In this document: positions 1-64,000 of the stretch, piece by piece
Layout: every line of letters begins with the position of its first letter
Numbering within the stretch: position 1 is the stretch's first letter
IMG/VR virus record: IMGVR_UViG_3300000233_000009
Span: 4,087-68,086 of that record
Length of the DNA: 64,000 bases
Source: a virus
Direction: 5' to 3' (one strand)
Position numbers and translations under genes: made by a program
Notes under the pieces: model-generated
What the model was told of the DNA's origin: nothing
What the model saw: the letters and a program-made list of their open reading frames with translations, nothing else
Database searches by the model: none

Positions 1-504
1 GGTGTTTAGCTGTGCTTGCTGTGCTGCTTTAGCATCTGCTGATAATGTGCTCCCTGCTAGCGCTGTACCTACATCGAATGCATTTTGGGCACTATCATTA
101 TACGCTTTTGACTGATCTACCAAACCTCTGTTGGTTGCAGCTTTCTCAAACGCAAACTGATCTTTAGCCATTTTCAATTTCTTTTGTGCTAAGTAGGCAC
201 TGTAGAGCCCTGTTAAAGCTTGCGCTCCTCTCATCCCCATATCAACGTAATCAGACAACCCTGTTTTAGGTGTGCCTGCATCTTTAGAGTCTATCATTAA
301 TAATCCTCCAAGATCTGTTGTAGGAGCTGTTTCTACAATTGGTAAGTCCATCGCTACCTCATCTGTTGACAGATATGGGCCTTCTACTACTGCTGCTGTT
401 GCTACTGGGGTATTGTTTACTAATCCCCCTGTTGTCCATTTACGATCTATATACTGAGTCGAAGGGGGGTTACCATTAATCAATTTCTTATTATTACTAG
501 CCAT
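1..504 (-). CDS. N4 gp52-like virion/ejection protein (3' end outside window; missing from ORF track)
   Basis: ATG at 504 after AGGAGAG; frame open to base 1 (MASNNKKLING...AYLAQKKLKMAKDQFAFEKAATNRGLVDQSKAYN); syntenic with N4 gp52. Confidence 0.7.
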   Translation of the reverse strand, partial: MASNNKKLINGNPPSTQYIDRKWTTGGLVNNTPVATAAVVEGPYLSTDEVAMDLPIVETAPTTDLGGLLMIDSKDAGTPKTGLSDYVDMGMRGAQALTGLYSAYLAQKKLKMAKDQFAFEKAATNRGLVDQSKAYNDSAQNAFDVGTALAGSTLSADAKAAQQAQLNT

Positions 505-565
505 TTCACTCTCCTGTGTAGTTTTAAATAAGCTATTAGCTATTTAGCTTAATTTACGTAAGGTA

Positions 566-574
566 ATTGTACCA
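566..574 (-). promoter_or_regulatory. extended -10 sigma70-type late promoter (TGGTACAAT)
   Basis: TGnTAnAAT in intergenic gap ~60 nt upstream of gp52-like start. Confidence 0.45.
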
Positions 575-577
575 CAT

Positions 578-2743
578 TTATCCTATTCTATACATTGTAT
601 CATAGTTATACAAAGACACTAATGTCTTCATGCTCTTAGATAGATCAAATGAGTCATATTGCAGTTGTACTGCTCTATAAATACTCATGTCTGGTTGGTC
701 TCTTCTAACTAAAGCAGGCTCTAAATTTGCTAATAGAGAGACCTCTGCTGTGCTCAACAGACTTGAAGATCCTGCCATCGCCGTTTCATATTCTTGCTTC
801 CTAGCAGTTATCAACCCATTAAATAGTGCAGCTTCTGCAGCAAGAGCTATAAGTTGGCTATCTAGGTCCTCCATGAATGCTTCTGAGTAATTACTAACAG
901 CAGTTGTAATCAGTTCAGCTGTTATTAGTGGTAGTGTTTGTGTTACCGTGTTTACATCACCTGCGTACAGCAAGGCAGCAGTAGCTATAACAGCAACCAC
1001 AGCTCTTAGTAACGGGTTTTCTATCTGTACTAACAGCAATTTTAACGCATACCCAACCCCTGCTGTGACTAACACTCCTCCTGCCCAGGCAAGCCATGCA
1101 GTAGCACCAGCCCCACCTTCAGGCAGAGTAAGTATGAATAGCACAATAGATATGACTATTATTACCACTTGTATGAAGTCCATAAATGCTTCTGTTTGGT
1201 AGTACTTTAAATGTTGTACATCAACTGCATATGTAACAAACCTTAGTATCTCTGGGAATAATTTTCCCTGCTCTATCGGAGAGAATTTACTTAGGAAGTA
1301 CTGACTTATAGGCATAACGACCAACACCCCTGGGGCTAGTATTGTAAATGCTACATCAGATAACCCCGCTTTCTTAATGATAGTAGCAGCACTAACATTC
1401 CATATTCTGTACTCTACATATTCATCTACTGTCTCTTGCCTTCTAGCCCATCCGTAGTACTTAGATTTTATGTCAGGAACCCATGTACTATTTTCATCAT
1501 AAGATCCGTCATCTACCGTCTCCTCACCTACACCTCCCTCATAAGTACCGACGACTACACCAGTTCTATACCCTACTACCCTATCTTGTCTTTCCCATGA
1601 TACACTGGTATTGTAATCTCCCTCTGTGACCATAATTTGGTGTGTGCCGTTACTTACCACAGCTGGGTCCAAAAATAAATAGTCCAATGTGCTGTACACT
1701 ATCTTAGCTTGTAGTGGGTTATTGCTCCCTACCTCACATCCAAAATAAATATATGCAGCAGTGACACTTTCTATACTAGAATTACTCTCTAGCCCTCCTA
1801 CCATAGTATCTACATCAATCCCAATAAACCCCAGGATCTCTTTAGTCTGCTTATACTTATCAGAATTCTTATCCGCAGTTACACTTATCCCGTTCTTACG
1901 CAGCTCAACAATAGGCAACATATCTAAGTCGGTTAAGTAGTTCCTGGCTGCATCTAACTCTGGTTTACCACTACCGATGAAATAAACCCACTTATACTCA
2001 TCTGTAGTACCGTCATTTACGTACGTGACTACATATGCTATATTGGGCGCGTAATTGCCTATAGCTATCGTAATAGTCGTTGCTGGAACACTCTGTAAAT
2101 GTGCTACTACTTTATACTGCCCCACTCCGTAATCATAATGGAAATTCTCCATTACCCAGTTAGCCTCCTCGTACCAGAACACCATGCTAGTTTGGCCCAT
2201 TCCGTATAGTTGTGTCATCTTGTAGTTGACCCAGTCCTCTTCTTTTGGCACCTGCACCTTGATGTCTACTACCGTAACCGCGGATCCCACATCCGCTTGA
2301 ACGTACCAGTCTACTATATCCTTATTCACACTTACCGTATTAATGGTAGTTTCTGGCAACCCATCATCGTACTTGTTCTTACCGTAGCTACTGTACTTTT
2401 GAACAGCACCCTTCATGCCTTGGCTCTTGGTGGCTAGTAAATCTATAATACCTAACTGTGTTGCTTGATGTTCTAATGCCACTTGTGTCATCAGGGTCTT
2501 GTAAAAGTCATTATTGCCACTCATAAGCTTTTGATCTTGTGCCTGTATTGTAATAACATCTTCATCATCTATACCTATTAGGGCAAAAAGTATGCCTAAC
2601 TGGTCAGACATAAATTTTTCACAGTCCTTACATAGAGTAGCAAGTATTAGGGCTCCCAAAGGAAACATGCTCATAAGTGAAACTACAACAACCGCAACAA
2701 CGACTTCCCATGCGTCCTCTAAAAATTCTAAAACCGCTCCCAT
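578..2743 (-). CDS. N4 gp53-like virion structural/ejection protein with N- and C-terminal hydrophobic helices
   Basis: 721 aa; position between gp52-like and gp54-like; KYYQTEAF followed by several TM-like segments; starts Met-Gly. Confidence 0.7.
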   Translation of the reverse strand: MGAVLEFLEDAWEVVVAVVVVSLMSMFPLGALILATLCKDCEKFMSDQLGILFALIGIDDEDVITIQAQDQKLMSGNNDFYKTLMTQVALEHQATQLGIIDLLATKSQGMKGAVQKYSSYGKNKYDDGLPETTINTVSVNKDIVDWYVQADVGSAVTVVDIKVQVPKEEDWVNYKMTQLYGMGQTSMVFWYEEANWVMENFHYDYGVGQYKVVAHLQSVPATTITIAIGNYAPNIAYVVTYVNDGTTDEYKWVYFIGSGKPELDAARNYLTDLDMLPIVELRKNGISVTADKNSDKYKQTKEILGFIGIDVDTMVGGLESNSSIESVTAAYIYFGCEVGSNNPLQAKIVYSTLDYLFLDPAVVSNGTHQIMVTEGDYNTSVSWERQDRVVGYRTGVVVGTYEGGVGEETVDDGSYDENSTWVPDIKSKYYGWARRQETVDEYVEYRIWNVSAATIIKKAGLSDVAFTILAPGVLVVMPISQYFLSKFSPIEQGKLFPEILRFVTYAVDVQHLKYYQTEAFMDFIQVVIIVISIVLFILTLPEGGAGATAWLAWAGGVLVTAGVGYALKLLLVQIENPLLRAVVAVIATAALLYAGDVNTVTQTLPLITAELITTAVSNYSEAFMEDLDSQLIALAAEAALFNGLITARKQEYETAMAGSSSLLSTAEVSLLANLEPALVRRDQPDMSIYRAVQLQYDSFDLSKSMKTLVSLYNYDTMYRIG

Positions 2744-3228
2744 TACAACACCTTTATACCTAGATACTTGAACAATTCAGGACCTTTAGCAGTAACACTT
2801 TTCCTCACTATGACCAATGGCTGTCCATTCTCATGACATGCCTTAATACTAGCACTAGTTGCCATAGATACAAAGTACTTCAATCCGCCTTTGTGAGGAG
2901 ATACCTTAATCTTATGCCAATCATACACATCGAACATGCTCTTCATTAGTATCAGCATACCTACTCTATCATACCTACACCACAGAGCTGCTCCTTGGTA
3001 TTCCCCATCTCTAAATAGGTTATACATTACCCCTATTTTCTTACCGTCCTTAGTAATCCTAAAGGCTAATCCTTGTCTTACAGACTCTTCCATCCTTTCT
3101 ATGTATTCTGATTCATTCACACTTACGTTATCTTGCAGTGCAAACCCCATATCAGCAACTATATGCTTCATTTCAGCCTTCACCAATGAGTATGTCGCCT
3201 CCTTACTTTTGTACGATGCGACTACCAT
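2743..3228 (-). CDS. hypothetical protein, putative GNAT-like acyltransferase
   Basis: 161 aa alpha/beta pattern (LAFRITKDGKKIGVMY); directly downstream of ACP and ketosynthase; stop overlaps gp53-like ATG (TAATG). Function inferred. Confidence 0.45.
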   Translation of the reverse strand: MVVASYKSKEATYSLVKAEMKHIVADMGFALQDNVSVNESEYIERMEESVRQGLAFRITKDGKKIGVMYNLFRDGEYQGAALWCRYDRVGMLILMKSMFDVYDWHKIKVSPHKGGLKYFVSMATSASIKACHENGQPLVIVRKSVTAKGPELFKYLGIKVL

Positions 3229-3235
3229 ATTAGCC

Positions 3236-4066
3236 TCATTTCAGCACCACACAACTTCCATACCAGTTTCCCATACCACTAGACACACATAGTACTCTTC
3301 CTTGTATATCTGGCTCATCTAATACCATGCATACTTCTATCAACCCACTCACACCTTGAGTATGCCCTATCTTTTCTTTATATCTTAGTTGAGGCTTGTA
3401 ATAGAATGATTCAGCAGTTTCATTTGTCTCAGTACCAGTACCATGAGGATTTACATAGTCACAGTCATTCATTACTCTCTTGTATCCACTCTTCGTTACA
3501 CCGAATGGATTTCTATTGTATTCGTACTCCCACTTACACTCAGATATGCCTTCACCTTTTCCTAGATGGATCACAGCACATCCTTCTCCTACTTTAAGAT
3601 CTATATTCATCTCATCAAAGATTCTCAATGTGTTGTAGCTTGTCTTCTCCTCGGCTATGATCACTACTTCATCGAATTCATCATCTAGTAGTCTCTCTGC
3701 TTCATATAGACTATACATAGAGCTAGCACAAGTATTCCCGTTAATGCTGGCATATCGAATATTATCTCTTCCATTAATCATCCCTATCCATCTGTGCATA
3801 CTATACGCTGCAGTCTCTCTGATACATGCTCCACTGTCTAACACATTCTCTCTTAGCTTTCCACTATCCACTACGTTTCTTGCTTCACTAGCTCCTAGCA
3901 ATACCCCACCAGCATACAGAATAGCTACTTTGCCATTCAGTTTTATTGAACTAATATACTCTTGCGTAATACTTATATATTGAGAAGTCATATATTCTTT
4001 CCTAGATAGACTTTCTACAATACCTTCTTCATTAGGCAGTATGTACTTATAACTTAGCACTTTCAT
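3236..4066 (-). CDS. beta-ketoacyl-ACP synthase (FabB/FabF-like ketosynthase, compact)
   Basis: Cys-His-His triad motifs NTCASS, NPHGTGT, KIGHTQGVSG; 276 aa. Confidence 0.9.
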   Translation of the reverse strand: MKVLSYKYILPNEEGIVESLSRKEYMTSQYISITQEYISSIKLNGKVAILYAGGVLLGASEARNVVDSGKLRENVLDSGACIRETAAYSMHRWIGMINGRDNIRYASINGNTCASSMYSLYEAERLLDDEFDEVVIIAEEKTSYNTLRIFDEMNIDLKVGEGCAVIHLGKGEGISECKWEYEYNRNPFGVTKSGYKRVMNDCDYVNPHGTGTETNETAESFYYKPQLRYKEKIGHTQGVSGLIEVCMVLDEPDIQGRVLCVSSGMGNWYGSCVVLK

Positions 4067-4283
4067 CTTGGATCCTATCTAGCATATTTTGTATAGTCAG
4101 AATTTCCCACTCAACAGTGTCTAACCACTCACTCTTGAAGCATTCATATTCTCTATCCAGTTCAAAGAACACCATAGTAGTACCAAACGAATCTACCCCA
4201 GCATCACTCCAAAGACTACTTTCAGTCACAGGGTTGCCATGCTCCTCTTTTAATACCGCGTTGATCTTTTCTAACGGGTTCAT
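4047..4283 (-). CDS. acyl carrier protein
   Basis: 78 aa acidic protein with phosphopantetheine site DAGVDSFG; overlaps ketosynthase start. Confidence 0.85.
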   Translation of the reverse strand: MNPLEKINAVLKEEHGNPVTESSLWSDAGVDSFGTTMVFFELDREYECFKSEWLDTVEWEILTIQNMLDRIQDESAKL

Positions 4284-4284
4284 A

Positions 4285-5388
4285 TTATTCTCCTAGTGGG
4301 TTATTAATTTTAGTAATACTCAGTGCATCCATAGCGCTCTTCATAATACTGTCAATTGGATTCACTTTAATAGCATCTGGAATAGAGTTTGCGTCCTGCG
4401 CCACTGAGTATGCTACACTCCAACTATCTAATGCTTGCTTAAGCAGTTTCTGTTTAGCATCATCATCAAATCCTTTAGTCTGTCGGATAATCAACGTTGT
4501 CTTTGCTTCTTCGCTTATGGCTTGTCTCTCACTAATTGGCTTCTGCAACACAAACGTTATAGACTGCTTCATAGCTTCTACCATAGAGGCTAGGTACACG
4601 TTAGCATAGTCAGTACCTGTAATTCTACCTTCCAGTAACTGCAATGCTAGATGCACATTGACTGCTTCCATCAGCTTATCAAACACTCCATTACCTTGTA
4701 CCATGGTTTGAGCTTGGCCTAAGGACGTAGGGCATCCACTAATAGTAGTTACATCAGTAATAGGAATAACAACAGTAGCAATCAACGTAATACTGACTGT
4801 GTAGGTATTGCTTAACACGCCATCACTTACACTGTACACAAACGAATCCGTACCTACTGTATCTAGTTTTGGCACATATACGAACGCACCGTTAGAGCTT
4901 ACTGTAGCAATTGCACCTGTAGTAGGAGTGGTTACTAATGAATATACAATAGTAGTTCCTTTTACATCAATAGCATTAGGTAACTCCCCTGTGTATGTAG
5001 TATTCTTAAACACAACAATATTGTAACTACTTGCTATAGGAGCGTCATTCACAGCTGTGACATTAAAGGTGAGTGTGTGTGTGATGGAATAGTTAGCCCC
5101 ATCACTGACCTGGTACTGAATAAAAGAGTATGCAGATCCATTAGTATTAGCCTCTGGAGTGTACACCAGCAGTCCTGCTTGTAGGCTAGCCATAGACACT
5201 TCCTGACCAACAGTCATAGGATTTGTGTCAAGAGTTAATAATCCCTTAACGGGGAGCGCCATAATTTTTACCTTAGCTAATGTATCCTCCACATCTGCAT
5301 CAGAGAATGGAAAGTTGGCCTCAGTTAGTACCTGTGGTATATCTTCATTGAATGTAACTACTGTGTTATAACTTGTAGGTGTTGCCAT
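4285..5388 (-). CDS. N4 gp54-like structural protein with two N-terminal cadherin/Ig-like domains
   Basis: C-terminal GNGVFDKLM...GRITGTDYANVY core; N-terminal NED...YTP...YQVSDG...VNDAP repeats. Confidence 0.75.
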   Translation of the reverse strand: MATPTSYNTVVTFNEDIPQVLTEANFPFSDADVEDTLAKVKIMALPVKGLLTLDTNPMTVGQEVSMASLQAGLLVYTPEANTNGSAYSFIQYQVSDGANYSITHTLTFNVTAVNDAPIASSYNIVVFKNTTYTGELPNAIDVKGTTIVYSLVTTPTTGAIATVSSNGAFVYVPKLDTVGTDSFVYSVSDGVLSNTYTVSITLIATVVIPITDVTTISGCPTSLGQAQTMVQGNGVFDKLMEAVNVHLALQLLEGRITGTDYANVYLASMVEAMKQSITFVLQKPISERQAISEEAKTTLIIRQTKGFDDDAKQKLLKQALDSWSVAYSVAQDANSIPDAIKVNPIDSIMKSAMDALSITKINNPLGE

Positions 5389-5408
5389 TTTATCTCCTTA
5401 GGGCATAT

Positions 5409-5432
5409 TAGTACACCTCAAGAGGTGCACTA
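5409..5432 (-). other. intergenic RNA hairpin (terminator or processing site)
   Basis: minus-strand TAGTGCACCTC-TT-GAGGTGTACTA with one G-U pair; no U tract. Confidence 0.4.
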
Positions 5433-5438
5433 TATAGA

Positions 5439-5972
5439 CTAGATCCCATCACGCATGATCTGGGCTTGTTTGAGACTTTCAATCTCTTCAGCTGTAAGCA
5501 AATCAAGATCAGTAATAGCATACTTGTTGATCTCTCTACGGGTAGTGATTTTACGCCCTTTAACATCTTTACCTTGCGCAGGAATAGCAACTTTCATACC
5601 TTTTAACATATTGTAGTACGCAGTTGGAATAGTCCATTCTACACCCAATGGTACACTCACCTTAGGCAATGACAATAAACTGTTACTAATACTATAAAAT
5701 GGGGTACTTGTGTAATCCTTCATGTCAGGGTCCATAGCCGTAACGATCACTCGCTTAGGAGCCATCATACCAATACGTGCGTTAGCCGCAGCGAACGCAA
5801 CCTTCTCTTCAGCAGACTTATCTACAGTCTCAGGTACTGATGGGCTAACCTTAGCAGCAATCAATGCACGCAACTTATCATCCGTGATGTTTGGTCTGTA
5901 TACTATACCTAACAAATCGGCTTTATCTTTTAATAACTCCCTAGGGGTAGGCACTTTTGATTCTTCGTCCAT
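5439..5972 (-). CDS. N4 gp55-like protein
   Basis: N-terminal LKDKADLLGIVYRPNITDDKLR, C-terminal LTAEEIESLKQAQ; follows MCP as in N4. Confidence 0.75.
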   Translation of the reverse strand: MDEESKVPTPRELLKDKADLLGIVYRPNITDDKLRALIAAKVSPSVPETVDKSAEEKVAFAAANARIGMMAPKRVIVTAMDPDMKDYTSTPFYSISNSLLSLPKVSVPLGVEWTIPTAYYNMLKGMKVAIPAQGKDVKGRKITTRREINKYAITDLDLLTAEEIESLKQAQIMRDGI

Positions 5973-6050
5973 ATTTTTATCCTTTATCTTTTAGAGGGTG
6001 ATACCTCATTATTTTAGTGTACCGCTCTAGCCTTAGCTATAGAATGCTAT

Positions 6051-7499
6051 TTAACCTTTGGCAAGAGTCCAGACCAAACCAAGCCATTCTGGTCTGAGGA
6101 TCATTGTACCTTGCCAGAACTGAATAGAACTGTATCCAAGTTTCTCAAACGGATCTTCAGGGTTAGCGAACGTACCAGGCTTACGTGTAATGATTTGGAA
6201 CTTGTCGTTAGTCCCACCACTTGATTGGAAACGGATATGAGCAAATGCCCCAGAGCCTACAACAAGCATAGGGTAAACATTGTATTTAACGCCGTCATTC
6301 AAGTAAGAAAGATCAGCACCTACAGCTTCACCAGCCCCTACATAACCCATCATCTGAGGGACCACAACGATACGAAATGCACCAATAGCCCCAATTTCGC
6401 CATGAAGTGTATTCACATACTTACCAGATACAGTAGACCGAGCGTACTTCTCAACAGGGACAAATGCACGTTCATTATGGTAATCAACCATACGCATGAT
6501 AGTTGGGATCATCTCAGAGCCAACAAACATATAACGTCCTGCGTTGATGTTGATAATGTCAGTATCTTGTGAACCAACAATTGCCTTAGTGTCACGCGTA
6601 CAACGATTGTCTTCCAAAGTCACATTTAACTTAACCAAGTCGTCATATGTGACTAATGAGTTCAACTCTGCAGTAGCGTTATACCCAGTAGTAGCAATAG
6701 ACTGTGCGTCCCCTGTAAAACGTACTACACCAGCACCATTTAGTAAGTCCATTTGCAGGATATCCTCAGTTACCTCACGAGCACCTCGTACAGCTTCACG
6801 GTTAATATGCATCATTAAGTCCATGTCAGTATCAAAATCCATAGAGTCTTTAGACCATTCATAGAAAAACCCGTAGTTCGCAATAGACCCTTCTAACTCA
6901 ATACGCTTGAACCCTACACGGTTTTTGTACCCACCTGTCTCAGTCAACGTAGGTAACTTGCCAGAGATATAGCCAGGATTCCTACTTGAGCCATACAAGT
7001 TACCCCCACCAGCAACAGCAGTGCCAACAGTTACAGTACCGTAGTTAGATACAGTAGAAGAAGTGCCATTAAAGTAAGCGGCTACGATCTCAGTGTATGT
7101 ATCATACGATGTATTCGTAGTGTCAATACCAAACTCTTGTTTAGCTAGTACTTTAACACGAGCTTGTGCAGCAGTCAATGCAGTAGAAGCATCAGTACCA
7201 TTGCCAACAGCATAGATAGGCATACCATTATTAGGGTTAATAGTAATAGTTACTTCATTAGTAGTACTTGCGCCTGTCGCATCAATTCCTTGGTCATTAA
7301 TATTTCTATCGTCCAATAGTGGAAGGTAGTGATACTTCTTGATCTTCTTACCGTAGTTTTTTGTTAAGCTCTCTGAGTCACCTAGTTGTGAGAAATACTC
7401 AACGTCTGCTGTCTCGATGATAGCTTTACGTTTGTACTCATACGTATTAAACTGCGTTCCAATAGTACTATCAGTACCATTTCCATATACTTGTGCCAT
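6051..7499 (-). CDS. major capsid protein (N4 gp56 family)
   Basis: YLPLLDDRNINDQGIDA, GNLYGSS, LPTLTETGG.KNRVGF, NVYPMLVVG motifs. Confidence 0.95.
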   Translation of the reverse strand: MAQVYGNGTDSTIGTQFNTYEYKRKAIIETADVEYFSQLGDSESLTKNYGKKIKKYHYLPLLDDRNINDQGIDATGASTTNEVTITINPNNGMPIYAVGNGTDASTALTAAQARVKVLAKQEFGIDTTNTSYDTYTEIVAAYFNGTSSTVSNYGTVTVGTAVAGGGNLYGSSRNPGYISGKLPTLTETGGYKNRVGFKRIELEGSIANYGFFYEWSKDSMDFDTDMDLMMHINREAVRGAREVTEDILQMDLLNGAGVVRFTGDAQSIATTGYNATAELNSLVTYDDLVKLNVTLEDNRCTRDTKAIVGSQDTDIININAGRYMFVGSEMIPTIMRMVDYHNERAFVPVEKYARSTVSGKYVNTLHGEIGAIGAFRIVVVPQMMGYVGAGEAVGADLSYLNDGVKYNVYPMLVVGSGAFAHIRFQSSGGTNDKFQIITRKPGTFANPEDPFEKLGYSSIQFWQGTMILRPEWLGLVWTLAKG

Positions 7500-7508
7500 T
7501 ACAAATCC

Positions 7509-8546
7509 TTAAATAAATTTAGCACCAGATTTCATCAGCTCCATAAACTCGTCATCACTCAATTTAGTTGGGTCATACTTCTTTACTGCATCTGATTTCT
7601 TCTTAGTGTTGATCCCTGCTTGTTTCTTTTGCGCGGTCACCTCAGGGGCTTGAACAGTCTCTACCTTAGGTTGTGGTACTGCTACCTTAGGAGCGTTGTG
7701 AACCATATCTGTAACAATTTTTTGGTACAGCTCCAGATCACTTAACCCCTTAGCCTTACCTAAAAGTCTCTTTTGATCTATAATACTCTGTACCTGCTCA
7801 TACCGTCCCATAGCGATCTCCTCATTGAGACCTCTAATCAACTCAGGATTTCGTATCATTTCTTCCCTAGATTTCTCATCCCATAGACCTGTCACCACTT
7901 TACTTGTTGTTTCAAATTCTGGTGTGTCCTTCAATTCATCAATTATCTCTTGGAATTCCAACTGGCTAACACTAATCCTATAGTCAGTAGGGCTGTAGGA
8001 AGTATCCTCCATATCCATCTCTAGCGGATCTACTCCAGCATCTTTCAATGCTTTCTTAATCACGCCTGCATTTCGATTCTTGAAATCCATCATCTCATTC
8101 AGCTCTTCATCAGAGACACCCTCAAGCATCTTGATTCGCCCCATATGAGGTTTCAGAGCAGTAGTTTTTAACGCATAGTTACTTGCCATAGACAAAGCTG
8201 TACGAATATCCTCTGCGCTCTTTAGCCCAGGCATCATCTTCTTATTCGCCTTATAGTCAGCCGTTACTTGCTCATAGAATGCTTTATAGTCTACACTATC
8301 CTTAGTTTCCTCAGTAGACTCTTTTGTCTCTGTTTCTGTGTCTTCTGTCGCATCATCAGCTTCTTGAGATTCTATCGTACCTTCTTCAGTTTCTTTCTCA
8401 CCAGTTTCTTTCTCGTCAGTTTCTGTGTCGGTTGGTTCTTCTTCCAAAGGTACTTCAGTGTCCTCAGTATTGTCTTCTACAGGAGGGTTACTCTGCATAT
8501 GCTTCTCAAACTCATCATCAGTCATTGTACTTAAATCAGCACTCAT
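7509..8546 (-). CDS. N4 gp57-like protein (scaffold / so-called tape measure)
   Basis: acidic N-terminus, C-terminal DPTKLSDDEF; immediately upstream of MCP. Confidence 0.75.
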   Translation of the reverse strand: MSADLSTMTDDEFEKHMQSNPPVEDNTEDTEVPLEEEPTDTETDEKETGEKETEEGTIESQEADDATEDTETETKESTEETKDSVDYKAFYEQVTADYKANKKMMPGLKSAEDIRTALSMASNYALKTTALKPHMGRIKMLEGVSDEELNEMMDFKNRNAGVIKKALKDAGVDPLEMDMEDTSYSPTDYRISVSQLEFQEIIDELKDTPEFETTSKVVTGLWDEKSREEMIRNPELIRGLNEEIAMGRYEQVQSIIDQKRLLGKAKGLSDLELYQKIVTDMVHNAPKVAVPQPKVETVQAPEVTAQKKQAGINTKKKSDAVKKYDPTKLSDDEFMELMKSGAKFI

Positions 8547-8548
8547 GA

Positions 8549-8884
8549 TTAATCCTCCTCTACATTAGAGCCACTAGCAATGAACTCTTCATTATCTTGT
8601 ATCGTCTGCAGTGCAGCGTGATAAGCCCCAGAAATCTTGAACCCGTATCCTACTAAGCTATTGATACCCTTTAGGTCTTCAATCAGCTTATTAGTATCAT
8701 ATGCGCCAGTATTCAAAGCAATACTCTTACCTAGCTCTGCAGCATGATTCTGAATATATCCTTGAGTGATAACCAAGGCGTAGTCTTCGTTTGCTAGAAG
8801 TCTCTTAAAGGCTTCACCACGCTCCACAGCTACCTTAGCAGCTCTCGTAGAGTCTTCAATCTGTTCGAGTTCTTCTGTTGTCAT
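8549..8884 (-). CDS. N4 gp58-like protein
   Basis: GEAFKRLLANEDYALVITQGY; start revised to MTTEE at 8884 (AAGGAA RBS). Confidence 0.7.
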   Translation of the reverse strand: MTTEELEQIEDSTRAAKVAVERGEAFKRLLANEDYALVITQGYIQNHAAELGKSIALNTGAYDTNKLIEDLKGINSLVGYGFKISGAYHAALQTIQDNEEFIASGSNVEED

Positions 8885-8978
8885 ATAATTCCTTTTCGTG
8901 TCCCTGCTGTGCAGGATGTCCTGATTTGAGCTTTTAAAGACTTTCACTTATTGGTCTATTATAGGCAATCCTAGCTAC

Positions 8979-11075
8979 CTAATCGCTGTTTGGCAATTTA
9001 CCCTTACTTTGTTCTATACTCATGCCTTTAAATGCCTCTATGTCCAACTTAGACATTCTGTCATGGTCTTTCTTTTGTATCTCTTCATCTTGGTCTATCC
9101 CAGCGTCTTTACGTAAGAAGTTGAGGTCAGTCATATCCGCATCAGAGTGTGTTGCTCTTGTCTTAGCCTCCTCTAATCCTGCTTTAGCATTCTTGAGTCT
9201 CATATCTACCAGATTCTCATCTGCTCTTGATTGTCTCTCAGCTACTTCAGCCTGTAACTTAGCTAGCTCTAGCTGTTTTACCTGCTCTTGGAATGGATCT
9301 GGTTGTGGAGTAAACTCTTCAATTTTTTTAGCCAACTCTGGCATCTTTCTCAATCTAGCAATTTCAGCTCTAATCATTCTGACTTCTGCAGGATCACTTG
9401 ATTGTGCTGTTGTTTGTAGCATAAAGCTTAACTCTTCTGCTTTTTGGTTATCACTCTCTGCTGTGCTGATAGATAAGTTAAGGTCGTAGTTACCGCTAAG
9501 GTCATCCCGTCTTATTGTTCTAAATTCCTTATTAGTAATCCTGATAACTTCTTCATCATTCAACCATACAGCATTCATTGCTATAGTCTTCCTACCTATC
9601 TTCTCAATACCTTTGGCTAATCTCCTAAGAATACCTAGCTCTCGCTTACTGGCACTGTCTAATGCGCCTCTAGCAGCCGCAGCTGTATTACCTAGTGTTT
9701 GCCCACTAATACCACTACTATAAGCCTTGACACCAGTTAAGGACTCTGCTTCGACATTTTGCATTTGTATCATTGCCATAGCGCTCTGAGGGATCTCAGG
9801 ATAGCTCTGCATATGTATAGCACTCCTAGGGTCAAACCCTTGGTTGAAGAAGAAATGATCTCCATTATCAAACTTTTTCTGATTGACAGGGTCTAAGAAC
9901 CCTTTGCTCATAGCAATCTGACCATTAGCTGATCTACCCATGATATCAATCATTCCTCTATAGATAGCTCCCATGATGTTTTGCTTATCCTCTAGCAGTG
10001 CACCATCAGGCTCACCATACACACTCTTCCTTACAGGCAGATACTGTACAGCTACGAACGGTAACTCTTTATCAGGATACGGGAGTTCTTCCAGTTTGAT
10101 CATCACATTGCTACCAGCCACCCATACAGCCCTAATAGGAGATGTTATCCCTGTATCATTGATATCCCAGTAGCCATAGTACTCATACGCAGTCAGCTTC
10201 TTCCTAGCCTTATCTTTGAACTCAAACCCAGTGTTTTCCTTGTGTATTCTAAGGAAGTCACTATCTCCAACACTAGGGCTGATCTGATCTTTATCTCCAA
10301 ACACATTATCAAGGTTTTTGTATGTGCCATCTTTTTTGAGGTCACTCATACTGGTAGAGAATGGCATAATCAGGAATTCAGCCTTACTTAGATCCCCCTC
10401 GCAAGTAGGGTCGATGACACATCTGTCATACTCACATACCCTGTAGGTTGGACCATTCTTTACTGGTACCATCCTCTTCTCCATCCTCTTACCAAGCACT
10501 ACAGGTTCTCCACTCTCTAACTTAGCTATAGCCTCCTCTTCAGCTACTAAACCCTGTTGTACTTGTTGTATTATGTACATCTGCGCCTGCTCTGGTGTAG
10601 CTTCTATATCTACTTCAACCATGCGTTCAGCTTCTTCGTACTCCCATCCAATTTGCACTATAACAGTGCCTTCATCAACAGCGGTTCGTACGTACTCATT
10701 GACAAAGGCTACCTTATCCATATGAGTGTTCCATTGATAGTTTAACACTATCTGGTTATCTTCAGCGCCATCTCCATCCTCATATGTTCTAGGGCTCACT
10801 TCAAAGATATCCTTAGCACTCAAGAACGGCTCTTCTAGGGCAGAGTATCTCCACTCAGCTTGAGTCCTAATAAGTTTAGGCTGTACCTTACTCCTACCCT
10901 TAGCAGGTTTGATATTCAATTTACCAGCAAGATTATTCAGATAACCTTCTACGGTAATGATGTGATCATAGTGGCTGGCCTCAGCAGAAGTTAAGTCATT
11001 CTCTAGGTCACTAACACTAGGGGGAGTCTTCCAATCTACCAGTTTAGCTACACTCTCATCAATTTCTTTAGTCAT
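8979..11075 (-). CDS. portal protein (N4 gp59 family)
   Basis: 698 aa; GRSKVQPKLIRTQAEWRYSALEEPF, YGEPDGALL, AESLTGVKA, KRELGILRRLA. Confidence 0.93.
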   Translation of the reverse strand: MTKEIDESVAKLVDWKTPPSVSDLENDLTSAEASHYDHIITVEGYLNNLAGKLNIKPAKGRSKVQPKLIRTQAEWRYSALEEPFLSAKDIFEVSPRTYEDGDGAEDNQIVLNYQWNTHMDKVAFVNEYVRTAVDEGTVIVQIGWEYEEAERMVEVDIEATPEQAQMYIIQQVQQGLVAEEEAIAKLESGEPVVLGKRMEKRMVPVKNGPTYRVCEYDRCVIDPTCEGDLSKAEFLIMPFSTSMSDLKKDGTYKNLDNVFGDKDQISPSVGDSDFLRIHKENTGFEFKDKARKKLTAYEYYGYWDINDTGITSPIRAVWVAGSNVMIKLEELPYPDKELPFVAVQYLPVRKSVYGEPDGALLEDKQNIMGAIYRGMIDIMGRSANGQIAMSKGFLDPVNQKKFDNGDHFFFNQGFDPRSAIHMQSYPEIPQSAMAMIQMQNVEAESLTGVKAYSSGISGQTLGNTAAAARGALDSASKRELGILRRLAKGIEKIGRKTIAMNAVWLNDEEVIRITNKEFRTIRRDDLSGNYDLNLSISTAESDNQKAEELSFMLQTTAQSSDPAEVRMIRAEIARLRKMPELAKKIEEFTPQPDPFQEQVKQLELAKLQAEVAERQSRADENLVDMRLKNAKAGLEEAKTRATHSDADMTDLNFLRKDAGIDQDEEIQKKDHDRMSKLDIEAFKGMSIEQSKGKLPNSD

Positions 11076-11104
11076 TACATACCATCCTGATTATTACTAC
11101 TAGC

Positions 11105-11113
11105 ATTATACCA
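11105..11113 (-). promoter_or_regulatory. extended -10 late promoter (TGGTATAAT)
   Basis: perfect TGnTATAAT 30 nt upstream of portal ATG. Confidence 0.55.
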
Positions 11114-11123
11114 CAGTTCTCAA

Positions 11124-11354
11124 CTATTTGCATACCTTATTAGCCTCTTCTAAAAGACTAGCATACTCTTTCATCGACTCATAGTTAGTCAACACCTTGG
11201 TGTAAACACATTCAGCAGTGCTACACCTATTATTACTAATCAATGGCTTATCTATGTTAGGAGTCTTGCATTGACTGAAGTAAATCTCTGTACAACCACT
11301 AAAAACTATAGTGGTCAAGGTTATCAACAATATCTTCACATGTACTATTCTCAT
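11124..11354 (-). CDS. o-spanin (Rz1-like lipoprotein)
   Basis: signal peptide with lipobox VFSGC; overlaps 3' end of i-spanin; lysis cassette. Confidence 0.75.
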   Translation of the reverse strand: MRIVHVKILLITLTTIVFSGCTEIYFSQCKTPNIDKPLISNNRCSTAECVYTKVLTNYESMKEYASLLEEANKVCK

Positions 11355-11625
11355 CTACGGACTCCTTTATATACTTTAATCTATCTTTATGGACTGTATT
11401 AATCCTAACCTCTTGCTTTGAGAACTCAGCCATATTTGTCTTGTACTCACTAAGCGACCTAGCAGACTCTCTCTTACACTCCTCTATGGCACTCTGCTTA
11501 ACCACCAGATCTTTCTTAAGGTTTAAATTTTCTATCTGCATACTCTGCAAGTAAAATAATGACCCTGTTAATAATAGTACCAGGGATAACGAAAACCAAT
11601 TCTTCATAAGCAATCCTATCAACAT
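11299..11625 (-). CDS. i-spanin (Rz-like)
   Basis: N-terminal TM helix then coiled coil; downstream of endolysin. Confidence 0.75.
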   Translation of the reverse strand: MLIGLLMKNWFSLSLVLLLTGSLFYLQSMQIENLNLKKDLVVKQSAIEECKRESARSLSEYKTNMAEFSKQEVRINTVHKDRLKYIKESVDENSTCEDIVDNLDHYSF

Positions 11626-11837
11626 CTATTCCACAGTCTTGTCTGATAGCGAGGATGTTGTTACCATGCGTAAATACCGCCCAATAATACCAATAACTAC
11701 CAAAACGTGCCAAAATATGTTGGTGGGACAACAACTCTAAACTCTTCGACATTTGTCTGAATAAGCCCAATGAGTACTGGCATCCCATTAAACCACTGCG
11801 TTTTTGATTTATGCCAATTTTTGAATATTTTATGCAT
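11626..11837 (-). pseudogene. small two-TM lysis-region membrane protein interrupted by a 1-nt frameshift
   Basis: MHKIFKNWHKSKTQWFNGMPVLIGLIQ...YFGTF continues in another frame as LVVIGIIGRYLRMVTTSSLSDKTVE*; break at T4 run 11702-11705. Confidence 0.6.
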
Positions 11838-12372
11838 TTTTAATCCTTGTTATCCAACCACGTCTAAATCTTTTTTGAGTATTGTCGTTGGCTACAATCC
11901 TATTCACAAACGCCAAACGGCTTGCTTTATAGCGTGTCACAAACCCCTCAGTACCATCGTTAATAGCTTTGATTGTCCTGGCTCCCATAATACCATCCTC
12001 AACTGTCCCAACGATACGTTGTGCATATTTAACCGCACGACTAACACCGCTATTGACTGCAAAATCCATAATGTTATCAGCCGTGAGTTGATCGGCTATT
12101 TCATCACCTAGAATTGTCATCCAAAAATTGACTTTATAGAAATCCTCCACTATAACATCCAGCGACACATCCCCCTGAAGAACTCTATTAAGCTCCTTAG
12201 ATGAGTGCTCTAATTGTTTGTAACTATCAACAATCTCCCACCCATTCCAGCTAGGGTGATAAATACGTGAGATTCCTGCGTATGTCTCACCGCCTCTATC
12301 ATTAGGATTGTTCACATAACTGCCCTCGAACTTTTTTACTTTAGCATATGATTTTTCAAAATTTGCCATCAC
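11830..12372 (-). CDS. endolysin, glycoside hydrolase family 108 with peptidoglycan-binding domain
   Basis: EGSYVNNPNDRGGETYAGIS, DFAVNSG, DGIMGARTI, FRRGWITR. Confidence 0.92.
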   Translation of the reverse strand: MMANFEKSYAKVKKFEGSYVNNPNDRGGETYAGISRIYHPSWNGWEIVDSYKQLEHSSKELNRVLQGDVSLDVIVEDFYKVNFWMTILGDEIADQLTADNIMDFAVNSGVSRAVKYAQRIVGTVEDGIMGARTIKAINDGTEGFVTRYKASRLAFVNRIVANDNTQKRFRRGWITRIKNA

Positions 12373-12686
12373 TTTACTCCTAATTTATCAGTAATCCACT
12401 GCTCAAGAAGCAACAGCCCACGAGTACCCTGATGTGAGGCTATACCAATACACACAACTGTAGCCCACTCATCAAACCCAGCTGACTTACAAATAGAGTA
12501 CGTTATAACCCCGACGAAACCGCTGATGATCATATCATATACCCACTCCCGAAATGTGAATCTCTTTAAAATACCTGTCTGTACTTTTTTAATGGTATGT
12601 ACTGTCCCTCCCCATATAGACAGTATGAATACCCAAGTAGCCGCAAAGTATTGTTCCCATCCATTAGGCACGTTATTTATAGGCAT
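12369..12686 (-). CDS. holin
   Basis: 105 aa, three hydrophobic helices, SIWGGTV...SGFVG...GIASHQG; directly upstream of endolysin. Confidence 0.8.
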   Translation of the reverse strand: MPINNVPNGWEQYFAATWVFILSIWGGTVHTIKKVQTGILKRFTFREWVYDMIISGFVGVITYSICKSAGFDEWATVVCIGIASHQGTRGLLLLEQWITDKLGVK

Positions 12687-12752
12687 AAACTCTCCTTTTC
12701 ACACTTCATCACTTAATCTCCTTAATAGCCATTACAGCAAACATTACTTTTT

Positions 12753-13022
12753 TCATATTACCGCCTTTATTAATATACAAGCTATAACAGTTCCAACTAA
12801 ACTACCTATTGTATCAGCATATATACCGCCAATATCTTCAGTACCTCTGCCAGTACTATCTATAAGCTCTTTTAAGATACCTACATTCAACGATACTGAA
12901 TACCCCGCTAATGATGCAGTTAGTACATCTAACATGTATGTATGCACTAGTATTGTGACTACAGCAGACATTACTGCTGAACCAACTAGATGTTGTATTT
13001 TGTCTTTAGGTAGCTTTATTTT
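12753..13022 (-). CDS. YfiM/VanZ-like small membrane protein, start codon apparently lost
   Basis: frame KIKLPKDKIQHLVGS...GILKELIDSTGRG...ADTIG; DKxxH motif lies upstream of first ATG (12971). Confidence 0.5.
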   Translation of the reverse strand, partial: KIKLPKDKIQHLVGSAVMSAVVTILVHTYMLDVLTASLAGYSVSLNVGILKELIDSTGRGTEDIGGIYADTIGSLVGTVIACILIKAVI

Positions 13023-15023
13023 TTAACTACTTAAAGTTAGTCTTAATCCATCGAATAAAAAATGAGATGTTGCATCTGTAATAAGGCTTATGTTAAACCT
13101 TGTTAAATCAATATCACACGGAATAAAAATTTCATATAACGTCCACGATGTATCTGTTATAACAATGTTGTTCGTGTAGTCTGCAATAGCTCCTGAATAT
13201 CTAAAATCAAAAAATACGCTGCTACCTGCCCCAACAATATTTTTTGCGTAAAATTGAACTTTAATTACTTTATCTTTTAGTATGTTCAAAAATAAAATTT
13301 CAAGTTCTGAGTTTGTAGCACCTGCAATCGTGCCATTTACACTAATACAGTTAGTTCCATATAATTGTAAAGTATTACTGCGGGCTACATTATTAATATA
13401 TTGATTCCAATTATACATTTTTCCATCACCGAGGGCAATCGCTTCGTCAATAGCTTTTTTAAAATTAAAAGGTTCAATAGTATTTCCTATTAATTCAATT
13501 CCAGTACATCTATAACCTGCCCCTGACCCTGAAAGGAATGAATATTTTTTTTCTTTGAAAGTTCCTGAAATCCTATTTGTTCCGATTGTTGCTTTTGATG
13601 TTCCGCCTAACTTAGTGTTATGGTTTGTCTGTATATTATTAATTACATACCCTGACCTTGTGTACCCATCACTTTTCGCTGTATTGTTTGATACTAGAGT
13701 AGCTTTAGATACATTAAAAGAACAGTCATTCACTCTAGCTGAGTCATACGCTTTTCCAGCAGCTATTCCTGTACAATTTGTAACTTCACAGATTCCAACC
13801 ACCGAATTTATTGCAATATTTGAAGCGATAGAATCATCGCATAAAACTCCATTTATTTTTATATTTGTTGACATATCTGATTCTACAACTAAAGAAGGAT
13901 TTAAAATCCAGCCTAAAACGGAATCGTAGTGATAGTCTGCTCCGACTACTACGTTTGCATCTCCTGTTCCCTTTAATAACCCGCCATCTATATTAATATT
14001 AGCACAACCACTATTTACTTGTATTGATTCTAATGCATCTGAATAATATACATCTAGGCTTCCAGTCCCATTCACTACAGTATCTGTAATTGTTATGGTA
14101 TATGCTCCTCCAATGTTTGTATATGTAAATGGTACTGACCTATTCCCACTATTATCTGTAATAATAACACCAAGTCTGGAGTATGCTTTTGGCAAAGTGA
14201 CACTATACACTGCTTGTAAGTGTATGGCTGTTACGATAGTAAGACCTAATATATTTTTTACAGTAGCATTATTAATGCCAATGTTTGTTGACAACAAAGT
14301 CTGGATACCGAATCCCGTATGGTCTTTTAATATAGGGCTATTTACATTACAGTTTAAACAACTTTCCAAAGAAATACACGTTGACGATTGTGTACCCTCC
14401 ATGATTGGGGAGTCCACTATAGTGTGTTCACAAGCTGTTAAATAAAGGGCATTTCCGAATGAACCAGTAAATAATGGCCCACTTACATGAGAGAAATTAG
14501 ACCCATTTAACATAATGCCTTGCATTGTAGTAGCTCCTACAATTTTATCTATTTTAATGGATAAATAGCTTCCCGTAAATTTTAATCTGCCTACATCTAA
14601 AACTGATATTTGCTTTGCAGTTATGGTAAGATTAGATTGTGAAATTACTGTATCGCTTCTTATTGTAATCCCATCAATATTTATATTACTAATCCCAGCC
14701 AATACCATTGTATTAATAATATAACCTTCATCAGTTCCATCACCTTTAGCACCAAACCACTTTACATTAACAGCTCCTGAGTAAATACGTTTCCACTTAC
14801 CAAATACAGTACCTTGGTTATCAGTAGCAGTAGTATCATATACAAATGTACCACCTCTATCTAAATCAGTCAATACAGCAGTATCTCCATCAATACCAGT
14901 AGCAGTAGTTAAATCAGATACAGTCTTGAAGTATCTTACACTCATATTACTGTTGCTTGTATCACCATTCTCTATTGTTAGAGTTTTACCATTTGTGTTA
15001 AGTAGTTTAATTTTACTGCTCAT
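13023..15023 (-). CDS. tailspike / receptor-binding protein (beta-helix, putative depolymerase)
   Basis: VNVKWFGAKGDG motif followed by Asn/Ile/Gly-rich beta-helix repeats and a CBM-like C-terminus. Confidence 0.8.
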   Translation of the reverse strand: MSSKIKLLNTNGKTLTIENGDTSNSNMSVRYFKTVSDLTTATGIDGDTAVLTDLDRGGTFVYDTTATDNQGTVFGKWKRIYSGAVNVKWFGAKGDGTDEGYIINTMVLAGISNINIDGITIRSDTVISQSNLTITAKQISVLDVGRLKFTGSYLSIKIDKIVGATTMQGIMLNGSNFSHVSGPLFTGSFGNALYLTACEHTIVDSPIMEGTQSSTCISLESCLNCNVNSPILKDHTGFGIQTLLSTNIGINNATVKNILGLTIVTAIHLQAVYSVTLPKAYSRLGVIITDNSGNRSVPFTYTNIGGAYTITITDTVVNGTGSLDVYYSDALESIQVNSGCANINIDGGLLKGTGDANVVVGADYHYDSVLGWILNPSLVVESDMSTNIKINGVLCDDSIASNIAINSVVGICEVTNCTGIAAGKAYDSARVNDCSFNVSKATLVSNNTAKSDGYTRSGYVINNIQTNHNTKLGGTSKATIGTNRISGTFKEKKYSFLSGSGAGYRCTGIELIGNTIEPFNFKKAIDEAIALGDGKMYNWNQYINNVARSNTLQLYGTNCISVNGTIAGATNSELEILFLNILKDKVIKVQFYAKNIVGAGSSVFFDFRYSGAIADYTNNIVITDTSWTLYEIFIPCDIDLTRFNISLITDATSHFLFDGLRLTLSS

Positions 15024-15205
15024 CCTATTCTCCAGTTTGTTCCATCTGAGTACACAGGCACTTTATTGGCGCCATTACCTACCACTATCGTTCCAAACGT
15101 AGTAGCTGTTGCGTCTGATACAAACGCTCTCATTCCTTCTGATCCTATTGGCAATGCAGCTACTGTTATAGCTACATAAGTTATAGTTGTATTTTCTATC
15201 TTCAT
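15020..15205 (-). CDS. 61-aa stand-alone tail-fibre C-terminal module
   Basis: TVAALP...RAFVSDA...VVGNGANKVPVYSDGTNWRIG; overlaps both neighbours. Confidence 0.6.
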   Translation of the reverse strand: MKIENTTITYVAITVAALPIGSEGMRAFVSDATATTFGTIVVGNGANKVPVYSDGTNWRIG

Positions 15206-16119
15206 TACAATACCTTATATACAGAGTTATTTGGAATAGTTAGACTACCGCCTGACTCAATAGTTAAAGAGTCTATAGAGTACCCATTTGATCCAGGTGC
15301 TAGGATTAGTTCTTCAGCTGAAACATACCCTAGATACCCTAGAGATTTAATAGGAGCTTTACCTAAGTATTGTCCTCCTCCTCCACCTACAGCACCACTA
15401 AGTACTAGCACAGAATTAAACCTTTGGACAACTAAACTTCCGTTACCTGTATCTAGTTTAGCTCTAACCTTTACAAATATACTACCATCAAATGGTACAG
15501 TAGATATTGACATAAGTGTATTCACTTGAATAGGTATGATATCGTTATTAGCCCCATTTATAGTACCTATAGCAGTTGCATACACAGTAGTAGGAGTATT
15601 CTTATCATACACCTCAAACGTCACTACTCTAGTACCTGTAGTATTTAACTTCAGTGTAATAGTAGAGAAGAAGTTAAATACACCATTAGTCTTAATCTCT
15701 ATCTCATCTTCAAGTATATCTAGCAATAGTATATTGCTTGTATTAATCACTGGGGTAAATGTGAGATTCTGCATCACCGTAGTGAGGCTTAGATCTGTGC
15801 CATCATCCACCAGGGAACCACTTACACTAGCTAGGTTACTTATGGCTTCTACTTGTGAGTCATACATAGACTGGATCTTATTAGAGCTATACGTCTTCAC
15901 TAGGCTAGGTGTTACATCATCTATGATAGGGAGTGCATTAGCCACCTCTGTAATATCAGCTACCATATTGGAAACTGTTGCAATATCAGCAATATTTGTA
16001 GCAGCAATAACAACACTCCCTATATTACCAGCTACTATCTTTACATTGTCATATGCAGTATTATCAAGTTGACGATCAACTTCTAATGCAGGTGTTCTTG
16101 AGCTGGGAACTCTTCTCAT
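15205..16119 (-). CDS. tail fibre / appendage protein
   Basis: N-terminal DNVKIVAGNI...IATVS repeats, C-terminal LTIESGGSLTIPNNSVYKVL; between gp67 and tailspike. Confidence 0.6.
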   Translation of the reverse strand: MRRVPSSRTPALEVDRQLDNTAYDNVKIVAGNIGSVVIAATNIADIATVSNMVADITEVANALPIIDDVTPSLVKTYSSNKIQSMYDSQVEAISNLASVSGSLVDDGTDLSLTTVMQNLTFTPVINTSNILLLDILEDEIEIKTNGVFNFFSTITLKLNTTGTRVVTFEVYDKNTPTTVYATAIGTINGANNDIIPIQVNTLMSISTVPFDGSIFVKVRAKLDTGNGSLVVQRFNSVLVLSGAVGGGGGQYLGKAPIKSLGYLGYVSAEELILAPGSNGYSIDSLTIESGGSLTIPNNSVYKVL

Positions 16120-16757
16120 ACAAATCCTTTATCTTCTAATTTAGTACCACTTACTATTCTATCATCAGTAGGTACGACACCTAATTCTAGCATACTAGCA
16201 CAGCTAGCTTCGAACCTATTATAATGCGTGTTGTTTCCAGCATCTACATTCCCATTCATAGCAGCATGTCCTCTATAGCCTATGTAGTGTAATAACGCCT
16301 CTAGCATTGCTGGAGGTACTCCTACAACTATAGTATTTAAATTTTCTGCCCATACCAGCTTATCAGGAGATGCATTATAAATCACATATATTGCTTCCCC
16401 TGGTACTGCATTTGCTATCTGTAAGATATTATAACTAGGTGTCATAATAGAGTCATTATCCTCCTCATCATTAATAGGGAAGTAATCACCTTTTTCATCA
16501 TAGACCATATATACACTATTAAAGTTAGCAGATGTAATTGTGTATAAAGTTTGATCTTCTGCCATAATTAGTACTTCTTCATCTGTCTTTAGGTTAAATC
16601 TCTTATATAGCTCTATAAGACCTAGGTTTATATAGCTTATAAGTTTCTTTTCAGCATCTATCACCTCAGACGCTACGCTACTGTTTAATTGCTTGATCAC
16701 ATTGAGTTGCGCCAATTCCCCATACTTAGCGTATTCAATGATATCCATAACTGTCAT
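16116..16757 (-). CDS. N4 gp67-like virion adaptor protein
   Basis: YGELAQL, INLGLIELYKRF, EALLHYIGYR, C-terminal EDKGFV. Confidence 0.8.
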   Translation of the reverse strand: MTVMDIIEYAKYGELAQLNVIKQLNSSVASEVIDAEKKLISYINLGLIELYKRFNLKTDEEVLIMAEDQTLYTITSANFNSVYMVYDEKGDYFPINDEEDNDSIMTPSYNILQIANAVPGEAIYVIYNASPDKLVWAENLNTIVVGVPPAMLEALLHYIGYRGHAAMNGNVDAGNNTHYNRFEASCASMLELGVVPTDDRIVSGTKLEDKGFV

Positions 16758-16785
16758 ATAGGCTCCTTATATTGTTTCTCCACCA

Positions 16786-18558
16786 TTATACTATATAAGA
16801 GTTTAAATTACTAACATAATCATCAATTTTATGAATATTCCACATAGAATCTTTGTATTCCTTCTCTTCATCTGCAATACCAACACGCCCGCTTGGGGCA
16901 AATATGTTGAGCATTCCCATCATGGTTAGAAGGTCACAGCCATCATCGTGCCCTCCAAATCCTGCGTATGTTGTATACTGTAGTTCATTGAGTAGCTCCT
17001 GCATATCTGCACTTTCTCGAATATCCTTAGCGAACCATACTCTACCATTCTGGAATGCAGGGACAACAACACCCTTGAATCTGTCAAATTTCTTTACTCC
17101 TCCACTAGCCACCCCTTCTCTATCCGTGCCCTTTTGCTTGCCTACGGTAAAGTACTCATTCCTTTTAGCCATCAGTTGTTTTATCGCAAAGATGTGAATC
17201 TTTTGTTGCCCATCTATTTCTACCCCTGCTTCTATATTGCCTGTGTACTTCTTATACTTGTTAACCATTCTAAACAGCTCCATATACTGTTCAGCCAATT
17301 CAAGTTTCTTCAGGCTTAGGTCAATTAACATCCATTGCTCTTCACTATTAACAGCCCATACTGCTATACCACTAAAGTCACTGCCTTTCTTGCCTGTGGT
17401 GGTAAAGTCCGTAGTAATGTACCAGTTATACTCACTACCCCGCTTAAGTACATCATTCCTATCAAACCAGTTGAAGTAACTTTCACTAATCAACCGATCT
17501 TCTTCACTACTAATCCTAAGCATTAACTCTTGCATAAAGGTTCTGACTTTGTTCTCTTTAATAGCAGCTCTATACTTCTTCATAACATTCTTGTAACTAT
17601 GCCTACTTTCCCAAACCCCTTGAAACTCCTCTTGAACCATATCAACATTGATACTCTTACAAATAGGAAACACAACAGGGACCCACGCGCCGCTTTCAAT
17701 CCTATTGTATACGGGGTCTTTCCTATTATACGGGGTACCAATGATGATAGCAAAGCTACCTGCACCATGTAAAGCCTGCATGACATCACTATCAATAGTA
17801 GACTCTATACTGCCTAACATACTCTCAGAGTTAGCGTCACTTTCACTAGACACTAAGTCATCAAACACAGCAAACTGTGGTCTTTGCAGCCCACTCCTAG
17901 TTCCCCTAGTACCTGTATTTGCACCAACCCCTTTAATAGCAAACTTTCTCTTACTCCTGCCAGGAACTTGCTCTTTCTTCTTACCACTGTCTATAATCCT
18001 TTTATACATAGCTACTTCCTTAGGACTTCTAGGATGCCTTACTAGCTCCATCACTTCATCAGTAAACCTGTACGACTCGAATTGACTCACCAACCACTCA
18101 CTCTCTAGGAATACACTCTCTAATGTGTTCATCGTAGTCTTCACGTTATTACGCATACTATCCCCAACATATAGCCCGTAGTTGACAGGCCCATACCCTG
18201 GGATCTCACCCTTCCAACCAATAAACAAAGGCAAATATGTCCCTATGAGGATGCTCTTAGCAAATTCTCTAGTACACATCACAGCTGTCTTGCCCTTGAG
18301 CCCTTGGTAATCAACGCCTCTAACCTTATAATAATCCTCAACGCTATCCTGTTGAAATATAGTGTCAATCAGAAAGTAGTGTGCGAGTGGATTGCTATTC
18401 TCTGGCTCTTCGCCTAACGTTAATCGAATGAAACTAAAGAACTCAAAGGCAACTGCGCTAGGGATGTACCCATTGAATGCAAGATCAACATTGTCCAACA
18501 AATCATCTGCCGTTAAAGGTAGACCTGCTTCTATTCTATCTAGTGCTTTCTTAGTCAT
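16786..18558 (-). CDS. terL: terminase large subunit (N4 gp68 family)
   Basis: CTREFAKS Walker A variant, RPQFAVFDDL Walker B, IIGTP, TTDFTT nuclease, HDDGCD. Confidence 0.93.
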   Translation of the reverse strand: MTKKALDRIEAGLPLTADDLLDNVDLAFNGYIPSAVAFEFFSFIRLTLGEEPENSNPLAHYFLIDTIFQQDSVEDYYKVRGVDYQGLKGKTAVMCTREFAKSILIGTYLPLFIGWKGEIPGYGPVNYGLYVGDSMRNNVKTTMNTLESVFLESEWLVSQFESYRFTDEVMELVRHPRSPKEVAMYKRIIDSGKKKEQVPGRSKRKFAIKGVGANTGTRGTRSGLQRPQFAVFDDLVSSESDANSESMLGSIESTIDSDVMQALHGAGSFAIIIGTPYNRKDPVYNRIESGAWVPVVFPICKSINVDMVQEEFQGVWESRHSYKNVMKKYRAAIKENKVRTFMQELMLRISSEEDRLISESYFNWFDRNDVLKRGSEYNWYITTDFTTTGKKGSDFSGIAVWAVNSEEQWMLIDLSLKKLELAEQYMELFRMVNKYKKYTGNIEAGVEIDGQQKIHIFAIKQLMAKRNEYFTVGKQKGTDREGVASGGVKKFDRFKGVVVPAFQNGRVWFAKDIRESADMQELLNELQYTTYAGFGGHDDGCDLLTMMGMLNIFAPSGRVGIADEEKEYKDSMWNIHKIDDYVSNLNSYIV

Positions 18559-18559
18559 G

Positions 18560-19264
18560 TTACTCTTCCACTCTTACATCAACAATGTCTTCTCTAGTAA
18601 CATTAATGTTCAACTTCTGTATATCTACAATATCTAACCCCGCAGCAAGCATCTCTCTCTGCTGCATAGCGATTCTGCCAATGTGCTCTACAAGTCTAGC
18701 CTGCTGACTCTTACTCTCTTCATCTAACCCTACTTTAAGAGTGACAGTACTATCCTCGCTAGGCTTGAGCTCCCTAATAAGAGTCTCAGCTGCTTTCTGA
18801 CGAACAGCAGGACTGACAGTAGGGTCCTCCATCATATTAGCGGTAACTAAGATAGCCTTATGGAGCAGTCTCTTATGAATTAGTTGCACAGGAGGCAAAG
18901 CAACCTTACGAATCTCATTCACTAATTGACTAGCATTATATCTACTAGCCTCACCACCCATGTCACTCTTAGTCCCACCATTACGTAGTCTATTAGCCAG
19001 CCTATCTGGGAAGACTTTAACATACGCATCTAAGAAACTATGGTCTTGCTCAACTAGCGTGAAGAACTTCATTGCACTTAGGTACTTAGGAGTACTCCAT
19101 AGACTATTCTTTTCTAGGATATTAAAGTAGTTTATGTATTGCTCTAAGAACATCTCTCCATACTCAGGATCTTCTACCAGCTTGTTGAGTTCATCAACGC
19201 CGCTTTGGGTAATTAACTTGCCCTTCTTACCTAATTGATTCTGTAGTAATTCTAACTCAATCAT
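18560..19264 (-). CDS. N4 gp69-like protein (putative terminase small subunit)
   Basis: KYLSAMKF, AYVKVFPDR, SRYNASQLV, VSPAVRQKAAETL; directly upstream of terL. Confidence 0.75.
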   Translation of the reverse strand: MIELELLQNQLGKKGKLITQSGVDELNKLVEDPEYGEMFLEQYINYFNILEKNSLWSTPKYLSAMKFFTLVEQDHSFLDAYVKVFPDRLANRLRNGGTKSDMGGEASRYNASQLVNEIRKVALPPVQLIHKRLLHKAILVTANMMEDPTVSPAVRQKAAETLIRELKPSEDSTVTLKVGLDEESKSQQARLVEHIGRIAMQQREMLAAGLDIVDIQKLNINVTREDIVDVRVEE

Positions 19265-19500
19265 TTTATTCCTTTGTTATTAGTGTACTCCAAAATTATA
19301 CCATATAAACTTAATTGTATATCTTTATACACAAAATTTCATACCCCAAATTTCATTTTATTTTGTATGGGTTCAGTACTCCCTCTCCCAGTTTCTCAGT
19401 ATTCAGGTACCCCCCCAGGTCAAGCATATGGGACCCATTCAGGCAGTTAGGCAGGTCAGTTGCGTTAGTTGTTAGATAAATTTCAATCTAAAGGATATAT
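19265..19500. other. divergent non-coding junction, predicted physical genome end / terminal repeat region
   Basis: switch from late minus-strand to early plus-strand genes; N4-like genomes end here. Inference from synteny only. Confidence 0.5.
19295..19303 (-). promoter_or_regulatory. extended -10 late promoter (TGGTATAAT) heading the packaging/tail operon
   Basis: TTAAG-n6-TGGTATAAT 30 nt upstream of gp69-like ATG. Confidence 0.6.
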
Positions 19501-19501
19501 T

Positions 19502-19714
19502 ATGACTAACTGGTTACCATGGAGCGCCTACAAAGGCTTAATTGAAAATAAATTTTCAGGTTATTCTGCCCAAGAGATATACAAATTCATAATCGAGAGC
19601 AATTATGAGATCACATCGAAAGACGGTACTACGTACAACGTGTCTTTACAGAAACTAGAGGAGACTCTAGGGGTGCCTTACATCCGTTCGTCAGCCAAAA
19701 CAATAGAGTGGTAA
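19502..19714 (+). CDS. early hypothetical protein (70 aa)
   Basis: AAGGA RBS, ATG 19502, followed by terminator. Confidence 0.65.
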   Translation: MTNWLPWSAYKGLIENKFSGYSAQEIYKFIIESNYEITSKDGTTYNVSLQKLEETLGVPYIRSSAKTIEW

Positions 19715-19736
19715 TCCACTCTACTTTTATTTTTTT
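19704..19736 (+). terminator. rho-independent terminator
   Basis: TAGAGTGG-TAAT-CCACTCTA plus T-rich tail. Confidence 0.75.
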
Positions 19737-19840
19737 CTACACCTACACCATAGAGCAGTCTCAGTCTCAAGCATAGTTGCGTTTGTTTGTGGATGCTTGC
19801 AGTTTTGCAGGTATTACGTCAGTTAGTTCAGGAGTTAGAG

Positions 19841-20101
19841 ATGGAAAGTATAGTAGTCATAGGTGCAGTGAGTGCAGTGTTGTTCATGTTTAGAGGAATG
19901 TTAGCTAAATCAGCTGAGATGGGAAGTAAGGAATTCGACGCTATGACGAGAGGTCAAGAGATCAGGTTATATAAAGCACGTATTCAACATACAAAAGAGT
20001 TGATGAAGTTGCAAGGCAGTGAAGTGCTAAGCGACAAAGAATTTCAGGCTATATTTGACGTAATTAGTAAGTCAGATAAGGCAGATGATACAGTTAAGTA
20101 A
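19841..20101 (+). CDS. early hypothetical protein with N-terminal TM helix
   Basis: AGGAG RBS, MESIVVIGAVSAVLFMF. Confidence 0.65.
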   Translation: MESIVVIGAVSAVLFMFRGMLAKSAEMGSKEFDAMTRGQEIRLYKARIQHTKELMKLQGSEVLSDKEFQAIFDVISKSDKADDTVK

Positions 20102-20221
20102 GGTTAAGTAAGGTTAGTTAGTGAGGCAGACTAGTTAGGTATCTACGTTATGTAGGTATCTAGGCTAGTCAGTTTAGGTTTTTAGAGAAGATAGAACCAT
20201 CAGAACAGCAAAGGATAAATT

Positions 20222-20824
20222 ATGACAACAGTAACATTAGAGGAAGCTATCAAAGCAAGAAAAGCAACAGTGGCACAGGTGATTCAGGCTAAGAAGCTAG
20301 AAATGCAGATGAAGTTTGTAGAGAGTGATGCATTCATGACAAGAGAATTAATCAATAATGACATAACAACAATTGATGCCATACTTACACTGGCGGAAGA
20401 AAACTATACAGCAGATGGACGTAAGTTGTCAGTCACGTTTGGATATGGCAACATTCCAAACAAACTAATCACAATGGCCAAGTCGATACTCTACGCCAAA
20501 GAATACGAAAAGGATGAACTGTTATTCATGGCTAACACAGACATCAGTACAGTAGAGATTCTAGTTGATGCATTAGGGCAAGAAGCGTACTTCAGTAAAA
20601 CAGGAACCTTAGAAGAAGAGATACCAATGGACATCGAAGTAGTAGTAGAAACGTTACAGCAGATTATCACAGACTTACAGTTAGTTTCGACGATAAGCTT
20701 TGCAAAGTTCAGTGAAGAAAGTGTAGCTAAGAGATTTGAACGAGCTAGAGTCAAAGCGATGTTACAACAAGAAAATTACATAAATTACATAAGCGATGTG
20801 AAAGATGTGGTCTACATAGACTAA
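20222..20824 (+). CDS. early hypothetical protein (200 aa) upstream of RNAP
   Basis: AAGGA RBS; long ORF. Confidence 0.75.
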   Translation: MTTVTLEEAIKARKATVAQVIQAKKLEMQMKFVESDAFMTRELINNDITTIDAILTLAEENYTADGRKLSVTFGYGNIPNKLITMAKSILYAKEYEKDELLFMANTDISTVEILVDALGQEAYFSKTGTLEEEIPMDIEVVVETLQQIITDLQLVSTISFAKFSEESVAKRFERARVKAMLQQENYINYISDVKDVVYID

Positions 20825-20889
20825 CCATAAACCAGTGTACTAAGACAATATAGTGCACTGGCATTCTAAATTAACGCAAAGGACATACA

Positions 20890-22671
20890 ATGAGAGAAAG
20901 CATATTAAAAGGTGATATAACGTTACCAAACCAAATTATAGAGTTGGTAGGTGAACAACATGCCAAAGAAATGACAGCAATGTTTAATGCGATAGTAAGA
21001 GCATTTGTTAAGAATGAAGGCAATGTATCTGCGCCATATTGGAGTGACAGATTCAATAATAATAAAGTATTCAATAAGTTTATTACGCACCTATCAAAAG
21101 CAGGGTGGATCACCACCAAGGTTGAGCCTAACAGAAATTGGGCAGAAATGTCATTAAATAAGGACAAGCTACTAAAGTGGCTAACTCCAGAAGAAATCAC
21201 AGGTATGCGAGAGAGGGTTAAGGTACATCAGTACCTATTACAGTCCAGTGGAATTAAGACACCAAAATTGACTAGAACGCCTAAAGGTGAAATGTCAGTA
21301 GGGCATGTACGCAATGGAATCTCTAAGCATTCATGCACAGAGTTCAGGCTTGATACGAATATGATGGTGAAATATAAAGAGGCTATCATATTAAACACAA
21401 CTAAGGGGATACGTACGCTTAAATTAGAACATGAACTGTTTACAGATAAAGCACATTACGAGGCTATTGCAGGTGCATGCATCAATTACTACATAGAAAA
21501 TCCAGAAAAATCATATGTGTTAGGATCAGCGATCTCAGACAGTAGGGGTAGAGCAATTTACTCGTGTACGGGTAAAGTATTCAACCCGATAGGATTCAAG
21601 GATGCGAGATCATTGCTCGTCACTCCACCAAAATCACTCAATAAAAGAGGCAAAGAAAGAATAATCTTGGCAATAGCTGAGTTATTAGGAGATAAAAGCA
21701 AAAGTATTGAAGCTAAAATGCAAGTAGGCATTAACGCACTAGAAAATAGGACTTTACTCACTATAGACCTAAGTACAGAGAAAGGGAGGAAATATCTTCA
21801 TAATAATATGTGGTTAGAAAGAATCTATGCTAATTGGGAAAGTTATCCAGTAACAAGGGAATGGACAGTCCCGATCGAGATGGACCAATCAGCCAGTATG
21901 TTACAAATCGAGGGAGTGTTACTAAATTCGAAAGAGTTAACTTCCCTAACCAATTTACAGGAGAGTGATGATATAACAGATCCATGGCATGTAGATGGAC
22001 TGTCCAGAGATCATGTGAAAAAGTTTATGACTCCAAACTTATATGGGTCAAGTAAAACGCCAGGAGAGCTATGGACTTCAAATGGGCTATCATTCACTAT
22101 GGATGATATCAGAGTAATAAACAAAACAATCACAAAAGGACCGTATGCTATAGCCAATAAGTTTAAAGAGTTTATAGTCGAAAACGTGAATCCCAAACCA
22201 GAGATGGAAGTTACAGTATGGAATGAAAAGTTCACAATATACTGCAATAGGTATACGCAAAGAGGCGAGGTGCCAAAAAGGTATGATGTATATAACTCAA
22301 ACAAGGAAATGGTACAAACTATATATCACACAAAGACAGTTGAGGAACCAAACCTCGAAGCGTTCAAAAGATACTTTGTGACGTTATTGGTACACGGTAT
22401 TGACAGTCAAGTCATGGACCGCATAGCACAAAGTATAAGTTGGACTATTCCAATATTTGATGCTGTAATAACTCATCCATCTGACGCAATGATGGTAGAA
22501 CACATATTCATATCTTGTATGAAGGAAATCCATAGTGATAGAAAGGAGGTATTATCAAAATACTTCAAGTCAATAGGCATAACATCTAGTGCAGCAATGC
22601 ATTGGAAGAAGGTGGTTGACCTAATAACTCCAATCACAGAGTTTAAACCATCAACCATATCATTAAAATAG
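20890..22671 (+). CDS. single-chain T7-like DNA-dependent RNA polymerase (middle RNAP)
   Basis: DSRGR, motif A EMDQSASMLQ, motif B RDHVKKFMTPNLYG, VHGIDS, motif C IFDA. Confidence 0.9.
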   Translation: MRESILKGDITLPNQIIELVGEQHAKEMTAMFNAIVRAFVKNEGNVSAPYWSDRFNNNKVFNKFITHLSKAGWITTKVEPNRNWAEMSLNKDKLLKWLTPEEITGMRERVKVHQYLLQSSGIKTPKLTRTPKGEMSVGHVRNGISKHSCTEFRLDTNMMVKYKEAIILNTTKGIRTLKLEHELFTDKAHYEAIAGACINYYIENPEKSYVLGSAISDSRGRAIYSCTGKVFNPIGFKDARSLLVTPPKSLNKRGKERIILAIAELLGDKSKSIEAKMQVGINALENRTLLTIDLSTEKGRKYLHNNMWLERIYANWESYPVTREWTVPIEMDQSASMLQIEGVLLNSKELTSLTNLQESDDITDPWHVDGLSRDHVKKFMTPNLYGSSKTPGELWTSNGLSFTMDDIRVINKTITKGPYAIANKFKEFIVENVNPKPEMEVTVWNEKFTIYCNRYTQRGEVPKRYDVYNSNKEMVQTIYHTKTVEEPNLEAFKRYFVTLLVHGIDSQVMDRIAQSISWTIPIFDAVITHPSDAMMVEHIFISCMKEIHSDRKEVLSKYFKSIGITSSAAMHWKKVVDLITPITEFKPSTISLK

Positions 22672-22676
22672 TCACA

Positions 22677-22716
22677 ACTACATGTTCTCATTTTGGGAAT
22701 ATGTAGTCATTTTTTT
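22677..22716 (+). terminator. rho-independent terminator after RNAP
   Basis: ACTACATGTTCTC...GGGAATATGTAGT stem plus T7. Confidence 0.75.
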
Positions 22717-22887
22717 CTCTTTTTTATATAAATGGCGAGTATTAAAATCTTATGGAATTGCTCTTGGGACGCTATATTAAGTGATCTCTCAAATTTTTCA
22801 CATCTTCTTTTTTTCTCTATTGCTATTAAACCTTTTTCTAGGAGGCCGTAAGTGTTAAAAATGAAGAAATCAATAAAAGGGCCTTAA

Positions 22888-23094
22888 ATGGAAAACAATA
22901 ATACAAAAAGTGGAATAGCTTCTATTTTAGCTATAATAAACTCATGGTGCAATCAGCTTGAGAAAGAAGCTATATCTAGTATAGAGCGTAGGTCCCGTAA
23001 ATTCGAGGCCGAGAATAAAATACTAAATCGCAATCTTGACAAAGAGATAATAGACCTACTAGAAGCACTATCTAAAGGAGCAGGTAATGAGTAA
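22888..23094 (+). CDS. hypothetical protein
   Basis: 68 aa, AAAGGG RBS, overlaps next gene. Confidence 0.55.
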   Translation: MENNNTKSGIASILAIINSWCNQLEKEAISSIERRSRKFEAENKILNRNLDKEIIDLLEALSKGAGNE

Positions 23095-23239
23095 ATTCTT
23101 ATTACTCCTTGTTTTTTTGATAGCGTTTCTTGGCATAGGGTTCTTAATGGTGCCCTATGTAATTGGTTCAATGCTGATATTAGGGTCTATAGTGTATACA
23201 CTAAAATTTGTTTTAAGAGGTAAAAAGTGGAATATTTAA
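23087..23239 (+). CDS. small membrane protein (50 aa, not in ORF track)
   Basis: MSKFLLLLVFLIAFLGIGFLMVPYVIGSMLILGSIVYTLKFVLRGKKWNI; AAGGAG upstream. Confidence 0.6.
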   Translation: MSKFLLLLVFLIAFLGIGFLMVPYVIGSMLILGSIVYTLKFVLRGKKWNI

Positions 23240-23448
23240 TAATAGGGATAGCAGTTGCATTTGATGCACTTATCCTTAAATGGAAATGGGAACATCAAAG
23301 ATATGCGGATTTTGCAATGGATCTTGGAATCATGCTTGTAATAATGAACTTATTTCATGGATCAATGGGTGGAATGGTGGTAGGAACAATTGCACAAGTA
23401 ATCATCAGTTTTTATCTACTTATTTTTCCTCCTAAGTTAGTAAAATAA
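23227..23448 (+). CDS. small membrane protein
   Basis: 73 aa hydrophobic, GAGG RBS with GTG start. Confidence 0.7.
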   Translation: MEYLIIGIAVAFDALILKWKWEHQRYADFAMDLGIMLVIMNLFHGSMGGMVVGTIAQVIISFYLLIFPPKLVK

Positions 23449-23509
23449 CACTGAGAAATCTGAAAAACATATTAAAAAAAGTACAAAAAGTACACTTAAA
23501 AGGACGAAC

Positions 23510-23611
23510 ATGAACATAGCATCAAAACAATACAAAGAACTGATTGGGCTTCTAAAGCTTAATCCTAAAATCACTGTATCACAAGCAGTACAGCTGCTCC
23601 AATTAACATAA
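23510..23611 (+). CDS. 33-aa hypothetical protein
   Basis: AAGGA RBS; MNIASKQYKELIGLLKLNPKITVSQAVQLLQLT. Confidence 0.5.
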   Translation: MNIASKQYKELIGLLKLNPKITVSQAVQLLQLT

Positions 23612-23622
23612 AGGAGTTAAAT

Positions 23623-23850
23623 ATGAGAAAAGATTACATGCCTTTGAAAAAAAGCCATTATAAAGTTTTAGTAATAACTTTACTAGCTTTAGGGCTTACA
23701 ACGTGCTATAGCACATATCAAGCGTACACCTACAGTAAACAAGCGGAAGAAATGTCAGACAAATTAAAAGTCTTGACTAAAGAGTTCATTGAGCTCACTC
23801 AAGGTTGTCTTGAGTATTATCAAACCCCAAAGGAAATTCATGAGAGTTAA
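23623..23850 (+). CDS. membrane-anchored hypothetical protein
   Basis: AAGGAG RBS, one TM helix. Confidence 0.6.
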   Translation: MRKDYMPLKKSHYKVLVITLLALGLTTCYSTYQAYTYSKQAEEMSDKLKVLTKEFIELTQGCLEYYQTPKEIHES

Positions 23851-24400
23851 GTTAATTAAATATGACGATTTATTCGCAACAGACTGGGCAATTGGAGAAT
23901 GTTACGACAAAGGTTGCTATGAAGCAGGAGAAAAACGTGATAACAGAATCAAGAAAGTAGCTCTTAAAGCTAAACACTCTTCAGTACTTGAGTTTACAAA
24001 CTTCACGTTTCAAATTGAAGCTAATACAAAAGTACTACTTGAAATGACTCGTCATAGACATGCTAGTTACGCTTGTAAATCATCTAGGTACACACTAAAT
24101 AAAGGTGAAATAGTATTTGAACCAACAGGACATAAAGAGGCGGATACAGCACTACAGAAATGGAAAAAAGTGATTGAAAACTTTGTGTCTGATGGGGTAT
24201 CAAATGAGATTACGTCTCTTATGCTTCCGCAAGCTTACCAATATAGATGGCTTGTGCAATTCAATGCTAGAAGTTTGATAAACTTCTTTGCCCTAAGAAC
24301 AGCTTCTTCTGCACATATAAGTATCAGAGAAGTTGCCACAGAAATGCTTAACTGCGTTCCAACAAATATGCAATATTTATTTAAAAAGGAACTGCAATGA
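23840..24400 (+). CDS. thyX: flavin-dependent thymidylate synthase
   Basis: HSSVLE, EMTRHRHASYACKSSRY, NARSLINFFALR; start revised to 23840. Confidence 0.93.
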   Translation: MRVKLIKYDDLFATDWAIGECYDKGCYEAGEKRDNRIKKVALKAKHSSVLEFTNFTFQIEANTKVLLEMTRHRHASYACKSSRYTLNKGEIVFEPTGHKEADTALQKWKKVIENFVSDGVSNEITSLMLPQAYQYRWLVQFNARSLINFFALRTASSAHISIREVATEMLNCVPTNMQYLFKKELQ

Positions 24401-24757
24401 GCACAAAAATAGTAATTAACACCTATTATGGCGGTTTTTGTATATCTGCTGAAGCTATGGAAAAAAGTCTTAACTAAAAAAGTATTAGAATTTTCTATAT
24501 CAAAGGAAACTCATTGGTATACTGTACTAGTCAATGGAATAGAATTTAGCAGCTATAACTTCCACAGACATGATACTGATCTTATTTCTGTAATAGAAGA
24601 AATGGGAGACGCTACAAACTCTGCAGATTCAAAACTTAAGGTAGTAGAACTGGACTCAGACTACTACCAAATTACATCATATGACGGACACGAGTCAGTA
24701 CTAGAACTTTATACAAATAGTTGGACTAGTGTCAAAGAACAAGGATTTAAACAATAA
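24397..24757 (+). pseudogene. conserved phage hypothetical protein split by a frameshift
   Basis: MSTKIVINTYYGGFCISAEAMEK then RHDTDLISVIEEMG...KLKVVE...YDGHESV in the +1 frame; A6 run 24461-24466. Confidence 0.65.
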
Positions 24758-24901
24758 AATACTTAGTACGCCTAAAATTCTCCGTAATCACGGAGACCTT
24801 TATGGCTGTGTTTAATTAGGCGTAAGTATAAAATTGGTTACCTCCATATATTTTTATGGCGCTTACTTAGTAGACAGCACGAAAATATACTAAAAGGAAA
24901 G

Positions 24902-25120
24902 ATGATGTTAATGGAATGTGATAAATGTCTCTCGAAGATAGATTATGATAAGGATGAGGTCTATCATGCAACTGGTATGGTAGATGGGGCGCTAAATAGA
25001 CACCTTCATCTTTGTGAAAGTTGCTACAAGAAAACATTTAAAGATTTTGTAACAATTGAAAAAATAGAAGAAGACAAGGGAAAAATGAAATATACTGCAC
25101 ATAAACTCGCTCCGATTTAA
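24902..25120 (+). CDS. small zinc-finger protein
   Basis: CDKC...HLCESC; AAGGA RBS. Confidence 0.65.
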   Translation: MMLMECDKCLSKIDYDKDEVYHATGMVDGALNRHLHLCESCYKKTFKDFVTIEKIEEDKGKMKYTAHKLAPI

Positions 25121-25567
25121 TTTTGAAGCGATAAAAAGAATACTCGCTTAATTTTTAAACTTGATGTGCAATCGTGCTAAAAGGCGCCCACTAGATGTGC
25201 TTAAAGTTCCGAAAGGATAGGCGGCAAACAATAATAAGGAGTTAGAGATGAAAGCAAAAATATATACGTTTCAATAAATCATATATATTAGTTAAATAGA
25301 AATGGAAATGGAAATGGAAGTGTAAGTGAATATATAAGCAGAAGGATTTCAAGAACAAGCGAACAAAGTATTAGGCATTGAAGATTGGCGTGAAATAGGA
25401 AATTGGAAAACCTACATTGAAAATGAAGATAGATTTGTGCCAAATCTTGACATCTAACCCCCATCATAAAGAGTAAAAAATACTTGAGAGTGTCAAACAT
25501 TCCACAATACACGCTTAGGTGTGTGTGATGGAGTCTTTATGGCTTACATTGTTTTTAAGGGCTCAAC

Positions 25568-25792
25568 ATGAATATACGAGAAAGACTAGCAAAAGAATTT
25601 GCAATTATGCAAGTATCAACTGAATGCACAGCCGCGGAGGATTATGATAAGTTTCTTCTAAACCCTGAAAATATATGTTCATTTTACAATGAGCGCTCAA
25701 ATGATGAGGTGCTTGCATTACTTACAGATCTATACGATGCAGCACTATCCTTATTAAAGGAATATGACACTTACTTAAAGGAAAAACAATGA
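25568..25792 (+). CDS. hypothetical protein
   Basis: 74 aa, ATGA overlap with ATPase. Confidence 0.6.
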   Translation: MNIRERLAKEFAIMQVSTECTAAEDYDKFLLNPENICSFYNERSNDEVLALLTDLYDAALSLLKEYDTYLKEKQ

Positions 25793-26967
25793 ACACAGTC
25801 GAACTCAACATTATCAAAAATAATATCCTAGCGCAAATACAGGACAAGCAGGTAGCACCAATCTGTATTGCTGGAACTCCTGGAACGGGCAAATCTACTG
25901 CAGTATCGATGCTGGCTAAAGAATTAGGTTTCAATCTAGTTACTGAGTCAGCCCCAACACTTTCAATTTCGGTACTCTCAGGATTACCTAATGATCACGA
26001 AGCTCCACAATTTCAAGCTTACTCATTAGATGGAACTGCAGTACGAGCTACTGTATGGTCTATTCCAGAGATGATTGCTAAAACTATCACAGCATCTCTA
26101 ACAGCACCAACCATATTGCTGTTAGATGATTTTCATATGGTGTCACAACATTTGCAAAGTTACTTCTATGCTTTATTATTAGAACGAAGATTAGGCAACT
26201 ACAAGCTCCCAGATAATGTGGCTATAGTACTTACAATGAATGACAGTGATACAGCAGGATTTAGAGGAATCAACTCTGCTGTTCGTAATAGATTATCTAT
26301 TTTAAAAATAGACTTTAACTTTGATTATTGGTTTAATAGCATTGGGGGTAGATTGCATTACCTAATAGCAAGCTTCCTTAAGGCAAAGCCCTATTATACC
26401 CAAGAACCAGAGACTATTGGAATCGTGGGGTTCGCAACGGCGAGAGTATGGACTTCACTCTCAAAAGAGCTGATGTATCAGCCTGAGGACACACTACTTC
26501 GTGATGCACATAGAATAGTCGGCACGCAAGTATCAGATGCTGCAGCAAAAGCATTTCAAGCTCATGTAGCATACATACAAGCTTTAGACTTTAGTAAAGT
26601 AGTAGCAACAAAAAGAGTAATAGACTTATCTAAGCATGATCCTTTGGACAGTATTATATATGCATATATAGTTAACTTTATAGTAACTGTAGAAGAGGGT
26701 ATGTACTTACTAGATCTATTAGCACACAACATTAAAAATCTATCGACTACATTTGTGGGATTTACTTTTGGAGAAATCTATAATAAGTTTACATCAAATA
26801 CTCCTCTGTCCGACGGAATGACTTATGTAATAAACACAGTATTAGATAAACCATTAAATAGCTCAGACTATAAAAACACAACACCTACATCTTTCAAAAA
26901 ACTTACCAAACATGTGCCAGAAGATATCCAAGAAATCATTAAAGTAGCAGGAGAATTCCTACTATGA
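25789..26967 (+). CDS. MoxR-like AAA+ ATPase (N4 gp24-like)
   Basis: GTPGTGKS, LLLDDF, NSAVRNR, TARVW. Confidence 0.85.
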   Translation: MNTVELNIIKNNILAQIQDKQVAPICIAGTPGTGKSTAVSMLAKELGFNLVTESAPTLSISVLSGLPNDHEAPQFQAYSLDGTAVRATVWSIPEMIAKTITASLTAPTILLLDDFHMVSQHLQSYFYALLLERRLGNYKLPDNVAIVLTMNDSDTAGFRGINSAVRNRLSILKIDFNFDYWFNSIGGRLHYLIASFLKAKPYYTQEPETIGIVGFATARVWTSLSKELMYQPEDTLLRDAHRIVGTQVSDAAAKAFQAHVAYIQALDFSKVVATKRVIDLSKHDPLDSIIYAYIVNFIVTVEEGMYLLDLLAHNIKNLSTTFVGFTFGEIYNKFTSNTPLSDGMTYVINTVLDKPLNSSDYKNTTPTSFKKLTKHVPEDIQEIIKVAGEFLL

Positions 26968-27371
26968 ACAACTTGGAAACAAGTAAAATGAATAATGATT
27001 TTATACGTAAAATCTATTACTCTAAACTAAATGTAATACATATTCCTGTAAAGTATAAACAAATAAAGTGTGAAGTACTTAATGAAAATAGTAGTAGAAA
27101 TAGCTACGGAAATGGAGATGGAAGTGTCTATGGTAACGGAAATGGATACGGAAACGGTAATGGTAATGGTAATAAAGACGGGTGTGGAGATGGGAGTGGA
27201 AATGGAAGTGGAAGCGGATATAGAGATGGGAGTGGAAGTGGAAGTGGAAGCGGATATAGAGATGGAGAGGGAAGTGGAAGTGGAAGCGGATATAGAGATG
27301 GAGAGGGAAGTGGAAGTGGCTATGGCTATGGACAGGGGTATGGGCAGGGAAATGGGCAGGGAAATGGATAA
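26964..27371 (+). CDS. glycine-rich low-complexity protein
   Basis: GNG/GSG/GYRDG repeats; overlaps ATPase stop. Confidence 0.55.
   Translation: MNNLETSKMNNDFIRKIYYSKLNVIHIPVKYKQIKCEVLNENSSRNSYGNGDGSVYGNGNGYGNGNGNGNKDGCGDGSGNGSGSGYRDGSGSGSGSGYRDGEGSGSGSGYRDGEGSGSGYGYGQGYGQGNGQGNG
27190..27318 (+). repeat. imperfect 36-bp tandem repeat (about 3.5 copies)
   Basis: GGAAGTGGAAGTGGAAGCGGATATAGAGATGGAGAG units. Confidence 0.8.
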
Positions 27372-27395
27372 CAATAAAATAAAAAAGGACAAAAA

Positions 27396-27704
27396 ATGAA
27401 AGCAGAAAAATTCGCAGTTGGCACATATAGTATAATTAGAACACATTCAGCAGGTGTATGGATGGGTAAAGTAGAAGATAAAACATCTACAGAGGCAGTA
27501 CTCTCAGATGCTCGGCGTATGTACGAGTGGAAGTGTCTTGACGATGGTATCACTTTATCCCACGTAGCATTGCACGGAATTCATAAAAATAGTAAAATAC
27601 AAAAGGCTGTGGCAGCAGTCTGTTTACAATGGATTGAAATCCTGCCTTTAACAGATGACGCTAAACTAACGTTTGACGCACAACCTTACGCAAAATCTGT
27701 ATAA
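27396..27704 (+). CDS. conserved phage protein (family often adjacent to Gly-rich ORFs)
   Basis: IIRTHSAGVWMG...LSDARRMYEW...TLSHVALHG. Confidence 0.75.
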   Translation: MKAEKFAVGTYSIIRTHSAGVWMGKVEDKTSTEAVLSDARRMYEWKCLDDGITLSHVALHGIHKNSKIQKAVAAVCLQWIEILPLTDDAKLTFDAQPYAKSV

Positions 27705-27768
27705 TAGTAATTCCATACCATATTACTTCATACAAACACATCACAAAAATTAATTTTAAGGACTAATA

Positions 27769-27948
27769 ATGACACATCTTGACACCATGTTATCTGCTGG
27801 TGTACTAACTGGCTCTCGTGCGTTCAATATTGAACTTAACAACTTAATTAACTTATTACATAGGTACGAAATTTCAGATAGGCAAAAACGCATAAAAGCA
27901 TTTGCAAAGATTATAAAACATGTCGGAATTACTGATTTCGCCATATAG
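27769..27948 (+). CDS. 59-aa ORF, possible nucleotidyltransferase remnant
   Basis: AAGGA RBS; GVLTGSRAF without the following DxD. Confidence 0.4.
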   Translation: MTHLDTMLSAGVLTGSRAFNIELNNLINLLHRYEISDRQKRIKAFAKIIKHVGITDFAI

Positions 27949-27953
27949 CTTTA

Positions 27954-27962
27954 TGCTATAAT
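27954..27962 (+). promoter_or_regulatory. extended -10 promoter (TGCTATAAT)
   Basis: 40 nt upstream of VWA gene. Confidence 0.5.
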
Positions 27963-28002
27963 TCTATAGCATGTTACACAACCAATTACAAAGGAAAGCC
28001 AA

Positions 28003-29418
28003 ATGAACCAAATTAAAAAATCTGAGACCTACAAACAGTTTATGTTTGAGATCCCTCACTTAATATTCAAAGAAGTTGCTATTGCCACAAATCAGTTAGT
28101 AGGTTTATCAAAAACCTCGTCTATGGTAGCACAGCTGTTTACGGCGTTGCCTATAAAGATTGAATTACGCTATATTGCAGATTTACCAAAACCTAGCAAA
28201 AAGCTTAACTGCTTAAATGAATATACAACTGCGTACTTAAAACATGATGATGCAACCACAATCAACATTGCGTTTTTCTACTCTTCTGAGAAACATATTA
28301 AACACATAGCTAAAGCAATTACAAAGTTCCCTACGTTCTTTGCTTATCTATATATGAGAGAGTCTTTAAAATTAACAAGATTGATGAACACTAAGACGCA
28401 CTACCAAATGATGTCAAGTATCATCAAAAGAAGTACACCAAAAATTCCTGTAGAAATGCATTATAGACTTGCTACAAAGGCAAATGAATATGCTATCAAT
28501 AACACTATTATGGAACTATTCAAAGTGTCTCCAATAGGAAATTTTATAAGTACCGTATTAGAAAATCAAAACTATAGCAAACAGTACGAGAATATGATGG
28601 AGCCCCAAATTCTTCCTATCATACTAACAAATCATACAGGAGAATACACCTTACTGGATGAGGTATTCTCAATAGACGAAGATTATCTAATATCAACAAA
28701 TCACCCTTTACTGGTAGAAGAACACATTATCACAGATCTAGGTGAGACCATTCAAAATCACTTAGGTAACATGGCTAGAGGAACTGTAACAGAGTCTATC
28801 TTCGCAGAAACATTCACAGCTAAGAAAGTTAATACTGGTTGGTTTAAAAAGCTCACAGCCAAATTCACTTCAGAGGTCTATCATATGACTGACGAGTTCT
28901 ACTCAGATTGGAGTAATATAAATCCAATATATAGACACATATACAAAGCGCCAGAAGAGCGTTATGAAAGTAATAAAATATCAATTGTACTTTCTATTGA
29001 CCATAGTGGTTCGGTGTCAACAGAAGGCTTAGAAAAGTTACTATATTTAGTAAATAGACAAGGTAAACGAATTGCTAATCTAATTGTACTAATACACGAT
29101 ACAGAAATAGTAAAAGAGTTTAACCTATCTTCTAATGATAACATCTCTGATGACCCAGAATTTAAAAGTGCTTTAGTAGGTCGATATGCTGCAGGAGGAA
29201 CTTCACATAAAGATGTGTTCTCTAGGATAGATGAACTTATCAAAAACAAAGAAGTAGACGAAAGAAAAACAATCTATGTATGTTTCAGTGATATGTACTC
29301 TGATATTCCTGAAGCTATTAAGGTATATCCTTCAGTTAAACGTTTAAGTCCTATATGGCTTAGTTGTGGAGAGTCTATACCAGAATTTTGTGGTGGTACT
29401 AACATTGCAATGCAGTAG
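28003..29418 (+). CDS. VWA-domain protein (N4 gp25-like partner of MoxR ATPase)
   Basis: MIDAS IDHSGS, GGTSH, CFSDMY. Confidence 0.8.
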   Translation: MNQIKKSETYKQFMFEIPHLIFKEVAIATNQLVGLSKTSSMVAQLFTALPIKIELRYIADLPKPSKKLNCLNEYTTAYLKHDDATTINIAFFYSSEKHIKHIAKAITKFPTFFAYLYMRESLKLTRLMNTKTHYQMMSSIIKRSTPKIPVEMHYRLATKANEYAINNTIMELFKVSPIGNFISTVLENQNYSKQYENMMEPQILPIILTNHTGEYTLLDEVFSIDEDYLISTNHPLLVEEHIITDLGETIQNHLGNMARGTVTESIFAETFTAKKVNTGWFKKLTAKFTSEVYHMTDEFYSDWSNINPIYRHIYKAPEERYESNKISIVLSIDHSGSVSTEGLEKLLYLVNRQGKRIANLIVLIHDTEIVKEFNLSSNDNISDDPEFKSALVGRYAAGGTSHKDVFSRIDELIKNKEVDERKTIYVCFSDMYSDIPEAIKVYPSVKRLSPIWLSCGESIPEFCGGTNIAMQ

Positions 29419-29914
29419 TTTTAACCAAATAAAAATAGGCCCATACGATTATGAGGGACTTGTTAAGTCCTTCATACGCCAAGACAGACATAGCGCATCA
29501 ACTGCAAGGAGGCGACTCTCTTATACAAGGGTACTACTAAAATCCTACAACACCGTAATTGCTAGGATAGACAAACCAAACAACGTCCTTTACATCACTA
29601 AGGAACGATACTCAAACACGACTAGTAGGCAAACACGTATACTCCTAGCCTTCGCAGAGGATTTGCATATATTTAACTCAACAGGGTTTAATTTAGGAGA
29701 GACTTACACAAACACAGAAGTAGCAGACTACTGGGAAAAGACGCGGGTACTTATTAGCAAATACATACGGGCTCGCTCAAACAAAGACCGTATTAAACAA
29801 CAAATACGCCAACACCACAACATGATCAAAAGTTATTGCACAATACACGACGAACTGTATAAAGTGCCTGAAGATATACTACGACTAATGTTCGTCAATC
29901 AACTCATTTATTAA
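29366..29914 (+). CDS. conserved phage hypothetical protein (start uncertain)
   Basis: KSYNTVIARID...YSNTTSRQ. Confidence 0.6.
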   Translation: MESLYQNFVVVLTLQCSSFNQIKIGPYDYEGLVKSFIRQDRHSASTARRRLSYTRVLLKSYNTVIARIDKPNNVLYITKERYSNTTSRQTRILLAFAEDLHIFNSTGFNLGETYTNTEVADYWEKTRVLISKYIRARSNKDRIKQQIRQHHNMIKSYCTIHDELYKVPEDILRLMFVNQLIY

Positions 29915-29924
29915 AGGAAGTAAC

Positions 29925-30887
29925 ATGACATTGCAATCAATAGCAAACGAGATTGATAAACTACAGCCAAATATGACACAATTCTGGGAAGATGTAGCAT
30001 CAAATACAATTACAATAGACAGTTTTGATAAACCTAATCTGTCTGCACTAGAACTATTTCAACTAGAGCTGTTATTAATATACAGTACAACACGTAGAAG
30101 CCGCTATATAGGACATGCGGAGGCCTTGCTAGTTGATAGAATATGGCGTAAGGCAAGACTAGAAATAGATACTATTAATAATCTGCAACTACACCTGGAG
30201 TACATGCCTCTACCGAACTTACCAATCAAGCACATTCCACCGCCAAGTCCCGAAACAATATTAGGGCATACTACAAACCCTAAACAATATCTTAACAGAT
30301 ACCTTAAACGTAAAATAGCTAAACCTATGTCAACAGCATATAGCATTACTATAACCGATGATGAAATGGCTCTTGCTATGTTCACTAACTGGATACAAGG
30401 AAAAACTCTAAATTCAGTACAAGCTTTAGACTTCGCTGAAAAAGTGCGAAGATTCCCACTGGATATTAAAAATAAGTATATTAATTTAATCCTAGAGAAT
30501 TGCCCTAATCCATCGATAGATCTACAAAAATACATAGCAAAGTATTTTTACGCCTCCTATTACAAAACTGCCGCTAGGGGGTATATCAGAAATTGTTCGC
30601 ATAGTGTTATAACCCTGCTAACTATTGCAGATACTGCGGATTCCGCTTACAAACCTTTTGTGTCTAATCTGACAACAAAGCCAATCGCCTCATTAAACGA
30701 GTACAAGTCTTTAGTAGCCATCCTATTAATGATGTATCAAACAAACACAGGCTCTGACAACTATAAGTCCGCTCTATTAAACTATTTAAACTTACCTGAG
30801 CACGATGTCTACCGTAATGAGACAAATACAATATTATCTACAGCAATTAGTCAAATACCTAAATTATTAAAGGACTTGCATGGATGA
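29925..30887 (+). CDS. hypothetical protein
   Basis: 320 aa, AAGGA RBS. Confidence 0.7.
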   Translation: MTLQSIANEIDKLQPNMTQFWEDVASNTITIDSFDKPNLSALELFQLELLLIYSTTRRSRYIGHAEALLVDRIWRKARLEIDTINNLQLHLEYMPLPNLPIKHIPPPSPETILGHTTNPKQYLNRYLKRKIAKPMSTAYSITITDDEMALAMFTNWIQGKTLNSVQALDFAEKVRRFPLDIKNKYINLILENCPNPSIDLQKYIAKYFYASYYKTAARGYIRNCSHSVITLLTIADTADSAYKPFVSNLTTKPIASLNEYKSLVAILLMMYQTNTGSDNYKSALLNYLNLPEHDVYRNETNTILSTAISQIPKLLKDLHG

Positions 30888-31590
30888 GCTCATTTACACA
30901 ATCAGCAAAAAACAGATTCTTACAACAAAAACAGCAAAGGAGTTAGAAGCTTTAGTTCGCAAATATATTAAAGAGCTAAATGTAGGGTCTTTATATAGAG
31001 CTGAAACAGCTGAAGAAATGATAACCTATAAACTAAGGTACAAACTTCTTGTATTAGCCTTGCAGCAGTACACTAAAAAGTCTAAAGTAAGACTGCCAGA
31101 CTTTATATACGACACAAGAATTCAAGCGCAACATCACATTTGGGCTAAGTATATCCATTTTCAAGACACAATCCCTCAATGTCTTGGGCCTTTAAATTCT
31201 TATTTGGTGGATATATTTGAATTCGATACTGAAGTAGAAATATCAATGCACCCTACTACAAAAATGTACATAGAACGAATGCATAAGATATTCAAAAATA
31301 GTCCTATACATTTTACTTTTGTGTGGAGGGAAGCAGTATCAAATTTTGACAGATATTCGACACCATTGAGTAGTATTACACAAAGCTACGTTAGAGCAAT
31401 CCGCTTTAAACAAATTTTGTCTCCAAACAAACATGACACAATTTTAGATCAATATTTAGCGTACCATAAAAAAATATACGAAGCTATCGAACAGACAGAA
31501 GATATTCAATCTGCCCTCATTCTGCTAGTGCAACAACAACAAGCATTAGAAACTTTACTGCAAGAGGGGCTTGGAGGACATAATGTCTGA
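30880..31590 (+). CDS. hypothetical protein
   Basis: 236 aa, coupled to both neighbours. Confidence 0.7.
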   Translation: MDELIYTISKKQILTTKTAKELEALVRKYIKELNVGSLYRAETAEEMITYKLRYKLLVLALQQYTKKSKVRLPDFIYDTRIQAQHHIWAKYIHFQDTIPQCLGPLNSYLVDIFEFDTEVEISMHPTTKMYIERMHKIFKNSPIHFTFVWREAVSNFDRYSTPLSSITQSYVRAIRFKQILSPNKHDTILDQYLAYHKKIYEAIEQTEDIQSALILLVQQQQALETLLQEGLGGHNV

Positions 31591-32071
31591 AGCAATTCTA
31601 CAGCTTACTTTAGTATCACAGTTACGTATGTTATACCCAGACGTCCTGATTAACTTATCTCTCAATGGAATCCCTCTTAATGGAATGCCTATCAAGCAAA
31701 AAGCGCAACTCATTAGAGAGTGCAAACGAAATGGTATGCATCCAGGAATGCCTGATCTAACGCTATATCTTCCTAATGGTAAAGTGTTAAACTTAGAACT
31801 TAAGAATCCTAAGGGAGGAGTTCAAAGCAAAGAACAATATACTGTACAAATTGCACTAGAAGCTCTAGGACACAATTACTACATCATCCATGATGTTAGT
31901 ACAGTCCTTAATTTAATAACATTTCTAACCTCCTTAGAATTTCGTAAATCGCAGTATGAGCAATTAGATATGCCAACAACAGCAACACTACAACAACCCT
32001 TTATGCATTGGGCTAAAGGCACACCAATAATAAAAATAATAAATACATTAAAAAGTATGTATAATATTTAA
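31583..32071 (+). CDS. VRR-NUC domain nuclease
   Basis: MSEAILQ, GMHPGMPDL, LELKNPKGGVQSKEQ. Confidence 0.85.
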   Translation: MSEAILQLTLVSQLRMLYPDVLINLSLNGIPLNGMPIKQKAQLIRECKRNGMHPGMPDLTLYLPNGKVLNLELKNPKGGVQSKEQYTVQIALEALGHNYYIIHDVSTVLNLITFLTSLEFRKSQYEQLDMPTTATLQQPFMHWAKGTPIIKIINTLKSMYNI

Positions 32072-32156
32072 ACTATTTATAAGAGTATACAACGAATAAA
32101 ATCTACTAAAAAGGATTAACTATGACATTCAGACCATATGGACAAAGGAGCTAATT

Positions 32157-32498
32157 ATGACTAAAGTAGAAATCTTAAGTAAAATAAGCCGTAAAAATAC
32201 TAAACTATTCAAAGAATGTCAGCACTACTTACCAAAAGAGGCTGCATTTATTGTAGTGACAATGGAATGTCATGCAGAATTTCCTACAATATTTATAGTG
32301 GTCTATAACAATAGTAGTCGCATAATTGATAGAAAACATATAGAGGGATATTATTCTCATGGAGTCCTAGGACCATCAAAAAACCCAAAATTAAAAGCTA
32401 TAATCTATAACCCCACTTTGGAATTTGTAGTTTTAACCCCTCAAGAGCTAGAAACTATTGAACATATAGATAACATAAACAGGTTATGTAATGATTGA
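32157..32498 (+). CDS. hypothetical protein
   Basis: 113 aa, AAGGAG RBS. Confidence 0.6.
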   Translation: MTKVEILSKISRKNTKLFKECQHYLPKEAAFIVVTMECHAEFPTIFIVVYNNSSRIIDRKHIEGYYSHGVLGPSKNPKLKAIIYNPTLEFVVLTPQELETIEHIDNINRLCND

Positions 32499-34320
32499 GC
32501 TAAAATTCAGACCGTATCAGTTAGACTATATAAACAACATACAAGTTGGTAAATCTAACCTACTAATCTCAACCATGAGAAGTGGAAAAAGTTTGATCTT
32601 AAAAGGTATCATTGATAAGTACTTTCAGGACAAAAAAGTACTAGTGTTAGTTGGTATTCGTCATGTCATCTTACAGTTATCCGCGTACTATACAGAGGAT
32701 CAATTCACTTTCATCCTTGCAGGAAAACCATTTGATTACAGTAAACACATTCATTTAGCCACATTTCAAACTTTACAACGTAGAGATATTGACCTATCAG
32801 AGTATGACCTAATCTGCATTGATGAAGTCCATATGCGTTTCAATACAGATATTGTAAAGGAGATAAGAGCACTATCTTGTACTCGTGTATACATGACTGG
32901 TACACCACTCAAACAGAACAATACATTCCTATCAGATGAATTTGACAATGTACTAGAGTATACCAATATCAAACAAATGATTGATGAGGGTTATCTTGCA
33001 CAAACAGCATTTATGTCTATTGGTAATATGTTGTCAGATGAATCACAACTAACTGTACGTAATGGAGACTATGCCAATGAGGATATTGATCGTATTATTG
33101 ACAGAACAGCACTTATTGAATGGCTGATAGAGGACAACATCAAGTACGGTTGGTCTACAGAACACAAGACAATCATGTATACCAACAGCATTGCAACTTC
33201 AGAACGAATCTGTAAACGTTTTAACTCGCCTGATGTACGTGTTATTCATTCCAATCTAAACAAATCTCAACTCAACTCAGTACTTGATTGGTTTGAATCT
33301 ACCGCAAATGGCATTATCATCAACTGTCGTATGCTAACAGTCGGCTTTGATAGTCCAACAGCAGATCGTGTGGTTTATCTACTACCTACCAAGATTCATT
33401 CACTATTCTTGCAATCCATATTTCGTGCATCAACTAAACATGGAGATAAACAAGCAATCATATATGATTATTCTGGAATGCTAAATCGTATCAATCCGTA
33501 CGACAATGAGTGGAAAAAACCTAAACTCTCTTGTAAGGAAAAGTGCCTTAGGCAGTACCCAACTGACCTTATGCAACAGTATTTCTGCATGGAAGGATGT
33601 AAATCTGATCAAATACTCGTACCGTGCATTGGCCAACTATCACCAAGCCTCAAAGACTACCATTTTATCAGCAACTACACAGTCTACGAAGGTACTCCAT
33701 GCATGGAATCACGCCCGTTATGGGATTACACCTACAAGGCAGTAGATATAGCACCAGGCCTAATCAGAAAGTGGACAAAATGTAAATGTGGCTGCATCAG
33801 TTACTATGATTTGCAAACACTAACAGCACCTGCAAAGATGATCCGTGTATACGATGACACTAAGCCTAACAATACAGTGACTATCCTGTACTCCCCAATA
33901 CATCGCAAGGCTATGGCGTTGTTTGACGATATCACCAAGTCACACTACATGATTCTAATGTTTGACAACTCAAACACGCTGTATACGCGTGCTATTGAAT
34001 TCTTCAACAACAAGCAATTCCAGATACTGTCTAGCCATGCCTTACCTAAACTACCTAACGTTACTGTTGATCCTGCACTTCAAGCTATGCTGCCATTAGT
34101 GCAATGGCATACAGATAATCAGGGATTTGTACGAGAGCTTATTCGTGTAAAACTAGCAGAACTCGTAAACAAGTTTGGTATAAAAAAAGGGTACACTTGG
34201 TACCAGATGCAAAATATTAATGACCCCAACCAAAAAAGTGTGCTAGTATTCCTCAATTCTGACAAGATTGAGTACAGAGCGTTTCTAAAATTTTTCAAAA
34301 AACTTCAACCAAAGGACTGA
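32491..34320 (+). CDS. superfamily 2 (DExH) DNA helicase with Cys-rich domain
   Basis: RPYQ, MRSGKS, IDEVH, MTGTP, LTVGFDSP, QSIFR. Confidence 0.88.
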   Translation: MIELKFRPYQLDYINNIQVGKSNLLISTMRSGKSLILKGIIDKYFQDKKVLVLVGIRHVILQLSAYYTEDQFTFILAGKPFDYSKHIHLATFQTLQRRDIDLSEYDLICIDEVHMRFNTDIVKEIRALSCTRVYMTGTPLKQNNTFLSDEFDNVLEYTNIKQMIDEGYLAQTAFMSIGNMLSDESQLTVRNGDYANEDIDRIIDRTALIEWLIEDNIKYGWSTEHKTIMYTNSIATSERICKRFNSPDVRVIHSNLNKSQLNSVLDWFESTANGIIINCRMLTVGFDSPTADRVVYLLPTKIHSLFLQSIFRASTKHGDKQAIIYDYSGMLNRINPYDNEWKKPKLSCKEKCLRQYPTDLMQQYFCMEGCKSDQILVPCIGQLSPSLKDYHFISNYTVYEGTPCMESRPLWDYTYKAVDIAPGLIRKWTKCKCGCISYYDLQTLTAPAKMIRVYDDTKPNNTVTILYSPIHRKAMALFDDITKSHYMILMFDNSNTLYTRAIEFFNNKQFQILSSHALPKLPNVTVDPALQAMLPLVQWHTDNQGFVRELIRVKLAELVNKFGIKKGYTWYQMQNINDPNQKSVLVFLNSDKIEYRAFLKFFKKLQPKD

Positions 34321-34321
34321 T

Positions 34322-34648
34322 ATGACTATCGTAGTATTAGAGTACGAAACAGCTACAGTGTATTATCACACTTTACCAATTTATTACTTGTCGCCATCGC
34401 AAATAGAAGACTATCTCTACTATGATTTGGGCTATTCATGTAACAACATCAACTGGATGGTAACTAAACCAATTACTTGTAAGTCGTGTAGACACTCAAC
34501 ACAGATACAGGAATTCTCATCGTTTAAACAGCAGTATGTTCTTGTTGATTGGTACACATGCCACAAAGGCACTTATATCAAATCAGACAATCACATGAAC
34601 CCACCAACCTTCGGGTGTAATCAACATCAACAAAAGGACTTAACATGA
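34322..34648 (+). CDS. hypothetical protein
   Basis: 108 aa, CKSCRH...FGCNQH. Confidence 0.55.
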   Translation: MTIVVLEYETATVYYHTLPIYYLSPSQIEDYLYYDLGYSCNNINWMVTKPITCKSCRHSTQIQEFSSFKQQYVLVDWYTCHKGTYIKSDNHMNPPTFGCNQHQQKDLT

Positions 34649-34929
34649 CAATATATTTAATCGAAGGCGAGTCTGGTGAGTATGAGAACATATACACTTG
34701 GGTCAGCCAAGCATTCACCGACAAGAAACTAGCGCAATCAACCATGGATAAGTGGCAACAGTATGCAACAGATAACTTTGACGATCGTTTTGACAATGAC
34801 GTAATTAACAACTCACCAGACCCATGTTTTACTGTGGATTACACGGGAACGAAGTATCGACTTATAGAAATAGAACTTATTACAGACGCATTTATGGAAG
34901 CTGTATTAACCAACAAAGGAATCTCATGA
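34645..34929 (+). CDS. hypothetical protein
   Basis: MTIYLIEGESGEYE; AAGGA RBS. Confidence 0.6.
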   Translation: MTIYLIEGESGEYENIYTWVSQAFTDKKLAQSTMDKWQQYATDNFDDRFDNDVINNSPDPCFTVDYTGTKYRLIEIELITDAFMEAVLTNKGIS

Positions 34930-35153
34930 TAATACAACCAAATGAACCATCATTAACTGTAACTTTTAACAAAGCTGAACTTGAATATATAATGAAAATC
35001 ACACAGGAATATCAGGGACATTATGATACTGAGGAATCTGACACTGATCATGAGATTCGTCAACAATTGTTTGTGGCCGTATCTATTGCCTTAGAGTATA
35101 ACATACGACCAAACAAAGTAATAAAAAGAACACCAAAATACACAAAGGGCTAA
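34926..35153 (+). CDS. hypothetical protein
   Basis: ATGA-coupled start MIIQPNEP. Confidence 0.55.
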   Translation: MIIQPNEPSLTVTFNKAELEYIMKITQEYQGHYDTEESDTDHEIRQQLFVAVSIALEYNIRPNKVIKRTPKYTKG

Positions 35154-35154
35154 C

Positions 35155-36120
35155 ATGAGCTTCATTCAAGCAACAGCAACACAATTGACCGATATCACTA
35201 TCAACGGCAAATCATTCACAAACGACCACGGAGTGCCTAAAGAAATGGCACTATTCGCAGCGTATCATTCAACTTTGTACTCAGGTAACCCACCTCGTGA
35301 AGGTAAGTTATCAACTACAACTATCATAGGACCACTTCGTAAAGCAATCTACGCAATACTTAACCCTGAATCAGCAACTATTGATGTAATGAAATTACTG
35401 GCATCAGCTAAGGGGATAGCGATGCATTCTGGCATGACAGCAGCACTAACTGCAGCTGACTGTGGATATGTATGTGAACAACGGATGGAAGCAGAGGTTG
35501 CTAATTGGAAAATATCTGGAGAGTTCGACATACTAACTCCTAATAAGCAAATCAAGGATCTTAAATTTGTGTCTAACTACAATCTCAAGAAACTACAAGA
35601 AGATCAAGCTAAACTAGAACCTGGGTTAACTCTTGAGCAGATGTATGAGCAACTACCAACTTACTTTAAGTATCAAGCACAGCTGAGTATTTACTACTAT
35701 CTACTCAACGACCATGAAATCAAGCCTTATGGGTCTATCATCTTCAGCCTTAACAACGGTTCTGATATGGGCAAATATACAATAGACTCTGAAGTTACGT
35801 TCCCATTGTGGCCTCGTGAACTTACTGAGCAATTCATTACAGATCGTATTAAACTCATCAAGCAACACTTAGCTAACGGAACTTTGCCTGAATGCAGTCC
35901 TGCTGAACGAGGATATAATCCACCAAGCTACAAGCTGTCTAGGATGGGACCTTCTGGAAAGATGTCAACTGTTCGAGGCTCTATTCACAATAACGAATCT
36001 GAATTTAGGGCTTTTATACGTAAATCTGGCAAACCTGGCGATCAGGAAATTATCGAACCTGCTAAATATATATTATGCAATTACTGTAATTTTGCAAATA
36101 TATGTACACAAGGATTTTAA
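35155..36120 (+). CDS. PD-(D/E)XK (Cas4-like) exonuclease
   Basis: GIAMH, ISGEFD...IKDLK, QLSIY, C-terminal CNYCNFANIC. Confidence 0.82.
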   Translation: MSFIQATATQLTDITINGKSFTNDHGVPKEMALFAAYHSTLYSGNPPREGKLSTTTIIGPLRKAIYAILNPESATIDVMKLLASAKGIAMHSGMTAALTAADCGYVCEQRMEAEVANWKISGEFDILTPNKQIKDLKFVSNYNLKKLQEDQAKLEPGLTLEQMYEQLPTYFKYQAQLSIYYYLLNDHEIKPYGSIIFSLNNGSDMGKYTIDSEVTFPLWPRELTEQFITDRIKLIKQHLANGTLPECSPAERGYNPPSYKLSRMGPSGKMSTVRGSIHNNESEFRAFIRKSGKPGDQEIIEPAKYILCNYCNFANICTQGF

Positions 36121-36121
36121 C

Positions 36122-36481
36122 ATGCCCACATTATTAAGTAAAGAGTTATTAAGCGAAGTGCTTGAAAATAAAAAGGTAAAAGAAATATATGAAATTGGAA
36201 GCAATCCAAATGTTGGTGACAATACACTTCTGTATAGTCTACAAAGTTTTGAAGACATTCAAGACATTAACATCTTTGAGCTGGCAGATAAGTGTAAAAA
36301 GTGGGCTTATAAGTTAGATGAATGGATTATAGAATCTGGTGTAACAGAAGAGGCGTATGCTAATTTATATGGAAGATATTCATGTTCAGATGATGAACCA
36401 ATTGAAACATTTAGTGAAGACACAGAAGTAGGAGCTATATTTAAAGCAGCACAATGGATTTTAGATAATAAGGATAAATAA
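36122..36481 (+). CDS. hypothetical protein
   Basis: start MPTLLSKELL; INIFELADKCKKWA...EVGAIFKAAQWIL. Confidence 0.65.
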   Translation: MPTLLSKELLSEVLENKKVKEIYEIGSNPNVGDNTLLYSLQSFEDIQDINIFELADKCKKWAYKLDEWIIESGVTEEAYANLYGRYSCSDDEPIETFSEDTEVGAIFKAAQWILDNKDK

Positions 36482-36960
36482 TGGAACAAATCAAACTATC
36501 AATCAGCAATGGCCAATGGAAGCAAGCAGTGGCTCAAGTCAGGGATCATCATCTTGATATTGATGTCATCTTACAAGCTATACAGGACGATCCTGACATG
36601 CACGTAGACTACTTACGGCTGATACGTTGCATGATTTCTTTCGGCTATTTAATAGTCAACAACAACTACGACAAGGAGCAACCACTAATACGTATAGATA
36701 TTGAGCGCTATGGCGAGGACATTGATGGCAATCGAGGCACAAACATCATTAATTACAAATTCGAGGACGATGACATACAAGAAATTGAATCACAGATACT
36801 TGAGTACATTCAAGCTACAAAAGAACTGCCTAATAAGAAATTCACTGTGTACTTAATCGATCCTTACAGTGAGGATACAGTAGAGTTCGACATAAATCCT
36901 TTCAAGTATATTGCTAAATCAGGATGCCTTGAGTATTTAGCTGATTGTCTGGAGGACTAG
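36481..36960 (+). CDS. hypothetical protein
   Basis: 159 aa acidic. Confidence 0.6.
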   Translation: MEQIKLSISNGQWKQAVAQVRDHHLDIDVILQAIQDDPDMHVDYLRLIRCMISFGYLIVNNNYDKEQPLIRIDIERYGEDIDGNRGTNIINYKFEDDDIQEIESQILEYIQATKELPNKKFTVYLIDPYSEDTVEFDINPFKYIAKSGCLEYLADCLED

Positions 36961-36961
36961 T

Positions 36962-37471
36962 ATGAAAAACAATACTTTTAATCATACTATTAATATAGGA
37001 GATTCAATAACTTACGAAAAAACTTCAACCGTTGACAATATACAAATGGTAATAACTTTAAAAGATGGCACAGAATTAATAAAACCATATGTACCAGTAT
37101 CTGTACAAACTCAACAGACAGAAATAAATACTGCCTGGAAGATACCAACTGTAGCAGTATTACTAGATATAAATAAAACTATACCAATAGTTAATATTAA
37201 ATCAGAAGATGATAAACCAACTTACTGGTTTTGGTGTAACGATATTTCAGCACATAATCCTAATTCAGAAGTAGAGCTAGCAGTTCATTTTAAATTAAAT
37301 AAAATAAATGTAGAATATAAAGATCAAGCAATTGTAGAATTGCTTGTATATAGAATAGTTGATTCTGGCTATGAGATTTATTTAATACCGCATAGTATAC
37401 TTGATAAGTCATACTCTAAACTAGTAGAAAAACTCAACAACTTAAACAGTATTGAAGAAATACCTTTTTAG
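36962..37471 (+). CDS. hypothetical protein
   Basis: 169 aa, GGAGG RBS, AT-rich. Confidence 0.6.
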   Translation: MKNNTFNHTINIGDSITYEKTSTVDNIQMVITLKDGTELIKPYVPVSVQTQQTEINTAWKIPTVAVLLDINKTIPIVNIKSEDDKPTYWFWCNDISAHNPNSEVELAVHFKLNKINVEYKDQAIVELLVYRIVDSGYEIYLIPHSILDKSYSKLVEKLNNLNSIEEIPF

Positions 37472-37493
37472 TAATTAAAGTAAAAGGAACAAC

Positions 37494-40157
37494 ATGACAA
37501 TTCTATTACTACTTAACCCCCAACCTAGCATAATCCAAGCAGTGCAGTCCAATCTAGCAACGAGGTACCAACTGACGGACATACCAGTATCAACCCGATT
37601 TATAAAAGATTTGCCACGCAACGATGATGGCTACAGCATAGCTCATTTATTAGAACCTTGCATTACCGAATATTATCCACTCAAATCAGTTGCACATCTC
37701 ATTGAGGATATGACCGACATCGACAGCATCGCAGATGTTATTGCATCGGAATATATCACTCCAGTTGTAACTTGGACAGATGACTTAGCAGTTGTATCAC
37801 AATGGCTAACTGGTATCGAAGCCAAGTACGACACAATTGCAGTGGATTTTGAAGCTCGTGATTTATCATTACCCCAGTTTAACCAACTTACTATGGTAAC
37901 TCTTGGATGGAACTTAACCAAGTCTATTGTTATTGTGTTTAGCATACCAGCTATACAAGACTATGTACTTAATTGGTTAGTTACCACCAATTGTCGTCAA
38001 GTGTATCACAATGCCATCTTCGACACACGTTTTATAAATTACCACACAGGCAAATTGCCTAAAGACATCGAGGACTCGCAACTACTAGCGGCAGTCTATC
38101 GTAATCATGTTAATCCTGATAAGCGTAAGTCTGGTCTTAAAGAACTTGCTAAGTATCCGTATCTTGACTGGGCTTCCGACAAATCTTCGTTTGAGTTGTA
38201 TGTTAATTCATCCAACTACACCAATCCTAACTTGCACTACATCGGATCTAATCCGACACCAAGCATGTACAACTTACCACTTATCTATTATTGTGGTGTT
38301 GACAGTATGGCCACGCATTTCGTATGGACTAAATTCGCAACTGAACCTGCACACCCTGATTATTGGATTCCACAAACTAGTGAACCTAGGTACAACACAG
38401 AACAATTCAACCAACGGTACTACTATGATTTTATCCTAAAGCCTGCTATCCCAGTAATTGTGGAAATGTTGAACACAGGTCAAGAAATTGATATTGACAA
38501 AGTTACTAAGTTACTTACAGAAGTTGAAGCATTCAACGAGCAAACTTTAGCAACTATTAATTCATTTTCAATTGTTCAGGACTTTCAATCTGTTGTTGAT
38601 ACAGCTCGTACTACCAAGTTCCTAGAACCAGTGCATAAAGCATGGGCGCATCCTAAGTATGTGGAGTACCAATCTAATCCAGCTATGCGAGCATTTGTTG
38701 TTAATCAACTTATTGGCAGTAGTTATGATACTTTATCAGATCGTGAACTTAAGGCATTAACCGATATACGATTACAGCCGTTAATTACTAAGCAATATGA
38801 TCATCCTGATATCGTATCAGCATGCAATCTATTCGCAGAGCAAAAAGCACATCAGCAGAACATTGACAACAACCGTATAGACAAAGTTACTAATCCAGGC
38901 AAATATATTACTCTAGGATTCAATCCATGGAATTATTCACAACTAACACAGATGTGGTTATATTTTGGGCTTAAGTCTGATGAAGTGTCAAAGACCACTG
39001 GAGAAATGTCATTCTCTGGAAAAGTGCTTGATCGTTTACAGCATACTGCTACAGGAGAAGTACAGCAAGCAATTAAACATTATCTTGAAGTGGCTCAATC
39101 AAAGAATATGATAACTCAATATATACCTAAATACTTCGGTTCAACTGTTGATGGAAGACTATATTATGCACTAAAACTATTCGGCACATTCACAGGACGA
39201 TTGTCAGGCAAAGCTGGGGGGGATAAACTCGATGAATCAATAAAGCATAAGCTTGGGGCTAATGGGGTTACTCAACCAGTTGGACATAGAGTGTATGGCA
39301 AGACAGTTAAGTCTATGTTTGCAGCACCGCCTGGCAGAATTCTTGCAGCAGTTGATTATAACGGCCTAGAGAACCACATTAACGCATGTCTAACAAAGGA
39401 CCCGACCACTATTAAGTTATTGAGCCCCGACATTGATAGCGGACTTATGTGGGATATGCACACGTTACATAGTACTCGTTTCTATAAACCGCAATGGCAT
39501 GAACTTACTAATCAACCATTCGACGATTCTATTCAGTACAATAAACTATGTTATGATTTAACTGATACTGACAAACGTGCTAAGCAATTACGTAACGACA
39601 GTAAACCGTGCACATTCAAACTTGCTTATATGGGGTTCCCAGATTCACATAAAGGCGGTTCAATTACTCAGGAGATATACGATAGCTATCATCAAGAACT
39701 TTATCCTGGAGTTGCACTATTTAGGGACGATTATGTAATTCCCGCTGTAAATAAGCAAAAGTACTTACATCTCAATTGGGGGCTTCGTCTGCATACTGAC
39801 AACCCTAAAGGTGATTTATTGTCTCTGAATAATGCGAACTTTCAAGCATACTCTAATTTAACTATGAATGCTGCTGTACGATTTCGTAAGCAGTATTTAG
39901 CAACTGGAAATCCATATAATATATCTGGGCTTAACATTATTCATGACGCATTGTACTATGAGCTTGACGATACTCCTGAAGCAATCAAATGGCTTAACGA
40001 CCATCTAATTCCTACTATGGTATCAGACTTTTTGATTGATCAAACTGTACATCTCAGAGCAGAATGCGACTTTGGTTATAATCAAGCATATATGGTAACT
40101 CTACCAAACAACGCAGACATTGCAACCATTCAAGCCAAATTGGCAACACTAAATTAA
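37494..40157 (+). CDS. family A DNA polymerase with 3'-5' exonuclease
   Basis: VDFEARD, YHNAIFD, YCGVD; TGRLSG; motif A DYNGLE, motif B RNDSKPCTFKLAY, motif C IHDAL. Confidence 0.93.
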   Translation: MTILLLLNPQPSIIQAVQSNLATRYQLTDIPVSTRFIKDLPRNDDGYSIAHLLEPCITEYYPLKSVAHLIEDMTDIDSIADVIASEYITPVVTWTDDLAVVSQWLTGIEAKYDTIAVDFEARDLSLPQFNQLTMVTLGWNLTKSIVIVFSIPAIQDYVLNWLVTTNCRQVYHNAIFDTRFINYHTGKLPKDIEDSQLLAAVYRNHVNPDKRKSGLKELAKYPYLDWASDKSSFELYVNSSNYTNPNLHYIGSNPTPSMYNLPLIYYCGVDSMATHFVWTKFATEPAHPDYWIPQTSEPRYNTEQFNQRYYYDFILKPAIPVIVEMLNTGQEIDIDKVTKLLTEVEAFNEQTLATINSFSIVQDFQSVVDTARTTKFLEPVHKAWAHPKYVEYQSNPAMRAFVVNQLIGSSYDTLSDRELKALTDIRLQPLITKQYDHPDIVSACNLFAEQKAHQQNIDNNRIDKVTNPGKYITLGFNPWNYSQLTQMWLYFGLKSDEVSKTTGEMSFSGKVLDRLQHTATGEVQQAIKHYLEVAQSKNMITQYIPKYFGSTVDGRLYYALKLFGTFTGRLSGKAGGDKLDESIKHKLGANGVTQPVGHRVYGKTVKSMFAAPPGRILAAVDYNGLENHINACLTKDPTTIKLLSPDIDSGLMWDMHTLHSTRFYKPQWHELTNQPFDDSIQYNKLCYDLTDTDKRAKQLRNDSKPCTFKLAYMGFPDSHKGGSITQEIYDSYHQELYPGVALFRDDYVIPAVNKQKYLHLNWGLRLHTDNPKGDLLSLNNANFQAYSNLTMNAAVRFRKQYLATGNPYNISGLNIIHDALYYELDDTPEAIKWLNDHLIPTMVSDFLIDQTVHLRAECDFGYNQAYMVTLPNNADIATIQAKLATLN

Positions 40158-40171
40158 TACAAGGACATCTA

Positions 40172-40378
40172 ATGAACACAGAAACTGAAACACACTTTAC
40201 GTTTGATGAAGCGTTACGCCTAATGCGCCATGAAACTACAATTATGAGACCAGAAGGGCATACAAACATCGTATATGCAATCATCAATGAAGAGTTGTGT
40301 TGGAAAATGTATAAGGACTGGCATATCGTTACTGCACTGGATAGTGAAACTATTATGGGTACTTGGACAATAAGCTAA
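40172..40378 (+). CDS. hypothetical protein
   Basis: FTFDEALRLM...IMGTWTI. Confidence 0.6.
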   Translation: MNTETETHFTFDEALRLMRHETTIMRPEGHTNIVYAIINEELCWKMYKDWHIVTALDSETIMGTWTIS

Positions 40379-40413
40379 AAATAGTATGGACTACTTAATA
40401 TAAAGGACAAATT

Positions 40414-40614
40414 ATGACAATGACAAATCTTAAAATGCTAGACTTTAAAATAGAGAAACACCTAATGTATGATGATGTAGTGGTACTAAGAACAGGTTCT
40501 TACAGATACACACTAAATCCTACAGAAGTGCTAGGACTGCTAACACAGCTATCAAGACTTACTAATGAATTGTTGGAAGAACTTTGCCAAAAACATATAA
40601 AGGATACATCATGA
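40414..40614 (+). CDS. hypothetical protein
   Basis: 66 aa, AAGGA RBS. Confidence 0.55.
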   Translation: MTMTNLKMLDFKIEKHLMYDDVVVLRTGSYRYTLNPTEVLGLLTQLSRLTNELLEELCQKHIKDTS

Positions 40615-40693
40615 ACTACATAAATTCCCACTACTCAACCTTAATTAGGTATAATGCAATTCTTATGTTACAACAAACCTTAAAGGAACCCCT

Positions 40694-43600
40694 ATGAAAA
40701 TAGAAGATCAAATCCTCAATTCTTTGGACAGCCTCATAGCACAATATAAAGAGGAACTAACATTCTTACAAAATCGCAGTATGGACACATTTGATATGAC
40801 TACGCTACCGCAGATCATCCAAGATATTGCCAAACTAGCAATAGCTAAAACACCTTCATTTAGCAACATATCAGCTGTAGCAGTGGCTAACTTCGTGCTT
40901 AGTCATACATTCGGTCAACTACGCCCTCACATCAACGACCCTATATACTCTGATGATCAAGTAGGCGTTAATACATACAGCACCATTATTAGTCGAAGCG
41001 GGTGTGTGGATGCAGATACCGAATTCTGCACGCCCACGGGATGGAAACGTATTGCGGACTTCTCTGCAAGTGATACAGTATTGTCTTGGGGTCCAGCTGG
41101 ATATAGCGAGTTCGTCACTCCTACCCATTACATCAAACAGCCTGCTAGCATGTTGACCAAGTATTCTAGTAGAGACTTTGATATGGTACTCTCTGATGAC
41201 CATAACATGGCTCTACTGGACACAACAGGCAAGCCTGTTAAGATGCTTGCAGGAGATTTTAAAAAACTGCCTGACAGAACTCATACCATCCCATTCAAAT
41301 TTTACAGTCCTACGAATACAACTGGACTAGATATGACCGACGATGAATTAAGAGTATTTATTGTGTATACTATTGATAACTTAGCAGTAAAAGAAAATAA
41401 TGCGAGAATCAAAATACGAGTAAAAGAACCTTATAAGAAAGAACGTTTACGTCAACTTAGTATTAACCTAACAGGTTCTATTGTTGAGTATACAGTTCCG
41501 TCGAACCCTGATTATAGTATCTTCTACCTACCTCCAATTAAAGGGCTCGATACTAACTCTATTGGCCTGTTATGGAATTTGACCCCTGCACAAACCATAA
41601 TTGCTGCAGATGAGTTATGGAGATGGGGTGGAGCTTTAGATAAAAGAGGGTCTAAAACATTCAGAACCACTAAGAAGGCAGAAGCGGACCTAGTACAATT
41701 TATTTGGCAATCTGCGTATGACACTGCTGTAACCATGAACATTAAAGACGGTCCTGATAATAGACCGCCTCACACAAAATATAAAGTGACCGTAACTAAA
41801 CACAAGTATTTGGACTTTAGAGTAAAGACAGATTCTCTACTAACAGAGTGCCCGACAGTAGATGGGTATCAATACTGCTTCACTATGCCTAACTCTAATT
41901 GGGTGGCTAGACGTGAGGGTAAGATATTTCTTACTCACAATAGTGGTAAAGACTCAACCTATCAAGCTATCACCAAGACAACTCTACCAGCATTGGACTA
42001 TATTAACAACCTAGCTGCAATAGAAGCAGAAGAAGTAGCGCGTGCTAAATATATCAAAGAAGCAGCTAAAACCATAAAGGGCTTTGACGAATCCTCGGTA
42101 TGTAAAGATGATTATGAGGAACACATTAAGAAACCAGAAATTCTAATAACCAGTCTAGGCTCCTCACGGGGAGGGCTAACCACAAGTCTTAATAGAATGG
42201 CACACACAAACTTCCATACTAAATCGCTTTTTGCATCAGAGCTAGGTCTAGCAATCCAATCAAATGCAGGAATCATACCTGTACTTGAACTCTTCTCAAC
42301 TTTGTATGATATGGGGCAATCTGTTGCACCTGAGTTCAAAACAGAAGACGCTAAAGAAGAATCTGTTGAGGGGATGTATCCAAATCTCTTAGGTATATCC
42401 AGCCCAACTCCATTCTATCAAGAAGGAAACGTTCGTAAACTATTTATACCTATGCTTACGACCTCATTAGCACGTCGTATGACTATCGTATTTTCAACAG
42501 CTAAAGAAGAATTTGAAAATATGTATATACCACAATCCCCCGCAGAGAAACGACAATTACAAGCGGAACAACGTGTGCTACTGTCAACTTACACAGACTC
42601 CATAAGCAAACAGCTATTAACCGCTGTGAAGTCATTGAGTCACAATAGTACTATAATGTTCGATGAGGAGTCTTCAGTAATCTATGACGACTACAAAGCG
42701 TATACACAAGAACTCAGCAAATCTTTATTATTGTGTGATAAAGAATCTGTGGAGGGAATAGAGATGTCTGGTCGTGCGTTCAAGATGGGGCGTATTGCTG
42801 CAACTTGGGCTATTGCATCCAACTCCAATGTCATCAGTGCAGATGTGCTAAAAGCAGCTATTTACTTCTGCGACTACACAGCTCAACATTTGATCAAATT
42901 TGTGGCTACACTTAATTTAAAAGACTATGAGCTATTTATCGCTGATTGGGAGCAAGAATTCTTTGGTAACATATTGCCTATTGACAAAGCGATTACTAAA
43001 GGATACATCAACGTGAAGGCAATCACTCAACAATCCTTAAACAACTTCCTCAAACCAGTCAACAGTAAGCTTGAGGGAGTAGCAACAGTAAGCTATGACG
43101 AAGTGACTAATGCATTTGTATTCGTTCCTGTAGTACGTAACTTGGACAACACTTATTCATACCGTGCTTGTCAGGGGCATACCACTACAGCTCAGATCAC
43201 AAACATTGTCACTGGCAAGACCATCGATGCTCTTGGGTCTTTACTGACTGTTGATTCATCATTTAACCCTTTTGTAGAAGACACTGCAAAGTTTATTGTT
43301 CTGCGGGTATCCAATGCATTCTTAACAGCGCAAATGGTAAGTAAATACATAGCAAATATATGCCACTTTATAGCCCCTACAAGCGACGATCATAGCTTTA
43401 CCATACTAATCCCTACCAACATGGTAATCGAGCGTTCACAGTACAAGTATATAGTACTATCAATAGCTCACCAATTGATGCTAAAAATAGCACCAGAACT
43501 ATGTGAATCCACTACGGTTCACCATGGATACGCTGGTATACCATTACTAGCATCCACAGCTGAAGCGCCATTACTCTATGACATAAGTGGTATTATTGGT

Positions 43601-43909
43601 AGTTTCGCAGCAGGGACTCCTGCGCCGTTACTTGCAGTCAAACCTAATGTCAAACCGACTTCAGCAGTAGTAGCTAAGTACCTGCAAACTGACATTATCG
43701 ACAACCAAGCAATTATTGTGGATATGCTAAATGTTTCTAATAATCCTACACTACTCCTAGCAAACATCGTGTATGATATGCGGATTCACGGAGTAGACCA
43801 ACATCGCTGTGTATCTGTCATCAACAGTATCAACAGCGCATTGGATACATCTATGCCTGAATCAACTATACATGGATACTTTATTGAGCCCTTCATAGGA
43901 CTGATATAG
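40694..43909 (+). CDS. N4 gp43-like helicase/primase with intein and degenerate C-terminal primase domain
   Basis: spliced Walker A SRSG|SGKDS, FASELG, LYDMG, LARR; 758 aa after splicing. Confidence 0.8.
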   Translation: MKIEDQILNSLDSLIAQYKEELTFLQNRSMDTFDMTTLPQIIQDIAKLAIAKTPSFSNISAVAVANFVLSHTFGQLRPHINDPIYSDDQVGVNTYSTIISRSGCVDADTEFCTPTGWKRIADFSASDTVLSWGPAGYSEFVTPTHYIKQPASMLTKYSSRDFDMVLSDDHNMALLDTTGKPVKMLAGDFKKLPDRTHTIPFKFYSPTNTTGLDMTDDELRVFIVYTIDNLAVKENNARIKIRVKEPYKKERLRQLSINLTGSIVEYTVPSNPDYSIFYLPPIKGLDTNSIGLLWNLTPAQTIIAADELWRWGGALDKRGSKTFRTTKKAEADLVQFIWQSAYDTAVTMNIKDGPDNRPPHTKYKVTVTKHKYLDFRVKTDSLLTECPTVDGYQYCFTMPNSNWVARREGKIFLTHNSGKDSTYQAITKTTLPALDYINNLAAIEAEEVARAKYIKEAAKTIKGFDESSVCKDDYEEHIKKPEILITSLGSSRGGLTTSLNRMAHTNFHTKSLFASELGLAIQSNAGIIPVLELFSTLYDMGQSVAPEFKTEDAKEESVEGMYPNLLGISSPTPFYQEGNVRKLFIPMLTTSLARRMTIVFSTAKEEFENMYIPQSPAEKRQLQAEQRVLLSTYTDSISKQLLTAVKSLSHNSTIMFDEESSVIYDDYKAYTQELSKSLLLCDKESVEGIEMSGRAFKMGRIAATWAIASNSNVISADVLKAAIYFCDYTAQHLIKFVATLNLKDYELFIADWEQEFFGNILPIDKAITKGYINVKAITQQSLNNFLKPVNSKLEGVATVSYDEVTNAFVFVPVVRNLDNTYSYRACQGHTTTAQITNIVTGKTIDALGSLLTVDSSFNPFVEDTAKFIVLRVSNAFLTAQMVSKYIANICHFIAPTSDDHSFTILIPTNMVIERSQYKYIVLSIAHQLMLKIAPELCESTTVHHGYAGIPLLASTAEAPLLYDISGIIGSFAAGTPAPLLAVKPNVKPTSAVVAKYLQTDIIDNQAIIVDMLNVSNNPTLLLANIVYDMRIHGVDQHRCVSVINSINSALDTSMPESTIHGYFIEPFIGLI
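41003..41941 (+). mobile_element. intein (313 aa) with degenerate LAGLIDADG-like endonuclease region
   Basis: N-terminal CVDADTEF..PTGWKRI, block B LSDDHNM, C-terminal YCFTMPNSNWVARREGKIFLTHN followed by Ser. Confidence 0.92.
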
Positions 43910-44005
43910 TATATGTAATGTGCATTATGCATAAATTATAGGAGAAGCACACTCAAAAACTTGACAACGTTTTTTAAATTTAATGCAATTTCTTTACAAT
44001 TATCC

Positions 44006-44034
44006 TTGACTTTTATGGGAATTTTGGGTATACT
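44006..44034 (+). promoter_or_regulatory. near-consensus sigma70 promoter
   Basis: TTGACT-17 nt-TATACT. Confidence 0.75.
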
Positions 44035-44066
44035 ATTGATAATAGTAGCTACTATTATCAATAGTA
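44031..44066. repeat. perfect 36-bp palindrome
   Basis: TACTATTGATAATAGTAG|CTACTATTATCAATAGTA. Confidence 0.95.
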
Positions 44067-44233
44067 CCAAGTTAACTTAAACAAGTGGATTTTTGTCCAG
44101 ATTCATCCACTTGCTTAAGGGAACTCCTACGAGTTTGAACGAATCTGGACAATTCTTTTTCCTCTTAAAGCACACACCGTCTGAAAGTAATTTCATGTTA
44201 AAACACACAATTATCGAATATAAGGAGGTCATC

Positions 44234-44785
44234 ATGTTAGCACACGTATTTCGTAAGGATGGAGTAAACGTGGTCTACGGTCAATCAGGTATTGGCAAGA
44301 CTATTAGTACCATTAAAGCACTTAACAGCGAAGGATTTACACCAATCCTGCTAGACTTTGATGATAATAACAGCCCTGAACAAAATCAATGTGAGTTTAC
44401 GCACATTAATGGGTGGAGCTTTATGAAGTCCTACAATGACCCTGCTACAGCTGTAATGATGCCAACAAATACAATCATCGTTATTGATACCTGGCATATG
44501 TTCAACCAGTTTTACTCTACCAATCCCACAATCCTACAGGACTTAGCTGAAGGGAATACCATAATTATTATTGGGCATGTACTAGATCTTGCCACTAGAC
44601 AGGATATTCCTGACATCCCAACCGAATTTGTAAATCACTGCGATGCAAAGCTATTTTTGTCTTATGACAATGGAAGTAGTGTTAAAGGCAGAGAACGTCC
44701 TGCTGGGACTGTACTGGAAGTCAAAAAGCTACGGGGATACTCTGGACCTAAACATATTACTAACTGGGCAAGAGAACCAAAATGA
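44234..44785 (+). CDS. P-loop (RecA/AAA_24-like) ATPase
   Basis: YGQSGIGKT, LLDFD, IVIDT; start revised to 44234 after AAGGAGG. Confidence 0.75.
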   Translation: MLAHVFRKDGVNVVYGQSGIGKTISTIKALNSEGFTPILLDFDDNNSPEQNQCEFTHINGWSFMKSYNDPATAVMMPTNTIIVIDTWHMFNQFYSTNPTILQDLAEGNTIIIIGHVLDLATRQDIPDIPTEFVNHCDAKLFLSYDNGSSVKGRERPAGTVLEVKKLRGYSGPKHITNWAREPK

Positions 44786-45603
44786 GCCCCCCCCCTAATT
44801 TAACTTCAGGAGCTATTAAAATGCAAGTAACATTATCCACTCGTGCTATGCATAATCTTAGCAAAGCCGAACGAAGGAATATAAAATACTACACACGTTT
44901 CTTACAGTGTAGCTTTAAGTCTCTAACGAGTCTACTTATTAAAGACTATATGTATTCACCATTTAATTATATCGGATACACACAAAACACAAGTAATATA
45001 TGTAGTGAAGCAAACTTTGTCGTGATTGATGTAGACCATACTAACATCCCGATCAACTTACGCATTGAGCAATTAAAAGCTGAAGGACTACAATGCATTC
45101 TAGGAACTACAAGCAACGCAACAGATTGGTACAAGTATCGTGTATTGATTCCACTTGATCGACCTGTATCGCCTACTGAGTATCGTTACTTAGTACATGG
45201 CATACGTGTAAATGGGCTTATCCCAGACATGGATACAGCATCAGCTAAACCTGCACAAAAGTTCTATTCCTATGCTAACTCGACTGTACTACATTCCTTC
45301 ACTGGATCACCACTGATTGTAGATGACTACATACTAGAACCAACACAGATAGAGTGTAAAGCCATAACTACGTCAGATGACATCACTTATCTACTCCCTG
45401 AATTCAATAGGTATCAATATGCAGTTAAAGGGAAACGCACTCGTAGTTTAATATCAGCGGGCTATCGTTGCTTACAACTAGGTATGACAGACACACAGGT
45501 GGAGCAAGTTATAACTTATGTCAATAATTTGTTCTTAATCCCTAAGCCACACAATGAACTTAAACGTCGTGTGTTGACTTTTTTAAAAACACAAAGGAAC
45601 TAA
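44782..45603 (+). CDS. AEP-type primase with PriCT-like C-terminus
   Basis: FVVIDVD, GTTS, KYRVLIPL; helical C-terminal domain; alternative start 44821. Confidence 0.78.
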   Translation: MSPPPNLTSGAIKMQVTLSTRAMHNLSKAERRNIKYYTRFLQCSFKSLTSLLIKDYMYSPFNYIGYTQNTSNICSEANFVVIDVDHTNIPINLRIEQLKAEGLQCILGTTSNATDWYKYRVLIPLDRPVSPTEYRYLVHGIRVNGLIPDMDTASAKPAQKFYSYANSTVLHSFTGSPLIVDDYILEPTQIECKAITTSDDITYLLPEFNRYQYAVKGKRTRSLISAGYRCLQLGMTDTQVEQVITYVNNLFLIPKPHNELKRRVLTFLKTQRN

Positions 45604-45604
45604 C

Positions 45605-46447
45605 ATGAACTTAGAAGATTTACCGTTAGCTGAAAAAGCTAGACTAACTAGCCAATTCCCAGTACTACTTGTAGGCGCTAATTCTGCAGGAAAGAGCTAC
45701 GCATTAGAGAACATGAGCGCAGAAGATAAGAAGCGTACCATAGTACTTAACTTCGACACAAAACCAGTAGGACTATCACCAAATGACTTCGCTGCAGTAT
45801 TTGCAGTATCATCCAGTATGAGCAAAATCAAAGAACAGATGTCGTTGTTGCCTAAAGAAGCAACAGAGTATCGTGCGCACTTTGAACGTATCCTAGCAAC
45901 ATCATACTTCATAGACGACCCTGATGCTATTGACAAGATCGTAGAGCATATACTCAAAGCCACATTCAGTCCTAAAATTGATCGTGTTGTTTTAGACACT
46001 TTTACGTCTATGATCGACTTCTGTGAAGCATGGGCAAACTCTAACTTTTCAGGCAGAGACATATGGAGCAAATATGGATTTGGGGTACAGAAGATTCAAC
46101 AAGCTCTGAAGGAAGCAACTATATTTGGATTCAAATTCACTTATGTATTTGCTCATCATGACTATATTCCTCCGCATTTGTACGCAACCGCACCTAAGCA
46201 AGCCTTAGCTGTTAAAGGAGGCATCATGAAGAATAACGTGGAGACTGCGTATAACACCATCATCTTTAGCTACCTTGCTGATGAGGGTAAGCGTATGTTC
46301 CAATGCGATTCTAATAATACTATGGACACCAGCCGTACTAAGTTGCTTGAGTCTTCGTTCAAATTTGAACGGACATCTCTTGATGACATTGAGCAACTCC
46401 TCAATCGTCGTAAAAAAATCGTGGACGAACAGTTAGTGGAGCTGTAG
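45605..46447 (+). CDS. N4 gp44-like AAA (Sak4-like) ATPase
   Basis: VGANSAGKS, VVLDTFT, WSKYG, VKGGIMKNNVE. Confidence 0.82.
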   Translation: MNLEDLPLAEKARLTSQFPVLLVGANSAGKSYALENMSAEDKKRTIVLNFDTKPVGLSPNDFAAVFAVSSSMSKIKEQMSLLPKEATEYRAHFERILATSYFIDDPDAIDKIVEHILKATFSPKIDRVVLDTFTSMIDFCEAWANSNFSGRDIWSKYGFGVQKIQQALKEATIFGFKFTYVFAHHDYIPPHLYATAPKQALAVKGGIMKNNVETAYNTIIFSYLADEGKRMFQCDSNNTMDTSRTKLLESSFKFERTSLDDIEQLLNRRKKIVDEQLVEL

Positions 46448-46448
46448 C

Positions 46449-47072
46449 ATGTCGGCTAAGAAAATAATACTCCATCTATGCGCCGATCTAGGAAGTGACA
46501 GTAAATACTATCAACAAGATCCGAGCTATGAGGTTATTATGATAGGAGAGTCAGTTGGAGTTGAAAATTACACTCCTCCCCAAAATGTTCACGGAATAAT
46601 AGCAAACCCTGTGTGTACAGAATTTTCTACCGCAAAATGCTTCACTCATGTAGGAGATTTAGAAAAAGGAATGTTTCTTGTTAACCATTGTTTACGTATT
46701 ATAGAAGAGGCAAGACCTAAATGGTGGGTACTAGAAAATCCTGCCAAAGGAAGACTAAAAGAAAAGTTAGGTATGTATAAACACGCCTATCAACCTTGGC
46801 ATTACGGCAGTCCATGGACTAAATATACAGGACTATGGGGTAATTTTATAATGCCAGCAAAACTATACACCAAATGGAAAGATGTGCCTAAGATACCGTC
46901 TTTATATAGTAGACCAGGAAGAGAAAAACCAGGACTTGTGTATTTCCACAAATCAGCTGTAACACTAATTCCAGAAATGCAGTGGGCAAAGGATCGTATT
47001 AAGTGTGATGCTGATATACGCTCTATGTGTAGTGATGGATTTGCTAGGGAATTTTACAAAGCAAACCATTAA
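46449..47072 (+). CDS. short DNA cytosine methyltransferase-like protein
   Basis: ILHLCADLGS, ANPVCTEFS, WVLENP, PWTKYTGLWG. Confidence 0.78.
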   Translation: MSAKKIILHLCADLGSDSKYYQQDPSYEVIMIGESVGVENYTPPQNVHGIIANPVCTEFSTAKCFTHVGDLEKGMFLVNHCLRIIEEARPKWWVLENPAKGRLKEKLGMYKHAYQPWHYGSPWTKYTGLWGNFIMPAKLYTKWKDVPKIPSLYSRPGREKPGLVYFHKSAVTLIPEMQWAKDRIKCDADIRSMCSDGFAREFYKANH

Positions 47073-47164
47073 TTTCACTATGACCAGTCCCATATGTCAC
47101 TAAACTAGGGTTTTATTAGGTGCTATTAATAGCCAATCAATTTTATTAAAATAAGGAAGTTAAA

Positions 47165-47932
47165 ATGAGTATTATCTCAGGAATTATGAATTCAATGTCC
47201 AAGGAAGACTTGTCAAAACTTGGCAAATCTGGTTCAAAGATTAACACAGATGGAGCACATCTCCTAACAATTACAGAAGCATATGAGATTGTCTCAGAAG
47301 GCGGTAAGTACCCTAGATTTGTATTGAAAATGGAAGACGGGGAAGGAAAGACTTTAGATTGGACTGGATTCCTTAAATCTACTGTGGGCAAAGACGAGAA
47401 AACTAAAACAGTTAAAGCTGGGGAATACTCAGTCAACGGGGTTAAGGTGTATCTCGACAAAGAAGGCGCAGAATATGATAACCTCAAAATTATCGGACAA
47501 ATCAAGAACCTGTGGGTAATTGTTGGACTCGATGCGACTAAATTCGGTACAGGAATTAAACCAGGCACTGTAACCTTCCCTGACAAAGGTATTCAGAATG
47601 TTGATAACTGGACCTCATTAATTGGCAAACAGTTTATAGGGGTTACTTCATACCTAATTAGTTTAGACGCTGCTGGCGCCAAAGCATGGAGAAATCAAGC
47701 TATCAACATGAATGATTTGTTTACTGCTAAGGGTCTTAGCCAAGTAGAGCATGACGCAGGCAAAACTGAGGGTGTAGCACTTGATGTAGCCGTCACTAAA
47801 GCTAAAGAAGCAGCAGCCATTAAAACCAAGGACAAACAAAATAAGCTTTGTCAACAGGAACTTAAGCTTGTACAAGGTGTTAACTCAGTACCTGTCACTG
47901 AAGTAATTACGTCTGCTGGAAGTCCTTTCTGA
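47165..47932 (+). CDS. single-stranded DNA-binding protein (N4 gp45-like)
   Basis: DGAHLLTITEAY OB-fold start, terminal SPF, syntenic after gp44. Confidence 0.72.
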   Translation: MSIISGIMNSMSKEDLSKLGKSGSKINTDGAHLLTITEAYEIVSEGGKYPRFVLKMEDGEGKTLDWTGFLKSTVGKDEKTKTVKAGEYSVNGVKVYLDKEGAEYDNLKIIGQIKNLWVIVGLDATKFGTGIKPGTVTFPDKGIQNVDNWTSLIGKQFIGVTSYLISLDAAGAKAWRNQAINMNDLFTAKGLSQVEHDAGKTEGVALDVAVTKAKEAAAIKTKDKQNKLCQQELKLVQGVNSVPVTEVITSAGSPF

Positions 47933-48162
47933 TGTTTAAGCCGTACAAAAGAAAGGCTATTGCCGAACTACGACCAGCAACTGCAGCTGAATGCGCAAAC
48001 GCAAGTGCACTTATAACTTCTGGAGTTTCTATTTCTAAAGTTGATTTAGAAAATGGTTCTCCAAAACAAGGCGGTATGATAGCTCGTAATCCTGAGAATC
48101 ACAATGATCAGTGGCTAGTGGCTGCTGATTATTTTACAGCAAATTTCGAAGAAGTACTATAA
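47932..48162 (+). CDS. conserved small phage protein
   Basis: YKRKAIAELRP...MIARNPENHNDQWLVAADYF. Confidence 0.7.
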   Translation: MFKPYKRKAIAELRPATAAECANASALITSGVSISKVDLENGSPKQGGMIARNPENHNDQWLVAADYFTANFEEVL

Positions 48163-48371
48163 TGGCTACACCAACAGTACTGGATCAATATCAAACAGCT
48201 CTAACTGGAGTCCTTGGGGCAATTGCAGCACATACTGTGGTGCAATCTAAGGAATCTAGCAGAGTCATTAGAGAGTGTAGCAAAGCACTTGACAGCATGT
48301 CAGTAGGTCTTCGCAAAGAACTACTAGAATCAGAAAAGTCTATGGTGATCAGTAATGACTCACTTAATTAA
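48162..48371 (+). CDS. small helical-hairpin protein (possibly Hc1/histone-H1-like family)
   Basis: SKESSRVIRECSKALDSMSVGLRKELL. Confidence 0.45.
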   Translation: MATPTVLDQYQTALTGVLGAIAAHTVVQSKESSRVIRECSKALDSMSVGLRKELLESEKSMVISNDSLN

Positions 48372-48414
48372 CCCAATCTTAACAACAATATACCATCTAA
48401 AGGAAGCTATAAAA

Positions 48415-48744
48415 ATGCAAGTTATTAAACCACAAATCCAAGTTACACTGACCAAAACAGAGCTAAATACTTTGCTCACCGAAGCACTTACTAATGAGAC
48501 TGCATCTGCAGCAATCAAACGAGCCCTAAACCCGCTTCTTAGTACAGCGTTCCCACAATTTCCTGAGTTCACTCAAGCAACTCTAGGAGACATAGCAGAA
48601 GACGGCTCAATTACAGCAATACTACGCCAACCAAAACCTGTACTTGCTACGATGCCCAAGGTGCCTATTGACTCTCCACTTAAATCAATAGAGCCTTTAG
48701 TAATTGAAGAGACCATCGAGGACTCTACTTCGTTTACACAGTAA
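48415..48744 (+). CDS. hypothetical protein (N4 gp46 position)
   Basis: AAGGAAG RBS, MQVIKPQIQVTLTKTEL. Confidence 0.6.
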   Translation: MQVIKPQIQVTLTKTELNTLLTEALTNETASAAIKRALNPLLSTAFPQFPEFTQATLGDIAEDGSITAILRQPKPVLATMPKVPIDSPLKSIEPLVIEETIEDSTSFTQ

Positions 48745-48786
48745 CCAATTCAACTATACACTCTTCAGAGTGTCATTGACAATCTG

Positions 48787-48815
48787 GTAGTCCCACAACA
48801 TAAGGACTACTTTTT
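48787..48815 (+). terminator. rho-independent terminator
   Basis: GTAGTCC...GGACTAC plus T tract. Confidence 0.65.
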
Positions 48816-48882
48816 AAATTCTTTAAACCGTAAGGATACCTATTGGTTAACTCATTAAAATTAAACATAAGGAGGACCTGCA

Positions 48883-50343
48883 GTGCTTTTAACATACACC
48901 GATGAACAACATGCAATATTTGATGAGTTAATGACTCCAACTAGCCCAGTAATCGCCATAAAAGCCACTGCAGGTTCTTCTAAAACCACCAGCCTAGTCC
49001 AAGCAATTAAACGCTATAAGAGAGTATCTCCTGATGCTGCCGTACGATACTTGGTATTCGGGGCTTTAAACGCAGAAGAGGCACGACGGGAGTTTGGGAC
49101 TAACGCTATAGCATCTACGTTACACTCCTACGCGCACGCTAACACAGTTAAACAATTTGGGCTTGGTCCTATCCGTCCATTTTTGACTTGGAGTGATGTA
49201 CCTAAATCCATTAATAGACCTTTTGGCTCTGATTCTGAGCTACTTTATAAGATTGAAGAATACTGTAAATCTGATTATTTGTCTCTTGACTCATATGTTG
49301 CTGAACAAAAGACTCTTCATCCTGAACAGGATCTCTGGTTTGTAAGCCCAGCTAAGGAAATCCTAAACCTTATGGCTAAAGGGGCTATGCCTTGTACTCA
49401 CAATTTCTACCTTAAGTTATTTCATGTACTCGTCATGAACGGCACTATCCAATTAGCACCTGTAGATCGTCTATTAGTGGATGAATTTCAAGATATGTCT
49501 GGTTTAGCCATTGACATCGTTAATGCCATACCAGCTGAACAGAAAGTATTTGTAGGGGACGACAACCAAGCAGTATTCACTTTCCTGAATCTACAGAACG
49601 GATTTGCCAAATACCCTGAAGCTAAACAATTACATTTAACTAAGTCATTTCGTGTTGACCAGAAGTATGCTCCTGCTATCCAACAATTCCTACGACGGCA
49701 CTTAGAATCTGATGCAGTATTTATAGGAATGGAGTATCCTGTTAATTCAGTTATTAATACTCATGCCTATATAACTCGTACTAATAGTGCGCTTATCAGT
49801 AAAATGATTAGTTTAGACAAGTCAAATACTCCGTATCATTTATCTAGTAAGGTTAAACTCAAGCAGTTATTTAAATTGCCTTTAGCATTAATCTATGCTA
49901 AACCAGCATTTGTTCAAAAAGATGCAGAACTAGCACAATTACAACATGATATTGATGATTGGGGTTCTCTCCCTGCTTCTGAACGAAAAGAACTTACTCT
50001 ATTTAAGCACCTTCGTAAAATTCATCCTAATAATACAAAACTGCTTGGAGCTATTACCTTAGTCAGTAAACATACCAAAAGCTCTATCCTTTCAGCATAT
50101 GCTAACGCCAGTACTCATATAAATAAGCCTTGTAGTCTTACTTTGCTCACAGGACACGTAAGTAAAGGTGCAACTTTTGACTCGGTAGAACTTGATAGTG
50201 AACTAAATGAAGCTTTGTCAAAAGTGCTTAAAAAAGATCAGACTCAACTTACTGAAGAAGACTTATCAGAATATAGGGTGTACTTCGTTTGTTGTACAAG
50301 ACATCGACATCAGCTCCTTAATGCAACACATCTTAACTTATAA
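48883..50343 (+). CDS. superfamily 1 (UvrD/Rep-like) helicase
   Basis: ATAGSSKT, VDEFQD, VGDDNQ, LTKSFR, HVSKGATFD, FVCCTR. Confidence 0.88.
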   Translation: MLLTYTDEQHAIFDELMTPTSPVIAIKATAGSSKTTSLVQAIKRYKRVSPDAAVRYLVFGALNAEEARREFGTNAIASTLHSYAHANTVKQFGLGPIRPFLTWSDVPKSINRPFGSDSELLYKIEEYCKSDYLSLDSYVAEQKTLHPEQDLWFVSPAKEILNLMAKGAMPCTHNFYLKLFHVLVMNGTIQLAPVDRLLVDEFQDMSGLAIDIVNAIPAEQKVFVGDDNQAVFTFLNLQNGFAKYPEAKQLHLTKSFRVDQKYAPAIQQFLRRHLESDAVFIGMEYPVNSVINTHAYITRTNSALISKMISLDKSNTPYHLSSKVKLKQLFKLPLALIYAKPAFVQKDAELAQLQHDIDDWGSLPASERKELTLFKHLRKIHPNNTKLLGAITLVSKHTKSSILSAYANASTHINKPCSLTLLTGHVSKGATFDSVELDSELNEALSKVLKKDQTQLTEEDLSEYRVYFVCCTRHRHQLLNATHLNL

Positions 50344-50351
50344 GGAATATT

Positions 50352-51434
50352 ATGACAACCCTATATAAAGTAAACAAAAACAAAGCAATTCAATCTTGGT
50401 CTATACAAACAATTGAGGATACATTTATTATAACTTTTGGCCTGATCGGCGTAATTATGCAAACAGTCTCCACAAAATGTTATAGCAAAAATATTGGGAA
50501 GTCTAATGAGACAACACCTGAGCAGCAAGCTATACTGGAAATGGAAGCATTAATAACTAAAAAGATTAAATCTGGCTATTCATATGACATTTCGGCTCCT
50601 AACACAGTGATGTTGCCAATGAAGGTAAAATGTTATCAAGGCCAATTACACAATATCAAGTTTCCATGTTACAGTTCAGCGAAATTAAACGGGGTTAACG
50701 GAACTTATCGTAGAGTGAATGGCAAACTTAGCCTTTACTCTCGAGGGGGTGAGCTATATCCAGCAATACCTCATCTTGAGTCATTAGTGCATGAAACAAT
50801 GGACCTGTTTAATTCTAACGAACTTAATGGCGAACTATATATACATGGATTTGCATTGCAGGATATTACCTCTGCTGTAATTAAGCCTAATAGCAACTCT
50901 AATCTACTTGGTTTTTGTATATTTGACATTGCGGATATGTCTAGCACATTTAGCACACGAGCCACGATAATGCATTCTTATCAGAACTTTGATACCACTA
51001 TACACTCTACAGTATCAGTTGTATACAATGTTACTTGCAACTCTATTGCGGATATTGAAGCGCATTACACTGAATGTGCTGATTTTGGTTACGAGGGAAC
51101 AGTCATAAAAAACACCAAAGCCTTGTACCAACACAACGTCAGATCGTCTGATATGTTCAAGTACAAAAAAGCACAAGATGCTGAATGGGAGATTATTGGA
51201 TATGAGCTAGATAAACGTAACCATCCAGTATTTATCTTCATCACCAAAGAACTCAAGACATTCAAAGCCAAACCAAAAGGTACACATGAATTTCTAGCAA
51301 ACATTGACCCCGACACCTACATAGGCCAGTTTGCTACTTGTGAGTATGAAGTTCTTAGCAAAGACCTTATACCATTGAAGCCGATTTTTATTGGCTTACG
51401 TACCTGTGATTCTAACGGAAGCCAGTTAATCTAA
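50352..51434 (+). CDS. ATP-dependent DNA ligase
   Basis: AKLNGV, LNGELY, IFDI, YEGTVIK, FKYK. Confidence 0.9.
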   Translation: MTTLYKVNKNKAIQSWSIQTIEDTFIITFGLIGVIMQTVSTKCYSKNIGKSNETTPEQQAILEMEALITKKIKSGYSYDISAPNTVMLPMKVKCYQGQLHNIKFPCYSSAKLNGVNGTYRRVNGKLSLYSRGGELYPAIPHLESLVHETMDLFNSNELNGELYIHGFALQDITSAVIKPNSNSNLLGFCIFDIADMSSTFSTRATIMHSYQNFDTTIHSTVSVVYNVTCNSIADIEAHYTECADFGYEGTVIKNTKALYQHNVRSSDMFKYKKAQDAEWEIIGYELDKRNHPVFIFITKELKTFKAKPKGTHEFLANIDPDTYIGQFATCEYEVLSKDLIPLKPIFIGLRTCDSNGSQLI

Positions 51435-51666
51435 TCCACGAGCGCAACTCTCGCTAAACTATTTTAAAGGAATCGCAATGACTGTAAAAGTCTATTTTAA
51501 GGATAAGTAGGTGAAAATAACAAACTTGCACTTTTATAGTTTTTAAACGAAACTTTTTATGTGTAAATTGCCAAACACCATTCAAATCAAAAACATACTT
51601 TAAACTAAGTATGGCACTAAAGTTAGAAAAGTCCCACTGTGACAACACCATTCAAGAGGAGAGAAA

Positions 51667-51822
51667 ATGACACAAGAAGAAATTGTAGACATGATAGAAC
51701 TGCTTGAAATGACAGCAAATGAAAATGAAGTCAGAGTAAAAATCGAGGACGTACTGGATATGCTCAACAGCTGCAGTACTAAAAAAGAGTGCATAGACTG
51801 GATTAGTGCCTCAATAGAATAA
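51667..51822 (+). CDS. 51-aa acidic protein (not in ORF track)
   Basis: GAGGAG RBS; MTQEEIVDMIELLEMTANENEV... Confidence 0.55.
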   Translation: MTQEEIVDMIELLEMTANENEVRVKIEDVLDMLNSCSTKKECIDWISASIE

Positions 51823-51886
51823 CTACGTTGAACTAAAAGCACATCTAAAAAGTCTAGTCAAATAATATAACAAAAAAGGAACTAAC

Positions 51887-52156
51887 ATGACACGAAAAGA
51901 ACTAGTTGCATGTATCGCAACCAAAAAAAGCATTACTAAAGTAGAAGCTACTCGTCAATTAGACACAGTATTGGACGCTATTGAAGCAGCCCTCACAACG
52001 GACTCTGTTGTAGATCTATTTGGGTTTGGTAAATTTACCAAAAAACACAAACCTGCCAAATCAGGTATTGCATTGGGTAAACCATATAGCACACCTACAA
52101 AGAATGTTGTAAAATTCAAAGCTGCTAAAGCATTAAATGATACTTTAAACTCTTAG
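51887..52156 (+). CDS. hup: HU family DNA-binding protein
   Basis: MTRKELV...VDLFGFGKF...VVKFKAAKAL. Confidence 0.92.
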   Translation: MTRKELVACIATKKSITKVEATRQLDTVLDAIEAALTTDSVVDLFGFGKFTKKHKPAKSGIALGKPYSTPTKNVVKFKAAKALNDTLNS

Positions 52157-52176
52157 TAGATATCATTCCGACCTAC

Positions 52177-52209
52177 GATCAGCCTCTGCAGGCACGCTGA
52201 TCTTATTTT
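52177..52209 (+). terminator. rho-independent terminator after HU
   Basis: GATCAGC...GCTGATC plus TTATTTT. Confidence 0.55.
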
Positions 52210-52273
52210 GCATATCTTATGTACACTTTATCAATTAATTTGTGTGCATAAAATATTTAAAAAGGAGTTACAT

Positions 52274-54478
52274 ATGATCCAAGTTGTTAAACATGATGGT
52301 TCGCTTGAACCTTTGGACATATCCAAAGCAACAGCAAGTCTATCATGGGCTATTGGTGATCTGACGGGCGTTTCTTTGTCAGACATCGAAGTACAGTCCA
52401 ATTTGCATTTCTTCGACGGCATCCACACCAGCTACATTACTGACATTTTTATAAAGACATGTGATGATCTAGCCAATCTTCGCAACCCTAATTACGACAT
52501 AGTAGCACGCAATCTTAAGCTACAACGTTTATACAAGCAAGTGTTTGGCTCAATTCACCCTCCTAGTTTAGTAGACTTCTTAACTAAACGTGTTAAAGAT
52601 GGCCACTATTCCTCGAATTTAATTAATAATGCTCAAATCGATTACCACCAGCTTGAAGCAGCGATCGATCACAAACGTGACTTTACATTCACTAGTTCTG
52701 GCCTAGATGCGTTAATCAACGGCTACGGAGTATGTAAATTTGAGACCCCTCAATTTATGTTCATGGCTATCGCAATAGACATCTTTCGTGATTACCATAT
52801 AGACCCAACACGCTATATTGTTGACTTTTATCATGCTCTGTCAACATTTAAGATAACTCTACCAACCCCAGAAATGAAGTCACTACGTACTAGTTCTACT
52901 GACTACGCTAGTTGTATAATCTTACGTATGGGGGATTCTATTGATTCTTGGAAAGCTGCATCTAATGCACTAATTGATCATACAGTAGCTTCTGCAGGAG
53001 TTGGTGTAGATATTGCTGATGTAGCTTCTATTGGAGATAAAGTTAAGTCGGGTAAAATCACCCATTCAGGTAAATTGCCAATACTTAAATCTATTGATAC
53101 GGACATAGGGAAAGCAAGTCAGGAATCCAGAAGAGGCTCTGCCACAGCGTGTCTAAACTTTTTTGATCCAGAGATAGAGACAGTGTTTGCACTTAAGTCT
53201 CCTCGTATGCCTGTACAAGACCGAATTAATGACTTGTCATACCTTATTAAAGTTAATCAACTTGTATATGATAGAGCTAAACAAGGTAAGGTGCTATCAT
53301 TACTTTCGGTACGTAAATGTCCCCGTTTACTTGAATTATTTTACTCAAGTGATGTAGATGCATTTACTGAGTACTATGAACAATGTGAAGAACAAGAGTT
53401 ATATACCAGTCAAATAGATGCTAGGACATTTTGGGAAAGACTTGTTGCTGTAGAATCAGCAGAGACTTCGGCTTACTATATACTAAACATAGATGAGATT
53501 AATGCTAATTCTCATATCACTAGGGCTATTACTATGGCCAACATATGTATTGAGTATATGACTGGAATTAAGCCATTGTCAACCACTGATACATCATCAC
53601 CTGACATTGGTGTTTGTGTGCTTGGTAATGTAAACCAAGGCATTGTTTCTATTGATCAACTTCCTAGTGTTACCAACTTGTTAGTCCGAGCGCAGTCGCA
53701 TATCATGACTAGGCAAGTCCATCCAACTACACAAGCTAACGCCTATGTCAAACACTACAGGGACATTGGTCTTGGGTTATCCAACCATGCATTTTGGCTA
53801 GCTAATCAAAGCTTCCGCTATGGTCAACAAGAAGCATTGGATAAGCATAATGAATGGATGGAACACTTCTCATATAACTGTCACGTTGCCTCAATACAAC
53901 TGGCTAAGGAATTAGGTGCTGTACCAGGATTTGTTTATCACGACAAACTATTACCAGTAGCACGTTACAATCGTAATGTTGATGAACTTGTTTCACCAAC
54001 TTGGCATTGTGACTGGACTGGTTTAGCTTACGAGATCGAACACTCTGGTATGTACAATGTTGGATTGATGATGGTACCACCTGCAGAGACATCTGCTGGA
54101 CCTTCAAATCAAACGACTGGGTTAGAACCAATACGTAATTTACTAACTGTCAAAGACAAGTCTGGAGTTAATTATAAGCAATTTGCACCTGACTGTATTC
54201 GTCTTGCTGATAAATATGACTTTGCATATGATAGAGATATTAATAGCGATTTCTTGAAACATGTTGCTGTAACCCAAAAGTGGATTGATAAAGGGATCTC
54301 AGCAAATACATTCTATAATCCAGAACTGGCCGAAGGCAAAGTAAATGCAACATCAATTATTGCAGACTTATTCTTTGCCAAGGATTACGGAGTAAAAGGA
54401 CGCTATTACATGAATGTCAAAATGCCAGACGAACAAGAATTACAATCTAATTGTAATGGGGAGGGATGCTCGGTATGA
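52274..54478 (+). CDS. nrdA: ribonucleotide reductase class Ia alpha subunit with ATP cone
   Basis: VVKHDG, LPTP, YASC, ANICIE, GVCVLG, YY, C-terminal CNGEGC. Confidence 0.95.
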   Translation: MIQVVKHDGSLEPLDISKATASLSWAIGDLTGVSLSDIEVQSNLHFFDGIHTSYITDIFIKTCDDLANLRNPNYDIVARNLKLQRLYKQVFGSIHPPSLVDFLTKRVKDGHYSSNLINNAQIDYHQLEAAIDHKRDFTFTSSGLDALINGYGVCKFETPQFMFMAIAIDIFRDYHIDPTRYIVDFYHALSTFKITLPTPEMKSLRTSSTDYASCIILRMGDSIDSWKAASNALIDHTVASAGVGVDIADVASIGDKVKSGKITHSGKLPILKSIDTDIGKASQESRRGSATACLNFFDPEIETVFALKSPRMPVQDRINDLSYLIKVNQLVYDRAKQGKVLSLLSVRKCPRLLELFYSSDVDAFTEYYEQCEEQELYTSQIDARTFWERLVAVESAETSAYYILNIDEINANSHITRAITMANICIEYMTGIKPLSTTDTSSPDIGVCVLGNVNQGIVSIDQLPSVTNLLVRAQSHIMTRQVHPTTQANAYVKHYRDIGLGLSNHAFWLANQSFRYGQQEALDKHNEWMEHFSYNCHVASIQLAKELGAVPGFVYHDKLLPVARYNRNVDELVSPTWHCDWTGLAYEIEHSGMYNVGLMMVPPAETSAGPSNQTTGLEPIRNLLTVKDKSGVNYKQFAPDCIRLADKYDFAYDRDINSDFLKHVAVTQKWIDKGISANTFYNPELAEGKVNATSIIADLFFAKDYGVKGRYYMNVKMPDEQELQSNCNGEGCSV

Positions 54479-54765
54479 TGAAACAACATATACTCCATAA
54501 AATGATTTTAGATGAAATAATGGAATTTAAAAAAATAAATTTAAACCCAACTACGCTTGTAATAAGAGCAGATGTATTACATCATATGCTTGGTTGGGAA
54601 GACATCAGAAGATACTATATACCAAAGCATGAAACAAAAAACAAAAAAGCTATGTATCTGAATTTGGAAGTAGTTGAAAGCGTGCCGTACGATGACTTAG
54701 AATACTTTGTATGTTGTGCAGCTTTTGCAGGAAAATCAAGAAAGGAAATACTTACAAATGTCTAA
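54475..54765 (+). CDS. hypothetical protein inserted between nrdA and nrdB
   Basis: AT-rich ORF overlapping both neighbours. Confidence 0.55.
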   Translation: MMKQHILHKMILDEIMEFKKINLNPTTLVIRADVLHHMLGWEDIRRYYIPKHETKNKKAMYLNLEVVESVPYDDLEYFVCCAAFAGKSRKEILTNV

Positions 54766-55846
54766 TCATCTATTTAACCAAAACCAAATCAACTTTGCAA
54801 ATGAGCCGCTGTTCTTAGGAACAGGACGCAATATCTCTCGTCTTGATTTATCTATAGAACCACATATAGCAAAGTCTACTGCAGATGCATTAGGCAAGCT
54901 ATGGTTTGCAGGTGATTTTAGTCCTAGCAAGGATGCTAAATCATACATTGAATGTAGCGCACAACTTAACACTCTATTCATGAAGAACTTAAAGTTTCAA
55001 ACTTTATTGGATTCATTAGCAGCACGTTCAGTTGCAGAAGTGTTCGTACCAATCACCACTAATCCCCAATTAGAATCGTGGTGGTACCAACATGCATTCT
55101 TTGAAAACAACATACATAGCCAGTCTTATGCTGACATCCTAAAGGGTTTACCAGTAGATGCCAAAGCTATCTTTGACGACATAATGGTAAACCCAGAAAT
55201 TCTAGCTAGAGCAACCTCCATTGTAGCCTGCTTCGAAGATACAGTACAGTGGAACGCTAAGATGATCTTGGACATTGACTATTCCGTAGAAGCGCATAAG
55301 TACTCTATTGTAATGTCACTGTTTGCACTTAACATTCTTGAAGCAGTACTATTTAAGTCTTCCTTCCTAACAAGTTTTGCCTTTAAGGAAAATGGATTTT
55401 ACTCCATTACTGCAGATATAATTAGCAAGATTGCCATGGACGAAGCTGGGCATTACGCAATGACTACTAACGTCATTAATAGACTACGCAAAGATCCAGC
55501 GTGGGCTTACATTTTTGTAGAAAATTCAAACGCAATCGATCAGCTTTACCGAGATGCACTCATTGCAGACTATGATTGGATTGATTACTGCTACACTGAT
55601 GATACTCGTTTATTGGGAGTAAACAATGCAGTTGTTAAGCAGTATATCACAGCAAATATACACTCAGTTATGACTTCAGTAGGACAACCTCCAATTGTAG
55701 ATAGAGTAGACAATCCTTGCTCCTGGGCAAAAAAGTACACTCGTCCATCTAATATTCAAACAGCCCAAAAAGAAAAAACTGGGGGTCAATACTTGTTAGG
55801 TATTGTAAGACAAGATACTACCTCAAAGTTCTGGAATACTTTATGA
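54758..55846 (+). CDS. nrdB: ribonucleotide reductase class Ia beta subunit
   Basis: QTLLDS, ENNIHSQSY, ILEAVLF, DEAGH iron and radical ligands. Confidence 0.95.
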   Translation: MSNHLFNQNQINFANEPLFLGTGRNISRLDLSIEPHIAKSTADALGKLWFAGDFSPSKDAKSYIECSAQLNTLFMKNLKFQTLLDSLAARSVAEVFVPITTNPQLESWWYQHAFFENNIHSQSYADILKGLPVDAKAIFDDIMVNPEILARATSIVACFEDTVQWNAKMILDIDYSVEAHKYSIVMSLFALNILEAVLFKSSFLTSFAFKENGFYSITADIISKIAMDEAGHYAMTTNVINRLRKDPAWAYIFVENSNAIDQLYRDALIADYDWIDYCYTDDTRLLGVNNAVVKQYITANIHSVMTSVGQPPIVDRVDNPCSWAKKYTRPSNIQTAQKEKTGGQYLLGIVRQDTTSKFWNTL

Positions 55847-56111
55847 AGAGAGGAGCATGTATCACTAAAGAGAGTTTAACTACTACATCAAATGGAGGTA
55901 AAACTGACTTCTATGATATCGTAGGATGCACTGATGTGGATGATTTAGCAGAGCATTGGGATCTTAGAGGAGATGAGCTCAATTGTCTTAAAGCTATAGC
56001 AGGTATTGCACTTGGTTCAAGGCATCAGGTACATCTCCTATTAGAGATGCGAATAAACTATTACACTACGCTCAACGTATTGTAAATCGACTTAATAAGG
56101 ACTCACAATGA
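55843..56111 (+). pseudogene. DUF3310-like small protein with a 1-nt frameshift
   Basis: GGKTDFY...NCLKA...RH then GTSPIRDANKLLHYAQR...SQ* in the -1 frame, ending in ATGA overlap with next gene. Confidence 0.6.
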
Positions 56112-56500
56112 AATGGATAAATAGACTTAAGATGTGGCGTAAAGCTCGTGGTATAACAGTACCGTCAGGCAAGATTGTAACGATGTTAGAGGAAGAAATA
56201 GCGGAATACTCACATGCTAGAACTATTCAAGATGAACATGAAATGATTGATGCTTTAGCAGATATCATAGTATTAGCTTCTAATGAACTAGCTTTAATGG
56301 GTTATGATACGGATTTAGTATTGAAACAGACTGTAAAACATATCTCTTCTAGGGTCCAAGACCCTGCTCAAGCAGCTTTATGGAAATCTGGGCAGGTATC
56401 GGAAAAATGGAAAAAGTATGCTGACCAGAATCCTGACAGCATCTATCTCCCTAATTACAGTTCATGCAAACTCAAAAGGAGTATCTTAGAGCACTCTTAG
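56108..56500 (+). CDS. MazG-like nucleoside triphosphate pyrophosphohydrolase
   Basis: MLEEEIAEY...MIDALADIIV. Confidence 0.75.
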   Translation: MKWINRLKMWRKARGITVPSGKIVTMLEEEIAEYSHARTIQDEHEMIDALADIIVLASNELALMGYDTDLVLKQTVKHISSRVQDPAQAALWKSGQVSEKWKKYADQNPDSIYLPNYSSCKLKRSILEHS

Positions 56501-59500
56501 GAGTGTTCACTAGATTTACCTTGTGTTTTACTGTACTTGCCTTTAACCACTTCAGATACTGCTGTAAACTTTCTTCTAGCAATCTTCTTAACTTTGTTAA
56601 AAGTGTCTTCTATGTACTCCTCCGTTTTAGACCCTTTAGTAACTGCGTATAAAAGTCTTTTACTATTTTGCTGTGTAGTATGCATTACCCCATCAGCATC
56701 TAATATTTCTACTGTGTAGTATTCTATATTAACATCTTTATAATGCCCAACTAAAGTTACTGTAGTAGTTTCTCCTTCTTCTAAGAGCATTTCAGGACCT
56801 TTACCAATAACTACCGTAGACTTAGGGTGATATATAATATGCTTGTTCTTTAAAGGCCCTTCCACTATCCTGAATTGAGAGTATAACTTTATATCATCTC
56901 CATATTTTAATGGTTTACCAAAAGGGTGTGCATTATCATCACTACCTAGAATCAGTTCAACTGAAGTAGGAGTAATAGCATTGGCAATATTGTCTAATGG
57001 GTTATGGACCAAACCTCCATAGTTCTTTGTCCATATACTCTGCTCACTAACATCAGGTACATCAACTGTTGCTTCTTGTAATAGCATACTATATACAAAA
57101 CTTACAGGTTTCTTCTCAATCAAGTACTGAAGAGCTCTTTGTGTTCGTTTAAAGTACTTAGTAAACATCAGTAATCCTATCTTATTAAGCCAATCTTCTT
57201 TTGCAGAAGAGATCTTATTGTAGTTTACAAAAGCATTTATTACAGTCTTCAGTGCATTATTATGAAGAACCCCTTGCTCTCTTAAGAATTGGTACTCTGT
57301 TACCCTAGCAACAACATCACTATATTGCGTAAACAATGTCATCATCTTAAAGAATTGAGTTTTCTCACTGAGGTATATCCAATGCAATCCTTCCTTAATA
57401 AATCCTGGCACACCTTCTCCTACGCTTTCCACCTTTTTAGAAATCTTATTTGTAGTCTTGAAATCTTCTTGCCCTATATCTTCAGTCTGCACTGCTTGAT
57501 ATAGCCCTGATTCCATCAACTCATGCAGAGGGTGTTCTTCCATCTGAGCTTGTAGATTACGAGCTTTTCTCTTAGCATTTGGTTCTCCATTTTTTCCTTT
57601 TTGGACTTGTAGCTCATGATTATTACGTAATTGAATATACTCATGTACAGCAACAAAATTTGAGGCTGTTCTCTTAATAACTTTTATAGGGTTATTACCT
57701 GATTGCACACTATAAAATGCATTAGATACAATATTACTTAATAGGACTCCTGGTGTTCTTATGATAATATCTACCTTTGAGATCTTAATCAACTCTTTCC
57801 AGTATCCTTCCACTACTCTGGTTAAGTCCTGTATTTCTTTAGGAGCAACCCCATTAAAGTATATCCCAAGGGCCCCTGCATTTAATATAGTAGCTTCTTT
57901 AAATCCAAAGTACGCATGTAGCATATCTCTTCTTACTGCTATGCCTGTATATCCTTCATGATCTACTGCTTCCTTAAAGCTCTTTGGTAATAGTTTATAA
58001 ATACTTGCAATTTCTTCTATGTGGCTATCTTCTGTTATCTTGACATACTCTCTTCTGTTATGCCCGTACACTTCACCAGCCACATAATTTGCATCCATGT
58101 CTGCTTTGATTACTTTTAGAACTTTATTGTTCTGCTCTTCTGTTTTGCTTTTATCATACATATTTGAATGCATTCTGGCAAGTACATCAACTCCATCAAT
58201 ATCTTGCTCTAGTAAGTCTCTTTTAGCCTTCTTAGACATCATATATCTAAAAGTGTGCAGTTGGTATGCACCAGTAATAACAGGAGATAATCCTATTGCT
58301 ATATCCTTTACTCTATCATAGGTACCGGCTAACATCTCTTTTGCAATTTCTCTTTGTTGTCTTTTAAGTATAGCAATATCTGTGGCTTCCTTAATTCCTC
58401 TGTATGACTCACTACCCTTGAATCTGATATCGCCTAGAGTTGTTCCTCGTCGTCCTAGGTCAGTAATTCTAGTAACTCCAGGACTGTATCCTAGAGCCAC
58501 AAATGCTTTACTCTTATACACCCCCATAGGTTCTACACTAGTGTCAAAAGAGCTTTTATTTACTTCACTAACTAGCTCATACCCTTCATTTTCCATTTCT
58601 GCTCTTATAGATAAAGGCATGACTTGCACACTAACAGTATTGTCAGATAGTTGTGCTGCATATCCTTTTATCATCAGTGCTTCATTACCTTTAAATAACG
58701 TTTTCTTACTTTCTGTCTTAAATACGTGATGATAGTTTAAGAATTTATTCATGCCTTCAGGATCACTGTCCATTAATCTAGCAACTTCATTATTAATCTC
58801 TTTAGAGTTATAGCTTATTCCGTATAGAGTAGCAAGTATATCAACATGCTTGATTGTGATAGAGCTTGGCTTTGTTTGGGCATGACCACTATGGACTAAT
58901 CGTACGATTCCTTCAGCATTGTAGTTCTGTATAATACCTGCTTCATGCGTAGCCATATAAACCCCAAGACCTTTTGCTTGTGTTGTGTACCACTTACCAA
59001 ATGCTTTATCTGCATGTAATATTGCCTCAATTCTTGCTATTTCTAATTCTCTCTTTCCTGTATGCTTTAACAACACACTAATCTGTTCGCTACTATAATG
59101 CTTTGTAAGGCTTTCTAAATCTATGTCTAATACACCTAAGGATAATACTTCTCTTGCCTTCCTACTAAGTTTTTCTTTAAACATTGTGTGTATATACCCT
59201 CTAGCAACCTTCTCTATAAGTACTTTTTCTTCCTCAATTTTACCATTAGCATACCCTAACCTTTCAATCGCATCATCAAGGGTATCAGAAGACCTCATAT
59301 CCTTTAGTATGTTTGTAATCATCCCTTCAGGGTCAATTCCTAAAGCTGTCATTAGCTGTTCAAGCTCTGGTCTCAATTTTGGATCTGCTATAAGTTTGTA
59401 TGAGTATTTGGTAAGAAAGTACGCTTGTTGTAATACACTGGCATTAATAGGTATTTGGGGAATCCCTTTATTATCTATGTACTTCTCTACCTTCTTAACA

Positions 59501-60522
59501 AGATTCTCACCTTTCTTATTAGCACTATCAACCATCCTAAATATGCTAGTGAATAACCCGTCATTTTTCATCACTCGATTAATTGCTTTATTGTTGGTTT
59601 CACTTAAAACTAGAGTTAGCCCTAATAGTGCTTCGTACACATTATCATGATGTTGCCCTGATTTAACATTATTCATCACTAAACTCATCAAACTTTCCCA
59701 TAGGTTTTTTAATAGCCCTAATATAGAAGAAGCTTGTTCTGTCTCATTAAAACTATCTGACACATCTACAGTTTTCAGAAATGTTACTAACTGTTCATTA
59801 GTTAGCCCATGTGCTATAAACTCATGTAGTCCTTTGCCTTCCTTATTATTAAATATGTAAGTGTATGTAGCTTTTGCGATCTCTTCTTCTCTCTTTGGAT
59901 CAATACTATCCTCAGGTAAGAAGTGTTCCCATGTCACATGCTTTTCAGCTAAATGGAACAGATTCCATAACTGCTTTACTGTTGTGTGATTTACCATGCT
60001 CTTCAAGGATAGTGCATATGCTGTAAATGCATGTATTAATTCATGTGCATGCACTTCCATAGCAGATTTTGCATTCCCTGCTAATGCTTTAGTCTTAGTG
60101 TTGAGGTTTAAATACATTGACATTTTCTTGGTATCAAATACACCAGAGCTTTTCTCTGCTTCTGTGTTCAGAAATAGATTAACCTCATTAAGAAACTCTG
60201 TATTAAGAGACCCTAATACTTCTGCTATGTGTGCTTTATGTTCTTCACTAGGAGCATCAGGAAGTGTACCAAGATTTTGGCTAAGTTTTTGTATCTTCTT
60301 CATATCCTTATGGATATCTTTACCTAGACTTTCATATCTAATTGTCTGTTCGTTACCATTTTCACTGCCATACCAAGTTTCTTCAGACTCTTTCACTGTG
60401 TGGGTATTGTCTTGTGGCACAGCGTTCATTTGCTCTACCTTATAAGACATCTCTACCAGTAATGCTTTATCGCTCTCTGGCATACTACTATGGTTTAGCA
60501 ACTCATTTATACTACAATTCAT
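56497..60522 (-). CDS. separately encoded C-terminal part of N4-type virion RNA polymerase, with zincin-like HExxH
   Basis: 1341 aa; HAHELIHA, LHEFIAHGLTN, VRRDML, QYSDVVAR, AFVNY; directly follows the polymerase gene. Confidence 0.8.
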   Translation of the reverse strand: MNCSINELLNHSSMPESDKALLVEMSYKVEQMNAVPQDNTHTVKESEETWYGSENGNEQTIRYESLGKDIHKDMKKIQKLSQNLGTLPDAPSEEHKAHIAEVLGSLNTEFLNEVNLFLNTEAEKSSGVFDTKKMSMYLNLNTKTKALAGNAKSAMEVHAHELIHAFTAYALSLKSMVNHTTVKQLWNLFHLAEKHVTWEHFLPEDSIDPKREEEIAKATYTYIFNNKEGKGLHEFIAHGLTNEQLVTFLKTVDVSDSFNETEQASSILGLLKNLWESLMSLVMNNVKSGQHHDNVYEALLGLTLVLSETNNKAINRVMKNDGLFTSIFRMVDSANKKGENLVKKVEKYIDNKGIPQIPINASVLQQAYFLTKYSYKLIADPKLRPELEQLMTALGIDPEGMITNILKDMRSSDTLDDAIERLGYANGKIEEEKVLIEKVARGYIHTMFKEKLSRKAREVLSLGVLDIDLESLTKHYSSEQISVLLKHTGKRELEIARIEAILHADKAFGKWYTTQAKGLGVYMATHEAGIIQNYNAEGIVRLVHSGHAQTKPSSITIKHVDILATLYGISYNSKEINNEVARLMDSDPEGMNKFLNYHHVFKTESKKTLFKGNEALMIKGYAAQLSDNTVSVQVMPLSIRAEMENEGYELVSEVNKSSFDTSVEPMGVYKSKAFVALGYSPGVTRITDLGRRGTTLGDIRFKGSESYRGIKEATDIAILKRQQREIAKEMLAGTYDRVKDIAIGLSPVITGAYQLHTFRYMMSKKAKRDLLEQDIDGVDVLARMHSNMYDKSKTEEQNNKVLKVIKADMDANYVAGEVYGHNRREYVKITEDSHIEEIASIYKLLPKSFKEAVDHEGYTGIAVRRDMLHAYFGFKEATILNAGALGIYFNGVAPKEIQDLTRVVEGYWKELIKISKVDIIIRTPGVLLSNIVSNAFYSVQSGNNPIKVIKRTASNFVAVHEYIQLRNNHELQVQKGKNGEPNAKRKARNLQAQMEEHPLHELMESGLYQAVQTEDIGQEDFKTTNKISKKVESVGEGVPGFIKEGLHWIYLSEKTQFFKMMTLFTQYSDVVARVTEYQFLREQGVLHNNALKTVINAFVNYNKISSAKEDWLNKIGLLMFTKYFKRTQRALQYLIEKKPVSFVYSMLLQEATVDVPDVSEQSIWTKNYGGLVHNPLDNIANAITPTSVELILGSDDNAHPFGKPLKYGDDIKLYSQFRIVEGPLKNKHIIYHPKSTVVIGKGPEMLLEEGETTTVTLVGHYKDVNIEYYTVEILDADGVMHTTQQNSKRLLYAVTKGSKTEEYIEDTFNKVKKIARRKFTAVSEVVKGKYSKTQGKSSEHS

Positions 60523-63500
60523 TTAACACCCTTCTATTATCTTTAGAGCGACTTCAGAGAGCTCTTGTTCAATTATTACCCCTACTCTATTACCAACATC
60601 GTATTCTTCTGCTACAGCCTCTGCTTGTGCTTTTTCAAGCTCTTGTTTAGCCTTTGCCACATCCTTAACTACCTTCACTAACTTATACTCATACTCAGAT
60701 TTTACTTCTCCTAGAAATACCTTTAAGTCTTTCCCTTTTGCTTTATACGCACTACCAACTGGTCCAGCCATATGTACTACTGTCATATCCTCCTTAAAGA
60801 ATTGATTACGATTCGCACTTACAACTCTAGCGTACTCATTAGTCATCTGTTTAAGATCTTGTAATGTTACTTTATACTCCTCTGCATCATCAACAGGAAT
60901 GCTACCTATTCCAGGCAGTAGCGTAACATTAACAACAGTAACTTCAAGTTCTGGAGATGTCACAACTCTATTAAGTGCTTCAGCTACTGCTTCTATAACT
61001 GAGTATGTTGATTGTGCATTATACCACTGTGCATTGTAGTTATGTGTAGTATCTTTTGCATTATCAACTCCTACTACTTCAGCATCATGTACCCCTAACA
61101 ATCCTGCTTTACTCTTGTTTATTGTTTCTGCCATAACTACACCATCTATGTAGTGGATAGGTACTACAGCTCCTGCTTTAGTAGCTACTTCAAAGTCTTT
61201 TACTATTGCTTGAGCTGTTCTTTGACTAGCTAGAGTTCCTTCTAAGTAGGATACTTGTGTTGCTCCATATGTACCTTCATCATGTACTCTAGCCATACTA
61301 TAGATTGGGATACCTTGATTAATATCCTCACTAAGAGGACCTCGTATTAAAGGGAATACACTTTGCAACTCCTTGAGTATCTGCACCTTCTTTTCTGCAG
61401 TAATACTATTGACTTTGTCTGTCTTTTTAATCTCCTCTACTCTCTTATCATACTCACTCCTGTACGCCGCAAACATTCCTGTAAATGCATTATTCATCAC
61501 TTGATTGGCAGTTATCAGCTCCCCATACTTCTCCTTATAGTGCGCTTCTAACTGTACTCCATAAGTGTCTGTAATCATACCTGACAGTAACTTTAGTAGA
61601 TTACCTTTAGGGTATTTAATATCTTCTGCATACTTCGTCCTAAGCAGTGCAGGAATGTCTTTTAATCCTGTTAATTTAACTATCTCTTGCAACAGCAGTT
61701 TAGAGTTTTTACCGTTAGTCTCAGCTATCTCATCAAGGATGTCATTTGCTATCTTCTCACTAAATGAGGTGATAAGGGATGATAGTCCAGCAGCGTAGTT
61801 GAACTCCATGAATGGTTGCTTGAATAGGTCTCTCAACTCTTTGGTTACTTCCCCTTTCTCTGTGACCTTTGGTATCTTTTTTTGCAATTCTCTCCACAGA
61901 CTCTTTTCAACAACTCTTATATTCTTATCCATATCTGTGGTATTTATTTCCAGTGCCGATCCTTGGTATACGTCTATAATTTTATCCGCAGGATCCTTAG
62001 GATCTAGTGTATCACTAATATTAGTAACATCATCACCCTTTTCTCCTATGAACACTCCTACCTTCTCCTGATACCCTGAGTCAAACCCTAACTGCCCTAT
62101 CTTAATACCAAATCCAGATGTCTTGGCATCGAACTCTAATAATAGCTGTATTTCAACTACATCTCCTGCTTTTGCCTTCTCCATCTTCTGTAGGGTATCT
62201 AGCATATTGAGATAGTGACCAAGATGTTCTACCTCAATCCCTTTTATTTCTACATCCTTCTCTATCACCTTCACTAACTCCGCATATCCTAAAGCTTCTA
62301 CTTTCTTACCCTTAGCCACACTGCTTGCTATGCTCTTCTTGTCTACTCCATATCCTACTGCTTGTGCTAGACCGATGTAGTACTCATCAGACTCTTTACC
62401 CTTCTCCACTTTAGAGTTATTACCTTCGCCAACATATATCCATCTGTGTAATTGTTTGCCTGACTGCGTATTGATAGTATTACTATCCTGCATAAACCTA
62501 CCATTCCTAGAGAAGAACCAGTCGAAGTACATACCGTCGTTTAGCTTATTCTCTATTGTAGCTTCTACCTCTCGTAGTATCGCATCATTCTTAGCTTCTA
62601 CTGACTCTCTCTTCTTAATAGACATTTTACTGAATCCATCTGCTTCACCTAGGTCGAACCTATACCCCATTAACTCTAGGGCTTTCTCTTTATTATCTTT
62701 AACCCACTGCACTGCTGTAGCTACTGGCATGTGCTTCTCTCCTGCCAATTTATTGAGTGCGTCTACTGCTTTATCAGGAACTACTGTGATTGCATTCCTT
62801 CTAGCTTTAGTCTTACCATACTCCTTCTTTTTAGGCTTTTCTGCCGTTGGGCCTTTAACTACAGTACCACTAGTACTTAACTCTTCTTTCATCTTTGTAT
62901 ATACTTCTTTAGCAGCTTCTTTTACTTTTGTTCTATGAACTTTTGGTATAGTGTAGAAGGATACTGTGGAAAGCACATTCTTTGTGTGTGTAGTTCTATC
63001 TGCTCCTACCTTACCTGCTTCTTTTACATTCCTTTTTACCATCTTCAGCTCTTCCATCATCATCAAAGTGTGCTGTCCTATTGCTGACTTTAGCTTATCT
63101 GCTACTTCTATTGGAATGTCATTCTTAATCTTTAATCCCATATAGTTTAATACAGCTCCACCTAAGTCATTTAATATAGTAACTCCTGGTAATCCTAGAG
63201 CTATTGTTCTATTGATTTCAGCAGTACTAGCAGACTTCTTACCTAAAATCTTTAAAGCAGTCTCTCTGCTCATATGTGACAACTCTCCACCATTTGCTAC
63301 GATATACTCATTTGCTGCTAGTGCCATTGCTGTAAGCATTTTACCGTTTATAGAACCATCTTTCATAAATAGCATTCCTCTAGCTAAGTCGTCCTTTGCT
63401 TTCAATTTAGCCACAGACTCTAAATTCTTTGCTTTTGGGAGCATCTCTTGGGTAAATGTTTCAGGAATTATTTTAATAAACTTATTAAACCATTTTTTCT

Positions 63501-64000
63501 GCATCTTTGCTGTCATGCTCTCTGCATTTTGTAGTATATCAGTGTTCATTGTATCTTCAGCATAGCTCTCTAATATGGAGCTAATATCTACTACCTGTTT
63601 AACATCTAACCCTGCTCCTATTAGTCCAACACCTTTTGAGATACTATTATTAAGCATCTCAGTATTGTTAAGTATCTTGTTCTTTTCTTGTAATTTTGCA
63701 TGCTCTTCTGTTGCGTTTTTAGCAACTTCCTTTTCAACCTTTGGTTTGGCATTCTTACTTAGTGTACTAGATTTAACCCATTCCCCAGACTTCTCTACAT
63801 AGACATACCCGCTCTCTTTAAGGTGAGCCTTAATAACATGTATTAGTGGTTTAGACACTCCCTTATAAGTGTGTATCTTAAACTTAGCACCTGCTGCTAT
63901 TGCCCTATCTATAGACTTCTTCATAGGAGTCATTACATTAGGAACTGATATCCTAGCATTCTTTTTTACTGTACCAGTATCTTTTACTGTACCAGTATCT
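60523..64000 (-). CDS. virion RNA polymerase catalytic part (5' end outside window)
   Basis: SRNGRF, motif A EFDAKTSG, motif B RDLFKQPFMEFNY, motif C VHDA; frame open from 63933 to window edge. Confidence 0.88.
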   Translation of the reverse strand, partial: DTGTVKDTGTVKKNARISVPNVMTPMKKSIDRAIAAGAKFKIHTYKGVSKPLIHVIKAHLKESGYVYVEKSGEWVKSSTLSKNAKPKVEKEVAKNATEEHAKLQEKNKILNNTEMLNNSISKGVGLIGAGLDVKQVVDISSILESYAEDTMNTDILQNAESMTAKMQKKWFNKFIKIIPETFTQEMLPKAKNLESVAKLKAKDDLARGMLFMKDGSINGKMLTAMALAANEYIVANGGELSHMSRETALKILGKKSASTAEINRTIALGLPGVTILNDLGGAVLNYMGLKIKNDIPIEVADKLKSAIGQHTLMMMEELKMVKRNVKEAGKVGADRTTHTKNVLSTVSFYTIPKVHRTKVKEAAKEVYTKMKEELSTSGTVVKGPTAEKPKKKEYGKTKARRNAITVVPDKAVDALNKLAGEKHMPVATAVQWVKDNKEKALELMGYRFDLGEADGFSKMSIKKRESVEAKNDAILREVEATIENKLNDGMYFDWFFSRNGRFMQDSNTINTQSGKQLHRWIYVGEGNNSKVEKGKESDEYYIGLAQAVGYGVDKKSIASSVAKGKKVEALGYAELVKVIEKDVEIKGIEVEHLGHYLNMLDTLQKMEKAKAGDVVEIQLLLEFDAKTSGFGIKIGQLGFDSGYQEKVGVFIGEKGDDVTNISDTLDPKDPADKIIDVYQGSALEINTTDMDKNIRVVEKSLWRELQKKIPKVTEKGEVTKELRDLFKQPFMEFNYAAGLSSLITSFSEKIANDILDEIAETNGKNSKLLLQEIVKLTGLKDIPALLRTKYAEDIKYPKGNLLKLLSGMITDTYGVQLEAHYKEKYGELITANQVMNNAFTGMFAAYRSEYDKRVEEIKKTDKVNSITAEKKVQILKELQSVFPLIRGPLSEDINQGIPIYSMARVHDEGTYGATQVSYLEGTLASQRTAQAIVKDFEVATKAGAVVPIHYIDGVVMAETINKSKAGLLGVHDAEVVGVDNAKDTTHNYNAQWYNAQSTYSVIEAVAEALNRVVTSPELEVTVVNVTLLPGIGSIPVDDAEEYKVTLQDLKQMTNEYARVVSANRNQFFKEDMTVVHMAGPVGSAYKAKGKDLKVFLGEVKSEYEYKLVKVVKDVAKAKQELEKAQAEAVAEEYDVGNRVGVIIEQELSEVALKIIEGC
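63964..63999 (-). repeat. 18-bp tandem repeat encoding DTGTVK (2 copies visible)
   Basis: GATACTGGTACAGTAAAA x2 at window edge. Confidence 0.8.

Follow-up and report, generated by a model that had tools for sequence, protein, structure and literature searches.

Facing terminal cysteines at the split between the polymerase and C-terminal domains of an N4-like virion RNA polymerase

We describe a virion RNA polymerase (vRNAP) encoded in two pieces, a 2029-aa piece 1 with the N-terminal and RNAP domains and a 1341-aa piece 2 with the C-terminal domain (CTD), in which the only Cys of each piece lies at the terminus that faces the split. The split and its Cys pattern are conserved among relatives and absent from fused forms, and the pattern is also present in a second phage family. 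Together with the analogy offered by that family, this pattern suggests that a head-to-tail disulfide probably tethers, in the virion, vRNAP pieces split at the RNAP-CTD linker; such a bond would couple their ejection and could be reduced in the host.

The window, that is the whole stretch of 64,000 nucleotides analysed here, corresponds to bases 4087-68086 of a source record of 68,086 bp with a 74-bp terminal repeat. Both vRNAP genes are on the minus strand, with the downstream ATG directly after the upstream TAA and in the same frame (GGG TGT TAA, then ATG AAT TGT). In the window the upstream ORF covers 60523..63999; followed across the record ends, the frame of piece 1 comprises 2030 codons, giving 2029 aa from its Met. 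Rather than one chain of about 3500 aa, the locus thus encodes ORFs of 2029 and 1341 aa separated by a TAA. The features of the locus are as follows.

60523..64000, minus strand: vRNAP piece 1, 3' part (RNAP domain and tail), open at its 5' end (phrog_2206)
60526..60723, minus strand: 66-aa tail at the C-terminus of piece 1, following its last RNAP-domain block (...KGKDL; junction alignment)
60526..60528, minus strand: TGT codon for the sole Cys of piece 1, at its C-terminus
60523..60525, minus strand: TAA stop of piece 1, abutting the ATG of piece 2 (same in contigs of 4 runs)
56497..60522, minus strand: vRNAP piece 2 (CTD), 1341 aa plus stop (phrog_2206; N4 gp50 alignment)
60514..60516, minus strand: TGT codon for Cys3, sole Cys of piece 2 (invariant column in three alignments: 140-aa heads, 90-row, 57-row)
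60373..60522, minus strand: 50-aa head at the N-terminus of piece 2, preceding the first block common to fused relatives (YGSENGNEQ...; junction alignment)
60031..60045, minus strand: HExxH motif (H160, E161, H164) in the C1 subdomain of the CTD (alignments)

The phage is N4-like, as is the genomic context of the split genes. Portal (phrog_1216, E 8e-212), major head protein (phrog_1357) and terminase (phrog_38) genes lie upstream within one late operon, and all three are minus-strand genes. Among the scanned window ORFs, which cover the small ORFs only in part, no thioredoxin-type match was found near the locus. The scanned ORFs also gave HU, DNA ligase, the large and small subunits of RNR, and a PRA-PH (MazG-like) protein.

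By their profile matches, the two pieces carry the RNAP and C-terminal domains of an N4-type vRNAP. Piece 1 matches phrog_2206 ('virion RNA polymerase') over profile positions 885-2001 (E 2.1e-63) and piece 2 over positions 2274-3390 (E 4.8e-147), and tblastn gave matches in 466 phage records annotated as vRNAP. Piece 2 also aligns to residues 2220-3449 of N4 gp50, its residues 152-306 falling on gp50 residues 2220-2370, while piece 1 gave no match at E 1e-3 in a phmmer comparison with N4 gp50 alone. A Pfam search found no family in either piece, a PDB sequence search returned nothing for either, and the junction region had no blastn match in the phage collection. In N4 the RNAP-CTD linker is placed at residues 2102-2123 (PMC13434306), and the profile positions and the gp50 alignment bear out the preliminary description, which had put the split at this boundary. 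The N4 RNAP:CTD interface is reported to be weak (PISA free energy about 0), with a 23-aa disordered linker joining the domains (PMC13434306), so a split at this point would need a tether. The HExxH motif, also remarked for N4 (PMC13434306), is well conserved in piece 2 relatives: E161 and H164 are invariant and H160 nearly so in the 57-row alignment, and all three are nearly invariant in the 90-row alignment. Overall, the window pieces resemble N4 gp50 and other Schitoviridae vRNAPs (e.g., DEV gp71) in their homologous RNAP and C-terminal domains, in their N4-like neighbours and in the suppression of Cys. However, N4 gp50 is one 3500-aa chain with a 23-aa linker, whereas in the window this linker gives way to a stop and a start codon, flanked by a 66-aa tail and a 50-aa head that each carry a single Cys. 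The 66-aa tail, with the sole Cys at its end, has no counterpart in the fused relative L011.

The composition of the pieces is distinctive. Cys averages 0.92% in window ORFs of at least 150 aa; the 3370 residues of the two pieces include 2 Cys, one at each terminus of the split, a pattern far beyond chance. The last residue is the only Cys in the 1158 visible residues of piece 1 and is still the only one in the full 2029-aa protein, so the count beyond position 64000 that had been proposed earlier yields no further Cys; in piece 2 the only Cys is residue 3 of 1341. The pieces are therefore not Cys-free in the manner of N4-type vRNAPs, although both are otherwise without Cys, and coordinates, codons and counts agree with the abutting in-frame ORFs and facing sole Cys initially noticed. 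The TAA, which might have been a sequencing error, is real: between positions 60200 and 60850 there are no differences in the Logan contigs of 4 runs (2012, 2014, 2019; word depths 20-402), some of which may be the source sample itself. No RNA dataset was among the runs listed as containing the junction.

Unsplit forms provide the counterpart. It is an accepted rule that ejected proteins must be Cys-free, and in the vRNAP homologs of 191 viruses the mean Cys content is given as 0.00075%, against 0.865% for their proteomes (PMC11445570). The Cys-free nature of the N4 vRNAP, stated in the preliminary description, is confirmed, with 0 Cys in residues 10-3500 of gp50. Among the unsplit relatives 27/33 are Cys-free, and the unsplit L004, L006 and L011, nested in the split clade, have no Cys.

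The best 80 of the 113 relatives found in IMG/VR were analysed to follow the split across loci. All 25 junctions at this boundary, distributed over 20 loci, have Cys on both sides, the upstream one 0-5 residues from the C-terminus and the downstream one at residue 3-6. Among relatives sharing 23-37% identity, the 140-aa tails have Cys as their sole invariant position and the 140-aa heads have just Cys and Met1; tails and heads are otherwise unconserved. Locus L032 departs from this, with a C-terminal Cys upstream and none in its CTD piece, and L008, L027, P0047 and P0150 have 1-2 extra internal Cys. Splits at the boundary between the N-terminal and RNAP domains (L022 and L079, with P0059 looking alike) have no Cys. 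Thus, not every split is bridged, which counts against a strict rule that the vRNAP must be one thread. The split clade is largely of one origin, and a sign test of split versus Cys has 3 independent contrasts on supported branches, with Cys following the split in 2 and the same in 1 (p 0.5). With 3 contrasts only, the co-variation test is underpowered and the case rests on positional conservation. A predicted complex of the 140-aa tail with the 140-aa head scored an ipSAE of 0.02, which is evidence neither way.

A library of 1.8 billion proteins, in which the best 150 of 2223 matches were analysed, extends this conservation. Within those 150, 107 of the 113 split-type CTD proteins combine the split with an N-terminal Cys, and 105 of them have exactly one Cys, at residue 3-7; internal Cys number 4 in 153,645 residues. 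In all four upstream pieces of split length in the same set (2263-2678 aa), the sole Cys precedes the C-terminal residue by 1-3 positions. Position 2 of the CTD pieces varies, with S, A, G, K, N, Q and T among the residues found there. Five of the 113 are without Cys and one more has its Cys at residue 41; these may be mis-called starts, as in P0005, which is the window's own piece 2 called from Met14. For annotators this is a warning: where a gene caller places the downstream start at a Met further in, the key Cys drops out of the predicted protein. Between them, the 20 IMG/VR loci and the library answer the conservation test put forward at the outset: the terminal Cys and the M-x-C start are retained in split homologs and missing from unsplit ones.

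Five loci (L009, L014, L015, L021 and L039) encode the vRNAP in three pieces. Here the single Cys of piece 1 is C-terminal and that of piece 3 N-terminal, while the middle protein has exactly two, one per end. In 3 of the 4 middle proteins scanned (those of L009, L014, L015 and L039), the protein is a Dda/RecD-like SF1 helicase (AAA_30, E 3e-22 to 4e-26; phrog_325, E 4.5e-64 to 3e-69), the three being L014, L015 and L039; the 408-aa middle protein of L009 matched no helicase family. P0061 is a fusion of the helicase to the CTD, and its single Cys is residue 4.

The best isolate relatives are the Alteromonas phages vB_AmaP_AD45-P1 to P4 (AltAD45), at about 26% identity and with the same split position. 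In AltAD45-P3 the upstream piece ends in ...HCKQ and the downstream piece starts with MTIC, neither piece having any other Cys. The stop codon of AltAD45 is reported as confirmed by PCR and resequencing, and gels showed two separate polypeptides, one of 270 kDa and one of 175 kDa, under conditions that are not stated (PMC3821669). To Garcia-Heredia et al. (2013), the presence of cysteines indicated that ORF127 is a non-injected protein; the relevant passages of that paper make no mention of the terminal position of the Cys or of a disulfide (PMC3821669).

A structural precedent comes from cyanophage A4. In its pre-ejectosome, resolved by cryo-EM of the mature virion, a disulfide is described between gp27 Cys1715 and gp26 Cys5 (PNAS 2025, PMC12002296). 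In the A-4L genome the two genes, of 1717 and 1114 aa, are adjacent and each encodes no other Cys, the upstream one lying 2 residues before the C-terminal residue and the downstream one at residue 5. The upstream sole Cys and the downstream N-terminal Cys are found in 5/5 A4-type phages (A-4L, Pf-WMP3, Pf-WMP4, TR020 and CHP58), and the window pieces share this layout of adjacent genes with facing sole terminal Cys. Sequence homology to the A4 proteins was not detected: comparisons of the vRNAP pieces, including an 8-row profile, with A4 gp26 (PDB chain 9k3a_A) and gp27 gave negative or near-zero bit scores in hmmsearch and phmmer, and the hhalign probability was 0.18%. Thus, the A4 precedent is an analogy. 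Furthermore, the A4 bond involves no RNA polymerase. In the relevant passages, the A4 paper treats the disulfide as one stabilising bond of a 'mortise-and-tenon' assembly; they neither make a conserved rule of it nor let it stand in for a peptide linker (PMC12002296).

In this context, we put forward that in the virion the two thiols would bond to each other, as a head-to-tail disulfide between the two molecules. Since no more than 0-5 and 2-7 residues extend past the Cys, the bond would restore a nearly continuous chain, and the RNAP piece, still coupled to the CTD, would be retained with it in the capsid and ejected with it through the narrow tail. An intercalated cargo protein, the SF1 helicase in some three-piece relatives, could be coupled likewise, and reduction in the host cytoplasm could open the bond and free the pieces. 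For the phage of the window, we infer the bond, its timing, the threading as one chain and the release by reduction; the re-joining of the halves by a disulfide, as suggested in the preliminary description, draws support from the conservation of Cys in split forms, its loss in unsplit ones and the A4 precedent. Phage assembly takes place in the reducing cytoplasm, which counts against the disulfide reading. A literature search over article listings and passages returned no description of terminal Cys or of a disulfide in a split vRNAP; the supplements of PMC12002296 (Figs S8-S9) and PMC11445570 may hold relevant Cys data.

In an alternative scenario the terminal Cys are functional but do not link the pieces, serving instead in homodimers, in a metal bridge or in contacts with another virion component. 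The piece-piece bond in split vRNAPs is a prediction, and L032, with Cys on one side only, would fit such a role. Nevertheless, Cys occur only at termini that face a split (the C-terminus of piece 1, both ends of the middle protein, the N-terminus of the last piece) and vanish in fused forms, no other conserved residue lies nearby to complete a metal site, and the equivalent pair in A4 is bonded to each other. We consider this scenario rather unlikely.

Stop readthrough, kept as an alternative in the preliminary description, or a frameshift could in principle yield one fused polypeptide, since the window ORFs share a frame, with the TAA directly before the ATG, as do 4 of the 23 junctions in relatives. 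However, the other 19 are out of frame, the spacers ranging from -4 to +26 nt, and no single frame runs through the relatives; thus readthrough is not the general explanation. The two AltAD45 chains seen on gels (PMC3821669) also argue against it, and it would leave the conserved Cys on both sides unexplained, so that this route appears very improbable.

The sequence at the junction, ...C* followed by M-N-C, superficially resembles the Cys1 and the Asn/Cys+1 of an intein, and might suggest an intein or split-intein relic, or other protein-ligation chemistry. Too few residues extend beyond the terminal Cys (0-5 upstream, 2-6 downstream), leaving no room for a Hint fold, and the Pfam search found no family in either piece; a split intein or trans-splicing was rejected on these grounds. 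Residue 2 is moreover variable, and the AltAD45 chains are separate on gels (PMC3821669). We give this explanation very little credence. Finally, there is a negligible chance that the split arose as an artefact of sequencing or assembly, or that the gene has recently become a pseudogene, with Cys by coincidence, for although some other breaks in relatives look like errors (L076, 99.7% identical to the unsplit L048; L031, which contains N bases; L025 and L034, with overlapping frames), none of these has Cys, and the window junction is the same in 4 runs, the split and its Cys recur in 20 loci and in 107 of the 113 CTD proteins among the best 150 of 2223 library matches, and the AltAD45 stop was verified by PCR (PMC3821669).

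Beyond the head-to-tail disulfide in split vRNAPs, a broader possibility, to which we give slightly less than even chances, is that the single terminal Cys is a general modular coupler for trains of ejected proteins in N4-like phages and Saffermanviridae, the train leaving as one thread and being uncoupled by cytoplasmic reduction. Any Cys-free cargo gene might then join the ejected chain by gaining a Cys at each end, with the RNAP piece, the SF1 helicase and perhaps the 'ParB-like partition nuclease' (as annotated) of Pf-WMP3 and Pf-WMP4 as candidate cargo. The presence of such a coupler in both groups could reflect either convergence or a deep homology of IVP-D-like C-terminal pieces. A functional parallel is found in A-B type bacterial toxins, in which one interchain disulfide holds two chains together across a membrane barrier and cytoplasmic reduction frees the enzymatic chain. 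However, these toxins are synthesised as single chains that a protease then nicks, whereas the vRNAP pieces are encoded separately, and the parallel is one of function, with no homology.

How a polymerase of 3500 residues exits the capsid through a channel of about 35 Å is regarded as an open question (PMC13434306). A large natural group breaks the Cys-free rule in one precise way, and the published reading of AltAD45 changes accordingly, as its polymerase piece had been thought non-injected because of its Cys. A single redox-sensitive bond at a known interdomain position would offer an experimental handle, with which one could ask whether the domains leave as one chain, in which order they exit, and whether they separate in the cytoplasm. 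The SF1 helicase as one link of the chain suggests that other enzymes might be links as well.

The virion RNA polymerase (vRNAP) gene of the window is broken into two minus-strand open reading frames (ORFs), encoding an RNAP-side protein (piece 1) and a C-terminal domain (CTD) protein (piece 2). The features concerned and those around them are as follows:

60523..63999, minus strand, 5' end open: upstream ORF (piece 1), ending GGG TGT TAA
56497..60522, minus strand: downstream ORF (piece 2), 1341 aa, beginning ATG AAT TGT
60031-60045, minus strand: HExxH motif of the CTD C1 subdomain (piece 2 residues 156-164; CTD alignments A4 and A5)
50352-51434, plus strand: ATP-dependent DNA ligase
51887-52156, plus strand: HU-like DNA-binding protein
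52274-55846, plus strand: RNR large and small subunits
56108-56500, plus strand: PRA-PH (MazG-like) protein, converging on the 3' end of the vRNAP operon

The ATG of the 1341-aa ORF begins at the base right after the upstream TAA, and the frames are identical. The final residue of the upstream ORF is the sole Cys among the 1158 residues visible in the window; in the 1341-aa protein the sole Cys is residue 3. The record (68,086 bp, the window being bases 4087-68086) repeats 74 bp at its ends, across which the upstream frame runs for 2030 codons, or 2029 aa counted from Met. Beyond position 64000, where the preliminary description had left the count unfinished, no further Cys appears in piece 1. 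The two pieces together hold 2 Cys in 3370 residues, the mean Cys content of window ORFs of at least 150 aa being 0.92%. The stop codon itself is sound: region 60200-60850 recurs without differences in contigs of four runs (2012, 2014, 2019), some of them possibly the source sample itself, with word depths between 20 and 402. The completeness estimate of the record (G000) is listed as 63 despite its 74-bp direct terminal repeat, and the vRNAP gene spans the record ends. Directly upstream of this gene, in the N4 gp51 position, lies a minus-strand frame of 459 codons (G000:C1:2705-4081) with no Cys after its first Met, which fits Cys suppression over the whole ejection operon.

The visible part of piece 1 and piece 2 both match PHROG 2206, 'virion RNA polymerase', at profile positions 885-2001 and 2274-3390 of 3406, respectively, while sequence searches of Pfam and PDB gave no match for either. 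Other window genes are also N4-like (portal, major head protein, terminase, DNA polymerase, RNR). N4 vRNAP has been likened to beads on a string, according to PMC13434306: the link between its RNAP and CTD, residues 2102-2123, is 23 aa long and disordered, and the PISA free energy of their weak interface is close to zero. In piece 2, residues 152-306 align to residues 2220-2370 of N4 gp50, and these matches, set against the N4 linker residues, place the split at the RNAP-CTD linker, in keeping with the domain boundary proposed earlier. The fused relative L011 has no counterpart of the 66-aa tail that ends piece 1 or of the 50-aa head that begins piece 2. Within the C1 subdomain, E161 and H164 are invariant in alignment A5 (57 rows), with H160 and E156 nearly so, and the HExxH motif is nearly invariant throughout alignment A4 (90 rows); strong selection acts on this zincin-like site, which may have catalytic activity.

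Scanning IMG/VR with the CTD-piece alignment gave 113 relatives, and the plus-strand frames of the best 80 of these 113 loci were classified by phmmer. The RNAP/CTD split was found in 20 of the 80:

Two-piece loci (14): L005, L007, L008, L010, L012, L013, L016, L017, L019, L020, L022, L023, L027, L037
Three-piece loci (5): L009, L014, L015, L021, L039
One junction visible: L035

At 25/25 junctions in these loci a Cys lies 0-5 residues from the upstream end and another at residue 3-6 downstream, so that the terminal Cys noted for the window pair prove conserved on both sides among split homologues. The pieces are otherwise Cys-free, save in L008 and L027 (one additional internal Cys each) and L016 (an additional Cys at frame codon 14, probably ahead of the start). 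When 140-aa tails and heads (13 each) were aligned, Cys was the sole invariant residue of the former, and Cys and Met1 those of the latter. The best isolate relatives are Alteromonas phages AD45-P1 to P4 (~26% identity). The AD45-P3 upstream frame, of which 2461 codons are visible, contains a single Cys, two residues ahead of the C-terminal residue (...HCKQ); the downstream protein (1409 aa) likewise contains just one, residue 4 (MTIC).

The pattern extends to a library of 1.84 billion representative proteins, where a phmmer query of the N-terminal 1200 residues of piece 2 gave 2223 matches (E 1e-3 or better). Among the 150 matches listed, 113 are of split type, their CTD beginning within 450 residues of the N-terminus. 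A Cys occurs within the first 7 residues in 107 of the 113 (residue 3 in 76, 4 in 21, 5 in 8 and 7 in 2), and 105 have exactly one, at residue 3-7; one protein has its Cys at residue 41 and five have none. Internal Cys number 4 of 111, over 153,645 residues. P0005, the database copy of the window's piece 2 (56497-60522), is called from Met14 and hence lacks Cys3, a case of how gene callers can hide a key Cys; the same kind of start-codon miscall may account for the five Cys-less proteins. All four upstream pieces of split length (2263-2678 aa) from a separate search have a lone Cys that precedes the C-terminal residue by 1-3 positions. Alignments A4 and A5 show M1 and C3 as invariant, partly through selection, since the rows were chosen among Cys-bearing proteins of ordinary length.

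Terminal Cys are linked to splitting. Among 33 loci unsplit at the RNAP/CTD boundary and with good CTD coverage, from the best 80 of the 113 relatives, 27 have no Cys whatever, in 5 Cys is confined to the first 34 codons of the frame between stops, at or ahead of the start, and L036 has one, at residue 2332. The N4 gp50 translation likewise has no Cys in residues 10-3500, and the absence anticipated for unsplit homologues was thus found. 'Cys-free vRNAP' is nevertheless a rule with lineage-level exceptions and not universal, given 5-12 Cys in six distant, full-length unsplit vRNAPs (P0114, P0125, P0133, P0148, P0157, P0165; 3339-4468 aa). Three other library proteins (P0085, P0129, P0149) have one CxxxxC pair each, late in the CTD. 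A tree of 59 CTD rows (IQ-TREE quick, LG+G4) contains a single fully supported clade made up of 21 split rows together with three Cys-free unsplit ones (L004, L006, L011), L011 being nested beside the split pair L007/L010. At least 5 state changes are needed, 3 of which well-supported branches make unavoidable. Supported branches provide 3 independent contrasts: Cys tracks the split in 2 and shows no difference in the third (L032); with three contrasts only, the sign test is weak (p 0.5), and counted transitions are therefore not used as an argument. The case rests instead on positional conservation over deep divergence, the three-piece pattern and a second phage family.

Breaks without Cys also occur. 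Two loci are split between NTD and RNAP with no Cys at that junction, and library protein P0059 resembles them:

L022:3128-9590: NTD/RNAP-split region (814 + 1345 aa)
L079:2716-13354: NTD/RNAP-split region (1536 + 2021 aa)

In L037 (L037:1-1626) an in-frame stop followed by ATG, with no Cys, lies within the conserved RNAP catalytic block (...IHFIDGA*MGSI...IHDA...) and could be a real additional split or a base error. A frame-shifted 186-aa ORF of L032 ends in Cys, its CTD piece having none; the sequence broken in L076 is 99.7% identical to unsplit L048; and the breaks in L031 (N bases), L025 and L034 (overlapping frames) are doubtful. Given these cases, Cys is tied to the old, conserved RNAP/CTD split, which always carries it, and not to recent or doubtful breaks.

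The three-piece forms are the most telling line of evidence. Piece 1 has one C-terminal Cys and the last piece one N-terminal Cys, and the middle protein, of 408-1011 aa, carries two and no more, one per end. Middle proteins of four of the five loci (L009, L014, L015, L039) were scanned against Pfam and PHROGs; the 408-aa protein of L009 matched no helicase family in either, and three are Dda/RecD-like SF1 helicases (AAA_30, AAA_19, UvrD_C_2, phrog_325) lying between the RNAP and CTD pieces:

L014:3370-5994, plus strand: SF1 helicase
L015:6676-9612, plus strand: SF1 helicase
L039:4397-7426, plus strand: SF1 helicase

Because the window's own replication helicases have 13 and 5 Cys, a helicase inside the vRNAP operon with only two, both terminal, looks like a further link of the chain. 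In library protein P0061 a helicase is fused to the CTD, and the sole Cys, residue 4, faces the RNAP piece. The arrangement suggests that the helicase may be co-ejected with the polymerase.

In cyanophage A4, a disulfide between gp27 Cys1715 and gp26 Cys5 is reported from cryo-EM (PMC12002296). The two genes adjoin in genome A-4L (1717 and 1114 aa), and these are the sole Cys of each protein. In Pf-WMP3, Pf-WMP4, TR020 and CHP58 (23-27% identical) the sole upstream Cys is the second- or third-last residue; downstream, Cys is at residue 5 in the first three and residue 8 in CHP58, with two additional Cys in TR020. The upstream partner in Pf-WMP3 and Pf-WMP4 (L086:1842-6329, L087:2089-6468) is annotated 'ParB-like partition nuclease' and is possibly another cytoplasm-destined cargo on the same coupler. 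Sequence comparison of the A4 proteins with the vRNAP pieces revealed no homology. Deep homology of the CTD with A4 gp26 is a lead, given that Hardies et al. (PMC4819975) group the N4 gp50 CTD among T7 internal virion protein D homologs.

By analogy, a head-to-tail disulfide between the two terminal Cys is probable in the mature virion. Homodimers via these Cys would leave unexplained their restriction to split-facing ends and their loss on fusion, and a metal bridge would find no other conserved ligand in the tail and head alignments. Stop readthrough, raised in the preliminary description for the in-frame window pair, cannot be general, since 19/23 junctions are out of frame (spacers -4 to +26 nt); the AltAD45 stop was moreover confirmed by PCR, and two chains of 270 and 175 kDa appeared on a gel run under unstated conditions (PMC3821669). 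Junction Cys are coded by both TGT and TGC. An intein relic is excluded, the 0-5 and 2-6 residues beyond the Cys leaving too little room.

Known before were Cys suppression in vRNAPs, the AltAD45 split (PMC3821669) and the cyanophage A4 bond. Our literature search returned no description of split vRNAPs keeping exactly one Cys at each broken end, of this holding over a large group, of middle proteins (SF1 helicase in three cases) with Cys at both ends, or of Cys absence from fused vRNAPs set against split ones. The AltAD45 paper concluded the opposite, that ORF127 is probably not injected since cysteines are present, and cites the CTD as required for encapsidation in N4 (PMC3821669). The proposed disulfide would substitute for the weak, linker-dependent RNAP-CTD connection and would keep the RNAP, with the helicase where there is one, attached to the CTD. 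Phage assembly is cytoplasmic. The very short overhangs would leave the joined chain thin enough for threading through the tail, and the cytoplasm would reduce the disulfide.
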